Shown here: positions 1 to 64,000 of the stretch, piece by piece
How the letters are laid out: the number at the start of each line of letters is the position of its first letter
Position numbering within the stretch: the first letter of the stretch is position 1
IMG/VR virus record: IMGVR_UViG_3300025141_000026
Strand: one strand, 5' to 3'
DNA: 64,000 nt
From: a virus
Position numbers and translations under genes: made by a program
Notes under the pieces: model-generated
What the model was told of the DNA's origin: nothing
Databases searched by the model: none
Seen by the model: only the letters and a program-made list of their open reading frames with translations

Positions 1-143
1 AAGAACTTGTGCGGCGTCTCTGATATCTTGACCGCTGGGTTCTTTACTTTTGTCACTACATATGTTGAATCGCCCCCTAGTAACAACTCAAATCTGTACT
101 TTCTTTTAGGCTCTAATCTTGCATCTGACCAAAATGTAGGCAT
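1..143 (-). CDS. Tail tube protein (gp19-like), 5' part; runs off the window edge
   Basis: Not in the ORF track. ATG at 143 with AGGAGG upstream translates as MPTFWSDARLEPKRKYRFELLLGGDSTYVVTKVKNPAVKISETPHKF. The EPKRxxRF start is typical of tube proteins, and it lies directly downstream of the sheath gene. Confidence 0.75.
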   Translation of the reverse strand, partial: MPTFWSDARLEPKRKYRFELLLGGDSTYVVTKVKNPAVKISETPHKF

Positions 144-173
144 TTTGTTGGTCCTCCTATATTTCTTATGTGT

Positions 174-183
174 TATAAATAGT
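174..183 (-). promoter_or_regulatory. Putative late promoter motif ACTATTTATA (tail tube)
   Basis: Copy of the recurrent intergenic WCTAWTTA motif. Confidence 0.6.
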
Positions 184-205
184 GGGGGGCAGCAAAACCC
201 CCCAC
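182..205. terminator. GC-rich hairpin between sheath and tube genes
   Basis: GTGGGGGG-cagcaaaa-CCCCCCAC inverted repeat. The T-tract lies on the + side, so direction is ambiguous. Confidence 0.5.
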
Positions 206-215
206 CTCTTTTTTA

Positions 216-3137
216 TTAATCCTCGAATGAAGCTCCACTATTTGTGATATTGAAATCAATCGCAATATATTCAATTGCTTTAGTTGGCTTCAAGAAGATC
301 TTAGCGTATACGATATTTCTATCGATAAGCTCTGGTGTCGTTGTTGATTCGTCCAATACAACTTTGAAATCATCAAGTCCGAATCTAGCTTTTACAGACG
401 CTAGGAATGGTTTTACTTCTGATAGGAAGTCATTCCATGTTGACTGAACGTTTGGCTGGAAAAGAACTTGACCTGCCATTCTAGAAATTTGCTTCTTGAC
501 GAAATTCATCAATCTTCTCACATTGATTCTATCCAAAGCAGAAGGTGTAACTTGAAGCGTTTTTTGACCGAAGACTACAATTCCCTCATTCGGGAAGTTG
601 GCGATTGGATTGATATTTGCCTCATAAAGATTATCTCTCTCTTTGGAAGTCAGCCTTTGGCTTGTCCCAACCACAGGAAGTCCTGCATCTCCGTTAGAAA
701 GCCCACCTCTGTTGAATCCAGCAGGTGCGAACCAAAGTTCATCTTTTCTTTCTGTAGTAGCGAAGACTCCAATGGCAGCCACCGAAGGTGGAACCCAAAC
801 AAGTGCCCCTTTCTCTGGGTCTCTAATCTGAACCCATGGGTAGTAAGCACATCCGTAACTGCTATTTTCCTGAAGGATTTGGAGATTGTTAATAACGTTT
901 TCAAGACTTCCTCTTCTATCCTTTTCTGTACCAAGAGCTTCAGTATTTGGCTGGTAGCCTCCCTGAAGGTCAATAATTGCCAGTGCATCCGCTCTATCTT
1001 CACAAGTTCTAATAATTCTTGTGGTCAATCCTTGATTCGTAAGTCCCGGCATTGAAATCATGTTTGTATCTACAACTTCAGGATCAGCAACCGATGCGAT
1101 GGCGTGTTGAATTGAGTTGACGATATAGTTGGTTTTTGCCGAATCGGTGTCAGTTATCGCACTATTTCTAAATGGCTCCATCTCTTTTACGTTAAGACCA
1201 TCATTTCCTCCGAAGAGCGGTAGTGTAAACTGATCGAAACCTTTTTTGAGCATGGCACCAAAAGAGGAAGTTCCTCTATAAGATGTCGCGCCGGAGCGTG
1301 AACCGCTTACCCAGAACATTTCTCCCGGTGCTGCGGCAACAGAGCCAGATGTGGCAGATCCGCTAAGGTCATCAAGAGTAAAGATAAATGAGTTTGCTAA
1401 TGGAGATGTTGCACCCGTATCATTGAACTGGTTGTCATACAGATTAGCACAAAGGGCTCTGGAGTAGTCAATGTTAGCGGGCGAATAATCGCTAGATCCA
1501 GAAGACTTAGATGTGGTGTAACCAAAATAAGCCTTCGTTGATGATGGAGCACCTAAAGAAGTTGTTCTCGCAAGGTGACCGGGATAAATAATAGAAGCAG
1601 AAAGCCCTATGGCGGTGTTTACCCAGTCAATGTCGCCTGTCCCCGCAATCTCTTTTACTGGCGTGTCGGTGGGGTTGTCAATCTCAAGGAGGGATGAGGT
1701 CCACTTTGCTACTGCTTCGCCTTCGGCTGCTGTTCCATCCACATCTGAGACAAGTATAAACTGCTCATACTTAGCTGGTCCTCTAAAACCGGCTGGAAGT
1801 AATCTTTCATCTGAAAGACCGGTGTCAACGTTTTCATTTACGACTACACGAATGATAGAAGATAGGTTATTGAACTTTCCATACTCTCTGTATCTTGCTT
1901 CAGCAGCATCCCATTCAATATATTTATCACCAATTTTTCTCGCAACGTAATTTTCAGATTGTGGATCTAAATTACACTGTGTGTACCTTTCAACAAAGCG
2001 AACTGCACTGTCGGAATCTTTAGCGTTTCTAACGACAACTGTAAAAGACCCATATGGGGCGTCGTCTGTGGTAGATTCACGAATATCTTCAATTGAAATT
2101 TTGAACCTCTTCCCTTCATCGAAACCAGCATTGATAGTCTCAAAGTAGAACAGGTTTGGTGTTCTAGATGTTGATACTGCAAACGATCCAGTATCATTGC
2201 TTAAATCTTGTGAGAACACATATGGTGTTCTTGCAGCCCTCATAGGCTTCTGGTGGTCAGATCTCTTGCTACTTCCGGCTTCCAAAGGAAGAATAATTCC
2301 GTAAAGCCCGCCAGCAGCAGTGGTAGATTTATCATGGAGGTCGTGACCGGCTCTGCTGTCTGTGAGCCAATTTTCATAAGTTTGTCCAAGCCAATATCTT
2401 TCAGTAAGACCAGAGGCACCCACATGAGAGTTTGTCAAGGTTGGGTTTGTGTTGAAAACTTTTCTAACAAACTTATCACTTGCTTCATTGAAATTGAATT
2501 CAGTTGTGTATTGAACCACGCCGGTGGAGGTCTTTACGTCTACTTTGAAACCAAAATCAGTTCCGACACTCTTAACAACTCCTCCCATGGAAGATGTTAC
2601 AGCAGCAGCGGCACCGGGGGCTGAATCTTCACCACTAAGTGCAGGGTGACCATTCTCAAAATACCACACAGCACTCAAAGTTCCTGTTCCGTGCTGTGCA
2701 GCAGAACTTGATGGCCATATAAAGAGACCATAGGCACCACCGTTAGATGTAGCGCCAGCTACATATGTGGCGGCGGCGGTTTTCCAGCCAGCCTTGCCTG
2801 CGGCATCAGCGTCAGGAGCTTCAGTTCCAAGGAGACGAACAACATTCACCGGTGTGCTATTTCTCAAATATGCTTGAGCAGCATAAGCTGCATATGTTGG
2901 AGCGGTATAGTTACCATTTCTCCATACGTCGGAACCATCTCCACCGGGCATTCCCTCGCCAAAAATGTTGATAAACTCTGAATACGACTTGACTTTTACG
3001 GGACGCAAAGCCGGTCCTCTTTCTAATCTACCAATAACAGTTGGTCCGATGGCATCGCTAACTTTATTTAGCGCAGAGTTATCAATCTCGTTGATAAAGA
3101 CTCCGGGGGATACAAACTTGAATTGCTTAACTGACAT
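216..3137 (-). CDS. Contractile tail sheath protein (gp18-like)
   Basis: N-terminal FVSPGVFINEID; C-terminal YYPWV, WFAPAGFNRG, GQKTLQ..SALDRINVRRL and IEYIAIDFNI motifs. Confidence 0.95.
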   Translation of the reverse strand: MSVKQFKFVSPGVFINEIDNSALNKVSDAIGPTVIGRLERGPALRPVKVKSYSEFINIFGEGMPGGDGSDVWRNGNYTAPTYAAYAAQAYLRNSTPVNVVRLLGTEAPDADAAGKAGWKTAAATYVAGATSNGGAYGLFIWPSSSAAQHGTGTLSAVWYFENGHPALSGEDSAPGAAAAVTSSMGGVVKSVGTDFGFKVDVKTSTGVVQYTTEFNFNEASDKFVRKVFNTNPTLTNSHVGASGLTERYWLGQTYENWLTDSRAGHDLHDKSTTAAGGLYGIILPLEAGSSKRSDHQKPMRAARTPYVFSQDLSNDTGSFAVSTSRTPNLFYFETINAGFDEGKRFKISIEDIRESTTDDAPYGSFTVVVRNAKDSDSAVRFVERYTQCNLDPQSENYVARKIGDKYIEWDAAEARYREYGKFNNLSSIIRVVVNENVDTGLSDERLLPAGFRGPAKYEQFILVSDVDGTAAEGEAVAKWTSSLLEIDNPTDTPVKEIAGTGDIDWVNTAIGLSASIIYPGHLARTTSLGAPSSTKAYFGYTTSKSSGSSDYSPANIDYSRALCANLYDNQFNDTGATSPLANSFIFTLDDLSGSATSGSVAAAPGEMFWVSGSRSGATSYRGTSSFGAMLKKGFDQFTLPLFGGNDGLNVKEMEPFRNSAITDTDSAKTNYIVNSIQHAIASVADPEVVDTNMISMPGLTNQGLTTRIIRTCEDRADALAIIDLQGGYQPNTEALGTEKDRRGSLENVINNLQILQENSSYGCAYYPWVQIRDPEKGALVWVPPSVAAIGVFATTERKDELWFAPAGFNRGGLSNGDAGLPVVGTSQRLTSKERDNLYEANINPIANFPNEGIVVFGQKTLQVTPSALDRINVRRLMNFVKKQISRMAGQVLFQPNVQSTWNDFLSEVKPFLASVKARFGLDDFKVVLDESTTTPELIDRNIVYAKIFLKPTKAIEYIAIDFNITNSGASFED

Positions 3138-3188
3138 GTTGTTGTTCTCCTTATTATGATAAGTGTATTAGTTTACAATAATTTCTCT

Positions 3189-3198
3189 TATAATTAGT
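3189..3198 (-). promoter_or_regulatory. Putative late promoter motif ACTAATTATA (sheath)
   Basis: Copy of the recurrent motif. Confidence 0.6.
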
Positions 3199-3241
3199 GT
3201 GCTAAACTACGAAAACTCCAGTATCGTTTATTTTTATTTTT

Positions 3242-4159
3242 CTAACTGTATGGATCTTCTTCTGGTAGGTTCGGATTCCAGCCATCGGGGTATTTCCCAA
3301 CACCGGGATTGGTGGTCTTGTCGGAGGTGTGCCCCTCAACTGCGGTGAGATCTGCTTGTGATATGTTTTGCGGTATGTCGCCAAATATTGCCTCTTCTTT
3401 TGTAATTGCAACATCAACAATGCTCTCTCTGAAAGATATCCTTGGTCCTTCTTGATTTTCCTCTGATCCCAGTATATAACCAAGCACGTTTATGTTAAAT
3501 TGTGTCTCTATAGTGCGCTCATCTGCGCCCATTGAGGACAGATTGTTTTGCGGTGCGAAGTCTTCTGCTAAAAAAGCCTCATAACTGTGACCGTCCTTAT
3601 TTATGTTAAAATAGTTTATCCCTCCTCCCTTATTCAAGAAGGGCAAAAGGGCTTGATTCATTTGTTGAATGTACTGTGTGCGGATTGTCACCTGATATGT
3701 TATATACAAATAAACCGGCATTGGTATATAGGCATACTGGAATACTGTTTTAGTGGGGGGAGAGGGGGAATTTATTTGCCCCACGCTTTTTTTCAGTCTA
3801 GCACCTTCAAAATTTGAAGTTTTATCTTGATTGATCCTCTCTGCAACAGCGATTGAGTTGCCCATGACTCTACCGGGGACATTGCCATATATGCTCCCTT
3901 TCTTTGTGAGGCTTTTTTGCATAGCTGTTCTTTCTATGGTCAAAACAGGCAGAACAATGGTGCCGTCTGCATCTCTATACTCTTTATTTTTTTTGGCTTG
4001 AAAAGCTCTCTCGGCAGAAACCCACAAAACGGGCAGTTGTTCAAAGCCCTTGTTCCCAACAACGTGAGTGTTCATATCTTTAATATGATCTAGCATGGCA
4101 GCATCGATTGTTTCGATGGTTGACATTTTGATTGGTATGTCTTCTCTAAATTTGCTCAT
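3242..4159 (-). CDS. Tail terminator/sheath stabilizer (gp15-like)
   Basis: Lies between neck and sheath genes; carries LPVLTIER and MPVYLYITYQVTI..QMNQ motifs. Confidence 0.65.
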   Translation of the reverse strand: MSKFREDIPIKMSTIETIDAAMLDHIKDMNTHVVGNKGFEQLPVLWVSAERAFQAKKNKEYRDADGTIVLPVLTIERTAMQKSLTKKGSIYGNVPGRVMGNSIAVAERINQDKTSNFEGARLKKSVGQINSPSPPTKTVFQYAYIPMPVYLYITYQVTIRTQYIQQMNQALLPFLNKGGGINYFNINKDGHSYEAFLAEDFAPQNNLSSMGADERTIETQFNINVLGYILGSEENQEGPRISFRESIVDVAITKEEAIFGDIPQNISQADLTAVEGHTSDKTTNPGVGKYPDGWNPNLPEEDPYS

Positions 4160-4165
4160 ATATTA

Positions 4166-4684
4166 TTATGGGTATGAATTGGCGTTACCCACTATTCCTC
4201 CTGCTTCAAAAATACTTTTTCTTGCTTTTATACATTCCGCAGATATTTCTACTCTATGGTCGTTTTGACCAAATAGCTCTCTAGGCTCGTTTAGTATTAC
4301 AATTTCATAATAACTTTGCCCATATAAAATGAAGTCGCCCTCTCTAACAAACAAGTCTTGATCCTCGGTTAGCCTTCTTTTGTGAAAATGTATGTTTATA
4401 CGTGGTCTTCTGTTTATTCCAAGGTGAGTATTTTCTGTTTCGTAACCTTGCCATTCAACAAGTGCATAAACCCTCACAGGAGGCAAAAAAGTTTTGTTTA
4501 TAGCCTCCCCATATACTTCATGGTAGTCTGTATGCTCTAAGCTTATAGGGTAGTATAGTATTTGTTGTCCAATGACTCTTTCAATGAGTTCATCATTGAC
4601 TTGCTTAACAAGATCGCGCTCCTTTTTGCCTGTAAACAAAGGAGGTGGCGGCTGGTTCGGTTGTGACCACTTATTGTCTGACAT
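4166..4684 (-). CDS. Neck/head completion protein (gp14-like)
   Basis: GQQILYYP..VYGE and EGDFI..YYEI motifs; gene order. Confidence 0.7.
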   Translation of the reverse strand: MSDNKWSQPNQPPPPLFTGKKERDLVKQVNDELIERVIGQQILYYPISLEHTDYHEVYGEAINKTFLPPVRVYALVEWQGYETENTHLGINRRPRINIHFHKRRLTEDQDLFVREGDFILYGQSYYEIVILNEPRELFGQNDHRVEISAECIKARKSIFEAGGIVGNANSYP

Positions 4685-4688
4685 TCAT

Positions 4689-5963
4689 TTACCCCACAAA
4701 CACAGCAGCAGGTATTTGCTGCATAATTTTGTTTGAATTTTCAACAACCCCTGCACTATCTTCTGAAAGTTGTTGGTAAGTGAGTTGATTCAATACCTCT
4801 TTCAACTCCTCTCTTAATTTTTCCTGCTCTTCTTTACTTTGCGATATCAAATCAGACCCATTTAGCTGTATATCATTCCCCGGAATCGGTATTGAAGCAA
4901 ATTTTGATCTAACAAGACCTAGCATTTCTTTAGCTAATGCGAGGGCGAATCTTCTAATCCACTGCTTGCCAATACTGTTGATATTTGCATACGGTATATT
5001 TTGAAATGGAAGTGTGTTCATATTATTCACTCCGTCAATACCGGTATTGATATTTGGGTCATCCTCAGTATAAGGGTCAGAATCCACTGTAAACTCAACC
5101 CAGAAGGTGGTTGGAGAATAGTGATCTCTAGGAATAGGGAAGATCCTCAATTTATTATTTTTCAATTCATATGACCAATGTGACAGCCTTGTATATAACG
5201 CATCTTCATAAGCCATCGCCTGAGCCTTGTTTTGCCAAGTTGGGACTATCTGAAATGTTGAATCATCTGCATACTGTCCATATGTTGACAGGTTACCTAC
5301 GACATTCAAGCCCCCGTAGTAGCCATAAAATCTCCACATAGATGCAGGAGTTTTATAGAAAACTTTTCTAATTGTTACTTTTTTATTCGTAACTTTTCCA
5401 TAATAGGGCACACTAGCAGAAAGAGCAGAAGACCCTGAAATGATTTGTTGTAAATCATAGTCTTGCATACCACCTGTCATACTGAACGAGGCAGAATATA
5501 TTGGCGTAGTGCCCCCAATCCCAGCCTCGGTTGATATTCCGTTGGCTACAGTTTTAGCATATGCAAAATTGAATTTTGGGTACTTTAGCTCAATATTAGA
5601 TCCAGATAGACTTGTACCAGTTTCAAACTGACCGTCTTGGTCAAAAGTGCCTGTTGTTGCCCCCATCAAATCGGATAAGACATTCTTAGCTTGATGAGAA
5701 TTTACAATATATGAATACTCTAAAACAGCCTCTTCGTAAGCAGAATATATTTGGTGTTCTGTAATTTCTAAATCTAATACATCTCCCCCTAATTTTTTAT
5801 AGGTGTATGCAACTTGATCAACGGCTCCCGAAACAAAAGCAGTAGAAGTATACACTCCAAATGGTAACGGATTTGTTTCTGAGTTAACATTAGAGTGTGT
5901 GCCAGTGATTGGCAAAACAATAGCACTTGTTGTGCTAGCGGGTGTTAGTGTTGGGGCAGACAT
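4689..5963 (-). CDS. Neck protein (gp13-like)
   Basis: KLGGDVLDLE and WIRRFALALAKEMLGLVRSKF..IP..LNG motifs; follows the capsid gene. Confidence 0.8.
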   Translation of the reverse strand: MSAPTLTPASTTSAIVLPITGTHSNVNSETNPLPFGVYTSTAFVSGAVDQVAYTYKKLGGDVLDLEITEHQIYSAYEEAVLEYSYIVNSHQAKNVLSDLMGATTGTFDQDGQFETGTSLSGSNIELKYPKFNFAYAKTVANGISTEAGIGGTTPIYSASFSMTGGMQDYDLQQIISGSSALSASVPYYGKVTNKKVTIRKVFYKTPASMWRFYGYYGGLNVVGNLSTYGQYADDSTFQIVPTWQNKAQAMAYEDALYTRLSHWSYELKNNKLRIFPIPRDHYSPTTFWVEFTVDSDPYTEDDPNINTGIDGVNNMNTLPFQNIPYANINSIGKQWIRRFALALAKEMLGLVRSKFASIPIPGNDIQLNGSDLISQSKEEQEKLREELKEVLNQLTYQQLSEDSAGVVENSNKIMQQIPAAVFVG

Positions 5964-5980
5964 GCATAGATTCCTCCATT

Positions 5981-5990
5981 TATAAATAGC
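5981..5990 (-). promoter_or_regulatory. Putative late promoter motif GCTATTTATA (neck)
   Basis: Copy of the recurrent motif, just downstream of the capsid terminator. Confidence 0.6.
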
Positions 5991-6012
5991 TTGACGTTGT
6001 AGTAATAGAAAT

Positions 6013-6050
6013 AAAAAAACCCCGCTTCCAACCGAAATCAGAAGCAGGGT
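6013..6050 (-). terminator. Rho-independent terminator after major capsid gene
   Basis: Minus strand reads ACCCTGCTTC-TGATTTCGGTTG-GAAGCGGGG followed by T7. Confidence 0.8.
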
Positions 6051-6081
6051 CTTGTTTTTGTTACAGTTTGGTTAGTCGTTA

Positions 6082-7932
6082 TTAATCAACAAGATTGTGA
6101 CAAATAACCAATCCGTACATATCAGGACGTACCATCTTCTTAGCATAGCGTGTCATGACACCCTTACGCGGCACGAAGTCTTCCGTACCAAAGATGGTAG
6201 GAGTGACTTGGAGCGGCACGTATGGAGCGTACACATATCCACTTTCTAAGAAGCTTCCACCCTTGCGTCCAACAAGGATGACGTTTCTGATAAAGTAAGG
6301 ATCGACATAAATGTCAAACTTCTTACTAATCTGACCAACTTTTACAGCACCTGCGGAACCCTTTGGAGTGTCAGCAGCAACGCTTGCGCGGAAGCCACTA
6401 GTGAACTCAAGAATGTTCGCAACTTCTGGGGAACAAACTAAGAAGTTTGCGCCACCACGGAGTGTCTTTCTATGGATTTGAGCAGAAACATCATTGACTG
6501 TTTCGATCAAAGTTTCATACCATTCAGACACAGTACCTGTGAAGTCAGGTGGAGTAGTAGTGTTATCAATCTTGACACCAGATTCTCTGTTCAAGAATTG
6601 ACCCGGACGACGTGACCAGTGAAGAGTTGCAGCGGATGCACCCTTTACAAGATCATTGAGCAACTCACGGTCGATTTCAAGAGCAATTTGCTCAGAAAGG
6701 ATGCTTGTAAGCTCAACTTCTGCATCAAGGTTGTGGTAAGCTTGGAGATCTTGTCCAAGTTCTGGAGTCCACTTAGCCTTGAGCTTTTTAGTCACGGCAG
6801 TCACACTAACGGAATCAACTTTGATGTCGATCTCTGGAATAAGGTCAACTTGATTTCCGTTGAATTCACCAGCGGCAGCGGCTGCACCTTCAAGACCCCA
6901 CGGGGAAGTACCTGCAAGTGCTCCAAGTGCATCAGTACCAGCAACCTCAAATGCATCTGCGCGAGCAAAGGCAACTTGTGCGGTGGTACCGACATTGTTA
7001 AGTGCAGCAGACAGGTTAGTTGTCATTGCAGAAGTACCAGCGGAAGCCGTTCCTTCAAAAACAAGAATAATTGAAGTATCCGTTGTGTTTCCAAGGTCAA
7101 GAGCATTTACAGACTTACCAGCGCTAGCAGCACTACGACCCTTGAGTGTGGTCAAGCGGCGGACTTGGCGTCCCTGCTCCATGTCGCCACTACCGGTGTA
7201 TACAACAGTGATAAGATCGTTGCGATTGAATGCACCTTTAAGGTTTGCACAGGTTGCACTAAGGACAACAACAGACTTTCCTTGAAGATCTGGATCGTAA
7301 TTTACGAGATCGCTCAAGTAAGTAGTTGCGCCACCAAGTGAAGCCGGTGTCAAAGCGTTTTCAGCATCGTCATCAACACCAGACCCAACAACACCTTGGG
7401 CAATTTCGGCTACAGAAGCCAATGCCACGGTTCCCGTTGGGGATGAGTAACCATTGTTAAGCGCATAAAAGCTGCGTTCCGCAGCGGCTGCTGCTTTGTT
7501 TCCAGCACCGCCAAGGTTTACGCCGCCTGTAAGCTGTGCTCCGACAACTCCACCACCGTAAAGTGATTCATTCCGCCCTTGATCCAAGCGAGCATTGCTC
7601 AATGTGAAATCAAGGAAGAAAATGAGTCCCGATGGGAGACTCATTGGTTGAACTGAAATAAGTTCGTTAGCAACCAAGCTACCGAATACACGGCGAACGA
7701 TTGGAAATGCTACAGCAGCGAAGCCTTGAACGTCTCCGTGTGCCATGGATGAACTCTCACGAAGAAGTTCCTTCGCTTGGTTCTCTAAGAGGCGTGACAT
7801 AGACGCCTTTGTGCTATCGTTATCTAAACCTTCAAGAAGCCCGGTCTTTTCCCACTTATCAAGCAGGGCAGTACCTTCTTTCTGGAGGTCACGATTAACA
7901 ATACCTTCTGTTAATTTATCTAAAACTGACAT
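6082..7932 (-). CDS. Major capsid protein (gp23-like) with central insertion
   Basis: FPIVRRVF, VQPMSLPSGLIFFLDF, KLKAKWTPELGQDLQAYHNLDAEVELT, YAPYVPL, PRKGVMTRYA motifs. Confidence 0.97.
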   Translation of the reverse strand: MSVLDKLTEGIVNRDLQKEGTALLDKWEKTGLLEGLDNDSTKASMSRLLENQAKELLRESSSMAHGDVQGFAAVAFPIVRRVFGSLVANELISVQPMSLPSGLIFFLDFTLSNARLDQGRNESLYGGGVVGAQLTGGVNLGGAGNKAAAAAERSFYALNNGYSSPTGTVALASVAEIAQGVVGSGVDDDAENALTPASLGGATTYLSDLVNYDPDLQGKSVVVLSATCANLKGAFNRNDLITVVYTGSGDMEQGRQVRRLTTLKGRSAASAGKSVNALDLGNTTDTSIILVFEGTASAGTSAMTTNLSAALNNVGTTAQVAFARADAFEVAGTDALGALAGTSPWGLEGAAAAAGEFNGNQVDLIPEIDIKVDSVSVTAVTKKLKAKWTPELGQDLQAYHNLDAEVELTSILSEQIALEIDRELLNDLVKGASAATLHWSRRPGQFLNRESGVKIDNTTTPPDFTGTVSEWYETLIETVNDVSAQIHRKTLRGGANFLVCSPEVANILEFTSGFRASVAADTPKGSAGAVKVGQISKKFDIYVDPYFIRNVILVGRKGGSFLESGYVYAPYVPLQVTPTIFGTEDFVPRKGVMTRYAKKMVRPDMYGLVICHNLVD

Positions 7933-7948
7933 AGTTTTTTCTCCTTTT

Positions 7949-8968
7949 TTAGTTAATACCAGCTAAAATTTTCATCCTATCCGAATGTGGATTGGAATCC
8001 TTTTCTATCCTTCTAGGTAATGTTGTTGACCTTCTCTCAACTGCCTCGCTAAGTGATTTTGGCGCAACCTTTTTATTTGGTTGTGCTCCCACCGTGCTTT
8101 GAAGTGCCTCGAAAATTGTCTTTGTCTCTTCCACAGAACCAGACTTCATGATTGCCTCGACAATTTTATTCTTTTGTCGCTCATTCAACGAGTCGTCAAC
8201 CAAGACTTGGTTTGTGTAGAGTAGTTTTGCATTCTGAAGATTTACCTCCGTCAAGGTGTTCTTCATTTGCAAAAGCATTTCTTTGTATTTATCGGCTTTC
8301 TCTTCGAGTCGATAAATTTCTTTCTCAGCGCCCTCTAATACCTTTAGAGCTTCGCTGAGATCTTCATCTTCTTTTTCCTCTTCTTCTAGTTCTTTAACGT
8401 CAAGAGGTTCTTCAACTTTAGTTTGAAGAATATCAATTTCATGCTCAACGCTTGAATCTGGTCTTTGTAGCCAGCCAGCCTTTGTAGGCTCCATATCAAG
8501 TGTGAGTTCTTCTAAGATGTCTACAAGTTCTTCTTCAGTGATTTGAATGTCTTCTTCGAGTTCCTCTTCATCAAGACTCTCTGCTAGTGGAGAGTCTAGT
8601 GCGGGAATTCCCCCCCCCGCCTCACTATCTGTCGCCTGCATTTGTTGTGCCAATTGATCGAAGTCAATTTCAACTTCTTCTTCGTCGTCTGGGCATGGGC
8701 ACAGTTTATCACCTTCTGTGGAAGCAAGTGGCATCTGTTGTGCCAGATCCTCGCTGGACTCCAAGCCTCCGTCCAGACCAAGATCACCTTCATCATCGAG
8801 TAGCTCTTCATCTTCAAGGGGGTCCTCTTCGTCTTGTTCCAAAAGTGCTTCAACAGCGTTTTTAATTTCTGATTGGTACTTTTCAATAACGGATTGTTCC
8901 GCATTTTGTAGCGCAGCTTCTTTGAGTGCTTCTGCATCAACAATTGCTTGTTCTAACATATTAGACAT
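7949..8968 (-). CDS. Prohead core/scaffold protein (gp22-like)
   Basis: Acidic coiled-coil protein immediately upstream of the capsid gene; C-terminal RMKILAGI; many L/I-x-E sites. Confidence 0.8.
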   Translation of the reverse strand: MSNMLEQAIVDAEALKEAALQNAEQSVIEKYQSEIKNAVEALLEQDEEDPLEDEELLDDEGDLGLDGGLESSEDLAQQMPLASTEGDKLCPCPDDEEEVEIDFDQLAQQMQATDSEAGGGIPALDSPLAESLDEEELEEDIQITEEELVDILEELTLDMEPTKAGWLQRPDSSVEHEIDILQTKVEEPLDVKELEEEEKEDEDLSEALKVLEGAEKEIYRLEEKADKYKEMLLQMKNTLTEVNLQNAKLLYTNQVLVDDSLNERQKNKIVEAIMKSGSVEETKTIFEALQSTVGAQPNKKVAPKSLSEAVERRSTTLPRRIEKDSNPHSDRMKILAGIN

Positions 8969-9013
8969 TTTTTTGCTCCTGTACTTAAGTGCTTGTAGAT
9001 ATATTACATCGTT

Positions 9014-9023
9014 TATAATTAGT
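9014..9023 (-). promoter_or_regulatory. Putative late promoter motif ACTAATTATA (scaffold/capsid)
   Basis: Copy of the recurrent motif. Confidence 0.6.
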
Positions 9024-9046
9024 GGATAAAAAGCGAAAAAGCCTTT

Positions 9047-10000
9047 TTAGTTTATATCGGCGTATCCGTATATTTGTTGGATGGCTTTTAAGATCATCTG
9101 CCTCTCTTTTAGTGAATAATGCCTGTTGGAGAACATGATGAATCCAATGTCGCCCTGAAGGAATCCATTATGGATATTTTTGAACACCCTCATCTGGTCG
9201 GCATCGAAGCCTTTTGCAGCCATTGTGTTTGACGCACTGGTGGTCACTTTGTTCTCGTTGAACCCATTTCTCGTTGTTGGATTAATTCCGCTAACGGCTT
9301 CTTTATCATAGGCTAACATCGTAAAGGTGTCTGCGGCTCCGGTCTGACCGGCATTTATCTGCCACTCGTAATATGATAACATAAACTGCCCTGCTGCTGT
9401 AGGTAATTCAGGGGGTGTAGAGCCAGCAGTTCCAGTCACATTATAATAATTATCAGTATTGAAGTTATCAGGGTCAACTCTTCCGAAGACCTCGACTCTG
9501 ATTTGATCCGGAGTCGCTTGATTGTAGGCTGCAAGACCAAATCTTGACTTTGGAGCAACCCCACCTGAATCTGCTCCGAATGGACCTTGATCTGTATCGT
9601 TTGCTGTTGCCTTGAATAACAAATATACACTGGGTGTGCTTGTCCAATCTATGTTTGCCTCTGCATCGCTAGCGTCGGCGGTTCTAAAAACATCATCGGA
9701 GCCGTCGCCTCGCAAAGTAGGGCGACCATTTAGACCGCTGTGGATATAGTGTGGTTTTGCATCGGCAGTTGCTTGATAAAGTTTTGTTTGGTCTGGTCCT
9801 TTATCAAACCACGATGTGACATCAGCGTCGTTTGCAATGCCGGATAGTTCTGGTTGTGTGGCATCATACCAGCCCTTAATATCGCTGGCACCGAAATGTC
9901 GGATGATTCTATCTGGACCTACGTCAGCAACTCGGCGTTTTCCAGCCTGAGTGGAAGAGATAGATTTTGCTCTTTTAGATCCAAGACCATTCCTGTTCAT
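9047..10000 (-). CDS. LamG/concanavalin-like virion (decoration) protein
   Basis: WYDA...DVTSWFDK...P.Y...GLNGRP.L and GDIGFI..NR motifs typical of phage LamG-like domains. Confidence 0.5.
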   Translation of the reverse strand: MNRNGLGSKRAKSISSTQAGKRRVADVGPDRIIRHFGASDIKGWYDATQPELSGIANDADVTSWFDKGPDQTKLYQATADAKPHYIHSGLNGRPTLRGDGSDDVFRTADASDAEANIDWTSTPSVYLLFKATANDTDQGPFGADSGGVAPKSRFGLAAYNQATPDQIRVEVFGRVDPDNFNTDNYYNVTGTAGSTPPELPTAAGQFMLSYYEWQINAGQTGAADTFTMLAYDKEAVSGINPTTRNGFNENKVTTSASNTMAAKGFDADQMRVFKNIHNGFLQGDIGFIMFSNRHYSLKERQMILKAIQQIYGYADIN

Positions 10001-10003
10001 TCA

Positions 10004-10420
10004 CTAGCCCACCCCGACAGAGCCAGACCAATTAGCTCTCAGTTCTCTTGGTTGGATGCCTGTAAGACCAGCCACAATAGAGGCTGATGTTTCTGATGCG
10101 GTGTCGCTCAAGAGATAAAGATTTGTAACCCTAAACTCCCCAGTATAAGAGTCTCCGTTGTCCAGTGTAAAGTAGTAATTACCACTCCCCGCTGCTGCTC
10201 CTATGACCCCCAAGGAGCTAAAACCAAATCTTAGCGGAACGTTTGCACCCGTGTTAGTGTTTGAAATTGTTACGAATTTAGTAACAAAAGGAAAAGCTAC
10301 TTCTGTGGGGGTACTCCCGGCAGCCGCCACGTTAAAAGAGGCTGTTGCATATGGTATACCAGAAATCTGATATGACCCAACATTTCCCAAGCCTTTTGAA
10401 TATTGATAATAATTGCCCAT
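10004..10420 (-). CDS. Hypothetical protein, probably virion structural (beta-rich)
   Basis: 138-aa Gly/Ser/Thr-rich ORF within the head module. Confidence 0.5.
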   Translation of the reverse strand: MGNYYQYSKGLGNVGSYQISGIPYATASFNVAAAGSTPTEVAFPFVTKFVTISNTNTGANVPLRFGFSSLGVIGAAAGSGNYYFTLDNGDSYTGEFRVTNLYLLSDTASETSASIVAGLTGIQPRELRANWSGSVGVG

Positions 10421-10660
10421 TTATCTTCCCCTCTCTAATTGTAATTCTTTTGCCTTTTTATTGGCTACTTCTCTTTCGTGCGCTCTTTTTCGAGCTTGTC
10501 TAATTCTTCTATTTTTATCAGATTTTTTTTCGTGAAACTTGCGTTCCCTAATTTCTTCCATTACTCCGGATTTTTTTACTTTTCTAATAAATCTCTTTAT
10601 CATCCTTTCTGGATGCTCTCCGGGTCTTAAAGTAACTTCTACATTAACTGGTTTAGCCAT
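10421..10660 (-). CDS. rpsU: Ribosomal protein bS21 homolog
   Basis: 79-aa basic protein V.LRPGE..ERMIKRFIRKVKKSGVMEEIRERKFHEKKS..RR matches the bS21 pattern. Confidence 0.88.
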   Translation of the reverse strand: MAKPVNVEVTLRPGEHPERMIKRFIRKVKKSGVMEEIRERKFHEKKSDKNRRIRQARKRAHEREVANKKAKELQLERGR

Positions 10661-11078
10661 TTTTTATTTCTCTCCAAGTGTCGCCAAATATTCCTGCGAG
10701 ATCAGATATATCAACACCGGGGTCGCGTGGATCTACTCCACTTAGTGCCCCTTTTGGGTTTGTTGTTCCAACTTCTCCCGCTGCTGACAGGGGGTTTGTT
10801 CCTTCAAAAACGTTAACCCCGTTCATAGAATCTCTGCCGATTGCATCTAACATTTTTTGTCTCTGCTCTTTTAGGTTTGATAAAGCCTCAGACTCTCTTT
10901 TATTTACAGAGGGCTGTGTAATCTCCTTTTTAGGTTGTTCCACAATTGTCTCTGTAGATGATAACCCCAGAGCAACCTCTGAAATAACTTTGGACAAAAC
11001 GCCATCCTCCAAAAGAGACTCTTGTATGCACTCTTTTACAATGGGTTTTATCAGTCTTTTGAGATCCGATTTTCTCAT
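10653..11078 (-). CDS. Hypothetical head-associated protein
   Basis: N-terminus MRKSDLKRLIKPIVKECIQE resembles the leader on 28813-29723; located in the head module. Confidence 0.6.
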   Translation of the reverse strand: MRKSDLKRLIKPIVKECIQESLLEDGVLSKVISEVALGLSSTETIVEQPKKEITQPSVNKRESEALSNLKEQRQKMLDAIGRDSMNGVNVFEGTNPLSAAGEVGTTNPKGALSGVDPRDPGVDISDLAGIFGDTWREIKNG

Positions 11079-11681
11079 TTAGTCCTCCAAGACATAATTC
11101 AAAGCACGATTGATTCTATCTGCTTTCGTAAATATTTGTTTTTCAACGCCTTCCTGCAATCCCATATAAGCGCCGGGTGTTGATGGTTCAGAAACAAAGT
11201 CAAAACAAATGAGTTGAAAATCTTCTTGAACCGTTACGGTGCCATTTGTACCTTCAGATACAGAACCAAGACCTCTAGAGGAAATGCCTAGAGAGACACC
11301 GGAGTCAACCAAAGATCGAAGAACGTTGCCTGATGGGGTATCTAATACTTTGACCTTACCCATGACAGAGTTTCCATCCCACCACACATCTGTAACAAGG
11401 TGGGAAGCGTTCTTAAGATTGATTACGGAATCATCTGGGTGGTCTAATTCACCCAAAGCCCTTCGTTCTTTGACAAGCTTGTCATAGTTTTGCATCTCGC
11501 GACGTAATACCTTTTGAGGATATACTCTGCCATTTCCATTTTGAACTTCAGCCTCTTGTAACTTACCGGTAAGAATCATTCCCCCATTAGATACAAATTT
11601 CTTTTCTTCTTCCGTGAGGAGATCTTGGCAAACACCACCTTCACAAAGTTCATAATATTCTCTCAAAAGTTTCTTTGACAT
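11079..11681 (-). CDS. Prohead protease (gp21-like, S77)
   Basis: NGNGRVYP, ALGELDHP, NASH, GISSRGLGS, DFVSEPSTPGA motifs. Confidence 0.95.
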   Translation of the reverse strand: MSKKLLREYYELCEGGVCQDLLTEEEKKFVSNGGMILTGKLQEAEVQNGNGRVYPQKVLRREMQNYDKLVKERRALGELDHPDDSVINLKNASHLVTDVWWDGNSVMGKVKVLDTPSGNVLRSLVDSGVSLGISSRGLGSVSEGTNGTVTVQEDFQLICFDFVSEPSTPGAYMGLQEGVEKQIFTKADRINRALNYVLED

Positions 11682-11716
11682 AATCTATTTCCTTATACGG
11701 GCGTGACCCGTCTGAG

Positions 11717-11767
11717 CTAGGACCCTTTACAACATCTTCTAACTGGTTGTAATTTCCAACGCTTCAT
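11717..11767 (-). CDS. Possible 16-aa peptide MKRWKLQPVRRCCKGS
   Basis: ATG preceded by GGAGGA; fills the gap between two genes and is followed by a hairpin. Confidence 0.45.
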   Translation of the reverse strand: MKRWKLQPVRRCCKGS

Positions 11768-11768
11768 G

Positions 11769-12077
11769 TTATCCTCCGTTGATTTTTATACCAGAATCAT
11801 CAAAAATCATGCTAATAATATATGATGTTCCAGAAGCTAGCCAACCTAGAATCAATAAATTGGCGATATTATAATCAAATGTAAATAGTTCTGTAAAACC
11901 GTTTATACCAAACAAAAAGACTCCAGCCCAGAAGCCTGTGCACATGGGGCAATGAACGAGCTTGCCAAGCCATTCAGACTTCTCTAGAATGTACTCTCTT
12001 TGTTTTTCAAATATGCTGCCGTAGACTAGGATTTGAGTCAATCCGTATGAAGTGAGAATAAAATATAAAAGTTCCAA
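11769..12077 (-). CDS. Small CxxC membrane protein (DUF1360-like)
   Basis: Three hydrophobic segments with CPMCTGFW. Likely start is TTG at 12077 with GAGGT upstream; the ORF-track start at 12173 overlaps the upstream gene. Confidence 0.55.
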   Translation of the reverse strand: MELLYFILTSYGLTQILVYGSIFEKQREYILEKSEWLGKLVHCPMCTGFWAGVFLFGINGFTELFTFDYNIANLLILGWLASGTSYIISMIFDDSGIKINGG

Positions 12078-12090
12078 AATACCTCTCTTG

Positions 12091-12651
12091 TTATCTGTAT
12101 TCGTAATATAACCCGTATGGAGCCATGCCGGGGAAGATTGAGCCTTTTGTTTCCTCTTGTGGGACCTCTCCAAGCTCAGTGGAGTGTTCTGCGTCTGGTT
12201 CGATCAACTCTTCTTCAAATTGATCATGATGTGCTTTCACATATTCGTAGTATGGCTTTTCTTCTTCTAAAAATTTAGAAATGTTGTACAAAACACTTTG
12301 AGTGGAATCGACGCCTTCCACTTTTGATTCTGGTATTACGCCCTCCAAGGAGTTATATACATTACCTCCTTGCACGGAATCTAATTGTATGACTCCTTTA
12401 TTTCTTAAGAAAGAAAATAATCGATCTTGAGCTTCGTAGACATGCTTGCTGTGCGTTTCTTTGGCAAAAGATACAACCTTATTAGTCTCAGGTAAAATAG
12501 CAATATCAATCTCTGGGTGGTCAAAAATCATATAATTTCCATCCAGAGTCTTTCTAATGTTCATAGAAACAGTTGCTTGGGGCTCTTGCTTAACCTCTTC
12601 TTGTGGTGCTTCTTTTTGGGCGGCTGCGCCTATTTTTAGTGTTAGTGCCAT
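12091..12651 (-). CDS. Hypothetical head-module protein
   Basis: 186-aa ORF coupled to the upstream gene by a TAATG overlap. Confidence 0.7.
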   Translation of the reverse strand: MALTLKIGAAAQKEAPQEEVKQEPQATVSMNIRKTLDGNYMIFDHPEIDIAILPETNKVVSFAKETHSKHVYEAQDRLFSFLRNKGVIQLDSVQGGNVYNSLEGVIPESKVEGVDSTQSVLYNISKFLEEEKPYYEYVKAHHDQFEEELIEPDAEHSTELGEVPQEETKGSIFPGMAPYGLYYEYR

Positions 12652-13475
12652 TAGTCTTGTATCTCTCTAGCTAAGTTTTGCACTCTCAAGACTTTCTTTA
12701 CCATATCCATTGATACGGGGCTTTCCTTAAAAGACTCAAGAATATTGAAAATTGCTTTGCTCTTTTGAAGCATTTCTGTGTCCTCTGATATTTCTTTTAC
12801 ATCGCTGCTTTCGGAAAGAACATTTTTCAATCTTCCGATTTCCTCATTCAAGTATATGTTCAAATCAAGACCATTGTCTGAAAAGGACATGACATATTTT
12901 TTAAGTAGCTTCTTTTGCTCCTCGTGCAGTTCTGCTGATTCGTATTGCTTATTGTATCGCTCAACAAATTTTTTGATTATTAAATTATCGACCTTGCCGC
13001 TCTTGCTTTCTGTCAATTCATTAGAAGAGGTTAGTGTATCTAGAATTGTAGCCTCTAACAAGACTTTCTTTTTTGGGGACAACGAATCATTGAATATTTG
13101 ATGTATTGTTGCTATGCTTTTATAATTTGGCACGAATTGAGAAAATACATCAGGCGTAAGTTCTTTATTGATTTTATTGATTAGAGCACTTTGCTCTTGA
13201 AATATTTTATCTTTGTCCAATTGATTGTACTGACCCTTTGCCTCATAAATCAATTTTTCAGCAATGTACGGCTCAAGCCCTGAATTTTCTTGTAAGGATT
13301 TATAAATTTCTAATTCTTTTTTCAGGAGGGTGCCTTTTCCAAAATGTTCCTTAACAATCTTGCTGATTTTTATTCCATGATCAGATCTTTTCTGTATGAC
13401 GGATTTTGTCAACTCCCTGACCAAAACCTCAAACAAGAATGCGGTATTTCTTTTTTTATTATGCTTTAGCTTCAT
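12651..13475 (-). CDS. Hypothetical protein downstream of portal (KHNKKRNT N-terminus)
   Basis: 274-aa helical ORF overlapping the portal 3' end. Confidence 0.7.
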   Translation of the reverse strand: MKLKHNKKRNTAFLFEVLVRELTKSVIQKRSDHGIKISKIVKEHFGKGTLLKKELEIYKSLQENSGLEPYIAEKLIYEAKGQYNQLDKDKIFQEQSALINKINKELTPDVFSQFVPNYKSIATIHQIFNDSLSPKKKVLLEATILDTLTSSNELTESKSGKVDNLIIKKFVERYNKQYESAELHEEQKKLLKKYVMSFSDNGLDLNIYLNEEIGRLKNVLSESSDVKEISEDTEMLQKSKAIFNILESFKESPVSMDMVKKVLRVQNLAREIQD

Positions 13476-15396
13476 TATCTTTGGACTCCAATTCGTTTAT
13501 AAGCTTCTTTATTTCTGTATTTACTTCAAAAACTTTTTTTTCTTCGCTTTCATAATTAGCTTCTCGACCTTCGTAAATTCCTTTTGCAAGTTCAAAACCC
13601 GGAAGAATGTCTCTAACACTTCCAATGCTGTCTCCAGCATATTTACTCTTCATGTTTCTTTTGCGATGCCCAGCAGGGTTTTTACTTATGCGCGGAGTGT
13701 AATGCTTTCCTTTTGATTTAGCAGTTGTGGTCATGGTCCTGCCGCTGTCATCTCTTTTAGCTGGAAGTTCTTCTCCGCCGGCGTCAGGTGTTGCTAAGAG
13801 AACGTCATCTTCTCCACCACCCTCGTCGCCTCCAAGGTCTTCGCCACCTCCAAGATCCTCGTCACCCCCAAGGTCGTCGCCTCCAAGGTCTTCTTCACCA
13901 CCTAAGTCGCCACCCATGTCTCCTCCGCCGCCAGCACCTTCGGCAGCAACAGCCTCACCAGCGGCATCAAGAAGAGCTTGTACTTTTCTGTCGTGGAACA
14001 TTTCTCTCTGGACTCGTAGAAACTCCTCATCAGACAAGTTAAAGATGTTTTGTGCAACCCAACGCTTGCTAAAGAACCCTTCTGTTGCGTTAGAAGCAAT
14101 TTCAAATTTAGTTCTCCAGTGTTCAAGCTCTTGTAACTCAGCGATTCTAGAAGGGTTGTTTAGGTATAGCTTGAAAGAAATAAGATCCTCTTGTCTAAAA
14201 CCGAGGGTATAGAGGTGGATGATGCCTATCTTTTCAAGCTCAGTTATAATTGCTCTTTGTAATCTTTGAATGGTTCTGGCAAAGCGAATATCCTTTTGAG
14301 CCAAAGTTGTTTTATCTTCAGCGCCCTCATCTGAAGTTGTCAGATAAGCAGCAGGAATCTTAATTGCTGAAAAAAGTTTGTCTCTCAGGTACTTTACATC
14401 ATCAATATCTCCTGTGTAGCTTCCTCCAGCCAAAGTTTCTATTTTAGAACTTACGTTTCCTCTCGTTGGTATAAAATAATCTTCCTCAACAGACATTGGA
14501 TTATACCTCAGATCAACTCTACCCGTTGCCGGGTCAACAACTTGGTTACGCTTCATCTGAGTCATCACTTTTTGCATGTATTGCTCGATATCTTGCGGAG
14601 CTATATTGCCAACATCAATGTAAAATACACGGCGTTCGGGGGAGCGAACAATTCGGTAAGCCATCATTGCATCTTCAAGGAGGGTGAGTTGCCTCCAGAT
14701 TCTCCGTGCAGGTTCTAATACTGATGTGCCGTATGGAGCATACTTGTCGTTACCTAAAATCCTGAAATGCCCCATTTGCCAGTTCTCAAATGTGAGACCA
14801 CCCGAGTTCCATTGGTATTGGACATAATTCGGATTTGTTTTATCTTCACCTTCGAGTCTTTCAATTTCAGCAGTTGGCAAACCAATTACATTCGTAATTC
14901 CCATCTTTTCATCAATATCAAGATAAAGAAAGTAATCACCAAACTTGCACATTGTTCTGCACCAGCCGAACAAATTATGATCAATGTTTAGGACATTGTG
15001 GTACAATGTCTCTAGAACGGCTTTGATTTCATCATTTGAACAATCAATACGCAAAAGTTCTTGCAGTTCCGAAGATGTCGTCATTTCATCGGCGTAGATA
15101 TCCATTGCAGAAGCCAACTCGGGCATATATTCCATTTGATCAAAATCAGCGTACCTTTCTGCTCTGCTAATGCTCCCCATTACAGAATTCATTGGATAAC
15201 CACTCAGTGGCTCATAGGAGGCTTTCTTGAACGACATCCCGCTGGCTGATGTGAAGTCATATTTGTTCAACTGTGCCCTGCGAAGTCTACGGGGGGTTTG
15301 AGCACGATAATTTACGATTGGTCCAGAAAAAAGTCTGGTTAATCTTTTGAAAAGTGGAGAATTTGCTTGTCTTGGGTTTTTATGTTGGTCAACCAT
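13459..15396 (-). CDS. Portal protein (gp20-like)
   Basis: YGTSVLEPARR.WRQL.LLEDAMMAYRIVRSPERRVFYIDVGN, EDYFIP, DDVKYLRDKLF motifs. Confidence 0.95.
   Translation of the reverse strand: MVDQHKNPRQANSPLFKRLTRLFSGPIVNYRAQTPRRLRRAQLNKYDFTSASGMSFKKASYEPLSGYPMNSVMGSISRAERYADFDQMEYMPELASAMDIYADEMTTSSELQELLRIDCSNDEIKAVLETLYHNVLNIDHNLFGWCRTMCKFGDYFLYLDIDEKMGITNVIGLPTAEIERLEGEDKTNPNYVQYQWNSGGLTFENWQMGHFRILGNDKYAPYGTSVLEPARRIWRQLTLLEDAMMAYRIVRSPERRVFYIDVGNIAPQDIEQYMQKVMTQMKRNQVVDPATGRVDLRYNPMSVEEDYFIPTRGNVSSKIETLAGGSYTGDIDDVKYLRDKLFSAIKIPAAYLTTSDEGAEDKTTLAQKDIRFARTIQRLQRAIITELEKIGIIHLYTLGFRQEDLISFKLYLNNPSRIAELQELEHWRTKFEIASNATEGFFSKRWVAQNIFNLSDEEFLRVQREMFHDRKVQALLDAAGEAVAAEGAGGGGDMGGDLGGEEDLGGDDLGGDEDLGGGEDLGGDEGGGEDDVLLATPDAGGEELPAKRDDSGRTMTTTAKSKGKHYTPRISKNPAGHRKRNMKSKYAGDSIGSVRDILPGFELAKGIYEGREANYESEEKKVFEVNTEIKKLINELESKDNEAKA
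13812..13932 (-). repeat. Degenerate ~18-nt tandem repeats encoding GG(D/E)(E/D)DL in the portal C-terminus
   Basis: Protein reads GGDMGGDLGGEEDLGGDDLGGDEDLGGGEDLGGDEGGGE. Confidence 0.8.
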
Positions 15397-15402
15397 TTAT
15401 TT

Positions 15403-17007
15403 CTATCCTTTGTAGAGCCATTCAAACTGCTGCTGTTCTTTTATTTTATCACCTTTTTTCACTTCTTTATACCCCTTTTGCCCCGGTATAGTGGTGTTGA
15501 GTGATGTTTTGGTAGAGATCATAGAACTAATAAACGCTTTATTATATTCCATAGCTCTTTTATTTGTTGCTAGTGCAGTATCTTTTACCCAACAAGCAAT
15601 TGCGATACTCATGGTCAAATCATCATTATAACCTCGCATCGCCTGAGCCCTACCATTATTCCAAATAAAAGTTCTCAGTTCATTAACTAAGCGAACTGAA
15701 CGTAAAGTAATTAGTTGATTTCTTACGAATTCCTCTAGTTTAGCGATAATTAGTGGTCTAGTTTTCATTGACGTAGTAAAACCAGCCACAGTGTTGGATT
15801 GATGCTCTGCAATCACTTGCTCGATATATTCATGAGTGGACTTGACTGAGTAGTACAAGTTGGGATATTCATATTCATTTGTTAGTTTTTCCAATACAGA
15901 AAAGCCAATATTGTTATTCTCAACCACAACGAGGCATTCACCATATTCTCTTCCGGTTTGGCTTAAGAGACTAGCGTACATTTCCAGATTTGGCTTTCCT
16001 TGATATTCAGCTACCTGCTCCATGGTGTCTACGTTAATAACATGAAAAGCAGAGTGGTCTCTCCCATCGCCTCTCGCGACGTCAGCCACCAACACGTAAC
16101 TAGCGCCAGTTTGATATGGCTCCCAGATCCACAAGTTTCTATCAAAGCCTGTTTTATATTTTGGTTCGCAAATAGTATGCTCTTCCATATTACTAATATC
16201 TTCTGGGTGTATGACGGATTCGCCAGACGTATTGAAATTGCACTCAAGCTCTTGAGCAATCTGCCTTCGAGACATATTCCGAGTTTCTTTATCGAACCAC
16301 TGCTTATCTCTATCTGGATGTGCATCCCATGGTAACACTGTTGGATGAAAATCATTATTTTGTGTCTCTGAGTCGGAATAGGTCTGGTGGAACCAGTTAC
16401 CAACACCATTAGGGGTAGAAAGTGCGATGCAACGACCACCGGTGGACAGTGTGGGATACAAACCAGTCCATAATTCATCTAGACCCTCGACGTGGGCTGC
16501 CTCATCAACAACAAGTAATGACAGTGCTTCCGAACGACCGGCGTCACCAGATGTCGAAGAAGCTTTGATCTGGGATCCATTACTAAGCTCAAATGACGCT
16601 CTATTGTCAATTGAAACGTCAGCTATTCGGACCCATGGGGGAAGGTTTTTTATCATGCTTTTTACCTTTTTTACAAGGTTTGTTGCGGTTCCAAATTTGG
16701 TTGCAATAACAAGAATGTTTTTATCTCGGTGAAACACCATCATCCAAGCAACATAGGCGGCAACAATGGTAGAGATACCAAGCTGTCTTGCTTTTAGAAC
16801 GATATTGAATCGATAATCATTAAAGTCTTCTAGCAGATCTGCTTGAAAGTCAAAGGTCTTGAAAGGTATTTGCCCTTCAAGGGGGTGTGAAATTTTTACA
16901 TAATTGTTTATGAAGTGTGTGGGGTCTTTGCCACATTTGATAATCTCTTGGACTATTTGTTTTTTCGATAATTGGTATCCAGCCATCTCATGACCTTTGT
17001 TCTTCAA
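15403..17007 (-). CDS. Terminase large subunit (gp17-like); start may be ATG at 16986
   Basis: KARQLGIST Walker A, LLVVDEAAH Walker B, STPNG motif, ADVARGDG.D nuclease motif, NDDLTM. Confidence 0.95.
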   Translation of the reverse strand: MKNKGHEMAGYQLSKKQIVQEIIKCGKDPTHFINNYVKISHPLEGQIPFKTFDFQADLLEDFNDYRFNIVLKARQLGISTIVAAYVAWMMVFHRDKNILVIATKFGTATNLVKKVKSMIKNLPPWVRIADVSIDNRASFELSNGSQIKASSTSGDAGRSEALSLLVVDEAAHVEGLDELWTGLYPTLSTGGRCIALSTPNGVGNWFHQTYSDSETQNNDFHPTVLPWDAHPDRDKQWFDKETRNMSRRQIAQELECNFNTSGESVIHPEDISNMEEHTICEPKYKTGFDRNLWIWEPYQTGASYVLVADVARGDGRDHSAFHVINVDTMEQVAEYQGKPNLEMYASLLSQTGREYGECLVVVENNNIGFSVLEKLTNEYEYPNLYYSVKSTHEYIEQVIAEHQSNTVAGFTTSMKTRPLIIAKLEEFVRNQLITLRSVRLVNELRTFIWNNGRAQAMRGYNDDLTMSIAIACWVKDTALATNKRAMEYNKAFISSMISTKTSLNTTIPGQKGYKEVKKGDKIKEQQQFEWLYKG

Positions 17008-18001
17008 ATAGTTTTGCTAATTGATTTTTAGTGTATCCTCTGCGATTAAGTTGTCTAGCCAACATCTTGGTGGTTCTACTGATGAGCTTTTGGAGCTTTT
17101 GTTCGTCACGCACAATGTTTTGTAGCCCGGAATCTTTGCTCAACAATTCTTCATTATCAATTAGAAATCTAGCGACAATCTTTCCTATTGTTGTTGCATC
17201 TTTTTCATAGCCTACAAGATTGCATTTATCGTGCGGCTCTGACCGATCTGGAAATTTGTCAGCACTTGAGGCAAACTCTCCGCCGGAGATTGGTTTGCAG
17301 GAGTCGGGGTTAACTCTTTGAGCCACTGTGGAGTCATTTTGGTTTTCAGGGTCTAATACAACGACTGAGGTTTTCTTTCCTTTGTCGGTAGTGTACACAT
17401 ATGATTTGCCTTTTTGTACCTGCTCCTGTTCGTGTAGCATTGTTGCAACTTCAGCAACCGGTATCTTTTTACCGCCCAAATATTTTGCAACCTGTTGTGC
17501 GATAGCCACGGCAGACGCTTTATCAAGTCCCGCTTGCTGGAAATATTGCGCTAAACTTGTTTCGCCTTTTTGTCCGGGTCTTACAACAGAAACTGGTGTC
17601 TTCTTGCCGGGAGCCGAGGCTGCCCTTTTTGCACCTTGCTCACCAGAACATTTATCAATAGGCTTGCCAGCTTGGTCGGCAAAGGCTTCTGGCTTTGCTG
17701 CAAATTCACTTCCTTTTTTCGGAGCACATGTGTTGGGATCGATCTTTATGGCTGCTGTGTAACCATTATCATTTTCCGGATCAACAACCGTTACAGCAGA
17801 TTTGTTTCCAGTTTTTGATGTGTATACAAAGCTGTCGCCTTTTTCAATGTTGTCTTCACTGCCCTCTTCAGCGTCAGACGGTTTATCGCCTTCGTCATCG
17901 CCTTCTCCGGAGCCTTTTACTCTGCCCACGGCGGCTTTGAACCTATCAAGGAAGCCTCTTACGTCTTCCTCTATCATTTCTCTTGTTAGTTGATCGCTCA
18001 T
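16988..18001 (-). CDS. Hypothetical protein with a duplicated ~65-aa domain
   Basis: Two KG.S.VYT...G.K..V.V.DPEN.N...C.P..G.EFA...F...DKC repeats. Confidence 0.75.
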   Translation of the reverse strand: MSDQLTREMIEEDVRGFLDRFKAAVGRVKGSGEGDDEGDKPSDAEEGSEDNIEKGDSFVYTSKTGNKSAVTVVDPENDNGYTAAIKIDPNTCAPKKGSEFAAKPEAFADQAGKPIDKCSGEQGAKRAASAPGKKTPVSVVRPGQKGETSLAQYFQQAGLDKASAVAIAQQVAKYLGGKKIPVAEVATMLHEQEQVQKGKSYVYTTDKGKKTSVVVLDPENQNDSTVAQRVNPDSCKPISGGEFASSADKFPDRSEPHDKCNLVGYEKDATTIGKIVARFLIDNEELLSKDSGLQNIVRDEQKLQKLISRTTKMLARQLNRRGYTKNQLAKLFEEQRS

Positions 18002-18597
18002 ACTTTATATAAATCCTTGAGAGTTTGACCGCCTTCATCTTTAGAAGAGTAGTTGCTAGGCTTCTTTGCACCCGAATAAGAGTCCTTTGCTGTCTGCATA
18101 AAATTCTTGATGGCTGAATTGAGATCTTTAATTTGTGGATCTTTGTTTCTATCCACCTCCTCGACGCCAAGAACATCGCCCAAACCACCAATTTTGTAGT
18201 GTTGCTGTGCAGTAACATCGGTTCTTTGTCTAGAAATGCTTTGAACAAGAATATTTATCTCGCCATCTTTAGTCAAAGAGAGTGATTCGCCAGTGACTTT
18301 CTTGTATTCTTTAGCCAAAAACTTTTTAATGTTTTCAATCATAGAAGCAATGTCGCTTTCAAATTTATTATCTTGGTGTACTTCCTTTAGAGGATACTCG
18401 GATTGATAGCTGATTTTTAGACGGTTGCCAGCGATTGTACATCCAAACCCATCCATAACTCTCCTATCTGTGATCTTTACTTCTTCTTCTCTTCTCAAGC
18501 CAACTTTGATTGGCTCTCCATTTTCATCCAGTGCTCCATCATATGAGTTAGCGAGCACCTGTGAGATTCCTCTTACAATTTCTAAAGCTGTTGCCAT
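17998..18597 (-). CDS. Hypothetical protein
   Basis: 199-aa ORF with GAGGAG RBS and an upstream late-type motif. Confidence 0.7.
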   Translation of the reverse strand: MATALEIVRGISQVLANSYDGALDENGEPIKVGLRREEEVKITDRRVMDGFGCTIAGNRLKISYQSEYPLKEVHQDNKFESDIASMIENIKKFLAKEYKKVTGESLSLTKDGEINILVQSISRQRTDVTAQQHYKIGGLGDVLGVEEVDRNKDPQIKDLNSAIKNFMQTAKDSYSGAKKPSNYSSKDEGGQTLKDLYKV

Positions 18598-19007
18598 TAT
18601 TTTTCTCCTCGACTATAGTAATTAGATAAAAACTCTACTCTTTCATCTATGTTTAGCCACCTTTGTTCTTTGCCTTCGACGAATTTTAAGTAGCAACGAT
18701 GGCAGCAATCGTACTTATTCATATAAACGTCGTCCTTTTGCTCAAAGGAATAAACAAAGCATGCAGGGCATGTCCTATCTTCCTTGTTAGTAAGTAGTTT
18801 TTTTGAAACAAAAAAACCATTTGCTTGAATTTTCTCATCATATGTGCTGTTTTGAAGTTCTTTCTTATGTATTTGTTTTATTTCTTCAAGATATTTTTGC
18901 TCTTTTTCTTGAGTCCAAACAGATCTTGGGTTTTGTATTGTTTCTGCGCCGTACTTCTTGGCAATTGCTTGTTCTAATCTAGCAATGTAATTTAGATCTT
19001 TCTTCAT
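18597..19007 (-). CDS. Hypothetical protein with Cys cluster (CxxC...CCxxC)
   Basis: CPAC and CCHRC motifs suggest Zn binding. Confidence 0.65.
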   Translation of the reverse strand: MKKDLNYIARLEQAIAKKYGAETIQNPRSVWTQEKEQKYLEEIKQIHKKELQNSTYDEKIQANGFFVSKKLLTNKEDRTCPACFVYSFEQKDDVYMNKYDCCHRCYLKFVEGKEQRWLNIDERVEFLSNYYSRGEK

Positions 19008-19016
19008 ATTGGGTGA

Positions 19017-19928
19017 TTATACTTCTATTTTATCTAGCTTTTCACTTATAAGTTTTAATTTATTTTCTAAATCGGATATCTTTTTATCTTGTTCTTTTAC
19101 GCCCTCGACCAAAAAAGAAATAATGCGTATGTAATCCATACTATTAGCAAATTCAGAGTCGGCTGACCACTCTACAATTTCTGGTAATACTTTTCCGACC
19201 TCTTCTGCAATGAAGCCATAATCCTTTTTCCCTGTGTCCTTCCAATTATAAGAAACTCCATTGAGTTTGTTGAGAGTTCTGATCGGATTGTCTAAAGGTT
19301 CTATATTTTTTTTGAACCTGATAGAAGAATAGGAGACAAAAGCATTCGCCTTGACTTTTCCAGACACGTCGCTCGTGTCCGGTAGGGTTAGCCCATGAGT
19401 GGCAGATGGTGTGCCGATTGCTAAATGCTTGTCTATGTGGATAACCGCTCCGGACAAAACAAGCCCTCCAGTGGAGGAACCTGATATAACTAAAGAGTTT
19501 GTGTCACTGTAAAATATTCTTGCCTCATTGTTTGGACCAAAATTAAATGAACCTGCGGATCCGGTGCTTGTAAACTGAAGTTCTCCTCCAATTTTGAGGG
19601 GGGACGCACCCTCTAAAGTTCCAGCAATTTGAATTGTAGAACCTGACAGCACAATTCCGTTGCTTGACCCGGAAATCACTAGGAAGTCATCGCCATTTTC
19701 ATTATACTCTATGAAGGCATCATCATTGGTTCCAAAGACCAACTTAGTATCATCGGAGATTTTTAAGTCTGTTTCATCAAAGGTGAAAGATGGGACACCA
19801 CGAGAGGCTCCAGATCGATTGTACTGTATTTGCTCACTATCTCCACCCGCAGCAGTGCTGTCAAAAGCTTGCTCTTTTCTACGAATGTAATTTTGAAGCT
19901 GTCCAAGGGTTCTAAATCTTCTAGCCAT
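19017..19928 (-). CDS. Fibre-like protein with C-terminal intramolecular chaperone (peptidase S74)
   Basis: SSIRFKKNIE..LNKLNGVSYNWK..YGFIAEEV..LPEIV followed by a coiled coil. Confidence 0.85.
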   Translation of the reverse strand: MARRFRTLGQLQNYIRRKEQAFDSTAAGGDSEQIQYNRSGASRGVPSFTFDETDLKISDDTKLVFGTNDDAFIEYNENGDDFLVISGSSNGIVLSGSTIQIAGTLEGASPLKIGGELQFTSTGSAGSFNFGPNNEARIFYSDTNSLVISGSSTGGLVLSGAVIHIDKHLAIGTPSATHGLTLPDTSDVSGKVKANAFVSYSSIRFKKNIEPLDNPIRTLNKLNGVSYNWKDTGKKDYGFIAEEVGKVLPEIVEWSADSEFANSMDYIRIISFLVEGVKEQDKKISDLENKLKLISEKLDKIEV

Positions 19929-20364
19929 CGTTCTTTATCTCCACCGCGATTGCAAACACGGATATAGATATAATTATGCCGCCAAGTACCCCACCAGCCA
20001 ACCACCAGTGAGAATAATCATTGGGCGATTCAAGGGCTAGCTCTTGAAGTCTGCCAATTTCTTCATCTTTTATGGTTATAAGTTGGTCGTATCTTTTTGT
20101 TGCAGACTTCAATTTTATGTCGCTAATCTGTAAATCAAGCTCCAGTTGTGCGGATAGCAGCTTTATTTCTCTGTCTATCTCTAAGCGACATTCTTCTACG
20201 GTGTATTTCTTATCGGTAAGAACTTTAGCTGCTGCCGTTGGGTCCATTAGAACACCGGTAAAAGGTGCAGGATCTCCTTTTTTCAATTCAGTTATAACTC
20301 CCTCTTGTGCCCAAGCAGGGAAAGCAAAGAGTATAACTAAAAATATGGATAGTAGTTGTTTCAT
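19921..20364 (-). CDS. Exported membrane-anchored coiled-coil protein, possibly a spanin component
   Basis: Likely start at 20364 (ATGA overlap). Signal peptide MKQLLSIFLVILFAFPAWA, coiled coil, C-terminal TM helix. Confidence 0.5.
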   Translation of the reverse strand: MKQLLSIFLVILFAFPAWAQEGVITELKKGDPAPFTGVLMDPTAAAKVLTDKKYTVEECRLEIDREIKLLSAQLELDLQISDIKLKSATKRYDQLITIKDEEIGRLQELALESPNDYSHWWLAGGVLGGIIISISVFAIAVEIKNDG

Positions 20365-20870
20365 TTTAGCCTCCACCGCCATTTTCCTTTTCCATCTTCA
20401 TCGTTTCCATCTTCATCGCTGGTGTCTATTTGCACTGCCCGTTTTTCTTTTTCTAGTCTCGCCCAAACGCCTTTGCCGTCTTCTGTCTGTGCTTTGTCGC
20501 TATACAGGCTTCCTTTGCCGAGGACTTCCATAACTTTTTCATACAAATCAGTAGCATAAAAGCCACCACCCTTTACTTTGCGAACATTACCAACAGCATA
20601 ACTTTCTCTAAATGGGGCAACGCCTAGATAAGCAATAGGGATGTCTTCTTTATTCACAACAAAAAAGAGCACATCGCCTTTGGGCAACTCAAAACTTACC
20701 AACTGGTTTCCTTCCCACTCTCCAAGATCTTTTCTCTCACCTTTACTTGGGGCGTGTTCTTTATAAAAGTAATCAAGCGACTTTTGTATTTCTTCCTGAG
20801 AAGTAGCAATAGTATCAAAAGCCTCTACCTCGTCTATGAACCTTTTCCAGTTTTCAAGTAGTTGTTTCAT
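20361..20870 (-). CDS. Leader-bearing protein, possible GNAT-like domain
   Basis: Leader MKQLLENWKRFIDE; GGGFYATDLY...LYSD..QT..G..VW.RL pattern. Confidence 0.55.
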   Translation of the reverse strand: MKQLLENWKRFIDEVEAFDTIATSQEEIQKSLDYFYKEHAPSKGERKDLGEWEGNQLVSFELPKGDVLFFVVNKEDIPIAYLGVAPFRESYAVGNVRKVKGGGFYATDLYEKVMEVLGKGSLYSDKAQTEDGKGVWARLEKEKRAVQIDTSDEDGNDEDGKGKWRWRLK

Positions 20871-21154
20871 TTTAGCATTTCTCTAAACTTAGGATCGTAA
20901 AGCAATCCATCAAGTTGCGATGAGTATCCCTTATCAATAAGAAGATCAATCAAAGAATCAACATCCATTTCGTTTTTTGATGCGACGGAAGCAAAATAAT
21001 CTTTGAGTTGACCAAACAACTCTTCCTCTTCCACTTCTCCGCTATAAAAGCGGTCAACCAACTCATCCGTAATCACACCAAGTTCTTGCGGAGTGTTAGC
21101 ACCAAGTCTAATCTCATTTATGTATTTGTTCCAGTTTTCAAGTATTAGTTTCAT
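20867..21154 (-). CDS. Leader-bearing hypothetical protein
   Basis: Leader MKLILENWNKYINE; ATGA overlaps at both ends. Confidence 0.7.
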   Translation of the reverse strand: MKLILENWNKYINEIRLGANTPQELGVITDELVDRFYSGEVEEEELFGQLKDYFASVASKNEMDVDSLIDLLIDKGYSSQLDGLLYDPKFREMLK

Positions 21155-21783
21155 TTTTTTACTAACTCCTTATTTACGATATCATAGCCTTCCACAACGC
21201 CCACATTCACATAGTCAAAGCCGTCGAGGAGGCATATTTTTTGTGGTCCGAACTTGCCGCCCAACTTATAGTATGTGCTGACCTGCCCTACCACCTCTGT
21301 GAATAGCGCTGGTATTGCTTTTTCTGGAAGGGTTTTTAGATGCGTGTTGTATGCTGCTAACTCTCCCCTTAGATCAAACTCGGTTCCACGAGAACCAATC
21401 GCTTGGATGTGGGACATATAATCGTGGATTGCTCTAAACTTTGCGTTTGTAATCTCATCAAAAATGGCGTGATCTGCGTCAATAGTGGCGACCCTCATAG
21501 TGCCCGTGCTCTTAACATCTTTCCTTAGTTCGTCTGCGCTTTCATATGGATGGTAATCAACGAACTCAACATCTACCTTAGACTGGATTTGATTGAACAT
21601 CTTCTCAACAAAAGGAGTTAATGCTTCGTAGTGGGGGACTGCTCTTTGTTCAAAATCAGGAGCAGCAAGGTAGGCAGTACCCACCAAATCAGCATACTTA
21701 GTCCAACCGTTCTCTCCGGGTTTAAGCATTAGCTTCTCGTTGATTGCGATGAACTTTCGCCATTCTGTTAGTAGTTCTTTCAT
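21151..21783 (-). CDS. Leader-bearing protein with HDxxxH/E motif (possible metal-binding enzyme)
   Basis: Leader MKELLTEWRKFIAINE; NAKFRAIHDYMSH...F..RGE.AAY..H...LFTEVVGQ. Confidence 0.65.
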   Translation of the reverse strand: MKELLTEWRKFIAINEKLMLKPGENGWTKYADLVGTAYLAAPDFEQRAVPHYEALTPFVEKMFNQIQSKVDVEFVDYHPYESADELRKDVKSTGTMRVATIDADHAIFDEITNAKFRAIHDYMSHIQAIGSRGTEFDLRGELAAYNTHLKTLPEKAIPALFTEVVGQVSTYYKLGGKFGPQKICLLDGFDYVNVGVVEGYDIVNKELVKK

Positions 21784-22190
21784 CTATATTCCTCGCTCCA
21801 ATCAAATCTATTTTCACCGCTATAAACATGTCTAAGATAGTTACTGTGGGAGCCACTGTATACATAAGCATCAAAATAGTCTTCGCCATTCAGCCACTTT
21901 TGAAAGATCCTGTGATTGCCGTCATCAATAATTAATTGTTGTTTGTCTGTATTATAAAAAAGAACTGGTAAGCCTTCTGTCATACTAAGTTCTTCCTTTC
22001 TTACATCCCCTATTATGTGCTCGCCTTGGGATTTAAGCATACTGAGTGATTTCATTGGGATATCCTTGACTAAGACCCCTTCTTCTCCCTCTTCTTCGTC
22101 AAACTCTTCTTCACCACGGATGACTTCATCGGGAAGAAAATCTAAATTCTCTTTCAAAAAGTTTCGCCACTCTGTTAGTATCTCTTTCAT
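21780..22190 (-). CDS. Leader-bearing ParB/Srx-like domain protein
   Basis: Leader MKEILTEWRNFLKE; PVLF...IIDDGNHR motif. Confidence 0.65.
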   Translation of the reverse strand: MKEILTEWRNFLKENLDFLPDEVIRGEEEFDEEEGEEGVLVKDIPMKSLSMLKSQGEHIIGDVRKEELSMTEGLPVLFYNTDKQQLIIDDGNHRIFQKWLNGEDYFDAYVYSGSHSNYLRHVYSGENRFDWSEEYR

Positions 22191-22783
22191 TAGTAGTCCT
22201 CTGGGTTTTCATCTGTGATGACAACATTTTTGTTTGTCTTTGCCTCAACCCAATCTCTCACAAAGTCGTCAACATCTTTAATCTCAGACATTCTTGTTTC
22301 AGGAGAAAGCCCCCCTAAATACTTTCTATAATCGCTGTCGATCTCATCCATCACTTTCGGGTCTATTGTGTCTGATAGGTGTGGATCTACATCAAGAAGA
22401 TCCAGAACAATGTTCTCTGGACGGAAAAAGCTTTTTCTATCTTTTGGCTCTTTGCTATCGATCCAATTAAACAACCTTATAAGCAGGGCGTTTCCAGATT
22501 CTTTTGTTTTCTTTGCTGCCTTTTTTGCACCTCTTGACTTTGCGGCGACATTGATCGCGGACACGGCTGGACTAAGTTGGGCGATGCCACTAAGTTGGGC
22601 GACACCTTCAACCCCAACTGCCTTGAACATCTCTTCTTTTGCTTGTTGATCTTCTACAAAATCAGACATGCCCATATAAAGATCACTAAACCGAGCGATT
22701 GTCCAATCTTTTGGATACCTTTCAGCAAAAGATTTTCTTTCTTCCTCTATGAATTTTCTCCATTCTGTTAGTAGTTCTTTCAT
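22190..22783 (-). CDS. Leader-bearing hypothetical protein
   Basis: Leader MKELLTEWRKFIEE. Confidence 0.7.
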   Translation of the reverse strand: MKELLTEWRKFIEEERKSFAERYPKDWTIARFSDLYMGMSDFVEDQQAKEEMFKAVGVEGVAQLSGIAQLSPAVSAINVAAKSRGAKKAAKKTKESGNALLIRLFNWIDSKEPKDRKSFFRPENIVLDLLDVDPHLSDTIDPKVMDEIDSDYRKYLGGLSPETRMSEIKDVDDFVRDWVEAKTNKNVVITDENPEDY

Positions 22784-22794
22784 TTCTTTCTCCT

Positions 22795-23208
22795 CTAAAA
22801 CTTATGCAAGATTGGGGCAAACTGTCTCAATGCTTCTGGTGATCTGCCTACGGTTAGGATCCTCTTTGCCAAGATTTGTCCGGCTTCCTCATCTTGCCCT
22901 TCTTCAACCCACTTCTGAAAAGACTTCTCAATCCACTCACCAAAGGTAGCCATATCATCAGCAAACTGCACAGGGTCATCAACACCCTGAAACGACCGTT
23001 TTAGTTGTCTGGCTTTTGCACTAACGGTTCCCATTTCTCTACTCCAACTGGAGCCTTCGTACCTGTCATAATCTATTTGTGTGCCGCCATCAATCGCATT
23101 CGTGATGGTGTCTGCTGCCTCCAATGTTCCGGCGATATCCTCTTCAGAGAATTCAGCAGAGTATGATTCATTTATAAACTTTCGCCATTCTGTTAGTAGT
23201 TCTTTCAT
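22795..23208 (-). CDS. Leader-bearing hypothetical protein
   Basis: Leader MKELLTEWRKFINE. Confidence 0.7.
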   Translation of the reverse strand: MKELLTEWRKFINESYSAEFSEEDIAGTLEAADTITNAIDGGTQIDYDRYEGSSWSREMGTVSAKARQLKRSFQGVDDPVQFADDMATFGEWIEKSFQKWVEEGQDEEAGQILAKRILTVGRSPEALRQFAPILHKF

Positions 23209-23218
23209 TCTTTATCCT

Positions 23219-23722
23219 CTAAAACTTATCCAGTTGTGCTCCCAAGGCTACAAGCATGTTGCCTGTCTCATCTTCTGCGATCCGTCGCAAAATCTTATGT
23301 GCCTTTGATTGCAGAATATTTTCATAATCTTCTGTATTGTTTATCTCTATCATCTCATCCACATTTCTTTCCAGCCAATCAACAAAGGTTTTTAGTGCCT
23401 TTGCTTTGTCCTCGTCTTCTTCTTGGACTTCGTGGTTCTCAAACCAGATGGAAGTGTAGTCAAGTATTTTACGCATCTCTGGTCTAACATACCTCTCTCC
23501 TTCTCCGGGCGAACGCTTAGTCGGCGCAAAGAACCTGAGATCCTTGGCTTCATCTGGGTATAGAAATGCATACATGGTGAAGACTTTATTGAGTACAGCG
23601 TCCATTAGATTATCCAATGTCGTATCTGGTTTGGCAAAGAAATCTCTGGACGACTGTTCTCTATCATAGACATCCTCGTATTCATTTACAAACTTTCGCC
23701 ACTCTGTTAATAGTTCTTTCAT
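23219..23722 (-). CDS. Leader-bearing hypothetical protein
   Basis: Leader MKELLTEWRKFVNE. Confidence 0.7.
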   Translation of the reverse strand: MKELLTEWRKFVNEYEDVYDREQSSRDFFAKPDTTLDNLMDAVLNKVFTMYAFLYPDEAKDLRFFAPTKRSPGEGERYVRPEMRKILDYTSIWFENHEVQEEDEDKAKALKTFVDWLERNVDEMIEINNTEDYENILQSKAHKILRRIAEDETGNMLVALGAQLDKF

Positions 23723-24114
23723 CCTTTATCCTCCGCCCAGAGTTGTCTCATATGGTCAGGAATTGGGACTGGCTCTCCATCTCCATCAATACGAACAAAA
23801 GTAATCTGTGTTGAGCAAACTGTCTTCTGTGTGCCATTGTAAACACTATGCCTTCTGGCTTCTAGGTTTATCACAACAGACGTGTTGCCCATTTTCTCGA
23901 CTTCGCCATAGATCTTAATAATTTGAGTTGGTCTTGCCGGTGCAGTAAATACAACTTCTGACATGTGAACGGTAACCATTCTTGGTGTACCACATATTTC
24001 TGATGCAAAAGCAACTCCTGCCTCATCTAGCCAAGCTAGCATCTGACCTCCGAAGAGATTACCATGATAGCCTAAGTGCTGAGTCATGACTTTATGTGTC
24101 GATATAAGTTTCAT
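23719..24114 (-). CDS. Acyl-CoA thioesterase (hotdog fold, YciA-like)
   Basis: HGNLFGGQMLAWLDEAG, VT.HM..V.F..P, GNTS, TFVRID..G.P.P motifs. Confidence 0.85.
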   Translation of the reverse strand: MKLISTHKVMTQHLGYHGNLFGGQMLAWLDEAGVAFASEICGTPRMVTVHMSEVVFTAPARPTQIIKIYGEVEKMGNTSVVINLEARRHSVYNGTQKTVCSTQITFVRIDGDGEPVPIPDHMRQLWAEDKG

Positions 24115-24308
24115 TTTGATCCCTTCTTATTGTTTTTGCGTATGTTTTTAATAACCGCTTTGTTATAATCTACATTTTTCGATACTGATTCTACCTTTGC
24201 TTCAAGCGAATCTAATCTGTATATTGTATTATAGTAGAAACCACCCATAAGAGCAACGATGCCCCCTATTGTAATTATGGTTTTGATATCCAAAGTAACC
24301 TCTTTCAT
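24111..24308 (-). CDS. Small membrane protein with coiled coil
   Basis: N-terminal hydrophobic helix followed by heptad pattern. Confidence 0.6.
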   Translation of the reverse strand: MKEVTLDIKTIITIGGIVALMGGFYYNTIYRLDSLEAKVESVSKNVDYNKAVIKNIRKNNKKGSK

Positions 24309-24706
24309 TCGCTTCCTCCCTCAACATGCACAATGCCAAACTTGTCTGATATCAGCTTTGCGAGGTTGCTGGGATCTTCACTGTTCTCAGCCACTAGCTT
24401 TTTGACTTCTTCTCTTTTCTTGTCAGTAAGCTCTTCTTTCTTGCCCTCGTATTCTTTTTCTATTTTCGCAATGATTTCATGGTACTTATCAAGAGCTTCA
24501 TCCCTTAGAGCTATCTCTTCTGCGTGGTTATCATTTAGCGCATCAATTTGTTTCTTATGGCTATCCTCTTTCACCTTCAAAACTTCTTTGACTTTATCGG
24601 CACGTCCCTTAAAAAACACCCATACACCGATGGCATATACAATGCCAACTAATATTTTCCAGTATTTTACAACAAAGTCCTTTGCTTTTTTCAGAAAACT
24701 AATCAT
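24305..24706 (-). CDS. Inner-membrane-anchored coiled-coil protein (i-spanin-like)
   Basis: Single N-terminal TM helix then a charged coiled coil; next to holin-like genes. Confidence 0.5.
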   Translation of the reverse strand: MISFLKKAKDFVVKYWKILVGIVYAIGVWVFFKGRADKVKEVLKVKEDSHKKQIDALNDNHAEEIALRDEALDKYHEIIAKIEKEYEGKKEELTDKKREEVKKLVAENSEDPSNLAKLISDKFGIVHVEGGSE

Positions 24707-24863
24707 CTTTTTTCTTTAAGTAGTATTGAACAGAAGCCAAGCCACACAGGATACCCGATATAAGCCACAACATTATATTGTAAGGTTCATTCAACAAGAA
24801 CCCTACGCCAAAATATGCTAGCCCAGCGGTGAAAATACAGAGTGGCTTGTCTCTACATACCAT
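24699..24863 (-). CDS. 54-aa two-TM membrane protein (holin/antiholin-like)
   Basis: Not in the ORF track. MVCRDKPLCIFTAGLAYFGVGFLLNEPYNIMLWLISGILCGLASVQYYLKKKDD overlaps both neighbours. Confidence 0.55.
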   Translation of the reverse strand: MVCRDKPLCIFTAGLAYFGVGFLLNEPYNIMLWLISGILCGLASVQYYLKKKDD

Positions 24864-25038
24864 GCTTCCAAGCCTTCGCCAAATCTACAGCGCCTTGGGA
24901 GCCAATATAAACCAAGCTGATTGCAACCCAGTCACTCGAACTAAGATTGGCAAAAGCCAGCAAGCCTGTGGCTGTACCCCATACCATTAATTTTCTTGAT
25001 ATTAGTTTAGATAACAACTTGTCTAATGAGTGTCTCAT
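24853..25038 (-). CDS. Holin-like small membrane protein
   Basis: SRKL..W and YIGSQG.VD pattern, two TM helices, GAGGA RBS. Confidence 0.55.
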   Translation of the reverse strand: MRHSLDKLLSKLISRKLMVWGTATGLLAFANLSSSDWVAISLVYIGSQGAVDLAKAWKHGM

Positions 25039-25057
25039 ATCTATTTCCTCCGTTGAG

Positions 25058-25066
25058 GTAATTAGT
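25058..25066 (-). promoter_or_regulatory. Putative late promoter motif ACTAATTAC (lysis cassette and leader array)
   Basis: Copy of the recurrent motif. Confidence 0.5.
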
Positions 25067-28000
25067 TACTGAGATACAAAAGCGAATCCATCATTTTTCT
25101 CAATTTCAATAGTGGTATCAGCAATGTCCTTCAGGCTATCGACATGCGAGATCAACAAAACTATCTGATAGTAGTTCTTGACCATATCCACAATACGAAC
25201 AAAACCTTCCATGTTTTCCGCATCAAGGGCTGTTGCTGGTTCGTCAAGAATAAATAGGTTGGATTTAGGCAATGACGACACAGAAAGCAGCGCTAGTCTG
25301 ATTGCCATTGCAGCAATTGTTTTCTCAGCGCCAGATCCCATCTCAATAGGTCGTGGGTCATGCTTGGGGTGCTTGATAAAGATGTCAAGCTTGTTGCCAT
25401 CATTTTCAAAGAAGACCTCAAAGTCAACAACGTTAGCCAACACCTTTGAAATCTCATCATTGATGATTGGCAACCTCTTCTTAATAATATCATACGAGAT
25501 GCCATTAGAGTGCATGCAACGCATAAACAAATCATAAGCAGTATACTTGGTTCTTAGATCCTCCAAGTTTGCCTGTTGCTCAACCAAGTTGTTGAGCCGT
25601 TGTTCCAAAGAGCCATGCTGCTTATAAAGTTCTAAGATTTCGTTTCTGCATTCTTCGTATTCTTGTTTTTCTCTCTCCATTCTTTCTGTAGCCGCTCTTT
25701 TCTCTCCTGAAAGAATTTCCAGATTTTCAATAACTTCTTTGTTCTCTTCATATTCATTGATCTTTGCCTCCAGTTCTTTTATTTCAACTTCTAAATTTGT
25801 TTTTTTGGACTTGCTCTTCTCTATGTCAAGCTCAATACGAGCCATCTCATTTGAGAGATTGTTCTTCTTCTCGACAACCTTGTTGTATTTGGCTAAATGG
25901 CTGTCCACAATATCTGGCTGTAGGGTGCCGATATCCTTTTCTATTTTCTCCTTGTTGTTGTTGAGGAGGGTAATCTTCTTCTTGCTTTCTGGAAGAAGTT
26001 TTTTATGTGTATAAGCGTCTCGTATAAACCTACAATGAGAAAACTCAGAACCACAAGGGACTTCTGATAAGAGTGCGACTTTCTTTTCAATTCCTTCTTG
26101 CTCCCTTTCCTCTATACTTATTTCTGAAATGATATTATCGAGATCTTTTCCCTTGTCATTAATAAGTTCTTTTTTAGTTTCTAGTTCATCAATATCAAAG
26201 TTATCCAAAAACTGAATTATCTTTTGGTAATGGTCTAGCTTTTGTTTGTGCTGATCCTTCTTTTCGGATATGTCAATGTCAGCGATTTGTAGTTCGTTGG
26301 ACTTGATTTCTTTATCCTCCACGACCTTTACAATATTTATGATGCTTGCTGGCATTGACTCAATCTTTTTTGTCAAGGCAGTAATTTCATTGCGTATCTC
26401 TTCAATCTGGACTTTGTATGCGGCACAGGCTTTCTTTTGTTCTTCAGTTCTTCCAGCATTGTCGTTTAACAATAGTTGAGCAGCCTTGATGTCCTCATCA
26501 TAGTCTTTGCCCTCTAGTGTTTTCAGAGCACCTCGAAGATCTGATGCATCATCTTTTGCTAGCTTGAACTTCTTTTCAAAGATATCCAAATCCAAAAACT
26601 TTGCTAAGATTTCTTTACGTTTTGTAGATCCTTCATTGATGTATGAAAGAGATCCCATCTGAGATGACATAGAGGTCATTAGGAAGTCATCCATTGTCCC
26701 CAAGACCTTTTTGATATTTTTGTCGGTCTCATTTCTTGTGGTGCCATTTAGAACATCTATATCTTGTGTAATCAAGTTTTGTTTTGTAAACTCAGTCTTT
26801 GTTTTAGCTTCAAGCGTCTCTTCGCCCTTCAGCTTTTTGAGATACTTCTCTGACTCTCTATGGATGCTGTACGTGTCATCCCCAACAGATATCTCAACAT
26901 CTGCGGAACACATTTGCTTGTTCTGGTTGATTATGTTGAGATTCTTTCTCTCGTTTTTAGATGTGGAATTATACATCCCATAAAGCAGTCCGTCGATGAT
27001 GGAAGACTTACCAGAGAAGTTCTTGCCAAAAACTCCCACGACCCCATTCAACTTGGTGAAATCAATGGAGTTTCCTTCTCCATAATTGAACAGGTTATCC
27101 CAAGAAAACTTTCTTAGATTCCAATTTACGTTCCTTGTGATCTCCTCTTCTTCTTCAGCAACGGCATTGTATTTTCTATTAAGCTCATAAACCTTTTCTA
27201 AGGTCTGATCGTTAGCTTCATAGTCTTTGAGATACTCATCAATGAACTCTTCCTGAACAGCTATGTCACGAAGGTCCTCTTTTTTCAAGGTGTGGGTCAT
27301 ATGGTCAACGCTAGAGTTGCCACTCGCACGATTCAAGAATGTGATTGACTCTGGCTTGAACTTGGATTTAGCAACATCAATAGCCTTTCTCATCACATCG
27401 AGAGGAAGGTTATTGTTTGTAGCCAAACGAAGTCTTGAGCCGTTTGGAAATGATAGAGATCTAGGGATCTTGCCCTTCGGTGTCAAGTCGATTGTAATAA
27501 ACGGCTTAGGATTCAAAAGCACATGGTGCTTGCATGTATAGTTATCCTTGTCCTTTACATCCCATACCAGATATCCCTTGTCGTTCGTTTCTCCAAAGTT
27601 TTGCTGGACTGTTGATCCCGCATAGCGGATCTTACCTTTTGCATCGAGGGTTTGGTTGGTCTTGTGGATATCCCCAAGGAAAGCATAATCAAAATTATTA
27701 AAAATAGAAATGTCATAGTCGCCATAGTCCATTGTCCATCCGATGTCGGTTTGGCAACCGCTGATGGAACCGTGATAGAGAGCAATATTTACTCTATCAT
27801 AATTAGTTGGCTCGACCCAATTATCGGTATCAAACACAGACAAAACATTCAAAGCAAAATTGTCATTTATGACAGTTTCGCCTGACTCTTTAAGTAAATG
27901 TATGCTTGGGTGCGCCAGCGCTTCCACGATTGGGGTGATGGCATCTTGACGACTACTGTTCTTTAGATTGCCATCGTGGTTTCCCAAGATAATATAAGTT

Positions 28001-28215
28001 GGCGCAATGTCACCTAGACTGCGAAAGAAGTCGGTTGCCATCTCCACAAACTCTGGTGAGATCTGGGTCTTGGTGTGGGCAATGTCGCCACAATGGATAA
28101 TACAATCCACCTTTTGTTTTCTCAGCTTTTTGTACATCTGTTTGAATACTTCTTTATATTCAAAGTGATATTTCAGATTGCGGATATGGGTATCCGCTAT
28201 ATGAGCAAATCTCAT
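25066..28215 (-). CDS. Fused Mre11/SbcD nuclease - Rad50/SbcC ATPase (gp47-gp46 fusion)
   Basis: ADTH, GD, GNHD and GDIH metallophosphoesterase motifs; Walker A GKNFSGKS; long coiled coil; SGAEK signature; ILDEP; ISH. Confidence 0.92.
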   Translation of the reverse strand: MRFAHIADTHIRNLKYHFEYKEVFKQMYKKLRKQKVDCIIHCGDIAHTKTQISPEFVEMATDFFRSLGDIAPTYIILGNHDGNLKNSSRQDAITPIVEALAHPSIHLLKESGETVINDNFALNVLSVFDTDNWVEPTNYDRVNIALYHGSISGCQTDIGWTMDYGDYDISIFNNFDYAFLGDIHKTNQTLDAKGKIRYAGSTVQQNFGETNDKGYLVWDVKDKDNYTCKHHVLLNPKPFITIDLTPKGKIPRSLSFPNGSRLRLATNNNLPLDVMRKAIDVAKSKFKPESITFLNRASGNSSVDHMTHTLKKEDLRDIAVQEEFIDEYLKDYEANDQTLEKVYELNRKYNAVAEEEEEITRNVNWNLRKFSWDNLFNYGEGNSIDFTKLNGVVGVFGKNFSGKSSIIDGLLYGMYNSTSKNERKNLNIINQNKQMCSADVEISVGDDTYSIHRESEKYLKKLKGEETLEAKTKTEFTKQNLITQDIDVLNGTTRNETDKNIKKVLGTMDDFLMTSMSSQMGSLSYINEGSTKRKEILAKFLDLDIFEKKFKLAKDDASDLRGALKTLEGKDYDEDIKAAQLLLNDNAGRTEEQKKACAAYKVQIEEIRNEITALTKKIESMPASIINIVKVVEDKEIKSNELQIADIDISEKKDQHKQKLDHYQKIIQFLDNFDIDELETKKELINDKGKDLDNIISEISIEEREQEGIEKKVALLSEVPCGSEFSHCRFIRDAYTHKKLLPESKKKITLLNNNKEKIEKDIGTLQPDIVDSHLAKYNKVVEKKNNLSNEMARIELDIEKSKSKKTNLEVEIKELEAKINEYEENKEVIENLEILSGEKRAATERMEREKQEYEECRNEILELYKQHGSLEQRLNNLVEQQANLEDLRTKYTAYDLFMRCMHSNGISYDIIKKRLPIINDEISKVLANVVDFEVFFENDGNKLDIFIKHPKHDPRPIEMGSGAEKTIAAMAIRLALLSVSSLPKSNLFILDEPATALDAENMEGFVRIVDMVKNYYQIVLLISHVDSLKDIADTTIEIEKNDGFAFVSQ

Positions 28216-28223
28216 CGTTCTCC

Positions 28224-28610
28224 TTATAGTCTGATGTTCTTTTGAAGGTGGTCCCCTGCTTTACGCATGTCAGTCTCCAACTTGTGTAAATAAGCGGAAA
28301 TCAAAACAAAGCGAGCGACAAATTCAATTTCGTCCCCCGGCAACACATCACCAAATTTTTTATCTTCAGCGTTCTTGTGTTCGTAAATGTAGTTGAATAG
28401 ATATTGCTCTGTCCTTATGCCGACTTGCGCTCCCAGTTTATCATGGGGCGAGTGACAAGGTTTGCACTGTGCGACCCAGACGTTTGATTTAGTTCGCATA
28501 ATTGATGCGTCTTGTGCCTGAACAGTGATGGGTATAAACAGTAGTAGAATAAAACTACTTTTTAGTTTTCTTAGATTTCTTCTTTTTAGGAGGCTTTGCA
28601 GCATTGTCAT
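28224..28610 (-). CDS. Exported c-type cytochrome-like protein
   Basis: Signal-peptide-like FILLLFIPITVQA-Q, CKPCH heme-binding motif, C-terminal L..DEIEFVARFV helix. Exact start uncertain. Confidence 0.55.
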   Translation of the reverse strand: MTMLQSLLKRRNLRKLKSSFILLLFIPITVQAQDASIMRTKSNVWVAQCKPCHSPHDKLGAQVGIRTEQYLFNYIYEHKNAEDKKFGDVLPGDEIEFVARFVLISAYLHKLETDMRKAGDHLQKNIRL

Positions 28611-28782
28611 CCCTTATCTTAACCACGAATGGTTTCAAATTAGTAGTATCTGAAAGTTTCCTGACCTTTGCTTCCGAATGGACTGCTGACAGTTCGCTTC
28701 TCTTTCGATCTGCTTCTTCAAATGAAGAAAACTTAGCAACAGTGGTCCATGGTCTACTTACAGTTTCATTCTCTTTTGACAT
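28555..28782 (-). CDS. Small basic hypothetical protein
   Basis: 75-aa ORF with GAGGT RBS; Lys-rich tail. Confidence 0.6.
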   Translation of the reverse strand: MSKENETVSRPWTTVAKFSSFEEADRKRSELSAVHSEAKVRKLSDTTNLKPFVVKIRDDNAAKPPKKKKSKKTKK

Positions 28783-28809
28783 TCTAACCTCTCTTTTTTA
28801 TATTGTCAA
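28781..28809 (-). promoter_or_regulatory. Sigma70-type promoter
   Basis: TTGACA (28809-28804), 17-nt spacer, TAGAAT (28786-28781). Confidence 0.55.
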
Positions 28810-28812
28810 GAA

Positions 28813-29373
28813 TTATTTTTCGTCTTTTGCGTCTAGGTATGCGGCGACAGCCATTTGTTGCCTCTTCTTTTTGCCTTTACCTTTGAATTGCGGTGCCTTA
28901 GATTTGTAGAAGTCATCCACATATGCACCTGCTCCGTCAGATGGCTTTAGTTTTTCTCCAAGCCCCAACTGAGCTTCTTCCTCTTCTGGTCACTGTTCTT
29001 GTAAATCGTCATCTTCGTTTACTGTTCTTGGGGAATCTAAAGTTTCACCGCTAGTAACATCTTTGACAACAGACATAAGAAACTCAACTGCTTTATCGTG
29101 CATGTCTTGCGGATCTTTTGAAACAGGTTCTCCAGTACCAGCATATGTTTGAGCTACATCTGTTGGCGTAGTCATTTCTTGGTATGCTGCACCAATAGCT
29201 GCTTCAAGATTTTGAATAGTCTCTACGTCAATACTTTCGTCCAATTGTTCGTCTTGTTGTTCTAACTCTTCTTGGACTTCTTCTCCAAACATCTCACCAG
29301 CTTCTTCGTTTGTAAGAACAACTTGAAGCTCTTCTCTAATGATTTGTTTAAGTCTTGCTTTTGTCATTTTCAT
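28813..29373 (-). CDS. Putative selenoprotein B (127 aa + UGA + 58 aa), probable internal head protein
   Basis: In-frame TGA at 28990-28992. The frame continues as PEEEEAQLGLGEKLKPSDGAGAYVDDFYKSKAPQFKGKGKKKRQQMAVAAYLDAKDEK to TAA at 28813; a SECIS-like hairpin follows the TGA. Confidence 0.6.
28960..28976 (-). promoter_or_regulatory. SECIS-like hairpin 2
   Basis: AAGCUC-AGUU-GGGGCUU starting 13 nt after the in-frame UGA; one bulged G. Confidence 0.55.
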
Positions 29374-29723
29374 TTATTTGATCTCTCCTTGTCGTCGTCA
29401 TCTTGCTTGGCATGCATATGCTCATTTACAAGAGTCTGCTCGATGTCTGATTCTGTCAAGTTTCTGATGATTGTATCACCAAATTTCATATCATAAACGC
29501 CGATATCGCCATTCTCATTGAGAGAGTGCCAAAGAACTTTTCCAACGGCGTTTTTTTCGTTGATTCCGTATCTTTCCTGTAAAGCTGAACTCAGCTTTCC
29601 TTCCTTCATTCATTTGTGTTTGAGGTCGTCAAGTTCCTTTTCAAGTTCTTTCTTTCTTTTCTTCTCAGCTTTTGTGAGTTCTTCTGCGATAATCTCTTTT
29701 AATCGTTGTTTTGTAATTTTCAT
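29370..29723 (-). CDS. Putative selenoprotein A (37 aa + UGA + 79 aa), probable internal head protein
   Basis: ATG at 29723 with RBS gives MKITKQRLKEIIAEELTKAEKKRKKELEKELDDLKHK, then TGA (29610-29612) in frame with MKEGKL...EHMH; a SECIS-like hairpin follows. Confidence 0.6.
29581..29598 (-). promoter_or_regulatory. SECIS-like hairpin 1
   Basis: Perfect 7-bp stem AAAGCUG-AGUU-CAGCUUU starting 11 nt after the UGA. Confidence 0.65.
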
Positions 29724-29732
29724 GTTATTCCC

Positions 29733-30671
29733 TCATAATGAATTTATAGCTTCGTAGAGTAAGTAGTTTTCATCATTCAAAAAAGAAGCCCTAGATTTTC
29801 TCTGCAAAAACTCCTCTTTTGACATCTCGCCAACATCGGTATATGGGAGTATGTCAATCTTGTATACTTTTATATCATAGGACAGCAATTTCTGTATGAT
29901 TCTCCTCGTCTTTTTCTCTGCGTCGGGGTCAAGTGCTAAGTATACATCTGATCCGTGATTTACTATGTCTTGAAATAGTTTTCCATCTTCTTTAATATAA
30001 GAGCCAAGAATCGGAATAGCATTGGCTCCTGCAACAACTGCATCAAATACACCCTCGACAAGAGTGATATCTTTTGTCCAATCAACCATTAGTTGGTTGA
30101 ACACAATATTCTTTGATACTGGTGGGTTCTTGTACTTTGGAAATGCATCGCCGTAAGCTCTGCCAACAAAATAATTTAGACAGCCTCTGTCATCAAACGA
30201 TGGGATCATAACTCGACCAGCATACTCGCCCTCTGAGCAATAGCCCATCTTCCAGTTGATAATGTCTTCTTCGGAAACATCACGGCTCTTCAAATATCTT
30301 TTGACTCGTTTGGTGTCATAGCAATCGCTTGCACTGACAAGAGACTTGAATTCTCTTGGCAAGCGTACTTTTATTGGTGGGTCAACTTCTTCCTGAGCAA
30401 ACAGGGAGTCAAAGTCTAGGATATTGGTGCGGTTGGTTAGTTTGTCCCACTCTGCCAATTCATCACGAGAGCCAAACTTTCTGACTAACCTGCGAATATC
30501 ATTGCCGCTCGTTTCACAGATCCAGCATTTGTATTTGTTTTTTGGTATGTTTACGGAGAGTTTCTTTTTGTGGTGATTGCAAAAGCCGCACTTAAAAATG
30601 TATTCTTCACCAGATGCATAATATCTACCCAAGGCATCACTGAGAATGTTTACTTTTTTCTGCTCTGACAA
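29733..30671 (-). CDS. DNA primase (Zn finger + TOPRIM)
   Basis: CGFC...CWIC Zn finger, YLKSR, RVMIP, KYKNP, LVEGVFD, LDPD motifs. Confidence 0.9.
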   Translation of the reverse strand: MSEQKKVNILSDALGRYYASGEEYIFKCGFCNHHKKKLSVNIPKNKYKCWICETSGNDIRRLVRKFGSRDELAEWDKLTNRTNILDFDSLFAQEEVDPPIKVRLPREFKSLVSASDCYDTKRVKRYLKSRDVSEEDIINWKMGYCSEGEYAGRVMIPSFDDRGCLNYFVGRAYGDAFPKYKNPPVSKNIVFNQLMVDWTKDITLVEGVFDAVVAGANAIPILGSYIKEDGKLFQDIVNHGSDVYLALDPDAEKKTRRIIQKLLSYDIKVYKIDILPYTDVGEMSKEEFLQRKSRASFLNDENYLLYEAINSL

Positions 30672-31201
30672 ATTTCGTATCCTGCTTTTGCTATAATAAT
30701 ACTGTCAGCAATGTCATAATATTTCGGTTTGAGATTGCCTGATTTTGTATACTCTACAGTAAATTTAGGTTCGCTGTCAAGCAAAAACTTAACAACTTGT
30801 TCTTTTGCCTTTGTGCCTTTTTTGATAGTAATACCACAGGATTTACGAGCAGATGAGGCGGAAAGATGTTCTGGCTTTATTCCAAGTTCCCTAAAGCAAA
30901 GATATGTCACAACTCCGTTGAAAGATGAGAGCGTTGATAGGGTTTTGGCTGATGAGAAGCCAGAGCGGAACATTTGGAGGCTTTGCTCGATAAAAATGTG
31001 AGAAAATATATCACTACCTTCATACCATGTTTGGTGACGAAGGTGTCTTACTGTTTCAAACACTTTTTGATATTTTGCATAAATGTCTGGATAGTGGTTT
31101 TTATTTCGCAAATCCAGTGCGTCAGTTTTTATAATTTTGCCGTCTTTGTCGAGAATTGTTATGCCAATGATACTTGTTGAAATGTCTAAGCCTAAAATCA
31201 T
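30650..31201 (-). CDS. RuvC-like Holliday junction resolvase
   Basis: ILGLDISTS..G, IFIEQ, K..V, DIADS motifs. Confidence 0.8.
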   Translation of the reverse strand: MILGLDISTSIIGITILDKDGKIIKTDALDLRNKNHYPDIYAKYQKVFETVRHLRHQTWYEGSDIFSHIFIEQSLQMFRSGFSSAKTLSTLSSFNGVVTYLCFRELGIKPEHLSASSARKSCGITIKKGTKAKEQVVKFLLDSEPKFTVEYTKSGNLKPKYYDIADSIIIAKAGYEICQSRKK

Positions 31202-31206
31202 ATATA

Positions 31207-32394
31207 TTATATATCAAGTTTTAGCTTAAATGTAAACTCCCTGTCTTCAGTTTTTTTGACAGGGTTTGCAACTTTAGCAACGCCGATGAGGTTTTTGTCT
31301 TTGTCATAAATTCCAACTCTAGAAATAAATGTTTGTTTTTCAAAAGACCCTGTTGGATCAGCATATGAACTCGAAACAATATTTTTTATTGGTATTCGGG
31401 GGTTTTCTTTGAATTGAGTTGAGTTCGTTTTGCTACCAAACGTCGTTATTCTAGAATTATAATCAATGTATGTTGGGTTGCTGGAGTAATTCAATTGCCC
31501 TTTGGGTGCATGCGCTAACATTGTCAAAACAGGAATATAATTAGTCCCCTGAAAAGACATGTCAAAACTTGATGACGGTACATTATGTGATGGGTATGAT
31601 CCCGTCGTTCCAAAATAGATCCATTTAGCAGTTGTGCTGCTCCCACCAACGACATAATCCTCTTGATGAGAAGATATATTCCAGCTACCAGTTAGCAATA
31701 CAAATCCTTCATTGTATAGAACAACCCCTGCGATTGAACCAGAACCTGTTGAGCCTTCGGGACCTGTTTGGACCAATTCTCCATTCTTCTTTATATCTTT
31801 GCATTCAGCAGCTAGGGTTCCGGTAATATAAAACTTTAGACTAACTGTGCCTTTGTCTATTGAAGACCCATAAAAAATAGAGGGAATGCTAATCATAGAA
31901 ATGTTTTGCTGCCCCTTGTCAAATCCAAGAAAAGAAGAACTGTATTCATAGTGACCACTTAGATTCTTGTAAAAGTTTAATGTATTTTTTAGTGCAAATA
32001 ATCTTGGCTTGTTAACAGTGGTACCGACAATATCTACTGTACCACCATCTAAGTAATCTCTTGATATGCCAGCGGCTAAAGGGTAGGTTCCTGTGATTGT
32101 AGTCCCGTATTGAAATTGGTTGAATGCGTTTGTACTAATAGTCCTAAAAGATGTTCTACTGCCTCCTTTTGTTATAAAGGGGTAGATGAGGCTATCACTT
32201 GGTCTATCTATGTTTAGTTCATACAAACTGATTGAGCCGGGTGATACATGTTTCTCGTTTGCAGAAAAGGACCCTGATCTTTCTTGTTTGTTGTTATAAA
32301 ACACCTTTGAATCATTTATATAAAACTGTACATAAGGATGTGTTTCAATCCGATTGTAGAAAGTATCATTTTGTTTAAAAGTATAATAGAACAT
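31207..32394 (-). CDS. Virion/baseplate structural protein
   Basis: C-terminal NYSSNPTY...ISRVGIYD...LIGVAKVANPVKK..FKLKLD, paralogous to 32436-33488. Confidence 0.65.
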   Translation of the reverse strand: MFYYTFKQNDTFYNRIETHPYVQFYINDSKVFYNNKQERSGSFSANEKHVSPGSISLYELNIDRPSDSLIYPFITKGGSRTSFRTISTNAFNQFQYGTTITGTYPLAAGISRDYLDGGTVDIVGTTVNKPRLFALKNTLNFYKNLSGHYEYSSSFLGFDKGQQNISMISIPSIFYGSSIDKGTVSLKFYITGTLAAECKDIKKNGELVQTGPEGSTGSGSIAGVVLYNEGFVLLTGSWNISSHQEDYVVGGSSTTAKWIYFGTTGSYPSHNVPSSSFDMSFQGTNYIPVLTMLAHAPKGQLNYSSNPTYIDYNSRITTFGSKTNSTQFKENPRIPIKNIVSSSYADPTGSFEKQTFISRVGIYDKDKNLIGVAKVANPVKKTEDREFTFKLKLDI

Positions 32395-32435
32395 AGAATT
32401 ATTATCCGCTTACAAATAAATAGTATATCTGCGCT

Positions 32436-33488
32436 TTAATAATCTAATCTAACTCTAAGAGTGAGTTCGGTGTCTGGTTGTTTCTTGATTGGCTCTGAAA
32501 CTTTTGCCACTGCCAGAAGCTCATTGTCAGCAGAATATAAACCAACAGTTGTTATGTAAGATACCGGCATATCAAAGGTATTTGTTTTTACTCTTATTTT
32601 ACTTCCGGATAAGTAGGTTGGATTCGTGCTATAATTGAAATCATTGTGGTTAGCTCTACAAAAATAAATTGTCGAGTTCAATTCCGTGGTGTTATTGAAT
32701 GCAAGATTGTGCCAAGAGTTTCTGATACTATCGCAAGAAGCAGAAATGGTGGCACCAGACAACACAGTGTTTACGCTGCCTGTGTCATATCCCGCACCAG
32801 AGAAACCAAACTCGCCATCCCAGATGGATGATGTAAGGACAGCAATTCCAGCTTGGTAATATACGTGACCAACGCCTGAGTTCACATTGGGTGTTGCTGA
32901 TGACGTGTAAAGAATGCCGTATTCGCCAGCAGGAGAGTTGATTCTAAATTCATTTTGAGCGTTGTGATCAGCGATTGATTTTGCATCAGTCCTTGCAGAC
33001 GGAATCCCCCCTGTATAGAATGAAAACGACACGGTTCCCTTCTTGACCTCATCCTTGTTTAGCAGTCTAGCAAAGTTGACAAAAAATACTTCTTTCATCT
33101 TTACACCACCGCCTGCGATGTCTCCATCTTGATCAAATTGTCTAATATTTCCTGTTACATCATGACCTACCAATAATTGAGCCATTTGATTGTAAATATT
33201 GATTTTTTTGTTTTGATCCGCAGCAACAGCAGAGGACTTAGAGAGGGCAGAATCATTCGCATATCCGCAAGTTATATCATATATGTGGTTTGCGGAAGAA
33301 CTGAGATATGGGTAGTCATAAACAGATTGGAACATTTCATGTCCATAATTTTTGATATTAGACGAAGTTGTAGATCCTTCGTTATAAGTCCCAGAAACAA
33401 TTGTGCCTGTGATTGGGATTGCCTCGTGTAATAGAGTTCTAGTTGAAGTAATGTCGTTGTTTAGAAATGTTTTATAAGTTGTTGCCAT
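32436..33488 (-). CDS. Virion/baseplate structural protein
   Basis: FNYSTNPTY...YITTVGLY..NELLAVAKVSEPIKK..RVRLDY. Confidence 0.65.
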   Translation of the reverse strand: MATTYKTFLNNDITSTRTLLHEAIPITGTIVSGTYNEGSTTSSNIKNYGHEMFQSVYDYPYLSSSANHIYDITCGYANDSALSKSSAVAADQNKKINIYNQMAQLLVGHDVTGNIRQFDQDGDIAGGGVKMKEVFFVNFARLLNKDEVKKGTVSFSFYTGGIPSARTDAKSIADHNAQNEFRINSPAGEYGILYTSSATPNVNSGVGHVYYQAGIAVLTSSIWDGEFGFSGAGYDTGSVNTVLSGATISASCDSIRNSWHNLAFNNTTELNSTIYFCRANHNDFNYSTNPTYLSGSKIRVKTNTFDMPVSYITTVGLYSADNELLAVAKVSEPIKKQPDTELTLRVRLDY

Positions 33489-33502
33489 TTTGTTTCCTTA
33501 TC

Positions 33503-34453
33503 CTATATCTTTTTCAAAAATCTGATTGGTAGATCTATTCTATACCCAGTTGTTGCCCCACTAATTCTCACTGTTGAATCAATGTAATAAAAACTTGTTC
33601 CAGCACTACCGATTCCTAAATCACTAGCAGTGATGGTGTCACCCAGTTGTGTAAACAAGAAGGTGCTTGAATTTAGATCTATTGAGGCTTTGATTCTAAA
33701 TAAAATTCTAGTCCCTCTTGGTCCTGCGACTGCGGTTGCGCCTTGTTCTTTTTTCGTTGGGTTACTAAAAGTTCCAACATATAGCGTGTCAGTGTTCAGA
33801 GTTAAATAATAACTAGCGATCTGATCATCGTCGATAAAACTGACCTTTGCTGTTTGAGCAGTCTTTGGTGAGTAAACTTGCCCCAGTCTATTATCAATTT
33901 CAACAATGTATTGGGTTTCCACTAAATCTGCATCTAATGGGAAAGTTCGTGGGATTTCAGTTGTGTCCAAACCTTGATGTGCTGCAATGTAATTTGCTTC
34001 ATCATTAGGGCTCGCTCCAAAAAGAACTCCATTTGGTACAGCGTTGCCATCTTGTGCAGTTATTACATCGTTTTGTGTATCATCATCTACCAAGATCAAA
34101 TAAGAAGTTCCATCACCAAGACCACTATATGGTGCTGCAACGGAACCTGCTGTGACTTGCTTGATTATTGGCAAATACAAGAGGTTTGTTCTTGGAACAG
34201 AAATCAATTTTGACTTCATCAAAGAAGTGTTATTTGTAAAAGCTTCTAGCACGGGGGTCTGTAAGATAGAAAGATCATAATAAGCTGAACCACTGGCGTT
34301 GTTCTTGTCGTACAACTGATAGTTGATTTCATCGTCGCCTAGAGCAAACTTTGCAATTCTAAAACTGCCATCTCCTCTTGCTAATCTATGCCGACCTGTA
34401 TCCGTCAATACGGCATCCAAAATAATATCTCCGCTGTTATCTAAAAAAGCCAT
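33503..34453 (-). CDS. Virion/baseplate structural protein
   Basis: MAFLDNSGDIILDAVLTDTGR..LARGDGSFRIAKFALGDDEINY N-terminus, related to that of 41877-42989. Confidence 0.65.
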   Translation of the reverse strand: MAFLDNSGDIILDAVLTDTGRHRLARGDGSFRIAKFALGDDEINYQLYDKNNASGSAYYDLSILQTPVLEAFTNNTSLMKSKLISVPRTNLLYLPIIKQVTAGSVAAPYSGLGDGTSYLILVDDDTQNDVITAQDGNAVPNGVLFGASPNDEANYIAAHQGLDTTEIPRTFPLDADLVETQYIVEIDNRLGQVYSPKTAQTAKVSFIDDDQIASYYLTLNTDTLYVGTFSNPTKKEQGATAVAGPRGTRILFRIKASIDLNSSTFLFTQLGDTITASDLGIGSAGTSFYYIDSTVRISGATTGYRIDLPIRFLKKI

Positions 34454-34469
34454 GTTATTCCCTCTTTCT

Positions 34470-34495
34470 GTAAATAGTGCTACTGTTTAAATAGT
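34470..34495 (-). promoter_or_regulatory. Two tandem putative late promoter motifs ACTATTTA
   Basis: Copies at 34470-34478 and 34487-34495. Confidence 0.55.
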
Positions 34496-34519
34496 CAGTT
34501 TTTTTCAATTATCCCAATA

Positions 34520-37500
34520 CTATGGTCTGTGTTTTGAAAATAAACCGCCTTCCGCATTTTCTGCTAAGTTGTTTTGTTGTTTTTTGGTAAATGTTATATT
34601 CAAATCTATTTGCTTGCCGGATGACTTTGAAGTAATTCTTATCTTAAATTTTTTGCCCCATAAAGCAGTTTGTGCAGTGCCTAGATTTATATCGCCCTCT
34701 GTTCCGATCTCCCCATAGTCATATGCAGACGGAAGAGGGCTATCGCTATTTGGAACACTTAGTAACGTCTGTTGAAAGACTGGTTTTACTTGTAGATATT
34801 TTTTGAAACTTTTACCAACTTCTTTTATGTCAGGTTCGTCAAGTTCAACAATATTTTGTATCATATATACTGTGCCACCGTCGTCAACCATCTCTACTTC
34901 AAATATAGGAGAGGGATTAGAGACGTGTCCATGAACATCTACCACTCTGAACATATAATAATATTTCTTATTTGGTTTTATATCGTCTCTTAGTGACGCT
35001 GAATCTGTGCTTACATGACCCACCTCTGCTTCGTGGAAGCCATCAATGGTGGTTAGTAAGTTATCCGCGAAATCAAAATAGCTTGATGGCTTCTTGTCTA
35101 TTCTGTAGACTTCAAAATATCCACCATCTCCTAAAGGATCATCACTCTTATACGCTATTGGTGGTTCAGAATCGAACGGGGTTATTTTTACCTTTTGAGA
35201 TTCAGCAATTTTTAGGTATTGCTCCTTTTCTTCTGGGTCGATTATGATTGGTTTCATAGAATACTCGCCCACATTTTGATTAAGGTTGATCAATAATTTA
35301 TTATTTAGACCTTTGTACGGAGTTATGAGAGCATCCGGAAACACAGGGGGCTTGTCTATAACTACACCCCTAGAAGACCCATAACTAAGTCTAAGTAACC
35401 TATAGTCTGGGCGGTATCTAATTTTTACTTTGGCTGTCATGAAATTGCCACCTATTTCACTTATTGTTGGATCAACATGTGCACTGGTGAATATGTTATT
35501 ATACGCTTTTTTGCTGTCAAATAAGTTTTCTGTCAGTGTCAAAGTTTCAGAATCAAAATTCAATTCAGCACCAGTCCTATCAGTGGGATCTACATCGCTA
35601 GCTAATATAGTGGAGCCTTCCGCAAACACACTTTTCTTATTAACGTCAATCTGTGGTTTTGGCTCCGTTGGCTGACGAAGGGGACCTGTGCCTGTGCCGG
35701 GGAGTGATTCAGAATATTTTGCGATATCAGAATAATCCGTACCATCAAAGTTCATCTCTGAAATGATTTCGGGTGTTTTATACTCATAATTCATTCCAAA
35801 TGATAAAACAATTGCAGTTATATCATATTGATATTGTATTCCATAGCTAACTTGAGTATCAATAAACTTTATAACATCTGTTTCACTTGAGTTTAAGAAG
35901 TAGTATTCTTGTATTAGGTCGCCAACAGTTCCGTCTTCTCCAACTTGTCTTTTTCCCACCTCATACATTATGGTCTCTGTATAATTGCTGTCGCCAGACA
36001 TCATAGCAGCAAAAGATCGGTGGTGTTGTTTTTCTAATTTTTTTATTTTTCCATATAAAATAGCAGACAACATCACTCTCTGCATCTCATTGGATGGGCT
36101 AGAAAGTAAAAATTCTTCGTTTTCGTCTTTTGCAACAAAGATTGAATTTTCACTAAACATATTTTTTAAATCAGAACTATTGAAAGTGCTTTTTACATAG
36201 TCAATTTGCTCTTGAGTCAGTCCAAAATTGCTAACAGATCCAGCTTTCCCATCTCCTATCAAGTTGCCAAAGTCTACAGAGGCTAAAAACGCAATCATAC
36301 TAGTTGTGTCTACAAGTGTGTTAGTGTCTATCTGCAATTCGGAGGTGGTTTTTTTATCTCCTTCAAAATTAGAAAAACTTGTTTTCTTTTCTACAATGGT
36401 AAAAGGGATTTTTTCCCTCATGACATTTGAATTGTTATCAAAAAGAGATTGGTCTGAAAACCTTTTGCTGTTATTTATTGAGTAGTACCTCATAAAATGA
36501 TTGGACAAGGCAGTTTGCCTCAGTGTGTCGCCAACAACATTAGTAACACCAGTGCTAAATTCTAATTCATTATACATTGGGAACATAAATTTTTGATCAT
36601 TATAATTCTGTAATATATCGGTGTCTTGCATAGGATAGAATACTAAGTTTTGCTTTTTACCTACACTCTGATTCAGTATGTTCAATTTATTTGGAAATTG
36701 TTTTATCTCATTAGTCAAATTGCTAGACCAATAATTGAAATATTGCCCCGAAGCTGCTGGTGCTTCTTTAAGATTATTGTTTTCTAGTATATTGTTTTCG
36801 TTTATCTTCAAAGCGTCGTAACTAAATTCGCTAACTATACCGTCCAAAGTTATTATTCTTTCGTACCTCAAGAAGTCAGGATGTTCGTCTGTTACGTTCT
36901 TTGACGCAAACGAAGCAATAAAAACATACATATTCGGCAGCAAGTTTTCTGGGACATTGTGATCCATTATTGCATCTTCGTATGATTTTATGTAAAAGTT
37001 GTACTCCGAACTTACAGAGAAAAAAGGTGTTTTTATACCTAAATTCATCTGTGATAATTCGCTCTGATCTTCTACAATTGGTGTATAAGAATCTACAACG
37101 TGATCAATGTATTGTTGGTTTGGATTTAGCCACGGGGAGCATATTTCTTGAGGTCCAAAAGTGTTCGATATACTTGGATCATTTGCACTCAATTCAGCAA
37201 AATCTAACAGGGCTGCACAGGGTCCTTTGGATACCTCAGAGCCCACTGGTGGGGGGAGAATTGACAACTTTCTTTTCCACCAATCTTGTATCAACATCAA
37301 AATTTGTTCTGATTGTGTTTCTATAACTTTCTCGATGTAAATATCTACTGATTCCTGTAAATTTAGGTTGCTGCCCTGTACGCCGTGTTCCTTTATTGTG
37401 GCGTTTGTCATGCTCAGTATGTCTTCGTTACTCATCGCTCCAAAAGTTTGTTTTATTTCGTCTTTAGATACATTAAAAACCCCTTGAGCAAAAGTTCCAT

Positions 37501-37957
37501 ACAACCAGTTTGAGTCTGGTGTTATATACATTGTCTGCTCATATTCCCCCCACACTTTGTTGTTTAATAATTTTGGTTGTTCATAGTAAACCGAGTATGG
37601 GATTTGTGCTCTTGCGGGGTCGGCACCGGGGATATCTTTTCCCTTTACCTTTCCTATATCGTTACTCAAGAAGACAATATTTGATTTATCATCTGTAAAA
37701 GTCCAGTATTTCCCGCCTATGTCTCTAAGTGTATCTGCAACATCGCCACCAGCCCCTCCCCAGAATGTTCCATAATCAAAATTTAATCTATTTTGAGATG
37801 TCCCATTTTCAGAAAAACTTGTGCCAATAATGAGTTTTTTTTCATTTGTTATCCCCAACGGTATAAAAGAGAAAGTCTCTGGGACTTCTACAGCACCAGT
37901 CTTTAGGTCTTTGGGGTTTATAAGTATTTTGGGCGGTTTTGGTATCTGTAGTGTCAT
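34520..37957 (-). CDS. Large hypothetical protein, probably virion structural (FN3-like C-terminal part)
   Basis: 1145-aa ORF with KKYYYMFRVVD.HG..SNPS motif. Confidence 0.6.
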   Translation of the reverse strand: MTLQIPKPPKILINPKDLKTGAVEVPETFSFIPLGITNEKKLIIGTSFSENGTSQNRLNFDYGTFWGGAGGDVADTLRDIGGKYWTFTDDKSNIVFLSNDIGKVKGKDIPGADPARAQIPYSVYYEQPKLLNNKVWGEYEQTMYITPDSNWLYGTFAQGVFNVSKDEIKQTFGAMSNEDILSMTNATIKEHGVQGSNLNLQESVDIYIEKVIETQSEQILMLIQDWWKRKLSILPPPVGSEVSKGPCAALLDFAELSANDPSISNTFGPQEICSPWLNPNQQYIDHVVDSYTPIVEDQSELSQMNLGIKTPFFSVSSEYNFYIKSYEDAIMDHNVPENLLPNMYVFIASFASKNVTDEHPDFLRYERIITLDGIVSEFSYDALKINENNILENNNLKEAPAASGQYFNYWSSNLTNEIKQFPNKLNILNQSVGKKQNLVFYPMQDTDILQNYNDQKFMFPMYNELEFSTGVTNVVGDTLRQTALSNHFMRYYSINNSKRFSDQSLFDNNSNVMREKIPFTIVEKKTSFSNFEGDKKTTSELQIDTNTLVDTTSMIAFLASVDFGNLIGDGKAGSVSNFGLTQEQIDYVKSTFNSSDLKNMFSENSIFVAKDENEEFLLSSPSNEMQRVMLSAILYGKIKKLEKQHHRSFAAMMSGDSNYTETIMYEVGKRQVGEDGTVGDLIQEYYFLNSSETDVIKFIDTQVSYGIQYQYDITAIVLSFGMNYEYKTPEIISEMNFDGTDYSDIAKYSESLPGTGTGPLRQPTEPKPQIDVNKKSVFAEGSTILASDVDPTDRTGAELNFDSETLTLTENLFDSKKAYNNIFTSAHVDPTISEIGGNFMTAKVKIRYRPDYRLLRLSYGSSRGVVIDKPPVFPDALITPYKGLNNKLLINLNQNVGEYSMKPIIIDPEEKEQYLKIAESQKVKITPFDSEPPIAYKSDDPLGDGGYFEVYRIDKKPSSYFDFADNLLTTIDGFHEAEVGHVSTDSASLRDDIKPNKKYYYMFRVVDVHGHVSNPSPIFEVEMVDDGGTVYMIQNIVELDEPDIKEVGKSFKKYLQVKPVFQQTLLSVPNSDSPLPSAYDYGEIGTEGDINLGTAQTALWGKKFKIRITSKSSGKQIDLNITFTKKQQNNLAENAEGGLFSKHRP

Positions 37958-37985
37958 GGATCTAGATGCTTCCTTTATTCTCTAA

Positions 37986-40900
37986 TTAGATTTTCTCCAT
38001 ATTAATGGCTTCTTCTTGGTAATCATCTGCGGGTGGACCACCTGCGGGTCCACCTAAAATTCCTTGAAGATTCATCCCTCCAAACGGACCTGCAACGGGA
38101 TTATCAGGGTTGAGGGCACTATTGCCGTCTGTAATTATAGAATTTTTCTCTGCTTGTATTTTTTCCTCTTCGGTCGGTTCTGTAATTGGAGGCAAGCTAT
38201 TTGCGTAATCCGCTGGGTTGTCATCTTCGGTTATTACCGGTGGCGGTGTTGAGACCGGAGATGACTGGGTGAAGCTCCCGTCATAAGAGGAAGGTTCGAG
38301 TATAAAAAACTCATCGAACACAGGCATTTCCAAACACTCCATTGGAACAATCCCATGCTCTGGCTTTGAATACGTCCTAAGTCTACAAAACATTTTTTTA
38401 CCTATGGAAGATGTATATGTCTCGGCATCTAGGGTCTTCCATATTGGACTATTAATTTGAGGCACATCAGGCGGAGTATCGATTACCATGGCAACAGAAA
38501 ATTCCATCGGAGTTGAAGGGGGGGGAGTAGCCCTTTCAAATCCTGCTAAGTATTCTACCCTTTTTATATTGCGATAGTTAAACCCAAAAACTGCTTTATA
38601 GTACGGATCTGTTGCCGGATTGCCATCTAAATTTCCCCACTTGCTTCTCACTCTAGCATCTGGGTTGTTTTGAAGTATCAACGCTTTTATTGGATTTGGT
38701 AACTCTCTAAGCCTTTGCCTCATCTTGGCAACATTCATTATGCCATCTTGCTGCAATAAATCTTTTTTTACTTTTCCAATTATGTTTGGGACTGGTCTAG
38801 TGTTTGATGATTGAAGGGTTACATTAAAATATCTAAAATCAAAGTTTGTCTCTTTAGAGTTCGTCTCTTGTGATGGTTTTTTAGTAGACGCTAAACCTCC
38901 ACACTGACTAGAATAACCATATATAAAGCTCAAGAAAGTCGATACTTCTGCGCCGCCTTTATATGATATGCTTAAAGGATTGTCCTGCACCTCACTCAGT
39001 TTTATATTGTTATTTTCTAGTGGGTCAGTATCATCTATTTCTTTTCCTAAATAAAGTGACATAAAAAGACCTGAATTATCAATTGTTGTATCTTGGGAAT
39101 TGGCTAATACATTATCCATCACTGCTACACAGTTTTTATTAGTTAATATTTGTTGTGCATGGTATTTCATCTTATCTGCCGCTTGAGATAATAACGTCTT
39201 GGTGTTTTGATTTACAGACGTATCATAAGGTGGAAGAATAGAGGTGTTGTTGTAGTTCATTATCTTTGTAGCCATATAACTATACCCCTTCTTATCGTAA
39301 AATGGTTGTGCGACAGGAGAGCCTTGGAATGGTGTTGAATCTTGCAAAAGAGAGTATTGAGGGGGCGTCTTCCCAGTAACATCTTCTGTGTCTCCTCCTG
39401 AAGAGACTCCGATGTTGATGGCAGAAGGAGATAAGTAAGAGAACAAACTATCGTATATAGTCCCCGGCACAACCGACTCTCCTGTGTCTGTGTCCACCAT
39501 GTCAAAAGACGATGGGTTTTCTACTTTGAAATATTTTAACATCTCTTGCCTCAGTCTTTCATTGAATGCCTGTCCGGGGATTGTCAACAATCCCCTGCCG
39601 GATGATGTAAATGATTTGCCGGTTGGTGTTAGGAAGTCATATCCATATTTTTTTGGAACTTCCGTGTCAAAAATATCATCAATCCAATATTGAATTTTTA
39701 TAATTCTTTTATCGGGTCTGCTTGACAGCACATTATCTGCCGACACCGCCAATTTTGTAGAGCCAGCCGCAATTTGACTAATTGCTGAAGAGTTCAAAGA
39801 AGTTCCTACCACTTGTGCTAATTTTGCTGCCGCGTTTAACAATAAATTCAGCAAAGTCTCAATCCCTCTTGGTGTCCCAGTTAGAGGTCGTGTCATTAGT
39901 ATCAATCTTTCTTTAGTGGACTCGCTGTCAAACGTTGTTGAATCTAGCTTGTATTCGTTTATAACATTTGTAAGTCTGTTACTAGCATACTCCCACGGTT
40001 TGAATTCCTGACCGGAATACTTTTGGTTTAGTGTGTCATTGAATTTTCCTGTGCGCGTATTATAATAGATATTTGGCGTTGTCGCCAATGTGTAATAAAT
40101 GGATAGTGCTTTGTAAGCCTCGATCAATTTTATAACACTGTTGATTATATAGATGCTTGATCGATCTAATATTTCCATTTCTATTCCATATTGATACTTA
40201 CCATCTGTAAAGTTTTTGATTTGAAAATCATCGGCTGCAAAATATCTAAACCCAAGAGTGCCTACATCAGACCCCATGTCTGGTGCTGTGATGTTTACTT
40301 CTTGTATACTGTTTGTATTTGCTGTGGGGTTTGAGCTAAAATCTCCTGCCATTCCGTTTTGTAAAATCTTTTCAGATCCCATGCTTATTGTGGAGATTAC
40401 CTCTTCGGCATCAATGTGTGGCTCCCCCAAGTAGCCAGTTTTGAAAGGTATCTCTTTAGCGTTATATGTCCCCAATCTATTTGATCGTGGAACAACATCA
40501 ACTCTCTTTCTTTTTATGGACATATTCAATACTTGTGCAAACAACCTGTGTGACATTAGGCTAAAAACGTTTGTTGTTTTGGGCAATATGCCACCATATA
40601 AAGTAAGGTCTCTAACCAGCGAATAATAATCAACCCCGAACATAAATCTAGCATTTCCATCAAAATCTCTAGAAACATAATTTTTTGTAAAATAAGGTGG
40701 CGATTTATAAGCGTCAGTCTTGTCTCTCGTTACTTTATGTGCATTAGCTAAAGAGAATTCGTTGCTTTGTAAAAAAGATAAATTAAATTTTATTTTTTGT
40801 ATTTCTTCAGAAATTCTAAAATCTTGTATTTTATTGTTAGAAACTGCTTTTTTCACCAACTCTTGTGCGGTTGCTGCGTCTGGTTCTGTGTAGAACAGGT

Positions 40901-41873
40901 TGTTTACTTTATAGACTTGACCGGTCCATATTTCTGAAGTTGATTTCAGCATATAAATGAAGTTTGTGCTCGCTATTTTGCCATTGCGAAATATATCTTG
41001 TACGGCTCGTTTTCCCACTGTGGGGCTGTTCAATTTTAGAAACGAAAGGTCTAGCCCAAACGTGTCTTCCATATTTTGCAAGTTTAGAGAACATGCAGCC
41101 ACAACAGACAAATTATTTGGTGTATCTGTTGAATATTGATAAGTCTTACTAAACCGATAATTTTTTATCTTTTTTCCACTGTCGTCCACTTCTAGTTCCG
41201 CAGATAGGGCAGATTGTTGTAGGACGCCTTTTAGTGTCATTTTTTCACTTGTTATCGTATTTTTTTCAACGAAAGATAAGACTTGGCTAGAAACACTTGT
41301 GGCGTTTGCTCCCGACTTATATTGAAGACCCGAATATGGTGTTTGGAAAGATTCTTCTTTTAGACCCATTCCAATTAGTTTTTGCTTCTCTTCCTCTGTT
41401 AGAAGCCCTTGTTGTATTAGAGGTATGATAGCAAACATTAGATTGAATTTCAAAATACTTTTGTTATTTTCTGTATCTATATTTGATCCTACTGATAGGA
41501 TTTTAGACGCCAAGGTATCTTCTAATAAAACAAAATATGTATTAGTGTAGTTTTGCAGATCTCCATCGTTGGACCAAGTGGATAAAAGCTCCCCTATTGA
41601 TCCATCAATACCATCTTTTATCACATAATCAACAGTTATTTTTAAAGATTTGTCTGTGGGGATTGGATAACTAAATTCTTCGTAGTATTCCTCTATTCCA
41701 GTTTGAATCCCTTCAGAAATACTTGTTGGAGCTTTTCTATTTGTGTGTGCAAGAATACGATCTTTTTTATCTGCGCGGAAAACGGATCTCCCGTTCTCTA
41801 AAGTTACTTTGTTAATGTATATCGATGGTACAATATTACCAAAAATACTCTTGTCGTTACTTAATACTGCCAC
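37986..41873 (-). CDS. Large hypothetical protein, probably virion structural
   Basis: 1295-aa ORF within the tail/baseplate cluster. Confidence 0.6.
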   Translation of the reverse strand: MAVLSNDKSIFGNIVPSIYINKVTLENGRSVFRADKKDRILAHTNRKAPTSISEGIQTGIEEYYEEFSYPIPTDKSLKITVDYVIKDGIDGSIGELLSTWSNDGDLQNYTNTYFVLLEDTLASKILSVGSNIDTENNKSILKFNLMFAIIPLIQQGLLTEEEKQKLIGMGLKEESFQTPYSGLQYKSGANATSVSSQVLSFVEKNTITSEKMTLKGVLQQSALSAELEVDDSGKKIKNYRFSKTYQYSTDTPNNLSVVAACSLNLQNMEDTFGLDLSFLKLNSPTVGKRAVQDIFRNGKIASTNFIYMLKSTSEIWTGQVYKVNNLFYTEPDAATAQELVKKAVSNNKIQDFRISEEIQKIKFNLSFLQSNEFSLANAHKVTRDKTDAYKSPPYFTKNYVSRDFDGNARFMFGVDYYSLVRDLTLYGGILPKTTNVFSLMSHRLFAQVLNMSIKRKRVDVVPRSNRLGTYNAKEIPFKTGYLGEPHIDAEEVISTISMGSEKILQNGMAGDFSSNPTANTNSIQEVNITAPDMGSDVGTLGFRYFAADDFQIKNFTDGKYQYGIEMEILDRSSIYIINSVIKLIEAYKALSIYYTLATTPNIYYNTRTGKFNDTLNQKYSGQEFKPWEYASNRLTNVINEYKLDSTTFDSESTKERLILMTRPLTGTPRGIETLLNLLLNAAAKLAQVVGTSLNSSAISQIAAGSTKLAVSADNVLSSRPDKRIIKIQYWIDDIFDTEVPKKYGYDFLTPTGKSFTSSGRGLLTIPGQAFNERLRQEMLKYFKVENPSSFDMVDTDTGESVVPGTIYDSLFSYLSPSAINIGVSSGGDTEDVTGKTPPQYSLLQDSTPFQGSPVAQPFYDKKGYSYMATKIMNYNNTSILPPYDTSVNQNTKTLLSQAADKMKYHAQQILTNKNCVAVMDNVLANSQDTTIDNSGLFMSLYLGKEIDDTDPLENNNIKLSEVQDNPLSISYKGGAEVSTFLSFIYGYSSQCGGLASTKKPSQETNSKETNFDFRYFNVTLQSSNTRPVPNIIGKVKKDLLQQDGIMNVAKMRQRLRELPNPIKALILQNNPDARVRSKWGNLDGNPATDPYYKAVFGFNYRNIKRVEYLAGFERATPPPSTPMEFSVAMVIDTPPDVPQINSPIWKTLDAETYTSSIGKKMFCRLRTYSKPEHGIVPMECLEMPVFDEFFILEPSSYDGSFTQSSPVSTPPPVITEDDNPADYANSLPPITEPTEEEKIQAEKNSIITDGNSALNPDNPVAGPFGGMNLQGILGGPAGGPPADDYQEEAINMEKI

Positions 41874-41876
41874 TTT

Positions 41877-42989
41877 CTAGCACTCCTCGATTTCTTCTTC
41901 TGTTACTCCACTATCATAAACATCTTCCAGACTACTTTCTACAGTTCTTCTGATTACATCTAGGTCTGGGCATTCGTACATGTCATCATAAATATTACCG
42001 TCTTTTCTTTCGTCCTGTATGACTGGGCAAATATCTTGTTCTGCTATTTCAAAATCAGCATTTATATCAAAGAAATATTTTATAAAAGAAGTATCTCCCG
42101 TTATATTTGGCATCTTGAGTTTTGGTTCTCCAGTTAGGGAATTTGATAATACCTTTTTAGGGAAATACATAGGAGCCAAAATATCTTTTTTCCTGCTAGT
42201 GATGTCAAGAGAATCAGTCATTTCGTACACTTCAATTTCAAAATTATCATTTTTGAAGTCTACATTCAATTCTTCAAGCTTTATTAAAAGTTGTTTTTGA
42301 GCAACTTTTATGCTAGTCCCATCCGGAAAGTCCAACACATCAACAACATAATCACTTTGTATATTTCTCAACCTTTCCTCTCGGGAGGCTGCTTTTCTTT
42401 TTTCTGTTTGTGCTTGTCTAAAAGCTTTTGTTTCTTCCTCTGACTGTATTGAAATAATGTATTCTAAATCTATATCTACTTGTGGTATTTTTTTAGGTAC
42501 CGCATCGGCAGAGCTAGTTAGCAATGAAGTTGACCCACTTATTTCACCCTTGTACATCATCAGTTTCCATGCTGGGATAAAATCGCTACTCAAAGAAGAA
42601 TTTGCTATACAATTATATGAGGAAAAATTTCTATCATTTTTTACTTCAAATTCTTTTATGCTTGGAGATTTTTTGCCAACAAACACAGCGTTCCCCTCAT
42701 TGATGAACTCCCCTGATCTTATCAACATGTTGTTTCTTTGTATTTCTGTTTCTATACCGGCAAACACGTATTGTGTTTTAGTTCTTGGCATTTCTTTGAT
42801 TCTAACCTCTATTTCGTTTTGTTTGCTTCCGGTCTCGTTTGTCATTCCGGCGAACTGATTGTCGTAAATAATATCATCATCATAAAAAGCATAGTAGTAA
42901 GGTTCAAATTCTCCTTTGGAGAGTAGTTGTTTGCCATATTGCGTAAGTTCTATTTCTAGCACATCTTCTTTTTTGTTAAAAAATGTCAT
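41877..42989 (-). CDS. Hypothetical baseplate-associated protein
   Basis: MTFFNKKEDVLEIELTQYGKQLLSKG.F...YYAFYDDDIIYD N-terminus. Confidence 0.6.
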   Translation of the reverse strand: MTFFNKKEDVLEIELTQYGKQLLSKGEFEPYYYAFYDDDIIYDNQFAGMTNETGSKQNEIEVRIKEMPRTKTQYVFAGIETEIQRNNMLIRSGEFINEGNAVFVGKKSPSIKEFEVKNDRNFSSYNCIANSSLSSDFIPAWKLMMYKGEISGSTSLLTSSADAVPKKIPQVDIDLEYIISIQSEEETKAFRQAQTEKRKAASREERLRNIQSDYVVDVLDFPDGTSIKVAQKQLLIKLEELNVDFKNDNFEIEVYEMTDSLDITSRKKDILAPMYFPKKVLSNSLTGEPKLKMPNITGDTSFIKYFFDINADFEIAEQDICPVIQDERKDGNIYDDMYECPDLDVIRRTVESSLEDVYDSGVTEEEIEEC

Positions 42990-43000
42990 TTCTACTCTCC

Positions 43001-46000
43001 CTATAATATTGGTTCATTGCCAATATCATTTATTTTATTTTCAACTTCTTTGTCCGTTTGTCCCCTGTCTATATCCCCTGTATTGAGAAAGACTTTCTTC
43101 ACATCCGCTGGTGAAAAGGATTGGTCTTTGGCTAAATCGGGATCCTTTTTCTTAGGTGGATCATTTATTTCTGGTGCTGGATCGACAGTTATATCTGGTG
43201 GTGTTATGGGGACATTGCCTCCGATTTGTACGCCAGCATCGATCTTTGCTAATTCCACCAAACTAAAGAAGTCATATGGCCAATTATAGCTATAAGTTGT
43301 CTCCTCCAATGCCCCATCAACAAATTTGTCCATGCCCAATGTTTTACTTATAGCATTATTATAACTATATTTTGCTCTCTGTTTTACCTTGAAGATCATC
43401 CATCTGACCTCTTTTGTGATTGACTTTCCTAGCAATAACTCATTGTTTGTAAGAAAGTGAGTTATCTTTGAAGTTTGTTTTTCGGCTTTTACAGATATCT
43501 TTGGCATAACTCCCTGCCATATATCAGCCAAGTCCTGCTTATCTAAAGTGTGGCTAAACTCAAATATATACATTTGAAATGGGGTTAGATTTTCGTTATT
43601 GATAAAGTCAAGAGACGGCGGGAAGACGTACTTCTGCATTCTTTCTATTTGATCAATAATAGAGTGACCCGGAGTATAAACCGCAGGATCTAATGGATCT
43701 CTCTTGCCTAAGATGGCATCTACAACATGGCGACCTTTTGTTTTTGCAACGACTAAATCTTCAGCAGGAACTAATGGATAGAATATTTTTTTATCCCCAT
43801 TCACAGTAAAAGGTATCGCCACAACTGCTTCAAATATTTCTTTCTCTCCAGTTATCTCCCCAATACGTTTCGCCTCAGTATTGGGGAACAAAACTTGCCT
43901 CAATGAACCGATCTGTGCTTCTGTAGTTGGTGATAAACCCAAGGCAGAAAGAGGGTTGCCCCCATTGAATGGAGGGGCAAACGTAGGAAATGGATCTGTT
44001 AAGTCGTAATATATACCCTCTCCAGAAGAAGGAAATTCTCCGTATCCTCTCCACATCCCACGAGTATGAAGGTTTGCGTCTGCAAATGTTGTTCCAGTGT
44101 TCCCACTGAAATTCATGACAGGACACTCGAACTTGGGAGATATCACCCATTTTGATTCTTCCTGTCCAACTTGTGTGGTGGTTGGTCTTCCAAGAGCGTC
44201 AAATGCAAAGACGGGCTTTCCAACCACATTGAAAAGATTCATTGATGAATTTATTTGCATTTGGTATCTTGTTGCAAGAGAGAACTGATCTGTATTGGAG
44301 CCGCCTTCTCCCGGTCCATTTTTGGTGGGATCAAGAATTCCGAATGTCAAGTAATTGCTCTGATCTAATTCATAATTATTGAAAAATGTTGATCCACTAG
44401 TTGCTATATAGCCAACAATCTCACTAAGAGTAAACGAAGAATTCTTTCCGCCCACATCTAATGATTCGTTTGGTGCTAATTCTGTAAATTCATGTGGAGA
44501 AAATTTACATCTAACTGTAGACTTGCCATAAAAATATGGTGGAGTATAGGCAGCATTGGCTGGGTCACAACGAAAAGCATTGTTCATTCCAAAGGTCAGT
44601 GTCGATCTGTCAGCCATTCTTTGTAAGAGCGGTGGACCATAATGAATTCCTCTTGCTGATGCGGTGTTTCCTTGTGAACTAGTATTATTTAACCTGTGTG
44701 GTCCTTCATACATAACCATATCTGGTGTTTTATAAAGTTCGATATCCATATAATAATTGACACCAGATAGAAAACTAGCCATTGAGGTTGATTCTATGTT
44801 TGAAAACTTGCCCTCTTCCAAAAAGAAATTTGGCACTTCAGCTAAAAAGTTGTTCATTGCTAATGTGTAGTTGTCTTTGTTGTTGCCGTTCCAAACAGCA
44901 TAAGCTCCACTAATTCGTGGGGCACCAGTGTACAATCTGGCGTCTAGGTAGTTTATTCTTTCGGGCTTGTCACTAACTGTGGTCAATTTGTTTTTTGATG
45001 CTAAATAATTTTGAGGATATAATAACGCTTCAAATGGTATTCTAAATGAGCCAGTATCCGTTTGGACAACATCTCCGCCCCCGGCACCACCAAAGTTATC
45101 GATATTTGTAGATCCAGTAAATGTCATCCAGTCAACAGCAATACCTGATTTGACTGTGTTATACAGAATACCCGGATTGAAAAAAGGTTGCATAAACGCA
45201 CTCACTCTTTCAGTGTTTGGATTAGAAGAGAAAATTTCACTTCCTTCTAGAAACGGAGCAAATGATTGTGACATTAGGCTTCCTAGCTGAACTGTCCTAT
45301 TCATTGGATAAAAGCCGTTGTATGGCAATAATTTCTTAATTCCACTGCACTTTACGGTTATCTTGGTTTGCTTGGCGACCCCATCATGTTGTTCTCGAAT
45401 AACGTCAAAGTGTTTGATAAAATCACTGTGTGTGTAGATATCAAAGAAATCGGCATCAAATGGGTCGGTTTCAGATTCCGCAGATTGGGATAAGTGCCCA
45501 CCCTCAAGTGTCAAGTATTTATTATTTTTAGACGTAGCACCAAAGAAAGTACCCTTATCTAGATAGTAGTCCATGTGTTGAGATATTCTAAATTCTGGGA
45601 GGACCGTGTGGTCTTGCCCAAACAACCTAATATCAGATGCATATTCTTCATAAGAATCGAACCATGGCTTCTTACCTGACAGTCTTCCTGTGTCCCAATT
45701 TGGAATAAACTCTGAGTAGAATTCTCCATCAGACCCTCCTTCTGCCGCAGATGACGACATGAAAGCGTGATACTCGTAAGTGAAGGAGGCTGTTGGGGAC
45801 AATAATGCGGTTCTATCTATTTGGTATTGCAACATTGATGTGCTAAAGCTATCTACAGAAAGTGCACCATGATTCGTCCCTGTGAGTTGTGAGTAATCAA
45901 TTGTTGCCCCTGTCATTCTATCTCCAACATCAAGGGGGTGAACACTAAAAGCAGTGGCGAATTCCGGTCTGGGCGTACCCACTACAGGGGGTGATAGTGT

Positions 46001-49000
46001 GATAAGCGTTTCAGTATAACCAAGTGCGTTTCTTGCTACGCCATCTGTTCTTTGTCTATTTCCTAGTGCGTCTCTCCAGAACGTTCTTTGATCTCCAAGA
46101 ATTGAAGTATAGTCAGTTGAGGTTATGTCCTCATTGTATGAAGTTCTTCCTCTTGTTTTTGCCAAATAGGTGTGTTGCTCTTTTGGGTATATTGTTTCTT
46201 TATAGATTAAGTGCCTAAACCCTTTTATTGGATTTGACGCTTGTGGGACTGTACCCTTTACTGTGAACTCTAATAAGTTATCATATACCTGCTGTCCCGG
46301 TGGCTCAATTCTATTCGCAGTATTCATGTCATTCATTAGGTCTGGGTTTGCAAAATAATCAAAATTATTAGCATATGAATGGTCAATTGAAAGTGGTGCG
46401 ATTTCTTTGTTATCGTTTATTACATTTAGAGCGTGTCGCATTGGCTTGTATTTTGAAGACAGCGGAGGCTCAATATAATTTTGTATTGTCAGTTCTGCGC
46501 CTAACATGTCATGTGTTTTGCCTTTTAGACCTTGATAGCTGTTGTCAGTCAAATCTCTATAATTCAACTTTGGAAAGATTGTTGAATTAAAAAGTGTTGT
46601 TGCATGACCCTTGTTTTTGCTTATAAAAGGCTTAGGGTTTCTAACTGACAATGAATATGTATTTGTGTCTTTTAAGTGTCTTACAATTGGATGATACATG
46701 TTTCTAATTTGCTTAAAGACAGGGAAACCGACTCCGCCACCAGCGTTTAGAAGACCTGCGTTCAGTAAAACACTTTCACCTATTCCGTTGGGGCCCATTT
46801 GTCCATTGTCCAAGAGACCATTTTGTATCGTGTTGTCAGAAAACTGTGTTGAATCTGCAACTACAATAGTGTTTAGACCCGCAAAATCTACCGGTAAAAA
46901 CCTGACCCCGGTGCCAATTGCTTGCAATAATGTTATCCCGTAGCCATAAGTCACTCCGGAACTACCAACCGCGCCAAAATTACTGGCGCTGGCAAAGTTT
47001 ACAGCAGATTCAAATCCACCAGCAGAAGAGGACACTTTACCGCTGTATGGAAAGTAGCCAAGACCAAATCCATTTGATGGGTCCTGAGATAACACAGACG
47101 CTGTGATCCAAGAATACTGAAAATCACTTCTTGGAATCATGTGGGTAATAAACCCATTATCAAACGTGGAGCCTGTTGCATAATCTTGATTTACAGTTCC
47201 ATCCGGGTTGAGATATGTTGCACCGTTGTTCATCTCAATTCTACGCAGTCTGTTCCTATATGTTTTATGGAAAGCGGGAGTGGTGGATGCCTGATTATCA
47301 TACCCGCCAAATGCTGTCCGTCTTGAAAGCAGTGACGTTAAGCCAAGCGAAGAGGTTGACCAAGTGTTTGTGCTTATCTCGACACCAAGGGTCTGGACTT
47401 GTTTTTTATATGCCCCAATCCCTCTAACAGATAAGTTTCTAAATGGCATTGCGTTGTATGCAGACATCTCTTCTGCAAACGGGTCTAGATATCCACGAGA
47501 CATTGCCTCGTAACTTCCCGGCGCAGAGAATCTTTCAACAAAGACTGTATCTGTTGTTTTTCTTTCCGCCAGTTGATAATCATAAAATAGATTTCTTACA
47601 AAAGATATCTCAGGTGTTGGCAGCAGTCCGGGCAGCAGTGTTTGACTTGTATATCCAAAACCAACCCCTTGCTGCTCTACAAAATATTTATTATTTGCTG
47701 TTCTACCAGAGGTTTGTAAAACATCGTATTGGTGAGAATAATTTCCAACTGGTCCGTGAAAAAGAGCACCATCCAAACGAGTGTCAACAGTCGCTGTTGT
47801 TTGCAAAATATTCTTGATTACAACGGGTCTTTTTGCTATAAAATCTCTATAGTAAGGAGCATTTATACCACCCAAAGCACCGACAGCGCCGTTATAATGA
47901 TTTCTGAACTGCATTTGGGAGTGCACTGTTGGAGGCAAGACTATTTTCCAAGCTTCTGGTCTATGATGCATGGAGTTTGTTGTAATATCTCTTCCGTCAT
48001 TTATTCTGACGTGTCTATGTGGGTTTCCACCTTCCCACCTTTCTGTAAAGGTCCCTTGCATTGGCTCTTCCGCAAGAGTTCCATATCCATCATGATGGTG
48101 GTTTACAACAACAACCTTTTGGTCTTTTGGATCCCCACTGCCTCCGGGTTCCCAACTGTTTAAATAAACATCAGTAGTAGAACCTGTGGTGTAAAGATTA
48201 AAAGGTACAATTGTGTTTATTTTTTGCACATCTAAAATGGCACCCGCTGTAACACTATATTTGTAACCGAATGATGATTTTACTTTATTTTTGTTTCTAA
48301 GTTCATCATTGTCAGCACAGTGGCGGTCGTCAGTGTGCCTGTCGTCTACATATAATTGACTTCCAGTGACCAATACTACATTTTGATTTCCGAATTGTAG
48401 AAACCCTTTCCAATAATCAACCTTTTTATTTGCATCAAAGTTTACACCACCCTTAATTTGCTTGGTGAATGAAACGCCTTCTCTGTATGGTTTTGACAAT
48501 TTACGAAGAACATAGGTTGACCCTTCGTATCTTTTTAGATATGATCCACTATTGTCTGTTGTCGCTCTATCTAAAATTGTTTGTCTACCTGTGTTCACAG
48601 AGGCAACACTGGAGCTTAGGGCAGCGATTGTTTTTTCTGCCCTTTGATTAAACCATAAGCAGTTATCTTTTTGCTTTTTGTCATCAGACACATCTGTTGG
48701 GGCATGCCCAAATTTCCAGTTATATGTAAGCTCATTGATACCAAGCGCTGGGACTTCTGGGTCTTCCTGCTTGGTTTCTAATGTTGGGAATTTATTTCTG
48801 TATGCATTTCTTTCTAGAACATGACTTTCGACAACTGTTCTTAAGTCATCTGCATAGTTTGCTGATACTGGGAAAAGCTGTTCCAAGAATTTTGTAATCG
48901 CTGCATCAATCCACTTATAGAAATCAACATATTTATCTAGATCAGGAGAGTTGCCTATACTTTCAAAAAATAGGCTTTTCAACTTATCCATGTCTTTATA

Positions 49001-52000
49001 CTGACCTCGGTACCTATTTACGGGCTCGCCAATCAAATTATTGAAATCAGCAATTGTGGCAAACATTCGTAGCATCTCATCAGATATGGTTTGATACATG
49101 CTTTTTTCTACCGCATAAAAATAGTCTATTGGTCTACTGTCCCTAGTAAATTTAAGATCATCTTGGTTGAGAATCTCGATCATATCAGAACTATTTATTA
49201 CTTCTGGTGCATCTAGTTTTGCTGAATTTGCATAAATGTGATCGACCACTTTTTCGTTATTTGGCTCGAAAAAATCACCACGACCTGTAAATTGATTTTG
49301 AACAATATTTCTCAGAGCGCCATATCGATCATCTGTAATCCCCTCGGCAAAATTTTGTGTTGTAGAGCCAGACGAAATATCTTCGACAACAAAGCGAGCA
49401 TCATAAGTGGTTGGTACCCCGCTGATGCCAGCGTCAGATCCAGTGACATTTGTAAAATCCCATTCAAAAATTAGAAGCTCTGATCTTGGGATATCAAAAG
49501 GTTTTACACTATTTTGAAAAACAAAAGCGCTTTTATATGGATGAAGAACTCCTTTACTGTCTGCATTTTTTGCATGAACTCCAAGTTCTTCATCCGTCAA
49601 GTAATCCATCCAAGCTCTAGTTGTGGAGATTCTTACGTCCGACTCTTGCAGCAAGCCTCCTGAGAAGTTTGTTCTGTGTGCTCCCAAGTACATACGCTTG
49701 GATCCGGACATGAAATTGTCTCCAATACTAGCGTTGACTGTTGTCGAGAGACTAAATTCATCCACAATGGTATCTAAATCAGCGTGTGCGCCGTAAAAAG
49801 ATAATTCATATGTCAGATCAGTATCGGCAGCAATTGAAGAATCAAGAGTGCCAGAATTTGTTCCTGTCAAGGCGTTTGCCCATGGATATTTTGTGGGTTT
49901 TATTCTAACCGCAAAATTCCACTTTTCATTATCATAAACATAATCGAATACACTACTTGTTAGATTTATGCCCATTGCAGAACTTGTCAATTGAAAATAA
50001 GCATGGCGTGAATCTCTTTCTGGTCTTACCGCATATACTTTAAATTCGGAAACATCCGGGTCATTCCAAGTTGTGTTTGCTTGACCCGAAGATCCGCCTT
50101 CGGCTTCTACTGCTGTGTGCATACCGTACAGCGATGATGACAGTTGTTCAAATGGTTGATAAAAAGGATCTCCGGGGTCTCCCTTATATGGGAAGTAAAC
50201 TTCAGATTGGAAAGTCATCCCAAAACCACCAGAAACCAATGCTAGTGCAGAAGGTATGTATGAATATGCGTTTGTATTATTATTTACACTAGATGTATAA
50301 TGGTAAATTGTAGCTGCTTGTCTATCAACATCCATAAAATCAACATATGTCTTTTTTAACGCAGAGGATCTAAAATTGTTTTTTAGTTCAAAATCTACAT
50401 TATTCCCATATAAATTCAAACGAATTAATTCTTCATCCACACCAAAGCATCTAACTAAATTTCTAAAAGATTTTTCTGTTCCTTTTGACTTTAGAATAAA
50501 ATTCAAATTGTTATAGATGTTTTGATAAATTTGATTTTTTATGTTATAAAGCTTGTCTTTATATTCTCTATCTTCGTCCCTTGAGCTAAGTTGTTCTAAA
50601 GCTTCCGCATCAGTAAAAATCTCCGGAACATCAATCCCGAAAGATTGAAGTGCATTCTTTATGAAAGGTTTTGGTTTACCACTAAAGCTGGAGGAATATG
50701 CGGGATATGCATTGGAGCCGGTTACTAATATGCTACCCTCGTCAGCATAATTTTTAGCTCTCAATTCCATAAACTTTGTGTAATTTGCATCTTTTACGTG
50801 AGGCAAAAAGTCTAATTGAAGTTGTAAGGTATCAAAATAGCTAGCCATTATTTGTATTATTTTAACTAAATTTGAAGCTCCAACCTCTTTGTCATCTTCT
50901 GCGATCCAATTTGGTAATGTTGTATGAATGGCAGAAGAGTTTCTTGCATCGTAAACGCTTCCCTCTTCAGACTTGTCTTTCTTAAGATTGAATACTTGGG
51001 GGTGAAACGAGTAAATGATTGGGTCTCTAAATTCTGTAAGAGATGCAGATGACTCTACCATAGCAGAACCAGTAAGTCGTGGACCAGTCTGAATGTCTGT
51101 TTTATCATAGTTCACGATTGTACCATTTGAAATTCTGCCTGAATAATCTAAAACTGTGGCATCATATGAGGCGTTTGTAGTGATGCCCTCGTTGAACTTG
51201 AAATATACACCTAAATCCGTGTTTGAATTATCAGTATTCGCACCTCCGTAAACTTGTGTAAACCAATTTCTACCAACCTCTTTTGCGGTTCTGGATTTTT
51301 TCCAAAATCTAAATTCATCTATCGCACCATTAAGTTGATTAAACCCATTAAAATCAGTTCTTGCAGTTGGTGCAAGAGCAATGGCTTTTACGGTGTTGTC
51401 AGGGAAATGTTTGTAAGCTCCAATATTAGCATTTAGTGCCCCTGTAACTTCCCCAATCGAAGAGCCGGTAAGAATTGAGTCTATGGGTTCTCCATTCACA
51501 TATGTTTTGATTCTTAAGGAGTTACCCTCATTTTTCACACTAAATGCAAGGTGATTCCAAGACCCTGTTGTGAACTGCGGAACGGATGCAAAGGGGAGCA
51601 CTGGGACTTTTTCGGCTCCGGAAGTTCCAGACATGTATGTTAAATGGAAATTAGCGCCATCAACCAATGTGAATTGTGCGCCTCCGGTGCCTCCGCCGGT
51701 ATTGAGATAATAATATCTTCTATCTATTAAGAATCTACCATAGCTACCACTTCGTATTGCAGTTGTAGTGCCCCCATCATCATTCCATAAATCAAACAAC
51801 ACACCATGCGCTACCGACGTGGGCTTGACCCACAACTCTACCGTGTTGCCCTCTGCTCCGTCAATGGAAAGATTTGATGCTCTTTTCCTTTCTGCATCAT
51901 AAATGTTTGCTGATGTCTGAGTATATGATGTTTTTGAAGAGGCTTTTGAATAAGTTTGTGATTTTGGTTGTTGGTCAAGAGTGTCCGCCGCTCCTGCTTT

Positions 52001-52468
52001 ATTAGGACCACCCTTCACACTAATGTACAACGGTCCAGTGTGGATTTGAGCGAAGAATTCCACACCAGTACCATCATCATTTTGTTTATACGCGGTGGGG
52101 CTGGTGCTTTGATCTTGTACATAGTACCCGTTTGTTCTTGGGTACAATTCATCGAACACATAGTTGTCAAAATATGATGCAGAATTGTGCCATTCTGTTT
52201 TTTCTTTGTGTGAACCGTCGTATGGATAAGTTCGATGAACGGCTTGAATAGCGTTTTCGTAATATTTTTCAGCAGACCCATAGCGTACAAAAGTTTCTGG
52301 TTTTGTGAAATCTACTTCTGGTACGAATCTGTCTTTTTCTTCTTGATAGGCTTCAATATAGCCAAAAGACTCAGCGTCTTGACTTGATGTGAGATCATTT
52401 ATATTTTTTGCAGATAAGACTTTTCCTGAGCTATCGTGCTTGTTGAATAAATCTTTTATTTTTGGCAT
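43001..52468 (-). CDS. Giant (3155 aa) baseplate/tail protein with LamG-like domains
   Basis: TVELWVK, WNHLAFS, GAIDEFRFW and YFKFNEG LamG motifs; KSKGTEKS..LVRCFG resembles a gp7-type wedge motif. Confidence 0.7.
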   Translation of the reverse strand: MPKIKDLFNKHDSSGKVLSAKNINDLTSSQDAESFGYIEAYQEEKDRFVPEVDFTKPETFVRYGSAEKYYENAIQAVHRTYPYDGSHKEKTEWHNSASYFDNYVFDELYPRTNGYYVQDQSTSPTAYKQNDDGTGVEFFAQIHTGPLYISVKGGPNKAGAADTLDQQPKSQTYSKASSKTSYTQTSANIYDAERKRASNLSIDGAEGNTVELWVKPTSVAHGVLFDLWNDDGGTTTAIRSGSYGRFLIDRRYYYLNTGGGTGGAQFTLVDGANFHLTYMSGTSGAEKVPVLPFASVPQFTTGSWNHLAFSVKNEGNSLRIKTYVNGEPIDSILTGSSIGEVTGALNANIGAYKHFPDNTVKAIALAPTARTDFNGFNQLNGAIDEFRFWKKSRTAKEVGRNWFTQVYGGANTDNSNTDLGVYFKFNEGITTNASYDATVLDYSGRISNGTIVNYDKTDIQTGPRLTGSAMVESSASLTEFRDPIIYSFHPQVFNLKKDKSEEGSVYDARNSSAIHTTLPNWIAEDDKEVGASNLVKIIQIMASYFDTLQLQLDFLPHVKDANYTKFMELRAKNYADEGSILVTGSNAYPAYSSSFSGKPKPFIKNALQSFGIDVPEIFTDAEALEQLSSRDEDREYKDKLYNIKNQIYQNIYNNLNFILKSKGTEKSFRNLVRCFGVDEELIRLNLYGNNVDFELKNNFRSSALKKTYVDFMDVDRQAATIYHYTSSVNNNTNAYSYIPSALALVSGGFGMTFQSEVYFPYKGDPGDPFYQPFEQLSSSLYGMHTAVEAEGGSSGQANTTWNDPDVSEFKVYAVRPERDSRHAYFQLTSSAMGINLTSSVFDYVYDNEKWNFAVRIKPTKYPWANALTGTNSGTLDSSIAADTDLTYELSFYGAHADLDTIVDEFSLSTTVNASIGDNFMSGSKRMYLGAHRTNFSGGLLQESDVRISTTRAWMDYLTDEELGVHAKNADSKGVLHPYKSAFVFQNSVKPFDIPRSELLIFEWDFTNVTGSDAGISGVPTTYDARFVVEDISSGSTTQNFAEGITDDRYGALRNIVQNQFTGRGDFFEPNNEKVVDHIYANSAKLDAPEVINSSDMIEILNQDDLKFTRDSRPIDYFYAVEKSMYQTISDEMLRMFATIADFNNLIGEPVNRYRGQYKDMDKLKSLFFESIGNSPDLDKYVDFYKWIDAAITKFLEQLFPVSANYADDLRTVVESHVLERNAYRNKFPTLETKQEDPEVPALGINELTYNWKFGHAPTDVSDDKKQKDNCLWFNQRAEKTIAALSSSVASVNTGRQTILDRATTDNSGSYLKRYEGSTYVLRKLSKPYREGVSFTKQIKGGVNFDANKKVDYWKGFLQFGNQNVVLVTGSQLYVDDRHTDDRHCADNDELRNKNKVKSSFGYKYSVTAGAILDVQKINTIVPFNLYTTGSTTDVYLNSWEPGGSGDPKDQKVVVVNHHHDGYGTLAEEPMQGTFTERWEGGNPHRHVRINDGRDITTNSMHHRPEAWKIVLPPTVHSQMQFRNHYNGAVGALGGINAPYYRDFIAKRPVVIKNILQTTATVDTRLDGALFHGPVGNYSHQYDVLQTSGRTANNKYFVEQQGVGFGYTSQTLLPGLLPTPEISFVRNLFYDYQLAERKTTDTVFVERFSAPGSYEAMSRGYLDPFAEEMSAYNAMPFRNLSVRGIGAYKKQVQTLGVEISTNTWSTSSLGLTSLLSRRTAFGGYDNQASTTPAFHKTYRNRLRRIEMNNGATYLNPDGTVNQDYATGSTFDNGFITHMIPRSDFQYSWITASVLSQDPSNGFGLGYFPYSGKVSSSAGGFESAVNFASASNFGAVGSSGVTYGYGITLLQAIGTGVRFLPVDFAGLNTIVVADSTQFSDNTIQNGLLDNGQMGPNGIGESVLLNAGLLNAGGGVGFPVFKQIRNMYHPIVRHLKDTNTYSLSVRNPKPFISKNKGHATTLFNSTIFPKLNYRDLTDNSYQGLKGKTHDMLGAELTIQNYIEPPLSSKYKPMRHALNVINDNKEIAPLSIDHSYANNFDYFANPDLMNDMNTANRIEPPGQQVYDNLLEFTVKGTVPQASNPIKGFRHLIYKETIYPKEQHTYLAKTRGRTSYNEDITSTDYTSILGDQRTFWRDALGNRQRTDGVARNALGYTETLITLSPPVVGTPRPEFATAFSVHPLDVGDRMTGATIDYSQLTGTNHGALSVDSFSTSMLQYQIDRTALLSPTASFTYEYHAFMSSSAAEGGSDGEFYSEFIPNWDTGRLSGKKPWFDSYEEYASDIRLFGQDHTVLPEFRISQHMDYYLDKGTFFGATSKNNKYLTLEGGHLSQSAESETDPFDADFFDIYTHSDFIKHFDVIREQHDGVAKQTKITVKCSGIKKLLPYNGFYPMNRTVQLGSLMSQSFAPFLEGSEIFSSNPNTERVSAFMQPFFNPGILYNTVKSGIAVDWMTFTGSTNIDNFGGAGGGDVVQTDTGSFRIPFEALLYPQNYLASKNKLTTVSDKPERINYLDARLYTGAPRISGAYAVWNGNNKDNYTLAMNNFLAEVPNFFLEEGKFSNIESTSMASFLSGVNYYMDIELYKTPDMVMYEGPHRLNNTSSQGNTASARGIHYGPPLLQRMADRSTLTFGMNNAFRCDPANAAYTPPYFYGKSTVRCKFSPHEFTELAPNESLDVGGKNSSFTLSEIVGYIATSGSTFFNNYELDQSNYLTFGILDPTKNGPGEGGSNTDQFSLATRYQMQINSSMNLFNVVGKPVFAFDALGRPTTTQVGQEESKWVISPKFECPVMNFSGNTGTTFADANLHTRGMWRGYGEFPSSGEGIYYDLTDPFPTFAPPFNGGNPLSALGLSPTTEAQIGSLRQVLFPNTEAKRIGEITGEKEIFEAVVAIPFTVNGDKKIFYPLVPAEDLVVAKTKGRHVVDAILGKRDPLDPAVYTPGHSIIDQIERMQKYVFPPSLDFINNENLTPFQMYIFEFSHTLDKQDLADIWQGVMPKISVKAEKQTSKITHFLTNNELLLGKSITKEVRWMIFKVKQRAKYSYNNAISKTLGMDKFVDGALEETTYSYNWPYDFFSLVELAKIDAGVQIGGNVPITPPDITVDPAPEINDPPKKKDPDLAKDQSFSPADVKKVFLNTGDIDRGQTDKEVENKINDIGNEPIL

Positions 52469-52470
52469 GC

Positions 52471-53985
52471 CTATTCTACCCTAAATTTAAAAGTTTCTGA
52501 ATGCTCGTGAGTTGTTCCATTTTCATAAGACAAGATGTTTATGTTATACGCATAGCCCGTTTCTAGGCACTCCATGTCTAAATCAAAATAACTTCCACTA
52601 GCATCATAAGACAGTTTTGTATATTTTATGCTCCCCGTCCCATAACCAATGGCTTCGACTCCATCTAGTTGCCTAGTAATCTTGTAGTATGCATCTCTCA
52701 AGATTGTAGGCTCGATTGCAGTTGTTGCCTTAGTGTAAATAGTTGGATTCCACGTTTGTGATCTAGTGAATATTCTGAAGCGAGCCTTTTCAGCTTTTGA
52801 ATAGTAAGGTTTCAAATTTGTTATGTTTATCACATAACCATCAGCTAAATTGTTACTATGTTGAGTCAAGTCTTTAGGGCTGAACCCTGACCCTGTGAAA
52901 TACTCAACGCTACCGCTGTGCCATACATCGTAAAGATATTCTGTCGCGGCAATTGATGATGTAAAGGCAAAAGAGCAAGAATAGATTCCTGTTGAAACAA
53001 AATTGCCAGTGATATTTGTATCTCCAACAGAAGCAACCCCGCCGCCTATGGAAAGACCAATCTTATCCCCCTCGGGTCCAGTAGTTCCAGAATATATGCT
53101 AACACGTATCTTGTTCTCTCCTACATCCGGTATATTTTTTGGTGCTCCCTTGATGTAATTATATAAATATAGATTGTTCAAATTGTCAGATGCTGGCGCT
53201 AGAGAACTGCTTAGATAAAAATCTGCCCTGTCATCTGTTTTGAAATCTTCCCACCGCGCTTCAATTACAGGTCTCTTGAAATAATATTCTGTCCCTCTTG
53301 CATAAAACTTCTTGTTGTAGTAGGACCTTTTCTCGCTTCCGTCTTCTTGACTAGATGTTAGAAACACTCCAAATCCAAAATTTCCGGGCAATTTTGATGG
53401 CGCTGCTCCAGCTATCCAATCTTCAACTGTATTTGACACATCTAACTCCAGATCTTCAATTCCTGTTTTGAAAGTTTGCTTATAAGTATAAACCTCGTTG
53501 CTGGTGCCAATTGTGCCTGTCATATAGGAGCCGCCTTCTGCGCTCCAGCTTGAGGTGCCAGCACTAGCGCTCAAGGCTACTATCCAGTTTGAATACCCAG
53601 TATCTATATAAGAATCAGCATCCAACCCATAACCTTCTTGCCACGATTGGGACACTGGGTTCACTACTAATGTATATTCTTTAGGAACTGTGAATGGGTG
53701 TCGAGCATTGAACATTCTGAGATAGAAATTTACACTCCCAGAGGCGGGAATTGTTCCATCATCTCTTGCTGCACTAATCTCATCGACTGGAAATTGTATA
53801 AGAATTCTTGATTTTTCTACAGTTGTACCAACACCTGCTGAACCACTTCCTTGACCATAAATAGAAAAAACTTGCAAAGAGTCTGCTAGTCCCTGATTTG
53901 ACCCCGTTGCTCGCAGTTGCAAACCTAGCTTAAAAGCATTAGTTATTGTATTGTCTAAGCTGGCAGTAAATCTGTGTATAGGCAT
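52471..53985 (-). CDS. Virion structural protein
   Basis: 504-aa beta-rich ORF directly downstream of the gp6-like gene. Confidence 0.6.
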   Translation of the reverse strand: MPIHRFTASLDNTITNAFKLGLQLRATGSNQGLADSLQVFSIYGQGSGSAGVGTTVEKSRILIQFPVDEISAARDDGTIPASGSVNFYLRMFNARHPFTVPKEYTLVVNPVSQSWQEGYGLDADSYIDTGYSNWIVALSASAGTSSWSAEGGSYMTGTIGTSNEVYTYKQTFKTGIEDLELDVSNTVEDWIAGAAPSKLPGNFGFGVFLTSSQEDGSEKRSYYNKKFYARGTEYYFKRPVIEARWEDFKTDDRADFYLSSSLAPASDNLNNLYLYNYIKGAPKNIPDVGENKIRVSIYSGTTGPEGDKIGLSIGGGVASVGDTNITGNFVSTGIYSCSFAFTSSIAATEYLYDVWHSGSVEYFTGSGFSPKDLTQHSNNLADGYVINITNLKPYYSKAEKARFRIFTRSQTWNPTIYTKATTAIEPTILRDAYYKITRQLDGVEAIGYGTGSIKYTKLSYDASGSYFDLDMECLETGYAYNINILSYENGTTHEHSETFKFRVE

Positions 53986-53986
53986 T

Positions 53987-55813
53987 TTATAAAATGACTC
54001 CTTTTATATCTTGTAGTGGAAATTTTATTTCCACAATAACATCTTGAGGCACCACAAAATATCGACCATCGGAAGACATATTATCGCGTATATTGAAACC
54101 TAAGTCAGAATACGCATCTCCAGTTTTTTGCTTTACCGTCACCTTTTTTGTATCAACAACGCCGTCTACATCGTTAATAGTTTTATAAATGTCGGTAATA
54201 TAAAATGCCTCGCCAATGTCTGGAAGAACAGCAAACCTTTCTCTAAGCTTTGTTATGCAAGTGGCAAGTATGTCAAACTTATTAGTTTCTTGATCTGCTA
54301 CTATAGCAAAGTCAATGCTGATGTTTAAAATTCTGGCATTCAGAATATCTATTGTATCATTGATCATTCTATTTTTGTTAAGCCATGTTTTTACATTTCT
54401 TTTTAAATTTGTACTAGCTTGAGCTAGCTTGCCATTCGACCCTTCTGCAATAAGATAAATATTCAAATTTCTTTTGAAAGAGTCATCATCTCGAACAACC
54501 ATCGCTCTTTTAATAGCGCCGAATTGTGGTGGCATAGAATAAATTGTTGAAACGTAATCTAGTTTTGTAACTGCTCTGTTCTGTGATGCATAATGATCAT
54601 ATATTCTTCTTTTCAATTCCTCAGAAGAGGGTGAGCTAACATCTCCAATTATTGGAGATTCATTGTTTACTTCTATAGATTGCCTAACAGTTTTAACTGT
54701 ATCTAAATTCAATTCAGTTATATTACTGAAATCTAATATGGCTCTAGAAGGCTTTGTCAATCTCCCTGTAGAGACATTGACATTATTTCTAGTATTTGTG
54801 CGATATATAATTGTAAGTTTTGTGCTAGCCGGAGAAATGCCCAACTTGTCAGTTTCAGTTAGCTTTGTAGGGTCAAAAGATGGATCCGTAACATAATTTT
54901 TTCCGTTTCTTTGGAGCGTTACTGTTCTTGGATCTAAAACAGATTCTGTTTTCAACTCTGTTTCTGAACCGAACCCAAATTGTAAAAACGTAGCGTTTCT
55001 TTTATCCTGTTCAACAACAAATCTTCTGGGGACAACAAAGGGTCTCATTAGCGCTCCGACCCTATCAGTGTCTGAGTTTTTGTTTGTTACTGGTTTGTAA
55101 ATAACGTTTTGAGATAAGTTATCAACTTCATAATATGTATGACCTTCTTGATCGACAACTGAAATCACTTCTGTCACCTTATCTGAAGATAATTGTATTC
55201 TTAGAAATTTTTGATAGCCGGGGACGTCTACAATGTCTCTTGTAAGCTCCCCTGAAACTACATTGCCAAAAGCTTTTACGGCATAAGAAGTTGGGGTACC
55301 AGTAGTATCATCAACTTGTGCCACAATAATTTGATTATTAGAGTCGGCAAAATTAACATCCTCATCCAAAATGAAACCAACATTCTCCGTTGTTCTAAAT
55401 TGGCTGCCTTTTCTGAGTATTGGCATATATCTAGTGTCAGGTCCGATACCAACTGAGGCTACGGGGACAATGACAAAGAATGACGCGACTCCAGAGGAAG
55501 TGGGATTACCTCTAAATTTGTATCCCATTTGTTTTCCTAATTTTACAATGCTATCATACTCTAAAGCTGTTGGAAGGAAAGATTCATTCGCTTGAAAATC
55601 AGTATAAAATGATAAAATGTCTCCAATATAAGCCACAGTATCCAGCAATAAAGAACCCACACCAGCTTCATTGAAGTCTTGAAAGCTGTCGGGGTAATAT
55701 CTTTTTGCGTATTCTACTAGATCTCTTTTTATTGTATCGAATTCTCTGCTAGTGTATTTAATTGGAACTAGCTGATTATCTCTCTTCTTTGTCATCTGGG
55801 ATGTCCTCTTCAA
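53987..55813 (-). CDS. Baseplate wedge protein (gp6-like); start probably ATG at 55795
   Basis: Y..REFDTIK..L, DFNEAGVG..LLD..AYIGD.LSFY, QNRAVT..DY motifs. Confidence 0.88.
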   Translation of the reverse strand: MKRTSQMTKKRDNQLVPIKYTSREFDTIKRDLVEYAKRYYPDSFQDFNEAGVGSLLLDTVAYIGDILSFYTDFQANESFLPTALEYDSIVKLGKQMGYKFRGNPTSSGVASFFVIVPVASVGIGPDTRYMPILRKGSQFRTTENVGFILDEDVNFADSNNQIIVAQVDDTTGTPTSYAVKAFGNVVSGELTRDIVDVPGYQKFLRIQLSSDKVTEVISVVDQEGHTYYEVDNLSQNVIYKPVTNKNSDTDRVGALMRPFVVPRRFVVEQDKRNATFLQFGFGSETELKTESVLDPRTVTLQRNGKNYVTDPSFDPTKLTETDKLGISPASTKLTIIYRTNTRNNVNVSTGRLTKPSRAILDFSNITELNLDTVKTVRQSIEVNNESPIIGDVSSPSSEELKRRIYDHYASQNRAVTKLDYVSTIYSMPPQFGAIKRAMVVRDDDSFKRNLNIYLIAEGSNGKLAQASTNLKRNVKTWLNKNRMINDTIDILNARILNISIDFAIVADQETNKFDILATCITKLRERFAVLPDIGEAFYITDIYKTINDVDGVVDTKKVTVKQKTGDAYSDLGFNIRDNMSSDGRYFVVPQDVIVEIKFPLQDIKGVIL

Positions 55814-55829
55814 ATAAATAGATGTGTTT

Positions 55830-56237
55830 TTATAATTTTAGGTTCCTTGTGGCTTTTAGTGGAACTATAGTATATACGATCCTCATACCAACAAAATTAG
55901 GGTCTGAATTTTTACCGGGGTTTTCTAGAAACCCATCTGGCGTCTCAACGTTGGCACTAGAGAATACTATGTCGTCTATACGCACGAAGGGCATGTATTT
56001 TTCAACTTGTTGATTTATTTTTGCTCTTATTTCTGAGTAAGTTACAGGGTCATTTTGCTCAAATAAGAATCGACTAATACCAACACCAAATGTTGGATCC
56101 ATCACTCTCTCTCCGGGCATTGTCAAAAGTAAATTTTTCAAATTTTGTTCAACTAAGTCTGGAAAGTTTTTTACTAGTTTTATTCCGTCAAATTCATCAA
56201 GAACTATAGGTAATTTTGGAGTCAGTCCGTTAGCCAT
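55830..56237 (-). CDS. Baseplate wedge subunit (gp25-like)
   Basis: QNLKNLLLT.PGERVMDP.FGVGI..FLFE motif. Confidence 0.9.
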   Translation of the reverse strand: MANGLTPKLPIVLDEFDGIKLVKNFPDLVEQNLKNLLLTMPGERVMDPTFGVGISRFLFEQNDPVTYSEIRAKINQQVEKYMPFVRIDDIVFSSANVETPDGFLENPGKNSDPNFVGMRIVYTIVPLKATRNLKL

Positions 56238-56274
56238 GTTTATTTTCCTCAGATATAAATATTATTCATTTTGA

Positions 56275-59200
56275 TTATTTATCGTCACAAGACGAATCAT
56301 CAATTGTTTTTCCTTCTTCTTCTTGTTTCTTTTTTTTCTTTTTTACCTCTCCGGGTAGTAGAGGTAAGCTATATGCTACCATTCCTGTTGGTGTCATAGG
56401 TGGACCCCATCCAATAAAAGGTGGGAATGGTAGTGGGAAGTTCACGGGGTATAGTGCTGGTACTGATAACCATGTCATACCATCAATTGTGAGCCCAAAA
56501 TCGTCTAATATCGACATTAGTTTATAATGAGGGTCTGTTTGTCTAGCATACGCTTTTACCAATATCAGTGCTGCTTTGGCTGCTATTTTTGCTGCTATTG
56601 CACTGCCGCTTGGACCCTTTGAGGTCATCGAATTATTCTGATCTGCCATTATTCCCGCGTTCCCACCAGATTCTTCTATTTGCTTATCTTGCTTTGACCA
56701 CCACGGGTCGCCCGGAATCATATTGAAGAAGTTTGATCTAATCAATTCTTTAGTTTGATCATATGATTTTTCAAGATTGGGGTAATTTTTTGTAGACGCA
56801 ATAGTGTTGTGAATAAACAATAACGTTATAATTCTTTTTAATGGAATATCATATTCAAATAAAAGTCTATATTTTGCAGAATCTTTCAATTTTTTTCTCA
56901 AGAACTGAAATGCCAAATCGTTTACAGTTGTTGATCTGAGACCGATGGAAAGAGATTGCAACGTTACTTTCCCTCCACTAGAGGTTGAAATTGCATCAAA
57001 AAATCCAATATCGTTTTCTACAGTTACTAATGGAATTGGGAACAATTCTACAGAATTAGCTTGAATTGCTACGCCATCAGGCTTGTCTTCATCAAACACT
57101 TCAATATTTCCAATTATTTCGGTTATTTTGTAAGCTTTTTCTTTTCTAGCCTTTTGATCTACAATACCCCCCTTGGCGTTCGGTCTAGATGCGATTATGG
57201 AAGAGTTGTAAACTTCGCTAAATGAGTAGGCTTCGTCAAGAGGTCTTGGAATTGACGAAGATTCATTGAGAGTTTCTTGCACTAAATCATCATCGAAAAG
57301 TATATTTCTCCACGAATCGGATCCGCCGACATCCATCATACCAGTTAAAAACTCATCATTTAGATTATCACTAACCTTGGCTTTATCTCGTGGTGCGGGG
57401 GGTATATATACGAGCCTAATTCCATATTTGAAGTTTTTTACGAATTTGCTAAAATCAACTTTAGTCAAATCTAAGCTTGATTCTTCAATTATACTATCTA
57501 TCTTTTGTACGAGGGAGCTTATATTGACTGCGCCGGAAGTATAAGAAAAAGACTCTGGTGGTGGCTCCTCTCCGTTGAATACAATTGACTCGTTTATTGT
57601 GGCATCCGCATCTAAATTGTCTCTGCCTCCGACTCTATTGAACCAAGCTTCGCCAAAAGCTTTTTCCTCTTCATTCAAAAATTCGTTACCTTCTATAATC
57701 AAATCCGAGTCTTCTACTCTAACATACTTTTCTAAAATAAACCCTCCAGAGTTTTTGAATAATGGGTCAACTGGACTTAAGAATTTGAACTTATTTTTGA
57801 ATTCCGCTACACTTATTGAACCTACAGCTTCACCCTGCTCATTAGTTGTAACAGGCATGGTTTTTTGAAATCTATTTTGGCTTTTATGATAAGCTACATC
57901 TATTTCTGGGACAACGTTGTCTAAGAAAATATCATTTATCTCATCCATTGGTGGATTTATTTTTTTGTCTATCAGCGGTGCAATAATTTTTAGTTGTTCT
58001 TTTATGGTATATTTCATGTAAGTTATTGGACTGGTGCTGCTCTCAAACATGAGATCAGTCTCACTGGTGTTAGAGAGAGGGTCTATTAGCTTTTCTCCAT
58101 CCTCTTCTCTCTTCTTGAGATATTTTTCATTTTGAGACAACATCTCTTTATAATATTCTTGATCCTGTTTTTGAAGGTCGTGAATCACAAACTCTAAGAT
58201 AAATTGTACCAACGCATCATCTTTTATACTTTTTTCAAAACTGTACTTGCTAAATAAGAAAATTGTGTCGCAAACCAATTGAATGATTATCAGCCTAATG
58301 GATGCTTTTATTAAATTTACTAAATTTGTTTCTTCTATTGCTCCGGGCTTTGAACTGTTATCATTATCATCACAAGTGTTGTTATATTGTTGTTTTGCTG
58401 ATTCCTTCAAATTTTCAAGCGCTAATAGGTTGTCACAAAGATCTTTTTGAATTTGAATACTTTCACCGAGTTCTAAAGTTGCAAAATTCTCAACATTGAA
58501 AAGCTTTGACTGTGTTAGTTGAGATCCGAACATGTTGACTAAAGCAGCAAAATACGACGGTCTTTTTTGTCTAAAAAAGTTAAAAAACTGTTGCCCTGAA
58601 AGTGATCCAAAGTCTACGGTAAGACTGTCGCTAACAGATTCCCATTCATCTTTGATAATGTTCGCAAAAACTTGGTCTCTTTCGGTATAATTTGCAAAAT
58701 AAACGAAACCCTCCATTAGTTCCGTTAGGGCTGGGTCTATGTCTTTTGAGCCATCTATTGTAATATCAGGCGAGCTTCCAAGTATATCTTTCAAAGTAGA
58801 TAGAGTAGAGTCGCTTCTGCCTGTAGTGCTTCTGCCTGTATTCTTATTTTCCCCAAAAGATCTTTCAGTTGAAGTAGATGTTTCTTTTTCACCAAAGAAT
58901 TTTTGCGCCGACGATACGATATTTCCATCAATAAAGAATTTTACTTCTGAAGGGGCGTCATCACACGAGTTCTGTGTTTCGATGACTTGAGGTTCCGATG
59001 AGCCAGCTTGTTCATTAAAAATTCTTTTTGTTGTCGAATCTGCCTCCTCTTGGAAAAGACTCAAATCAGTGTTTGTTGTTCGTGCGTCTACGTTTATAAG
59101 CCCCTTTGCTGTTTTTTGAGGCAAAGCTATTGTCCAAGTATCTTGAACCACGCTGGATTCTCCTTCAGATCGCTTTTTAGAAAAATAATAAAAAGGATAC

Positions 59201-62200
59201 TGTTCGGTTTGGAGAGTTGTCCCCGGAAGGGGGTTCTCTGAAGCGCTTCCACTATCTTTATCGAAACTGTCAAGAGAGCTTTCAACTAGACCTTTTGCAT
59301 CATTTATATCAGACTGTATGCCTTTCATATTGCTGCTTATTGAGTCAAAATCAACTGAAAATGGCGAAGAGGGGTTGCTTTCTATAAAGTTCAATTTGTT
59401 TTTTAAAGATCCGGACACTTTTTGAAGATCGTTCAATAGCCTTTGTGCCTTTTCCAATTCTGCAAATGATTTTGATTTTACAGGTCTCGTTCCAGTAGGG
59501 ATTATTTTTAGTCCTTTGTTTTTCTCTAACAAGCCCTCCTGCTCATAAATAAAGCTAGTTTTTCTACTCAATAATTTTTTTACCTTTGGAGCAATTTGCA
59601 CATCGAGTCTTCTAAATGGAACTGCGATTTGATCGAACTGAGCTTGTTGCTCGCCTTCGAGTTCTCCCAGCAAGCCCGATTCAAAATCTGCATCAAAACT
59701 ATTAATCTTTAGTTGTTGTTTTAGAACTTCATACTGGTCCTCATCTACAGTTGGATTTCTAAACTTTTGTTCTGAATAAGTTTCCATTATTGAATTTGCC
59801 TCTTCAGAAAAGTTCATTTTGATTGGGTCAAATATAGCTTTGATTACCTTATTATTGAGGTAATCGATTGTGGGATGATTTTTATTTATAAAACCGCTGA
59901 TGGGTATGGATAAGCCTGTTGGATTAGAATTGACAGAAGATCCACAATTATCTATTGGATTTGGTAACTTGCCCTTTAGGACATCTGTACCAGCAGCAAG
60001 ACTTAAAAGTTCTGCTAATTTTTCTCTGTTTATTCTGTCCTCTTCATTTAGTTGTGTACTTATGCATTCATCATCTAATTTATCTTCCAAAGCAGTTTGT
60101 CGAGCGTTTCTTGATGCTGAAGTACCGGGGGAAAAATTATCTCCGAGAAGCATATCTTTTTCTTCTTCGCATAATAATCCACTGACATTTGGAAGTATGT
60201 CAGTTAGTGCAGTTCTAACATTGTCTAAAAGGTCCGGATTTGCTAATTTTCCTAAATCTCTAAATAATTGTTGGGTTGAAGAGTTGGTATTTATGGCTCT
60301 AAACATTACAGGAGATATGTCTTTGATCTTTCTATCAACAGCATCCAAAGTTTCAGTTTTAGGAATTCCCTCTAATAGATCAACAGCTTCTAAGGGGGTT
60401 ATTATTTCTGAAACTTGTGCGATGACCTCTTTTGGTGGATTTTTATCCATTTCAGCCTTCGGTATACCTATCGATTGAAACAGCCCATTAGCTCCGTCTT
60501 GAATAAGATTGTTTATATCTTCTCCGCCATAAATAATTGGTACTCCGTCAGTTCCATTCAAGCCAACATCAGTGGAGGTAGAGAAAATTTCATCGTACAC
60601 TACTTGTAACAATTCGCATGTGATTTCAATAAGAATTTCTGCCAATGTTTGATTTAAACCATCATTTAGTTCTTGAGTGATGCCCTTCATTGTGTCATCT
60701 ATTTTTTGAAGAGAAAAGTTTGGCAATGTTGGTGGCTTGGGAAGCTTAACTGCGGGTATATTTATAGACAAGCTTCCCGGTGATGGTATGTCTAAACCAT
60801 CTACAGAGCCTACAGAACTGATTGAATCAAAGATTTCCGGTATTGATATTTTTACTGCACTAAGTAAATCTTCAGGAGCAGTTAGCATTTTTATGAGGTC
60901 TGTTCTCTGTGAACTACATTCTGTTAAAGTGTTCTTGCTCGATGGATATTTTTGTGGGTTGTTTTGTGATAAGCAATTTGCATCCTCAACTGGTAATGTC
61001 GAATATTTTGGATCATCTATTTTTTCTGTGCACTGCTTGCTTGTAGGTTTCTGCAAATTTAAATTGCCAAAATATTCAACCAATTTATCAATATGATCGT
61101 CTGAAAAGCCTTCCAGTCCACCTATTTCTATCTCTCCTTTCAAAAAGTTTTCTGCTAATTTTATTTTACCTATTGTTATTGAGGGTAGCGAATTGAATAA
61201 TTTGCCCAGTTTCATTTCTCCCAGAGCAGGAGAGTCAATAGAAGCTAGAGCAAATGATGATTGCATATCTCCGAAAGACATGTTTTTCATTAGAGAGATT
61301 GAACCCAAAGATGCTAATTTTTGAATATCTATCTTATCAAACACTAAATTGAATAATTCTTCTAATCCATCCCCATTACTTGGGAGATTGCACAAAATAT
61401 CTGTAATTGCTGGTAGTGCTGCTGTAAAAGAGTCTCCAATAAAGTCCTTCTCTTTTGATCTAGTCGAAGCTAACTCTAATTTTAATTCTGGTGAGCCCAG
61501 TTCTATATCTTGTGATAATTTGCCAGAGGATGTCAGGACATCCTTTTCATCAAGTTTATCTGCCATTCTGTTAGCAGCGTTTTTTATTTGCCCAAGAGGT
61601 GCGGGGCTTGATAATATCACCTTTGGTCTAGGGTAGGTGTATTCTGACGCAAGAGTAGTCCATCCGTTATTTTGTGAAGTGTTGGGTTCCCCCATTTCTA
61701 TTATTTCATCTAGATATGACAAGTATGCTATTGTTCTAGAAAATTTTATAGGGCTAGATGATGTAAACTTATCAAAAAACTTCTTCACCCTTATCGGTCT
61801 TCCTGCTGAAGAATACTCAACATAGAGCACCGAGTAGTTGTCAGGAATGATGCCTATTTCTATCTCGTCTTCGGAATCCCTGCCGTATCTAATTCCGTTC
61901 TCTTCAATAAATTTTTGTAAAACAATTGGAAATAATCGAAGTCTTTTTATCTCTTCTTCTAAGTCTAAAAATTCAATTACACCAGTGAATTTTTCAACTT
62001 GCATTTGGTGAGCAGACATAACGTCTGTAGCTTTTTTTATCTTGTGAGATAAATTACAAGTTATGAAAGAGATGGTTTGAGTTGCATGATCTTTAGGAGC
62101 CTCAATTCTAGATTGCAGTGCATCAAAATATTTTGCTGGTATTCTTACAATCATTCTCAACTTTGATTCTGGTCTTGTGCCTAAATACCAGTTTGGTTGC

Positions 62201-64000
62201 TTGCCCTTGTAAAAAGGAAGCTTACTGTAAGCAAATTGAAAAATATCACTTGTCAAATAATCTAAGCTTTGTGATAAATTGTCATCATTTCTAAATAAGG
62301 GTTCTTTATTGTGAGAGCGCATCAAAACTTCAATTCCGCGCCTAATTGCAACTGGTTCTAAATCCTGTACTTTTGTAGAGCACTTTTCACTTCCCAAAGA
62401 ATCTATCTTTTGCCCACTTTCTGGATCTATTGGTTCTACAACTACCGAATAAGCTTTGAAGTAGTTGTCAAAAAATACTGTTTCATCCTTAAACTTTGAC
62501 CAATTTACGGGCTTTTTTGCTGATTCATAATCAATATACACTCTCTTCAGAGAGGGCAACTCACTGGGGAGTTTTGTGAGGAGACAAGATCGCACAAATA
62601 ATGGAGCTTTAGACTTATAAAATTTAGTATCTGGGTCAACGAATTCGACCCGATGGTATTTCCCTTTTCCCAAAACGATATACTCATCTGTGACTTTTAT
62701 GGTTGCGCCGGGAGTAAGTGTTGCAGCAATCACTTTTTGGCTGGAGCTTGGTCTTTTTGCTATTATTATTTTGTTATTTTTTAGATACTTGGAATAAAAT
62801 TTCTTCTCTTCAAAGTCACCATTTTTTACCTTATCTATTGCTAAGTTATTTATGTAATGTGTTGCTCCGGGGAATACGTTTCCAATTTGAAAAGGTTCCT
62901 GCTCTTCAGAGTCTGTCAAATCAATTTTTAGATTCTTGACTATTTGATCTTTTTTTGTAAATTCAAATGCCGCTTTGTCAGCGTCAAAATTACCCTCATC
63001 AAGATCTACAATATCTCCAAGAGGCTTATCTATTGCATGACCGGGAATAACAAGTTTTGGCAGCGACTCTACTGTCCCCCCGGTGTCCTTATCAAGTGTA
63101 AAAACTTTTTTTATAAATTCGTTATATTCGGTTAGAGCTTTGCCAAAACTGTGCTCTACTAAGCCACGAGGTTCGAGAAACTTGTCAATAAATGATTCAG
63201 CGTGTATTTTTATTTCACTCTTGTAGACTGGTGCCGACAAACTTGCGTCTTGGTAATTATCTTGTTGAAATGATATAGATGAATCTTTATCCCATAACGC
63301 AGACCATTCCATTACCCAATGTGGCTTATCATACGGGTCATTGAGTGGGTCATACAGTCCTGAAACGACTGATGTCCCAAGGTTGTTGGCATAGTATTCC
63401 ACTTGAGTGTCCGGACTTTCTGGTGAACTTGGATCATATTTTGTACCATAGGAGGGGTGCTCTTCTGGTCTCAAAATGCTTCGGTCTGGGTCTCCCTGTC
63501 TTGTGTCTTCCGGAAATGACTGTATATTAAACTCTTCTCCTATTGCATCTTTTACAGAGTCTATCCATTTTTTTGGTGGCTCTGTAATATAAGATGGAAC
63601 ATCTTTATAAACATATCCCTTTGATAGCATGTAAATATAAAATTCTTCACTAGCGTACATGGACATGACAGCGTTGACTAGTGATTTTTTAGCTGCTGTT
63701 GTTGTTGGGTTTGCATCAGGAGATACATCTGAGCCATACACCTCGGAAGCTTGAATCGCTTGGTCTGGATCATCCGGGTCACTTCCTAACCAATTGGCGG
63801 TTCCGAAAGAGGCATACAATTCACCCCATCCTTTAGACGTGCATACAAAAACTGGGTCTATGTCTTGGCTTACATTGAATCCTGTTCCTTGGTCATTTAT
63901 TGAAACCAATTTTTCAGTTATTACTACTTGTTTTGCTTCAGATGTATCTACATTACCAAATGCATCAGTAATAATACCTTCCATAGAAGTCGATATTTTT
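56275..64000 (-). CDS. Giant hypothetical protein (>2569 aa), 5'-truncated by the window edge
   Basis: The frame stays open from ATG 63984 to the window end; sits upstream of gp25. Confidence 0.7.
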   Translation of the reverse strand, partial: KISTSMEGIITDAFGNVDTSEAKQVVITEKLVSINDQGTGFNVSQDIDPVFVCTSKGWGELYASFGTANWLGSDPDDPDQAIQASEVYGSDVSPDANPTTTAAKKSLVNAVMSMYASEEFYIYMLSKGYVYKDVPSYITEPPKKWIDSVKDAIGEEFNIQSFPEDTRQGDPDRSILRPEEHPSYGTKYDPSSPESPDTQVEYYANNLGTSVVSGLYDPLNDPYDKPHWVMEWSALWDKDSSISFQQDNYQDASLSAPVYKSEIKIHAESFIDKFLEPRGLVEHSFGKALTEYNEFIKKVFTLDKDTGGTVESLPKLVIPGHAIDKPLGDIVDLDEGNFDADKAAFEFTKKDQIVKNLKIDLTDSEEQEPFQIGNVFPGATHYINNLAIDKVKNGDFEEKKFYSKYLKNNKIIIAKRPSSSQKVIAATLTPGATIKVTDEYIVLGKGKYHRVEFVDPDTKFYKSKAPLFVRSCLLTKLPSELPSLKRVYIDYESAKKPVNWSKFKDETVFFDNYFKAYSVVVEPIDPESGQKIDSLGSEKCSTKVQDLEPVAIRRGIEVLMRSHNKEPLFRNDDNLSQSLDYLTSDIFQFAYSKLPFYKGKQPNWYLGTRPESKLRMIVRIPAKYFDALQSRIEAPKDHATQTISFITCNLSHKIKKATDVMSAHQMQVEKFTGVIEFLDLEEEIKRLRLFPIVLQKFIEENGIRYGRDSEDEIEIGIIPDNYSVLYVEYSSAGRPIRVKKFFDKFTSSSPIKFSRTIAYLSYLDEIIEMGEPNTSQNNGWTTLASEYTYPRPKVILSSPAPLGQIKNAANRMADKLDEKDVLTSSGKLSQDIELGSPELKLELASTRSKEKDFIGDSFTAALPAITDILCNLPSNGDGLEELFNLVFDKIDIQKLASLGSISLMKNMSFGDMQSSFALASIDSPALGEMKLGKLFNSLPSITIGKIKLAENFLKGEIEIGGLEGFSDDHIDKLVEYFGNLNLQKPTSKQCTEKIDDPKYSTLPVEDANCLSQNNPQKYPSSKNTLTECSSQRTDLIKMLTAPEDLLSAVKISIPEIFDSISSVGSVDGLDIPSPGSLSINIPAVKLPKPPTLPNFSLQKIDDTMKGITQELNDGLNQTLAEILIEITCELLQVVYDEIFSTSTDVGLNGTDGVPIIYGGEDINNLIQDGANGLFQSIGIPKAEMDKNPPKEVIAQVSEIITPLEAVDLLEGIPKTETLDAVDRKIKDISPVMFRAINTNSSTQQLFRDLGKLANPDLLDNVRTALTDILPNVSGLLCEEEKDMLLGDNFSPGTSASRNARQTALEDKLDDECISTQLNEEDRINREKLAELLSLAAGTDVLKGKLPNPIDNCGSSVNSNPTGLSIPISGFINKNHPTIDYLNNKVIKAIFDPIKMNFSEEANSIMETYSEQKFRNPTVDEDQYEVLKQQLKINSFDADFESGLLGELEGEQQAQFDQIAVPFRRLDVQIAPKVKKLLSRKTSFIYEQEGLLEKNKGLKIIPTGTRPVKSKSFAELEKAQRLLNDLQKVSGSLKNKLNFIESNPSSPFSVDFDSISSNMKGIQSDINDAKGLVESSLDSFDKDSGSASENPLPGTTLQTEQYPFYYFSKKRSEGESSVVQDTWTIALPQKTAKGLINVDARTTNTDLSLFQEEADSTTKRIFNEQAGSSEPQVIETQNSCDDAPSEVKFFIDGNIVSSAQKFFGEKETSTSTERSFGENKNTGRSTTGRSDSTLSTLKDILGSSPDITIDGSKDIDPALTELMEGFVYFANYTERDQVFANIIKDEWESVSDSLTVDFGSLSGQQFFNFFRQKRPSYFAALVNMFGSQLTQSKLFNVENFATLELGESIQIQKDLCDNLLALENLKESAKQQYNNTCDDNDNSSKPGAIEETNLVNLIKASIRLIIIQLVCDTIFLFSKYSFEKSIKDDALVQFILEFVIHDLQKQDQEYYKEMLSQNEKYLKKREEDGEKLIDPLSNTSETDLMFESSTSPITYMKYTIKEQLKIIAPLIDKKINPPMDEINDIFLDNVVPEIDVAYHKSQNRFQKTMPVTTNEQGEAVGSISVAEFKNKFKFLSPVDPLFKNSGGFILEKYVRVEDSDLIIEGNEFLNEEEKAFGEAWFNRVGGRDNLDADATINESIVFNGEEPPPESFSYTSGAVNISSLVQKIDSIIEESSLDLTKVDFSKFVKNFKYGIRLVYIPPAPRDKAKVSDNLNDEFLTGMMDVGGSDSWRNILFDDDLVQETLNESSSIPRPLDEAYSFSEVYNSSIIASRPNAKGGIVDQKARKEKAYKITEIIGNIEVFDEDKPDGVAIQANSVELFPIPLVTVENDIGFFDAISTSSGGKVTLQSLSIGLRSTTVNDLAFQFLRKKLKDSAKYRLLFEYDIPLKRIITLLFIHNTIASTKNYPNLEKSYDQTKELIRSNFFNMIPGDPWWSKQDKQIEESGGNAGIMADQNNSMTSKGPSGSAIAAKIAAKAALILVKAYARQTDPHYKLMSILDDFGLTIDGMTWLSVPALYPVNFPLPFPPFIGWGPPMTPTGMVAYSLPLLPGEVKKKKKKQEEEGKTIDDSSCDDK

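What the first reader, a model, noticed from the sequence alone, without database searches (positions are those of the whole stretch)
20361..23722. Tandem array of seven unrelated proteins sharing an N-terminal leader: modular capsid-packaged effector cassette
Seen: consecutive, mostly translationally coupled genes start MKELLTEWRKFVNE, MKELLTEWRKFINE, MKELLTEWRKFIEE, MKEILTEWRNFLKE, MKELLTEWRKFIAINE, MKLILENWNKYINE and MKQLLENWKRFIDE, then diverge completely. Each leader ends in hydrophobic-x-E. Established: T4 internal proteins carry a ~10-aa N-terminal capsid-targeting sequence removed by gp21 after (I/L)-x-E, and IPI* is an injected anti-restriction protein. The capsid protein here has AKELLRE at its likely cleavage site, and a gp21 is present. 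Inference: an interchangeable library of proteins loaded into the head and injected at infection (anti-defence or host takeover), transcribed late from the motif at 25058.
Basis: partly seen in the sequence, partly recalled or inferred. Interest (0 to 1): 0.85.

Follow-up and report, generated by a model that had tools for sequence, protein, structure and literature searches.

The report
Shared head-loading tag on phage proteins
Seven neighbouring genes of an uncultured marine T4-like phage encode unrelated proteins that all begin with the same 14-residue tag, which most likely loads them into the phage head and is then cut off, as in phage T4; the same tag heads more than a thousand other protein families in related uncultured phages.

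Summary
Seven consecutive minus-strand genes (23722 to 20361) start with one 14-residue leader, MK-x-[LI]-L-[TE]-[EN]-W-x-x-[FY]-[LIV]-x-E, and are otherwise unrelated.

The window is a distant T4-like myophage. It has a gp21-type head protease and a gp23-type capsid protein whose Leu-Arg-Glu site aligns with the T4 gp23 cleavage site.

The leader has the layout of the T4 capsid-targeting sequence: two aromatic residues three apart, then Ile/Leu-x-Glu. It is conserved as protein, not as DNA. It is not peculiar to this window:
- a profile finds it in 1146 protein clusters, almost always at residue 1;
- complete 180-203 kb relatives carry 2-10 such genes;
- some lie inside the head and neck gene modules;
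- some proteins carry internal or C-terminal copies.

Cargos include GNAT-like, ART-, kinase-, SAM-lyase- and amidase-type domains. Cargo 5 has the fold of a domain found in large "polyvalent" phage proteins, which are predicted to be packaged in the virion.

Best reading (about 0.6): a head-loading propeptide cut by the head protease, in a fast-changing cassette locus. Packaging, cleavage, injection and late timing are all untested.

It is a new variant of a known kind. The scan has noted analogous tags with other sequences in other large phages.

The parts
23219..23722 (-). Cargo gene 1, 167 aa; leader encoded at 23681-23722. No known family.
   Evidence: It has 35 near-identical to 83%-identical orthologues in metagenomes. 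Copies at 90-95% identity lie in IMG/VR loci L001, L003, L005 and L011.
22795..23208 (-). Cargo gene 2, 137 aa; leader at 23167-23208. No known family.
   Evidence: Relatives lie in L002, L003, L005 and L020. The upstream junction repeat includes the ribosome-binding site and the Lys-Phe-stop end of the preceding gene.
22190..22783 (-). Cargo gene 3, 197 aa; leader at 22742-22783. No known family.
   Evidence: Relatives lie in L001 and L003. In L003 the order is 3-2-1, the reverse of the window.
21780..22190 (-). Cargo gene 4, 136 aa; leader at 22149-22190. A ParB/Srx-like fold is only a weak lead.
   Evidence: ESM Atlas rank 15 is a ParB_N cluster, score 0.93 with 150 shared features, below the 170 that marks same-family hits. 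It is a singleton among the IMG/VR cargos.
21151..21783 (-). Cargo gene 5, 210 aa; leader (16 codons) at 21736-21783. The body is a domain found in large polyvalent phage proteins.
   Evidence: phrog_3170 at 5e-24. tblastn matches Rhodococcus phage E3 gp205 'structural protein' and cluster-C-type mycobacteriophages. The model has pLDDT 87 with the leader as a detached helix. BFVD gives 29 fold matches, among them proteins with MuF/head-morphogenesis, ART-PolyVal and 'large polyvalent protein associated' labels. No PDB match.
20867..21154 (-). Cargo gene 6, 95 aa; leader (E-N-W subtype) at 21113-21154. No known family.
20361..20870 (-). Cargo gene 7, 169 aa; leader (E-N-W subtype) at 20829-20870. 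GNAT-like fold.
   Evidence: The model has pLDDT 84 with the leader detached. Nearly all of the top 50 PDB fold matches are GNAT acetyltransferases (Foldseek E 5e-4 to 1e-2, probability 0.8-1.0). ESM Atlas also gives a GNAT lead. 104 orthologues carry either leader subtype.
11079..11681 (-). Prohead protease, T4 gp21 family: the predicted enzyme that removes the leader.
   Evidence: phrog_207 at 2e-55. 36% identity to T4 gp21, E 1e-31, with the His-Pro and Ser-Ser-Arg-Gly catalytic stretches aligned. Its N-terminus (KKLLREYYEL...) is conserved in 10 relatives and resembles the T-E-W subtype of the leader.
7756..7776 (-). Predicted maturation cleavage site of the major capsid protein (residues 53-59, cut after Glu59).
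   Evidence: BLASTP places Leu57-Arg58-Glu59 opposite T4 gp23 Leu-Thr-Glu65, the known gp21 site. The site is conserved in 10 relatives. T4 gp24 is cut after a near-identical Leu-Leu-Arg-Glu|Ser.
6082..7932 (-). Major capsid protein, gp23 type, 616 aa.
   Evidence: phrog_138 at 2e-69. 31% identity to T4 gp23.
7949..8968 (-). Acidic scaffold-like protein (gp22 position), 339 aa: candidate receptor of the leader.
   Evidence: It lies immediately upstream of the capsid gene, is 27% Asp+Glu, and has 22 hydrophobic-x-Glu sites. Its N- and C-terminal regions are conserved in 10 relatives. The receptor role is inference from T4.
10653..11078 (-). Head-module protein p141, directly after the protease. 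Its N-terminus resembles a second shared leader ('leader B').
24305..24706 (-). Conserved upstream flank of the cassette locus (p133, small membrane or coiled-coil protein).
   Evidence: Homologues flank leader-gene arrays of different content in L081, L089 and others.
19921..20382 (-). Conserved downstream flank (p153, exported or membrane protein). An exact 20-nt repeat is shared with the start of gene 7.
   Evidence: repeat 20351-20370 and 20857-20876.
25059..25065 (-). CTAATTA motif in the only sizeable intergenic gap upstream of the run of genes. A candidate promoter element, unproven.

Best explanation
The 14-residue leader is a capsid-targeting propeptide of the T4 type.

Proposed mechanism:
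1. The genes are made late, together with the head genes.
2. Each cargo docks through the amphipathic leader helix onto the scaffolding core of the assembling prohead. The invariant Trp8 and Phe/Tyr11 are the likely contact residues.
3. The gp21-type prohead protease cuts after the terminal Glu of [LIV]-x-Glu.
4. The free cargo stays in the head with the DNA and enters the cell at infection.

The seven-gene array is one hot spot of a clade-wide cassette system. Any protein that acquires the tag becomes head cargo. The near-identical tag DNA at each gene start also favours recombinational shuffling.

Shown:
- the tag, its layout and its conservation at the protein level;
- its spread over more than 100 (by profile more than 1000) cargo families;
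- the presence of the protease and of a Glu-type capsid cleavage site;
- tag genes inside head and neck modules of relatives;
- turnover of the locus between close relatives.

Inferred: docking, cleavage, packaging, ejection, late timing and what the cargos do.
For: 1. Layout.
- In T4, residues 4 and 7 of the targeting sequence (Tyr, Phe) direct targeting and residues 8 and 10 (Ile, Glu) direct processing. gp21 cuts after L/I-x-E (PMC9026906; T4 N-termini read).
- The leader has Trp8, Phe/Tyr11, Leu/Ile/Val12 and Glu14, the same spacing.
- Position 12 was left free in my DNA search pattern, yet it is L/I/V/M in 180 of 185 leaders.

2. Machinery.
- A gp21 homologue is present.
- The capsid site Leu-Arg-Glu59 aligns to the T4 gp23 site.
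- The protease was found in 10 of 10 leader-bearing genomes tested.

3. Protein-level constraint.
- Synonymous codon entropy in the leader is close to background, for example Leu3 2.20 against 2.42 bits and Arg9 2.07 against 2.22.
- Copies occur inside proteins without the Met-Lys start, and at C-termini.

4. Modularity.
- 198 tagged proteins fall into 111 clusters.
- 1146 cluster representatives match at E<=0.001, nearly all at residue 1.
- In two models the leader is a detached, low-confidence helix.
- Amphipathic moment is 0.62, in the top 1-2% of shuffles.

5. Context.
- Tagged genes lie directly upstream of the prohead protease in L047, L099 and G009.
- They lie between neck genes in 8 loci, and beside the terminase in others.
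- In the window the array runs without gaps into the fibre, terminase and portal genes.

6. Cargo kind.
- Cargo 5 shares its fold with domains of large polyvalent proteins that carry MuF/head-morphogenesis or ART-PolyVal labels. It also matches a phage E3 gene annotated as a structural protein.
- Tagged families elsewhere include ART-PolyVal, GNAT, Zeta-toxin kinase, protein kinase, SAM lyase, Amidase_2 and NUDIX.
- These are the domain types that PMC5512222 predicts to be packaged and injected.

7. The junction.
- The [L/I/M]-x-Glu just before the cargo-5 domain is kept whatever precedes it: leader A, a leader-B-like N-terminus, or another domain plus an internal leader.

8. Turnover.
- In the close relative G013 (protease 96%, capsid 91% identical) the same site holds 3 tagged genes, not 7.
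- Only cargo 5 is shared, at 63% identity and with the other leader subtype.
Against: - There is no direct evidence of packaging, cleavage or ejection.
- No cultured phage carrying the tag was found, so no virion proteome can be consulted.
- The leader profile does not significantly match the capsid propeptide or the protease N-terminus. That resemblance is qualitative and was noticed after the fact.
- Many tagged genes lie far from the head module.
- Some cargos (HAD phosphatases, a P-loop kinase, NUDIX) look like ordinary metabolic enzymes with no obvious reason to be packaged.
- All seven bodies here are acidic, net charge -6 to -16.
- Late timing is not shown.
- In this scan, later checks of analogous 'shared tag means head loading' readings in other phages gave low odds. 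One such tag turned out to be linked to a radical-SAM enzyme instead.
Confidence: 0.6

Rival explanations
1. The leader is a docking tag for another late structure or hub, for example the neck, the portal exterior, a chaperone or an assembly factory. The tagged proteins would then be virion-surface or assembly-associated proteins, not internal cargo that is cut and injected.
For: - One large tagged family (about 810-824 aa) sits between neck and tail-completion genes.
- The scan found a comparable tag in a giant E. coli phage that was read as a virion-docking plug for adhesin-like proteins (e1-158929).
- The invariant Trp has no counterpart in the known protease substrates of this phage.
Against: - Cargos are mostly small enzyme-like or unknown globular proteins, not fibres or adhesins.
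- The strict hydrophobic-x-Glu ending, and its retention at internal junctions, has no role in a pure docking model.
- The layout matches the mapped T4 determinants.
Confidence: 0.12
2. The leader is a recognition tag or degron for a different protease or unfoldase, for example the ClpP-like protease that these phages encode. It would set the lifetime of many phage proteins.
For: - A ClpP-like protease gene lies directly upstream of the gene 3-2-1 array in L003.
- It is conserved in 9 of 10 tag-bearing genomes.
- The tag is terminal, as Clp-type degrons often are (own knowledge).
Against: - In the other genomes the ClpP-like gene is 12-50 kb or more from the arrays.
- Internal copies acting as linkers between domains, and tagged genes inside head modules, do not fit a degron.
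- The ending matches gp21 specificity, not a known Clp signal.
Confidence: 0.07
3. The leader is a generic amphipathic helix for self- or hetero-oligomerisation or regulation of the cargos, with no link to the capsid.
For: High amphipathic moment. The leader is predicted as a free helix.
Against: - This does not explain near-invariance over more than 1000 families.
- It does not explain the Glu ending or the association with structural modules.
Confidence: 0.07
4. The conservation acts mainly at the nucleic-acid level: a translation-initiation region or a recombination site for cassette shuffling, with no role for the peptide.
For: - Within the window, leaders 1-5 are almost identical in DNA, including synonymous sites and the upstream ribosome-binding site. 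45-54 nt direct repeats mark every gene start.
- An exact 20-nt repeat brackets gene 7.
Against: - Across genomes, synonymous sites vary almost as freely as in the gene bodies while the residues stay fixed.
- Leaders 6 and 7 differ in DNA but keep the residue pattern.
- Internal and C-terminal copies lack a start codon context.
- No Rfam match in the region.
- Recombination at the repeats is likely real, but as a by-product.
Confidence: 0.03
5. The leader is the recognition sequence of a modifying enzyme, RiPP-like, as proposed in this scan for a tag in phage RB43.
For: There is a precedent within the scan (e1-127136).
Against: - A radical-SAM gene is present in only 1 of 7 complete tag-bearing genomes, and there it lies about 50 kb from the array.
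- No enzyme gene is conserved next to the arrays. The thioesterase beside the window array has no match in L089, the G013 locus.
Confidence: 0.02

Closest known systems
Capsid targeting sequence (CTS) of phage T4 internal proteins IPI, IPII and IPIII (MKTYQEFIAE in IPII/III), removed by the prohead protease gp21
   Same: - An N-terminal, short, shared tag on unrelated mature proteins.
- Two aromatic residues three apart, followed by Ile/Leu-x-Glu.
- The phage encodes gp21, a gp22-like scaffold and gp23 homologues.
   Different: - 14 residues rather than 10, with an invariant Trp and an extra Leu-rich turn.
- No detectable sequence homology; the tags are too short to test it.
- The tag sits on enzyme-sized cargos up to more than 1000 aa, and on hundreds to thousands of families rather than three.
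- It also occurs internally and at C-termini.
- It has not been tested experimentally.
Polymorphic internal-protein locus of T-even phages (Repoila et al. 1994, cited in PMC3012670; I could not read the paper itself)
   Same: A locus with conserved flanks whose genes differ between related phages and share only the targeting sequence. Here the window has 7 genes and G013 has 3.
   Different: - Larger arrays, and several hot spots per genome.
- Two leader subtypes mixed within one array.
- A different phage clade (uncultured, marine).
T4 Alt, an ADP-ribosyltransferase packaged in the head, processed by gp21 at both ends and injected
   Same: It is an enzyme cargo carrying protease-removed propeptides (PMC5512222). 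Tagged ART-type cargos exist in this clade, and some tagged proteins carry a C-terminal copy of the tag.
   Different: None of the seven cargos here is an ART. The ART hits belong to the polyvalent-protein clade, not the Alt clade.
Polyvalent proteins and MuF-fused effectors of phages (Iyer et al. 2017, PMC5512222)
   Same: The cargo repertoire is of the same kind (ART, GNAT, NUDIX, ParB-like, peptidases). The cargo-5 fold occurs inside such proteins. Delivery from the virion is predicted.
   Different: There the effector domains are fused into one giant polypeptide with a head-anchoring MuF or portal domain. Here each domain is a separate gene with its own short tag, and only occasionally are two joined by an internal tag.
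Propeptide-bearing inner-body and ejection proteins of phiKZ-like giant phages (phiKZ, 201phi2-1, SPN3US)
   Same: Many head proteins are cut after Glu by a gp21-related protease.
   Different: The motif there is Ser/Ala-x-Glu. No common short address tag has been described for them. The capsid lineage and genome type differ.
Shared N-terminal tags noted by this scan in other large phages (for example MNWYK..., MNRYDIALGKKPPP, MKRYI...)
   Same: The same general pattern: one short N-terminal peptide on many unrelated proteins.
   Different: The sequences and the phage clades differ. Here the phage is a clear T4 relative with a Glu-type protease site, so the T4 precedent applies more directly.

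Membership tests
T4-type capsid targeting sequence / gp21-processed head cargo | A short N-terminal extension shared by otherwise unrelated proteins | tested here: met
   In the models the leader is a separate helix outside the fold.
T4-type capsid targeting sequence / gp21-processed head cargo | The tag ends in the gp21 cleavage motif Leu/Ile-x-Glu | tested here: met
   All seven leaders. Position 12 is L/I/V/M in 180 of 185 leaders although the search pattern did not constrain it. The motif definition is from PMC9026906.
T4-type capsid targeting sequence / gp21-processed head cargo | Targeting determinants: aromatic residues 6 and 3 positions before the Glu (T4 residues 4 and 7) | tested here: met
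   Trp8 and Phe/Tyr11 relative to Glu14. In the census these two positions were fixed by my search pattern. In the orthologue alignments A4 and A5, where the pattern played no part, Trp8 is kept in 20 of 24 and 29 of 30 rows (the cargo-7 alignment lists it as nearly invariant) and position 11 is Phe or Tyr in nearly all rows.
T4-type capsid targeting sequence / gp21-processed head cargo | The phage encodes a gp21-family prohead protease with its catalytic residues | tested here: met
   Also found in 10 of 10 tag-bearing relatives.
T4-type capsid targeting sequence / gp21-processed head cargo | The phage's own capsid protein carries a Glu-type maturation site | tested here: met
   Leu-Arg-Glu59 aligns to T4 gp23 Glu65 and is conserved in relatives. 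This rests on alignment only.
T4-type capsid targeting sequence / gp21-processed head cargo | Sequence homology of the tag to the T4 CTS | tested here: inconclusive
   The peptides are too short for statistics. Only the pattern is shared.
T4-type capsid targeting sequence / gp21-processed head cargo | Tagged proteins are found in virions with the tag removed; the tag suffices to load a foreign protein | not testable with these tools
   No cultured tag-bearing phage was found.
T4-type capsid targeting sequence / gp21-processed head cargo | Late expression together with the head genes | tested here: inconclusive
   Operon-like packing into the terminase and portal genes. No validated late promoter.
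Hyperplastic internal-protein locus (T-even type) | Conserved flanking genes with different tagged genes between them in related phages | tested here: met
   (window 7; L089/G013 3; L081 3; L090 none between the same flanks).
RiPP-like tag recognised by a radical-SAM/SPASM enzyme | The enzyme gene is present and linked to the tagged genes | tested here: not met
   Radical_SAM was found in 1 of 7 complete genomes and is not near the array.
Sec/Tat or lipoprotein signal peptide | A hydrophobic core of about 10 or more residues after a basic N-region | tested here: not met
   Read directly from the sequence: the longest uncharged hydrophobic run is 3 residues, and charged residues occur throughout.
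GNAT acetyltransferase fold (cargo 7 only) | GNAT alpha/beta fold | tested here: met
   Foldseek PDB matches are nearly all GNAT, E 5e-4 to 1e-2, TM 0.35-0.47. ESM Atlas also gives a GNAT lead. No Pfam hit. Catalytic competence was not tested.
ParB/Srx-like domain (cargo 4 only) | ParB N-terminal fold and motif | tested here: inconclusive
   Only a rank-15 ESM Atlas hit with a low count of shared features. No Pfam hit.

The most novel reading that the evidence does not exclude
Uncultured marine T4-like phages use one, possibly two, portable address tags: leader A, and a second 'leader B' with consensus MKITKSQLKQIIKEEL. These would load a very large, fast-changing arsenal of enzymes into the capsid for injection. 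That arsenal spans more than a thousand protein families, including ADP-ribosyltransferases, acetyltransferases, kinases, a SAM lyase and wall amidases. Internal copies of the tag would serve as protease-cut linkers in small polyproteins. The tag would then be a sequence key that lists the injected protein set of an environmental phage clade directly from metagenomes.
Probability: 0.4. Interest if true: 0.88.

Novelty: new variant of a known kind. Interest (0 to 1): 0.72.

Why it matters
Injected phage proteins act first in an infection: anti-restriction, host take-over, wall penetration. They are hard to predict because they share no sequence. In T4 the only common feature is the short targeting peptide, and it is known for a handful of proteins.

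If this 14-residue tag works the same way, three things follow:
- It gives a simple rule for reading out hundreds to thousands of candidate head-delivered proteins from marine metagenomes.
- It shows that the T4 loading principle has been scaled up in nature to enzyme-sized cargos and cleavable polyproteins.
- It offers a ready-made natural tag for loading foreign proteins into capsids of this clade.

It also links two ideas that have so far been separate: T4 internal proteins and the 'polyvalent' effector proteins of other phages. The same cargo domains appear in both, either fused to a head anchor or individually tagged.

Tried and rejected
- DNA similarity to cultured phages: none.
- The tag is absent from Flavobacterium phage immuto, Microcystis phage Mel-JY01, RM378, two huge uncultured phages, Pelagibacter phage HTVC008M, P-SSM2 and Syn9. 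It is also absent by short-query tblastn, which has low sensitivity for such short queries.
- No whole genome is held for the window.
- A region-limited word search for the leader returned only orthologues of gene 1.
- Pfam and PHROGs give nothing above threshold for six of the seven cargos.
- Cargo 5 has no PDB fold match. Foldseek's best E is 0.31. VIA-align's best Z is 3.3, with several weak metallohydrolase-like rows that I do not trust.
- My idea that the leader mimics the end of the capsid propeptide (Leu-Leu-Glu-Asn... before the cut) or the protease N-terminus failed a profile test. I keep it only as a qualitative resemblance.
- The T4 late promoter box is not enriched. The CTAATTA count is at chance level. 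No convincing terminators or sigma-70 promoters lie within the array. No Rfam family matches.
- The radical-SAM partner hypothesis is rejected.
- The ClpP-like neighbour in L003 was followed up. It is conserved in the clade but not linked to the arrays.
- Large tagged proteins (824 aa, 1134 aa, 1340 aa) gave no PHROG family.
- Repoila et al. 1994 could not be read. No paper was found that describes this tag. Absence from the held library is not proof that it is unpublished.

Full report
WHAT IS THERE

The window is a stretch of an uncultured marine T4-like myophage, and every gene is on the minus strand. PHROG and Pfam scans identify these genes:
- tail sheath (216-3137);
- a neck/adaptor protein (4689-5963);
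- a gp23-type major capsid protein (6082-7932);
- a gp21-type prohead protease (11079-11681);
- portal (13459-15396);
- large terminase (15403-17007);
- a fibre with an S74 chaperone domain (19017-19928);
- a hotdog thioesterase (23719-24114);
- a fused SbcD/SbcC nuclease (25066-28215).

By capsid protein the nearest cultured phages are only 42-47% identical: Flavobacterium phage immuto, Microcystis phage Mel-JY01 and Rhodothermus phage RM378. There is no DNA-level match to any deposited phage.

Between 23722 and 20361 lie seven consecutive genes of 167, 137, 197, 136, 210, 95 and 169 codons.
- The motif occurs nowhere else in the six frames of the window.
- A profile of the leader scores the seven at 16-21 bits and everything else at -1 or lower.
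- After the leader the proteins are unrelated: best pairwise BLASTP E is 0.026, and they fall into seven separate clusters.
- Most junctions are 4-nt or 1-nt overlaps; two are 10-11 nt gaps.
- Every gene start sits in a 45-54 nt direct repeat covering the ribosome-binding site and the leader.

THE LEADER IS CONSERVED AS A PEPTIDE, AND FAR BEYOND THIS WINDOW

- A strict back-translated pattern found 8 IMG/VR contigs.
- In the fetched loci I counted 210 leader-bearing ORFs. The 198 distinct proteins fall into 111 BLAST clusters and range from 33 to 1134 residues.
- Position 12 was unconstrained in the pattern, yet it is Leu/Ile/Val/Met in 180 of 185 leaders.
- A profile of 99 N-termini was searched against 1.84 billion cluster representatives. 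It found 1146 at E<=0.001, almost all starting at residue 1. Many of these are short fragments, so the number is approximate.
- Across genomes the synonymous sites of the leader vary almost as freely as in the gene bodies.
- The near-identity of leaders 1-5 within the window points to recent duplication or gene conversion.
- Complete 180-203 kb relatives carry 2-10 tagged genes each, always on the coding strand. A reversed-pattern control gave no hits.
- Cultured phages tested lack the tag.

WHY A T4-TYPE HEAD-LOADING TAG IS THE BEST READING

1. Layout. In T4 the first ten residues of IPIII suffice for encapsidation. Residues 4 and 7 govern targeting and residues 8 and 10 govern processing, and gp21 cuts after L/I-x-E (PMC9026906; PMC3012670). 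I read the T4 N-termini from the genome record. IPII and IPIII have Tyr4, Phe7, Ile8 and Glu10. The leader here has Trp8, Phe/Tyr11, Leu/Ile/Val12 and Glu14, the same pattern behind one extra Leu-rich turn.

2. Machinery. The protease is 36% identical to T4 gp21 with the catalytic stretches aligned. BLASTP puts the capsid's Leu57-Arg58-Glu59 opposite T4 gp23 Leu-Thr-Glu65. T4 gp24 is cut after an almost identical Leu-Leu-Arg-Glu|Ser. The site is conserved in ten relatives.

3. Shape. The leader is strongly amphipathic. In confident models of cargos 5 and 7 (pLDDT 87 and 84) it is a detached, low-confidence helix in front of the globular domain.

4. Gene context in relatives.
- A tagged gene lies immediately upstream of the prohead protease in L047, L099 and the complete genome G009. 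This is the position where T4 keeps its core proteins gp67 and gp68. In G009 a 356-residue gene just after the protease carries a degenerate copy of the tag.
- A tagged family of about 820 residues sits between the neck and tail-completion genes in several loci. Others flank the terminase.
- In the window the array continues without gaps into the fibre, terminase and portal genes.

5. Non-terminal copies. Some proteins carry the motif internally, without the Met-Lys start, between two domains. One example has an ART-like domain (a weak, sub-threshold Pfam hit), then the tag, then cargo 5. Others carry it at the extreme C-terminus. This fits a cleavable docking module. The review notes that T4 Alt is processed by gp21 at both termini, and raises the same possibility for gp21 itself.

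6. The junction. In the cargo-5 family the [Leu/Ile/Met]-x-Glu just before the domain is kept in all architectures. One orthologue has exchanged leader A for a different N-terminus of the 'leader B' type.

THE CARGOS

- Cargo 7 has a GNAT-like fold.
- Cargo 5 has no solved relative. Its model matches 29 predicted viral structures at TM 0.6-0.72. Many are domains inside 600-1500-residue proteins labelled head-morphogenesis (MuF), ART-PolyVal, NAT_SF or 'large polyvalent protein associated'.
- By sequence, cargo 5 matches gp205 of Rhodococcus phage E3, annotated as a structural protein.
- Cargo 4 has only a weak ParB_N lead. Cargos 1, 2, 3 and 6 remain unknown.
- Among 101 cluster representatives from relatives, Pfam finds GNAT, ART-PolyVal, Zeta-toxin kinase, protein kinase, SAM lyase, Amidase_2, NUDIX, C39- and C70-type peptidases, RNase T and HAD.
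- This is the repertoire that Iyer and colleagues predict to be packaged and injected as polyvalent or MuF-fused proteins (PMC5512222).
- My reading is that this clade delivers the same kinds of domains as separate, individually tagged genes.

THE LOCUS IS HYPERPLASTIC

- The relative G013 has a protease 96% and a capsid protein 91% identical to the window's.
- Between the same flanking genes it has three tagged genes rather than seven.
- Only cargo 5 is shared, at 63% identity and with the other leader subtype.
- Other relatives hold three, one or no cassettes there.
- L003 carries genes 3-2-1 in the opposite order and in a different neighbourhood.
- The window mixes two subtypes, T-E-W in genes 1-5 and E-N-W in genes 6-7. 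Orthologues of one cargo occur with either subtype.

RIVALS

- A radical-SAM partner, as the scan proposed for a tag in phage RB43, is excluded: only 1 of 7 complete genomes has such a gene, and it is not linked to the array.
- A ClpP-like protease lies next to the array in L003 and is conserved in 9 of 10 genomes, but it is not linked to the arrays elsewhere. I keep a degron reading at low odds.
- A docking role for another virion site, or a generic helix, cannot be excluded. Neither explains the Glu ending.
- My own idea that the tag copies the capsid propeptide end or the protease N-terminus (KKLLREYYEL) failed a profile test. It is only a qualitative resemblance.

LIMITS

- Nothing here shows packaging, cleavage, ejection or timing.
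It recurs upstream of the sheath and scaffold genes, but it is no more frequent than chance. The T4 late box is not enriched.
- No cultured phage with the tag was found.
- Later checks of analogous 'shared tag' readings from other phages in this scan gave modest odds. I have let that temper my confidence.

VERDICT

It is a new variant of a known kind: the T4 capsid-targeting principle with a different, longer tag, used on a far larger and more enzyme-rich cargo set in an uncultured marine clade.

Noticed in passing
window 28990-29373 (-); window 10653-11078 (-); loci L014, L048, L069, L088, L111, L113, L123 and others: A second shared N-terminal leader (consensus MKITKSQLKQIIKEEL, ending Ile-Lys-Glu-Glu) heads 37 small proteins (57-282 aa) in 30 clusters across 20 of the fetched loci. 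These genes often lie in the same hot spots as leader-A genes. In the window it heads the 127-codon gene at 29373. A related N-terminus heads p141, the conserved gene right after the prohead protease. One cargo-5 orthologue (P0273) carries this type in place of leader A.
   Followed up: partly
Flavobacterium phage immuto (MW353176.1), ORF starts at 102836 and 113144; also 25470/111631 and 1803/118588: This cultured relative lacks leader A but has three pairs of unrelated ORFs with shared N-termini. One pair resembles leader B. It could serve as a laboratory model for such tags.
   Followed up: partly
window 20351-20370 and 20857-20876: An exact 20-nt direct repeat brackets cargo gene 7. The downstream copy gives the conserved exported protein (19921-20382) an internal Met-Lys-Gln-Leu-Leu followed by a signal-peptide-like stretch. 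That Met may be its true start, and the repeat looks like a footprint of cassette insertion.
   Followed up: partly
window 25066-28215 (-): The SbcD-like and SbcC-like nuclease subunits (T4 gp47 and gp46 equivalents) are fused into one 1049-residue protein.
   Followed up: no
window 23719-24114 (-): A 4HBT hotdog thioesterase gene is translationally coupled to the first cassette gene. No homologue of it is found in L089, the corresponding locus of the close relative G013, so it may itself be a mobile insert.
   Followed up: partly
L003 8145-8822 (+); G002, G005, G006, G009, G010 and others: A ClpP-like serine protease, additional to the gp21-type prohead protease, is conserved in 9 of 10 tag-bearing genomes. 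In L003 it lies beside a GroEL-like gene and the tagged array.
   Followed up: partly
P0036 (= L059 9857-13258, -) and P0082: Very large tagged proteins (1134 and 1340 aa) are rich in charged, Pro/Gly or Asp/Gln low-complexity sequence. P0036 has three copies of the tag: at the N-terminus, in the middle and at the exact C-terminus.
   Followed up: no
window 43001-52468 and 56275-63984 (-): Two giant ORFs of 3155 and 2569 codons lie in the structural region. I did not examine them.
   Followed up: no

What the first reader, a model, noticed from the sequence alone, without database searches (positions are those of the whole stretch)
28813..29723. Two adjacent phage genes with in-frame UGA and matching SECIS-like hairpins: candidate viral selenoprotein system
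Seen: both genes have a UGA with the frame open beyond it (KHK-UGA-MKEGK at 29610; LQEQ-UGA-PEEEE at 28990). Each UGA is followed by a purine-rich spacer (11 and 13 nt) and a hairpin with the same AGUU loop: AAAGCUG-AGUU-CAGCUUU and AAGCUC-AGUU-GGGGCUU. The shared AAGCU(G/C)AGUU is read in different codon frames in the two genes, so the similarity is at RNA level. Other UGA stops I inspected here (mostly ATGA overlaps) lack such a hairpin. Established: bacterial SelB-binding SECIS elements lie inside the ORF just 3' of the UGA with a G(U) in the apical loop; in E. coli fdhF the minimal stem starts 11 nt after UGA, and hairpin 1 puts its GU at the same offset. Inference: the phage uses host SelA/B/C/D to make selenoproteins. 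Because both carry a capsid-targeting-like leader, they may be virion-packaged, and selenium supply could switch between short and long forms.
Basis: partly seen in the sequence, partly recalled or inferred. Interest (0 to 1): 0.95.

Follow-up and report, generated by a model that had tools for sequence, protein, structure and literature searches.

The report
Selenocysteine-type UGA recoding in marine phage
Two neighbouring genes of an uncultured marine T4-like phage continue past an internal UGA "stop". For the first gene, comparison with about 60 relatives gives the standard signature of selenocysteine, which I found unreported for a virus of bacteria. The second gene carries a look-alike UGA-hairpin cassette, with weaker evidence.

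Summary

**Gene 1 (29723-29370, minus strand)**
- It belongs to a phage-only family. All 59 distinct relatives from IMG/VR, down to about 30% identity, keep TGA at one codon.
- That codon sits in an invariant H-x-U ... W-H-S-L ... H-x-H core.
- In many relatives the next codon cannot start translation (CTG, CTA, TTT, ATA, GCG).
- A hairpin 11-12 nt downstream co-varies: 6 of 8 pairs change on both sides in one group and 3 of 7 in the other.
- The hairpin fits the bacterial SECIS model. Its G and U lie at positions 23 and 24 after the U of UGA, as in E. coli fdhF.
- More than 20 distant homologues, including proteins of cultured cyanophages, have Cys (TGT) at that position.
- "Trp" at this site in public protein databases is a genetic-code-4 gene-calling artefact.

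**Gene 2 (29373-28813)**
- It carries a portable TGA-plus-hairpin linker cassette. Homologues either have the cassette with TGA or lack it entirely.
- No homologue has a sense codon in the cassette, and no Cys form exists. The hairpin is weak.

**Limits and context**
- Five related phage records carry no tRNA-Sec, selB or selD, and the host is unknown. Dependence on host machinery is therefore inferred.
- This scan found the same family earlier on other DNA. I found it in no paper.
- Likelihood of selenocysteine: about 0.8 for gene 1 and about 0.5 for gene 2.

The parts
29370..29723 (-). Gene 1, full recoded reading frame: 117 residues with U at position 38. The stop is TGA at 29372-29370, overlapping the ATG of gene 2 as ATGA.
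   Evidence: Family alignments A3 and A7 give invariant H36, U/C38, H66, G72 and H102.
29610..29612 (-). In-frame UGA of gene 1, the candidate Sec38 codon.
   Evidence: TGA in all 71 related loci, 59 of them distinct proteins. Cys (TGT) in distant homologues. Unchanged in independent assemblies.
29581..29598 (-). SECIS-like hairpin of gene 1: a 7-bp stem AAAGCUG/CAGCUUU with loop AGUU, 11 nt after the UGA. G23 and U24 lie in the loop.
   Evidence: -7.6 to -8.3 kcal/mol, z -2.4 to -2.9. Covariation. Same offsets as E. coli fdhF.
29676..29723 (-). N-terminal leader of gene 1, MKITKQRLKEIIAEEL. It is shared with gene 2 and with many relatives.
   Evidence: Read depth spikes over the leader, which suggests many copies across genes and phages.
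28813..29373 (-). Gene 2, full recoded reading frame: 186 residues with U at position 128, ending in TAA at 28815-28813.
   Evidence: Alignment A1.
28990..28992 (-). In-frame UGA of gene 2, inside an acidic linker (LQEQ-U-PEEEE).
   Evidence: TGA in every cassette-bearing relative read as DNA. Of 120 cluster representatives, 32 end at this site, 2 read it as W (code 4), and none has a sense codon.
28960..28976 (-). Hairpin of gene 2: AAGCUC-AGUUG-GGGCUU, 6 bp including one G-U pair, 13 nt after the UGA.
   Evidence: -5.9 to -6.9 kcal/mol, z 0 to -1.5. Relatives have AAGCCCA-GUC-UGGGCUU. A strain variant shortens the spacer by 3 nt and keeps the stem.
28813..28959 (-). C-terminal basic module of gene 2 (…LGEKLKPSDGAGAYVDDF…AAYLDAKDEK). 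It is reached only by passing the UGA.
   Evidence: The same module is fused without any stop in 46 homologue clusters. In other phages it is a stand-alone gene with its own ATG.

Best explanation
Both UGAs are recoding sites of the bacterial selenocysteine type.

Proposed mechanism: when the host ribosome reaches the UGA, the hairpin 11-13 nt downstream recruits the host's SelB carrying Sec-tRNA(Sec). Selenocysteine is inserted and translation continues in the same frame.

Gene 1 then yields a 117-residue protein. Sec38 sits in an invariant H-x-U ... W-H ... H-x-H cluster on a small beta-rich domain. This is most likely a metal-binding or redox site in which selenium replaces the sulfur found in the Cys forms of cyanophages.

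Gene 2 carries a portable linker cassette (EQ-UGA-PEEEEAQLGLGEK plus hairpin). The cassette joins the body of the protein to a basic C-terminal module. Termination gives a 127-residue short form and recoding gives a 186-residue long form.

Shown here:
- the conserved UGA;
- continued protein-level selection directly after it, without a start codon;
- the co-varying hairpin;
- Sec/Cys pairing in gene 1.

For: Gene 1:
- TGA, never TAA or TAG, sits at the same codon in 71 loci giving 59 distinct proteins, down to about 30% identity.
- The codon after the TGA is ATG in most of subfamily A. Elsewhere it is ATA, GTG, CTG/CTA/CTT, TTT/TTC or GCG. In one subfamily only 11 codons precede the UGA. The downstream part therefore cannot be a separate gene.
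- The UGA column is one of five invariant columns (H36, U/C38, H66, G72, H102) in an alignment of 34 Sec and Cys forms.
- A profile search of 1.8 billion proteins found more than 20 homologues with Cys in H-x-C-A-x-H at that column. The codon is TGT in the two that I read as DNA, and the hairpin is absent there.
- Cys forms occur in 181 GenBank records of Synechococcus and Prochlorococcus phages.
- 'W' at the site in database proteins comes from code-4 gene calling.
- The hairpin is 95% and 94.5% paired, with double changes in 6 of 8 and 3 of 7 pairs. No shuffle out of 500 reached the observed score, and pairing collapses when the partner columns are slid.
- The hairpin meets the published bSECIS constraints as given in PMC13188914: loop of 3-9 nt, stem of 4-16 bp, G in the first two loop positions, 16-37 nt from the UGA.
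- G23 and U24 lie as in E. coli fdhF.

Gene 2:
- The cassette always carries TGA and a hairpin with a G-U-containing loop (AGUUG or GUC) in the five distinct versions read.
- Among 120 cluster representatives there is no sense-codon variant.
- The 5' arm and loop nearly match gene 1's in a different reading frame.

General:
- TGA is a real stop elsewhere in the window.
- There is no suppressor tRNA or tRNA-Sec in the window or in five related records.
- The sequence is confirmed in an independent assembly.
Against: - The host is unknown. No relative of gene 1's family or of the phage's terminase was found in 185,579 species genomes. The presence of selA, selB, selC and selD in the translating cell is therefore untested.
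- The phage records carry none of that machinery.
- Hairpin stabilities are marginal. Gene 1 gives -6.9 to -8.3 kcal/mol against a model cut-off of -7.5. Gene 2 gives -5.2 to -6.9, no better than shuffled sequence.
- The bulged U that E. coli SelB uses is absent.
- Gene 2 has no Cys homologue. Its UGA lies in an acidic, probably disordered linker. About half of the homologues lack the cassette.
- One gene 1 paralogue (in L007) has GGA, Gly, at the site.
- The structure model is of moderate confidence (pLDDT 74) and has no significant structural match, so the metal or redox site is inferred from conservation only.
- There is no experimental evidence of selenium incorporation.
Confidence: 0.72

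Rival explanations
1. SelB-independent programmed read-through. The hairpin slows or remodels the ribosome at a leaky UGA, and a near-cognate tRNA (Trp, or Cys or Arg) is inserted. This would give a fixed ratio of short and long products, as in the Qbeta A1 protein or retroviral gag-pol.
For: - Recoding itself is well supported, but nothing here identifies the inserted residue.
- The phage has no Sec machinery and the host is unknown.
- Gene 2's UGA lies in a linker where a special residue seems unnecessary, and there is no Cys form.
- One paralogue tolerates Gly at the gene 1 site.
Against: - In gene 1 the UGA is an invariant column inside the conserved His-rich core. Its only sense-codon counterparts are Cys in more than 20 homologues, never Trp.
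- In one subfamily the short product would be an 11-residue peptide, which makes a two-product rationale weak.
- The hairpin's position and its G-containing loop match the SelB-type model and the offsets of fdhF.
- From my own knowledge, hairpin-stimulated read-through is not established in bacteria.
Confidence: 0.13
2. For gene 2 only: the UGA is a true stop. The 58-codon tail is either translated separately, from the TTG at 28968 preceded by the purine-rich GAGGAAGAAG, or is a module left behind by recombination. On this view the hairpin is incidental.
For: - The hairpin is no more stable than shuffled sequence.
- The same C-terminal module exists as a stand-alone gene with its own ATG in other phages.
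- Gene callers annotate small ORFs after the stop.
- The cassette is absent from many homologues.
Against: - The TTG is replaced by TCT in relatives (L185 to L187). The conserved EAQ(L/S)GLGEKLKPS lies upstream of their first ATG.
- Always TGA, always in frame, and always with the hairpin in five distinct cassette versions.
- In L183 and L184 the same cassette is followed by a different module, still in frame.
- Hairpin loop types (AGUU, GUC) parallel those of gene 1.
Confidence: 0.1
3. Artefact or decay (sequencing error, nonsense mutations in dying genes) or a general change of genetic code (UGA as Trp or Gly, or a phage suppressor tRNA).
For: - Public protein sets show W at these sites.
- The phage's 'free' TGA stops cluster in this small region.
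Against: - The W is a code-4 gene-calling artefact.
- TGA is kept in 59 distinct sequences with purifying selection on both sides.
- An independent assembly is identical.
- ORFs of 3155 and 2569 codons contain no TGA, and ten genes end in ATGA overlaps.
- No tRNA in the window or in relatives has anticodon UCA.
Confidence: 0.02

Closest known systems
Bacterial selenoprotein genes with an in-ORF SECIS read by SelB (prototype E. coli fdhF; bSECIS consensus of Zhang and Gladyshev 2005 as summarised in PMC13188914)
   Same: - In-frame UGA followed within the coding sequence by a small hairpin.
- Loop G followed by U or G.
- 18-19 nt from the UGA to the loop.
- For gene 1, an 11-nt spacer, a 7-nt 5' arm, a 4-nt loop and G23/U24 exactly as in fdhF.
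- Sec/Cys pairing among homologues.
   Different: - The genes are in a virus that carries none of the Sec machinery.
- There is no bulged U in the stem.
- The protein family is phage-only, with no cellular relative found, and has no CxxU or UxxC redox motif. Instead it has a His-rich H-x-U...H...H-x-H constellation.
- Gene 2's UGA lies in a linker cassette that is present or absent as a unit.
Viral selenoproteins of eukaryotic viruses (glutathione peroxidase homologues of molluscum contagiosum virus and fowlpox virus; from my own knowledge)
   Same: A virus encodes a selenoprotein and relies wholly on the host's Sec insertion machinery.
   Different: Those are captured host GPx genes with a eukaryotic 3'-UTR SECIS. 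Here the family has no cellular homologue, and the element is of the bacterial in-ORF type.
Programmed UGA read-through in phage Qbeta (A1 protein)
   Same: A phage makes a C-terminally extended protein by passing a UGA. For gene 2 a mix of short and long forms is the likely outcome.
   Different: From my own knowledge, Qbeta needs no downstream structure and inserts Trp. Here a co-varying hairpin at a fixed distance and Cys homologues point to Sec.
T4 internal proteins with a capsid targeting sequence cleaved by the gp21 prohead protease (from my own knowledge: the IPIII leader MKTYQEFIAE)
   Same: - Short N-terminal leader starting MK.T and ending (F/I)IAE.
- The same leader is shared by several unrelated small genes.
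- A gp21-family protease (Pfam Peptidase_S77) is encoded in the window.
   Different: Neither packaging nor cleavage was tested. The leader here is longer and its similarity is short. This is a resemblance, not a demonstrated membership.

Membership tests
Bacterial selenoprotein gene with in-ORF SECIS | In-frame UGA with the coding frame continuing under selection | tested here: met
   - Gene 1: 59 distinct relatives, synonymous variation right after the UGA, and no start codon in many.
- Gene 2: five cassette versions in frame.
Bacterial selenoprotein gene with in-ORF SECIS | Apical loop of 3-9 nt, upper stem of 4-16 bp, and G in the first two loop positions (G followed by G or U) | tested here: met
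   - Gene 1: 7 bp, loop AGUU. Relatives have GUC, GGA or GGG.
- Gene 2: 6 bp, loop AGUUG, or GUC in relatives.
- Model constraints taken from PMC13188914.
Bacterial selenoprotein gene with in-ORF SECIS | 16-37 nt between the UGA and the apical loop | tested here: met
   18 nt in gene 1 and 19 nt in gene 2. Other gene 1 subfamilies have 20 nt.
Bacterial selenoprotein gene with in-ORF SECIS | Hairpin free energy of -7.5 kcal/mol or lower | tested here: inconclusive
   - Gene 1: -7.6 (isolated hairpin) and -8.3 (45-nt context) by RNAfold, but -6.9 by strict evaluation.
- Gene 2: -5.2 to -6.9, which does not meet the cut-off.
Bacterial selenoprotein gene with in-ORF SECIS | Homologues with Cys aligned to the UGA | tested here: met
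   - Gene 1: more than 20 homologues with H-x-C-A-x-H; TGT in L189 and L190; cultured cyanophage proteins.
- Gene 2: not met. No sense-codon homologue exists, and the cassette is absent instead.
Bacterial selenoprotein gene with in-ORF SECIS | Hairpin conserved with compensatory changes | tested here: met
   - Gene 1: 6 of 8 and 3 of 7 pairs change on both sides, and 0 of 500 shuffles reach the observed score.
- Gene 2: only one-sided changes in five versions.
Bacterial selenoprotein gene with in-ORF SECIS | selA, selB, selC (tRNA-Sec) and selD present in the cell that translates the gene | not testable with these tools
   - The host is unknown.
- Five related phage records, one of them complete, have no tRNA-Sec, selB, selD or SelB winged-helix domain.
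Bacterial selenoprotein gene with in-ORF SECIS | Selenium actually incorporated (75Se labelling or mass spectrometry) | not testable with these tools
   This needs an experiment.
E. coli fdhF-type minimal SECIS | 11-nt spacer with G23 and U24 in a 4-nt loop | tested here: met
   Gene 1 compared with fdhF of MG1655.
E. coli fdhF-type minimal SECIS | Bulged U17 in the 5' arm | tested here: not met
   Gene 1's stem is a perfect 7-bp helix.
T4-type capsid-targeted internal protein | Short N-terminal leader ending (L/I)-x-E together with a gp21-family prohead protease | tested here: inconclusive
   The leader contains LKE and IAE, and a Peptidase_S77 gene lies at 11079-11681. Cleavage and packaging cannot be tested here.

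The most novel reading that the evidence does not exclude
Marine phages use the host's selenocysteine machinery in two ways. First, they place a selenium ligand in a phage-only His-rich domain (gene 1). Second, they use a portable UGA-SECIS linker cassette as a switch gated by selenium and SelB. The switch decides whether a capsid-targeted protein receives its C-terminal module (gene 2), and the cassette can be recombined between different modules.
Probability: 0.3. Interest if true: 0.92.

Novelty: new variant of a known kind. Interest (0 to 1): 0.85.

Why it matters
Natural selenoproteins are known from cells and from a few eukaryotic viruses that captured host genes. I found no report of one encoded by a phage. 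The 2026 review of prokaryotic selenoproteomes (PMC13188914) does not mention phages or viruses, and the GOS selenoprotein sets (PMC2398784) do not hold this family.

If confirmed:
- Part of the ocean's selenium demand would be viral.
- A UGA-SECIS pair would become a host-range marker, because only Sec-competent hosts could make the full protein.
- Gene callers would be shown to split or mistranslate a widespread phage family systematically.
- The His-rich Sec/Cys site and the linker cassette would be new objects for the study of selenium chemistry and of recoding.

Tried and rejected
- Rfam at gathering thresholds and ARAGORN on the window: nothing.
- blastn of the region and tblastn of three Sec-form proteins against 50,697 GenBank phage records: no match.
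- Pfam and PHROGs on both proteins: nothing significant. There is only a weak hit of the 79-residue part to phrog_11470, which later proved to be the cyanophage Cys form.
- The sub-threshold tRNA-Sec hits in five related records are tRNA-Leu(UAA).
- No Rdx/SelW family gene in those records.
- Two scans of 185,579 species genomes, with the family profile and with the terminase, found no relative. No host clue came from them.
- Foldseek against the PDB: no match at E of 0.001 or better, only weak SH3, Tudor and FeoA-like rows.
- A cassette DNA pattern search in IMG/VR found only the two loci already known.
- A family scan seeded on alignment A1 mostly picked up the shared leader.
- No RNA holder was listed among the sequencing runs.
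- Considered and rejected: termination-reinitiation (no start codon in many relatives); ribosomal hopping (residues conserved directly after the UGA and no matched take-off and landing codons); a hairpin forced by the amino-acid sequence (stems differ, with different residues, while pairing is kept).
Full report
**Setting.** The window is part of an uncultured marine myovirus. All long ORFs lie on the minus strand. They include a tail sheath, baseplate wedge, major head protein, portal, large terminase, a T4 gp21-type prohead protease, a DnaG-like primase, a RuvC-like resolvase and a fused Mre11/Rad50-like protein. The terminase is at most 46% identical to any GenBank phage, the nearest being Flavobacterium phage vB_FspM_immuto and Microcystis phage Mel-JY01. 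No whole genome is held for the window.

- Gene 1 runs from the ATG at 29723 through a TGA at 29612-29610 and on for 79 codons.
- Gene 2 runs from the ATG at 29373 through a TGA at 28992-28990 and on for 58 codons.
- The hairpins are AAAGCUG-AGUU-CAGCUUU, 11 nt after the first UGA, and AAGCUC-AGUUG-GGGCUU, 13 nt after the second.
- Their shared AAGCU(G/C)AGUU is read in different codon frames.

TGA is a real stop in this phage. Twelve of 49 likely genes end in TGA, ten of them as ATGA overlaps, and ORFs of 3155 and 2569 codons contain no TGA. No other TGA stop has a comparable hairpin. Only 0.3-2.8% of all UGA triplets on the coding strand do, depending on the threshold.

I read E. coli fdhF directly. 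Its TGA is followed by 11 nt and then GGUUGCA-GGUC-UGCACC, which puts G23 and U24 in the loop. Gene 1's loop is A22-G23-U24-U25.

An independent marine metagenome holds a contig identical over 28812-29780. Diverged strains in two further runs differ at many positions, but none of the listed differences falls at either TGA or in either stem.

**Gene 1: comparative evidence.** A search of the clustered protein collection found hundreds of relatives. Some are about 116 residues long and cover the whole read-through product. Most are about 79 residues long and start just after the stop.

The long forms show Trp at the UGA position. That is an artefact, because the one I traced translates to its database sequence only with TGA read as W, which is a code-4 gene call on a short contig.

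In IMG/VR I found 70 loci. Together with one ENA locus they give 59 distinct proteins down to about 30% identity. Every one has TGA, never TAA or TAG, at the same codon.

The codon after the TGA is ATG in most of the window's own subfamily. In others it is ATA, GTG, CTG, CTA, CTT, TTT, TTC or GCG. In one subfamily only 11 codons (MDKYNKSVQHQ) precede the TGA. The residues just after the stop (for example L-T-H) vary synonymously. Translation must therefore pass the UGA in frame. Separate genes, reinitiation and pseudogenes are excluded.

In an alignment of Sec forms the UGA column is invariant, together with H36, G61, V63, W65, H66, L68, G72 and H102.

**Gene 1: Cys forms.** A profile search of 1.84 billion representative proteins gave 323 hits. 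Hits that span the site have either W (the code-4 artefact) or Cys.

More than 20 distant homologues carry H-x-C-A-x-H-V where the Sec forms have H-x-U-(L/M/F/A)-x-(H/E). In a joint alignment of 34 Sec and Cys forms, H36, U/C38, H66, G72 and H102 are invariant and H104 nearly so.

The Cys codon is TGT in the two homologues I read as DNA, and the hairpin is not there.

Cys forms occur in 181 GenBank records of Synechococcus and Prochlorococcus myophages. There they are a domain of larger hypothetical proteins (PHROG 11470, 22379 and 764), with H-D-C...H-T-L...H-E-H. No Sec form is present in any of the 50,697 GenBank phage records.

One paralogue, in L007, has GGA at the site.

**Gene 1: the hairpin.** Every subfamily has a hairpin starting 11-12 nt after the UGA, but the stems differ:

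| Stem and loop |
|---|
| AAAGCUG-AGUU-CAGCUUU |
| AAGCUGAA-GUC-UUCAGCUU |
| AGCUGGG-GUC-CCCAGCU |
| ACUUGGGG-GGA-CUCCAAGU |
| AAGCGGAA-GGA-UUCUGCUU |
| GGAGGAA-GGG-UUCCUCC |

On gap-free alignments the pairing statistics are:

| Measure | Window's subfamily | Other subfamilies |
|---|---|---|
| Cells paired | 94.5% | 95.4% |
| Pairs changed on both sides | 3 of 7 | 6 of 8 |
| Shuffles (of 500) reaching the observed covariation | 0 | 0 |
| Pairing when 3' partners are slid | 15-55% | 34-61% |

Amino acids change to keep the stem (K-L-S-S-A becomes R-L-S-S-D), so the constraint is on the RNA.

The element meets the published bacterial SECIS constraints: loop of 3-9 nt, stem of 4-16 bp, G in the first two loop positions usually followed by G or U, and 16-37 nt from the UGA (PMC13188914). 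The energy criterion is only borderline, at -6.9 to -8.3 kcal/mol with z about -2.4 to -2.9. The bulged U of the E. coli element is missing.

**Gene 2.** Homologues come in two forms. In 46 of the 120 best cluster representatives, the body is fused directly to the C-terminal module (…EMEE-KLKPS-GAGAYVDDF…). In 32 the protein ends at (E/D)Q, and in 2 the site is read through as W by code 4. None has a sense codon there.

In the five distinct cassette versions I read as DNA, the stop is always TGA and always in frame. It is always followed by a purine-rich spacer and a hairpin whose loop contains G-U (AAGCUC-AGUUG-GGGCUU, AAGCCCA-GUC-UGGGCUU or AGCUCG-GUC-UGGGCU). In L183 and L184 the same cassette is followed by a different C-terminal module.

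A strain variant in two runs lacks 3 nt of the spacer and keeps the stem. The C-terminal module also exists as a stand-alone gene with its own ATG in other phages.

Against a Sec reading:
- The hairpin is weak, at -5.2 to -6.9 kcal/mol with z from 0 to -1.5.
- There are no compensatory double changes.
- There is no Cys form.
- The UGA lies in an acidic linker.

For a Sec reading:
- The stop is never lost where the cassette exists.
- The TTG that could serve as a start is TCT in relatives, while the conserved peptide extends upstream of their first ATG.
- The hairpin types (AGUU, GUC) parallel those of gene 1.
- The same phages carry gene 1.

**Machinery and host.** The window has no tRNA. Five related phage records of 120-237 kb, one judged complete, carry tRNA-Leu(UAA), Met, Arg, Lys, Asn and Ile. 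They have no tRNA-Sec, no UCA anticodon, no selB, no selD and no SelB winged-helix domain.

No relative of the family or of the terminase was found in one genome per species of 185,579 species. The host therefore stays unknown.

A 2026 preprint reports that 135 complete Pelagibacter genomes lack selC, while all 84 Actinomarina genomes have the full Sec pathway. Sec-competent abundant marine hosts therefore exist, but I cannot link one to this phage.

**Protein.** The AlphaFold model has mean pLDDT 74. It shows an N-terminal helix (residues 5-32) followed by a small beta-rich domain. H36 and U38 lie on its first strand, W65 and H66 on the next, and H102 on the last. Foldseek finds no significant match. 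The invariant His/Sec/His constellation suggests a metal or redox site; this is inference.

Both genes begin with the leader MK(I/M)TK.RLK.II.EEL. The window encodes a Peptidase_S77 prohead protease. The leader contains the (L/I)-x-E pattern that I recall as the T4 gp21 cleavage motif, and it resembles the T4 IPIII targeting sequence. This is a lead, not a test.

**Literature and earlier notes.** Full-text searches combining selenoprotein or selenocysteine terms with phage terms found no description of a phage-encoded selenoprotein. The 2026 review has no mention of phage or virus. The new families of the GOS study are different proteins, and its supplementary sequence sets lack the WHSL motif.

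Earlier follow-up reports of this scan describe the same H-x-U-x-x-H family and other candidate phage selenoproteins on other DNA. I re-tested their central claims here: conserved UGA, co-varying hairpin and Cys in distant relatives.

**Verdict.** Recoding of the gene 1 UGA is close to certain. Selenocysteine is the best explanation (about 0.8), since every comparative criterion for a bacterial selenoprotein gene is met except the one that needs the host. For gene 2, a SECIS-type cassette giving short and long forms is the best reading (about 0.5), with a true stop or SelB-independent read-through as live rivals.

Noticed in passing
window 11079-11681 (-): T4 gp21-type prohead core protease (Pfam Peptidase_S77, E 1.6e-33). 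It is relevant to the idea that the shared N-terminal leaders are capsid-targeting sequences that get cleaved off.
   Followed up: partly
window 29733-29735, 29610-29612, 28990-28992: The only TGA stops that do not overlap the next gene's ATG as ATGA cluster within 750 nt. The primase's TGA is followed in frame, after three codons, by the ATG of gene 1. I saw no hairpin after the primase stop.
   Followed up: partly
public protein collections (e.g. P0123, P0016, P0243-P0259): Gene callers in metagenome mode translated these short contigs with code 4. The candidate Sec codon therefore appears as Trp in public protein sets. With code 11 the gene is split into two ORFs.
   Followed up: yes
L007 around 1180-1260, frame 2: A second copy of the gene 1 family in one phage has GGA (Gly) in place of TGA. 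It keeps a partly G-U-paired version of the hairpin.
   Followed up: no
L183 and L184, 1759-1950: The gene 2 UGA-hairpin cassette is followed by a different lysine-rich C-terminal module. This suggests that the cassette marks a recombination joint between modules.
   Followed up: partly
window 29347 to 29708 (run X2): One contig joins the leader of gene 2 to the leader of gene 1 and skips 360 nt, which is gene 1 as a whole. Read depth also spikes over both leaders. This is compatible with leader-to-leader recombination, but the joint has only 22 matching letters on its shorter side and may come from another phage.
   Followed up: no
P0316 (Cys form): A Cys form of the gene 1 domain is fused to the NEDGHTD...LPSW middle domain typical of gene 2 homologues. 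The leader-bearing proteins are therefore built from shuffled modules.
   Followed up: no
window 28224-28610 (-): A small protein with a signal-peptide-like N-terminus and a CKPCH motif (CxxCH, a haem-c attachment pattern). It has no Pfam or PHROG hit.
   Followed up: no
window 25066-28215 (-), 43001-52468 (-), 56275-63984 (-): A fused Mre11-like phosphoesterase and Rad50-like ATPase of 1049 residues, and two giant ORFs of 3155 and at least 2569 residues in the tail/baseplate region.
   Followed up: no

What the first reader, a model, noticed from the sequence alone, without database searches (positions are those of the whole stretch)
29370..29723. Selenoprotein A: UGA sits where a His-x-Cys would be expected
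Seen: read-through joins a 37-aa leader ORF (absent from the ORF track) to a domain with H-K-[UGA] ... WHSLNENGDIGVYDMKF ... EHMH. The downstream ATG has no clear RBS of its own. From memory and unverified, T4-like phage proteins carrying an 'ENG.I..YDV.F...H.H' domain begin with H-x-C, which would make this a Cys/Sec pair. Inference: a His/Sec metal-binding or redox site.
Basis: partly seen in the sequence, partly recalled or inferred. Interest (0 to 1): 0.8.

Follow-up and report, generated by a model that had tools for sequence, protein, structure and literature searches.

The report
Phage gene encoding a selenocysteine protein
A small gene of this uncultured marine phage has an internal UGA "stop" that all 116 close relatives keep, at a position where distant relatives have cysteine, and a co-varying RNA hairpin follows it; this is the signature of selenocysteine, which I found reported for no virus of bacteria.

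Summary
On the minus strand, a 37-codon ORF (29723..29613), a TGA (29612..29610) and a 79-codon ORF (29609..29373) are in one frame. The second ATG has no ribosome-binding site.

This is one 117-codon gene whose UGA most likely encodes selenocysteine (U38).
- All 116 loci of the close subfamily keep TGA at that codon. Eleven have no ATG/GTG after it.
- Nine more distant loci in three other subfamilies also carry TGA there.
- Five distant homologues have Cys at that column; four were checked at the DNA level (TGT/TGC).
- Database proteins with "W" there are table-4 gene-calling artefacts.
- A 7-bp hairpin with an AGUU loop starts 11 nt after the UGA. It shows compensatory changes and suppressed synonymous variation.
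- The other UGA subfamilies have different hairpins at the same place. The Cys forms have none.

His36, His66 and His104 are invariant and His102 nearly so, around a predicted SH3-like barrel whose first strand contains U38.

Still open: the host is unknown, and related phage contigs carry no tRNA-Sec, SelB or SelD. The biochemical function is also unknown.

The papers I could search describe no phage selenoprotein. This scan has noted similar candidates on other DNA; I did not test those notes.

The parts
29370..29723 (-). Whole selenoprotein gene: 117 sense codons including UGA-38, plus its real stop TGA at 29372..29370. That stop overlaps the next gene's ATG (ATGA).
   Evidence: The same one-frame arrangement is found in 116 related loci. 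Cys-form homologues are continuous proteins.
29730..29734 (-). Shine-Dalgarno motif GAGGG serving the ATG at 29723. It overlaps the primase stop codon.
   Evidence: The internal ATG at 29609 has no such motif.
29613..29723 (-). N-terminal 37 codons. They comprise the leader motif MK-I-T-K-x-x-L-K-x-I-I-x-E-E-L, a Lys/Glu-rich helix (model residues 5-35) and the invariant His36.
   Evidence: The leader motif is also present in the Cys-form homologues. His36 is invariant in 90 distinct sequences.
29610..29612 (-). In-frame UGA, predicted selenocysteine codon (U38).
   Evidence: TGA in 116/116 loci of the close subfamily and in nine loci of three other subfamilies. TGT/TGC in Cys forms L049, L051, L067, L158 and L159.
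29599..29609 (-). 11-nt spacer between the UGA and the hairpin (AUGAAGGAAGG; codons M39 K40 E41 and part of G42).
   Evidence: Spacer length is constant in 65 distinct sequences. It is 12-13 nt in the other Sec subfamilies.
29581..29598 (-). SECIS-like hairpin AAAGCUG-AGUU-CAGCUUU. The 5' arm is 29598..29592, the loop 29591..29588 and the 3' arm 29587..29581. It lies within codons G42-L48.
   Evidence: Covariation: 95.4% of cells paired against 89.5% in shuffles (0/500), and 21 double-change cells against 3.9 (0/500). Slid controls pair only 16-56%. The loop is AGUU in 64/65 sequences. Synonymous variation is suppressed at K43, L44, S45 and S46.
29421..29615 (-). Predicted small SH3-like beta-barrel, residues 37-101. 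Its first strand (37-44) contains U38. W65-H66 lie in strand 2, and H102-x-H104 directly follow strand 5.
   Evidence: AlphaFold2 model m9ee6ec6d5db8, mean pLDDT 76.7. VIA-align matches to SH3/Tudor/KOW-type barrels all start at residue 36-40 and reach only Z 5.7 or less.

Best explanation
The stretch 29723..29370 (minus strand) is one gene for a 117-residue phage selenoprotein.

Mechanism (inferred):
- Ribosomes start at the leader ATG, which has the only ribosome-binding site.
- At UGA-38 the host's SelB, carrying Sec-tRNA(Sec), binds the hairpin that starts 11 nt downstream and inserts selenocysteine.
- Translation then continues through the 79-codon domain.

What is shown: the gene is a single unit, there is a Sec/Cys pair among homologues, and the hairpin is under RNA-level selection.

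What is inferred about function: the product is an N-terminal helix followed by a small SH3-like barrel. U38 and His36 sit at the start of strand 1. His66 sits at the end of strand 2, and His102/His104 directly after strand 5. In an antiparallel barrel these all lie at the same end. They therefore plausibly form one His-rich selenolate site, either metal-binding or redox-active.

Also inferred: when Sec insertion fails, termination releases the 37-residue leader. The adjacent AUG might then allow re-initiation of a Sec-less 79-residue product.
For: 1. The UGA is kept in all 116 loci of the close subfamily, down to 49% protein identity. The upstream ORF varies from about 30 to about 260 codons but is always in frame and always ends H-x-UGA.
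2. Eleven loci have CTG (10) or ACA (1) after the UGA. The conserved domain then has no ATG/GTG start of its own.
3. There are true Cys homologues at the aligned column: five clusters at the 50% level, four of them checked as TGT/TGC in DNA. A Cys form also exists in the cultured cyanophage S-ShM2.
4. The hairpin covaries. AU changes to GC or CG in 14 sequences, GC to UA in 5 and CG to UA in 2. Some changes cost paired amino-acid substitutions (K to R together with A to D).
5. Lys, Leu and Ser codons in the stem are 94-100% one codon. The same residues elsewhere in the gene use 2-6 codons.
6. Three other UGA-bearing subfamilies have different 7-8 bp hairpins 12-13 nt after the UGA, with a G in the first or second loop position. 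Four Cys forms have only 3-5 bp chance stems there.
7. The geometry fits the bacterial SECIS rule. The hairpin starts 11 nt after the UGA, as in the minimal E. coli fdhF element, and has GU in a tetraloop. The rule itself is from my own knowledge. PMC2398784 (read) mentions the conserved apical-loop G.
8. TGA is an ordinary stop here: 12 of 51 genes use it, including this gene's own end. No suppressor tRNA was found.
9. The model places U38 inside the first strand of the domain.
10. The neighbouring gene has a second in-frame UGA with a similar hairpin, AAGCUC-AGUUG-GGGCUU.
Against: - The host is unknown, so the required SelA/SelB/SelC/SelD cannot be checked.
- Five related phage contigs, one of them rated complete at 186 kb, carry no tRNA-Sec, SelB or SelD.
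- A preprint (read) reports that Pelagibacter, a very abundant marine host, lacks selC.
- No Rfam SECIS model matches. These models cover bacterial elements poorly.
- The protein has no other Cys, so there is no resolving partner as in most redox selenoproteins.
- UGA forms far outnumber Cys forms.
- In 115 of 116 close loci the codon after the UGA is NTG, so termination followed by re-initiation remains possible as a parallel route.
- There is no direct evidence of selenium in the protein.
Confidence: 0.8

Rival explanations
1. Two separate genes coupled by termination and re-initiation. A 37-residue peptide ends at the UGA, and the same ribosome restarts at the adjacent AUG to make a stand-alone 79-residue protein. 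The hairpin would only tune this coupling.
For: UGA-AUG abut directly and the AUG has no ribosome-binding site. ATG follows the UGA in 101 of 116 loci and GTG in 4. Stop-ATG junctions occur elsewhere in the window, as TAA-ATG at 11079, 10421 and 4689.
Against: - Eleven loci have CTG or ACA after the UGA with an intact domain.
- The other subfamilies have GCR or CTG there.
- The Cys-form homologues are continuous proteins carrying the same leader motif.
- His two residues before the UGA is invariant.
- The predicted first barrel strand starts before the Met.
- The hairpin is present only when the codon is UGA.
Confidence: 0.07
2. Programmed UGA read-through without selenium. The hairpin stimulates near-cognate decoding (Trp or Cys). 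Alternatively, SelB delivers a Cys-charged tRNA with a UCA anticodon, as proposed for some deltaproteobacteria in PMC5389517.
For: An in-frame UGA plus a downstream hairpin could also promote read-through. No Sec machinery was found in the phage. The neighbouring gene's UGA has no Cys homologue among the hits I looked at.
Against: - The aligned residue in sense-codon homologues is always Cys, never Trp.
- The base after the UGA varies (A, C, G), so no leaky context is conserved.
- Hairpin position and loop fit the SelB-type element.
- The Cys/UGA alternation together with a SECIS-like hairpin is the standard criterion for selenoprotein prediction (PMC2398784, PMC12013277).
Confidence: 0.1
3. 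A changed genetic code (TGA read as Trp or Gly) in the phage or its host, or a pseudogene or assembly error.
For: Several public gene calls translate this codon as W.
Against: - Those calls are table-4 artefacts on short contigs.
- TGA ends 12 of 51 genes in the window, including this one.
- ORFs of up to 3155 codons are open under table 11.
- No tRNA with a UCA anticodon was found.
- The same TGA in 116 independent assemblies excludes an error.
Confidence: 0.01

Closest known systems
Bacterial selenoprotein genes with an in-ORF SECIS read by SelB (prototype E. coli fdhF)
   Same: An in-frame UGA is followed by a hairpin starting 11 nt downstream, with G-U in a small apical loop. Homologues have Cys at the same column. 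The hairpin lies inside the coding sequence and constrains codon choice.
   Different: The gene is encoded by a virus of bacteria, not by a cell. The protein family is new (H-x-U, SH3-like barrel, no second Cys). The loop is AGUU rather than GGUC. The SelB that would read it is unknown.
Poxvirus glutathione peroxidase selenoproteins (molluscum contagiosum virus, fowlpox virus; reviewed in PMC8310308)
   Same: A virus carries a selenoprotein gene and depends on the host's Sec machinery.
   Different: Those are captured cellular GPx genes decoded by the eukaryotic SECIS/SBP2 system. This is a phage-only family: no relative was found in 185,579 prokaryote genomes. It carries a bacterial-type element.
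T4-like cyanophage hypothetical protein ADO97794 of Synechococcus phage S-ShM2 (T4-like gene cluster 1138), and the metagenomic Cys forms P0153, P0145, P0135, P0162 and P0181
   Same: They share the same C-terminal domain: H-x-C, then E-x-G-x-[IV]-x-x-YD-[VM]-x-F, then H-x-H. The S-ShM2 protein matches the family profile at 94% probability, E 1.4e-7. The metagenomic forms also share the MK-x-T-K leader motif.
   Different: They have Cys (TGT/TGC) and no hairpin. They are usually longer multi-module proteins of 142-408 residues. Their function is unknown too.
Q-beta A1 read-through protein (UGA read by tRNA-Trp)
   Same: A phage gene product is extended past a UGA, and a shorter product arises when termination wins.
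   Different: There the inserted residue is irrelevant and no Cys homologues exist. Here the UGA column is a conserved Cys/Sec site next to invariant His, and the downstream hairpin covaries.

Membership tests
Bacterial-type selenoprotein gene (UGA + SECIS) | In-frame UGA with conserved coding sequence on both sides | tested here: met
   All 116 close loci have the TGA in frame. His36 is invariant upstream and the domain is conserved downstream.
Bacterial-type selenoprotein gene (UGA + SECIS) | Homologues with Cys aligned to the UGA | tested here: met
   Five Cys-form clusters align at the column. Four were confirmed as TGT/TGC. The cyanophage S-ShM2 protein has H-D-C.
Bacterial-type selenoprotein gene (UGA + SECIS) | Stem-loop immediately downstream of the UGA, with the apical loop about 16-37 nt from the UGA and a G in the first two loop positions (bSECIS model; from my own knowledge) | tested here: met
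   7-bp stem, 11-nt spacer, loop AGUU starting 18 nt after the UGA. The other subfamilies have 7-8 bp stems, 12-13 nt spacers and loops GUC, GUU, GGG or GGA.
Bacterial-type selenoprotein gene (UGA + SECIS) | The hairpin is selected as RNA (covariation) and is absent from Cys forms | tested here: met
   Covariation is shown, synonymous suppression, and Cys forms have only 3-5 bp chance stems.
Bacterial-type selenoprotein gene (UGA + SECIS) | Sec machinery (selA, selB, selC, selD) available where the gene is expressed | not testable with these tools
   The host is unknown and no whole genome is held. The machinery is absent from five related phage contigs.
Bacterial-type selenoprotein gene (UGA + SECIS) | Selenium actually incorporated at the UGA | not testable with these tools
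   This needs 75Se labelling or mass spectrometry.
Rfam SECIS families | Match to a curated covariance model | tested here: inconclusive
   No match at the gathering threshold or at E up to 10. A preprint (read) notes that bacterial SECIS elements are poorly represented in these models.
Programmed UGA read-through (Q-beta A1 type) | The inserted residue is unimportant or Trp, and a leaky stop context is conserved | tested here: not met
   Sense-codon homologues have Cys, never Trp. The base after the UGA varies between A, C and G.
Alternative genetic code (table 4 or 25) | TGA is not used as a stop codon | tested here: not met
   TGA ends 12 of 51 genes, including this one.
SH3-like small beta-barrel fold | Five-strand barrel superposable on solved SH3/Tudor/KOW domains | tested here: inconclusive
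   Best VIA-align match is Z 5.7, rmsd 2.2 over 50 residues, and many matches tie at Z 4-5. Foldseek found nothing at E 0.001 or better.

The most novel reading that the evidence does not exclude
A widespread family of selenoproteins is encoded by marine phages themselves: more than 450 clusters at 90% identity and at least four UGA-bearing subfamilies. Selenocysteine sits in a His-rich site on an SH3-like barrel, and this phage has a second SECIS-bearing gene next door. If so, the phage depends on its host's SelB/tRNA-Sec, so its host range is tied to Sec-decoding bacteria. The UGA-AUG junction could also act as a selenium-dependent switch between a leader-tagged full-length selenoprotein and a leaderless 79-residue product.
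Probability: 0.75. Interest if true: 0.85.

Novelty: new variant of a known kind. Interest (0 to 1): 0.8.

Why it matters
- **Viral selenoproteins.** The only ones in the review I read (PMC8310308) are two poxvirus GPx genes captured from animals. Two reviews of prokaryotic selenoproteomes (PMC9312934, PMC13188914) never mention phages. A phage-only selenoprotein family with its own bacterial-type SECIS would show that phages use the 21st amino acid.
- **Host marker.** The gene would give a sequence-level marker that the unknown host decodes Sec.
- **New site.** It adds a Sec-His site with no partner Cys to selenoprotein chemistry.
- **Annotation error.** Public gene calls for this family are either cut at Met39 or carry a false Trp from table-4 calling.

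Tried and rejected
- **Pfam and PHROGs:** no significant family for either ORF.
- **Phage record collection:** blastn found nothing. tblastn gave only E about 1-4 hits. One of these later proved to be a real Cys-form relative by profile comparison.
- **First impression withdrawn:** I first thought the column was Trp, implying read-through with Trp. The W forms turned out to be TGA translated with table 4.
- **Whole genome:** none is held for the window.
- **tRNA-Sec model:** its hits in related phages are tRNA-Leu(UAA).
- **Sec machinery in related phages:** no SelB or SelD.
- **Prokaryote genomes:** no relative among the GTDB representative genomes.
- **Locus scans with alignment A1:** it was too diverse to seed them.
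- **Fold searches:** only generic small barrels.
- **His/Sec clustering:** model coordinates are not exposed, so I could not measure distances.
- **Hairpin scan of the 186-kb relative:** my strict filter missed even the known gene, because its stem has one mismatch there. It says nothing about further candidates.
- **GOS selenoprotein paper:** its supplements do not contain this family's motifs.
- **Host identity:** could not be inferred. The nearest cultured phages are only 36-47% identical in primase and capsid protein: Flavobacterium phage immuto and Microcystis phage Mel-JY01.

Full report
**What is there**

All genes in the window lie on the minus strand. The window belongs to a large, uncultured marine myovirus.
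- PHROG matches cover tail sheath, gp23-type capsid protein, portal, terminase, primase and SbcCD.
- The nearest cultured phages are only 36-47% identical in primase and capsid protein.

Directly after the primase stop, an ATG at 29723 with a GAGGG ribosome-binding site opens 37 codons ending L-K-H-K. A TGA follows at 29612..29610. An ATG at 29609 then opens 79 codons that end at TGA 29372..29370, and that stop overlaps the next gene's ATG. The two ORFs are in one frame, and the internal ATG has no ribosome-binding site.

**Is TGA a normal stop here?**

Yes.
- Of 51 likely genes, 12 end in TGA, 25 in TAA and 14 in TAG.
- ORFs of up to 3155 codons are open under table 11.
- The window has no tRNA and no Rfam match.

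A changed genetic code is therefore excluded.

**Homologues: a false lead and its correction**

The 79-residue part has 455 database relatives. Most are 77-80 residues long and start at the same Met. A few longer ones are fused to a leader and show W at the UGA column. I briefly read that as Trp read-through.

Looking up their DNA showed that each translates only 'with_TGA=W'. They are table-4 gene calls on short contigs, and their DNA has TGA.

**How well the UGA is conserved**

I collected loci from IMG/VR (32) and from metagenomes (80), then located the column by tblastn.
- All 116 loci of the close subfamily have TGA, down to 49% protein identity.
- The ORF upstream of the UGA ranges from about 30 to about 260 codons and is very divergent. 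It is always in frame and always ends H-x-TGA.
- The next codon is ATG in 101 loci, GTG in 4, CTG in 10 and ACA in 1.
- So in 11 loci the conserved domain has no ATG/GTG start of its own. It must be reached by decoding the UGA.

**The Cys/UGA pair**

I ran a full phmmer search of 1.84 billion cluster representatives with the read-through product. It found distant relatives whose match crosses the junction.
- Five have H-[SA]-C-A-[TN]-H at the column: P0153, P0145, P0135, P0162 and P0181. They translate under table 11, and four were checked as TGT or TGC.
- Six others have 'W'. The three I looked up (P0149, P0151, P0152) again have TGA in their DNA; P0122, P0173 and P0176 were not looked up. 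They define further UGA subfamilies: G-H-T-U-L-T-H, A-H-N-U-A-T-H and P-H-S-U-L-N-H.

In the joint alignment the UGA of the window, the other UGAs and the Cys residues share one column. His36, Gly61, His66, Tyr77 and His104 are invariant, and His102 nearly so.

The Cys forms also carry the MK-x-T-K-x-x-L-x-x-I-I-x-E-E leader motif, so the '37-residue ORF' is part of the protein. The cultured cyanophage S-ShM2 has a Cys-form domain at the end of a 408-residue protein. It matches the family profile at 94% probability, E 1.4e-7.

**The hairpin**

Eleven nucleotides after the UGA lies AAAGCUG-AGUU-CAGCUUU, within codons G42-L48. I analysed 65 distinct sequences of the close subfamily.
- The loop is AGUU in 64.
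- 95.4% of pair cells are standard pairs, against 89.5% in shuffles (0 of 500 shuffles reach it).
- 21 cells have changes on both sides, against 3.9 expected (0 of 500).
- Sliding the partner columns drops pairing to 16-56%.
- Compensatory changes include AU to GC or CG (14 sequences), GC to UA (5) and CG to UA (2). Some are paid for with paired amino-acid changes (Lys to Arg together with Ala to Asp).

Synonymous variation is suppressed exactly in the stem.
- Lys43 is AAG in 100% of sequences, Leu44 CTG in 97%, Ser45 AGT in 100% and Ser46 TCA in 94%.
- Conserved Leu, Ser and Lys elsewhere in the gene use 2-6 codons.

The other UGA subfamilies have different 7-8 bp hairpins 12-13 nt after the UGA: AAGUUGAA-GUC-UUCAACUU, AGUGGAA-GUU-UUCCGCU and AAGCGGAA-GGG-UUCCGCUU. 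Four Cys forms have only 3-5 bp chance stems at other positions.

The position and the G/U-containing small loop fit the bacterial SECIS. The minimal fdhF element also starts 11 nt after the UGA and has GU in its tetraloop (my own knowledge). PMC2398784 mentions the conserved apical-loop guanosine.

A Sec/Cys pair together with a SECIS-like structure immediately downstream is the criterion the field uses (PMC2398784, PMC12013277).

**Specificity within the window**

Only two of the 1357 TGA trinucleotides on the coding strand combine three features: a hairpin of 6 bp or more starting 9-16 nt downstream, at least 30 open codons before, and at least 40 after. They are this site and the TGA at 28992..28990 of the next gene.

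The second hairpin, AAGCUC-AGUUG-GGGCUU, resembles the first in its stem and loop start. I record that gene under noticed in passing.

**The protein**

AlphaFold2, run with 53 family sequences, gives mean pLDDT 76.7.
- A helix spans residues 5-35.
- Strands span 37-44, 60-68, 74-81, 84-89 and 94-101.
- U38 lies in the first strand. Structural matches to SH3/Tudor/KOW-type barrels all begin at residues 36-40, but they are generic, with Z 5.7 or less.

From the strand order I infer that His36/U38, His66 and His102/His104 lie at the same end of the barrel. I could not measure distances.

The protein has no other Cys. A His-rich selenolate site, metal-binding or redox-active, is the most likely role. 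The chemistry is unknown.

**What is missing**
- No whole genome is held for the window.
- Five related phage contigs, one rated complete at 186 kb, have no tRNA-Sec, no tRNA with a UCA anticodon, no SelB and no SelD. The tRNA-Sec model hits there are tRNA-Leu(UAA).
- The family has no relative in 185,579 prokaryote genomes.
- Decoding must therefore use the machinery of an unknown host. A preprint reports that Pelagibacter lacks selC while Actinomarina has the full machinery. This shows that the requirement is a real constraint on the host.
- Strong Shine-Dalgarno motifs in the phage suggest a host that uses them.

**Rivals**
- *Termination and re-initiation as the sole mechanism.* The loci without a start codon, the continuous Cys forms and the link between UGA and hairpin all argue against it. 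It may still operate as a side route in this window.
- *Selenium-independent read-through.* It cannot be excluded without experiments, but it does not explain why sense-codon relatives always have Cys.
- *Code change or sequencing error.* Both are excluded.

**Literature and earlier notes**
- Searches of the held library found no phage selenoprotein.
- The review PMC8310308 lists only two poxvirus GPx genes.
- Two prokaryotic selenoproteome reviews do not mention phages.
- The supplements of the GOS selenoprotein paper lack this family's motifs.
- This scan's notebook holds several follow-up reports of phage selenoprotein candidates on other DNA. None shares this domain at the word level. I did not test them and do not count them as evidence.

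**Verdict**

- One recoded gene rather than two separate genes: about 0.9.
- Selenocysteine as the decoded residue: about 0.8.
- The function of the site is open.

Noticed in passing
window 28813-29373 (minus); UGA at 28992..28990; hairpin about 28976..28960: The next gene (127 codons, with the same MK-x-T-K leader) also ends at a TGA that is followed in frame by 58 open codons. These encode a module...EKLKPSDGAGAYVDDF...AAYLDAK, that is the ordinary C-terminus of many related proteins. The hairpin AAGCUC-AGUUG-GGGCUU starts 13 nt after this UGA. The arrangement is conserved in L004/L014. Database forms with W at the column (P0199, P0201) are probably table-4 calls, though I did not look up their DNA. 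The other homologues I read join the module without the U segment, so I saw no Cys form.
   Followed up: partly
window 29723 and 29373 gene starts; neighbours in L002-L033: Many unrelated small proteins of this phage group share an N-terminal motif, MK-[IL]-T-K-x-x-L-K-x-I-I-x-E-E-L. Both candidate Sec genes and the Cys-form relatives carry it. It may be a shared targeting or assembly tag; I did not test this.
   Followed up: partly
public protein collections (P0068, P0028, P0079, P0083, P0122, P0149, P0151, P0152): Short metagenomic contigs carrying this gene were gene-called with table 4, which gives a false Trp at the Sec codon. Most other entries are truncated at Met39. I confirmed seven of these W entries at the DNA level; P0122 was not looked up. 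Any survey of this family from protein databases alone would miss the UGA.
   Followed up: yes
L003, L007, L008, L102 (relatives): In some relatives the ORF upstream of the UGA is about 145-260 codons, not 37. The same Sec-containing domain therefore ends much larger multi-module proteins.
   Followed up: no
window 25066-28215 (minus): A single 1049-residue ORF matches both the SbcD-like nuclease (residues 1-385) and the SbcC-like ATPase (residues 181-1047). It looks like a fused Mre11-Rad50-type protein.
   Followed up: no
window 28224-28610 (minus): A 128-residue ORF has a signal-like N-terminus and a weak match to the cbb3-type cytochrome c domain (Pfam E 0.034, below the cut-off).
   Followed up: no
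window 43001-52468 and 56275-63984 (minus): Two giant ORFs of 3155 and at least 2569 codons lie in the structural region. I did not examine them.
   Followed up: no
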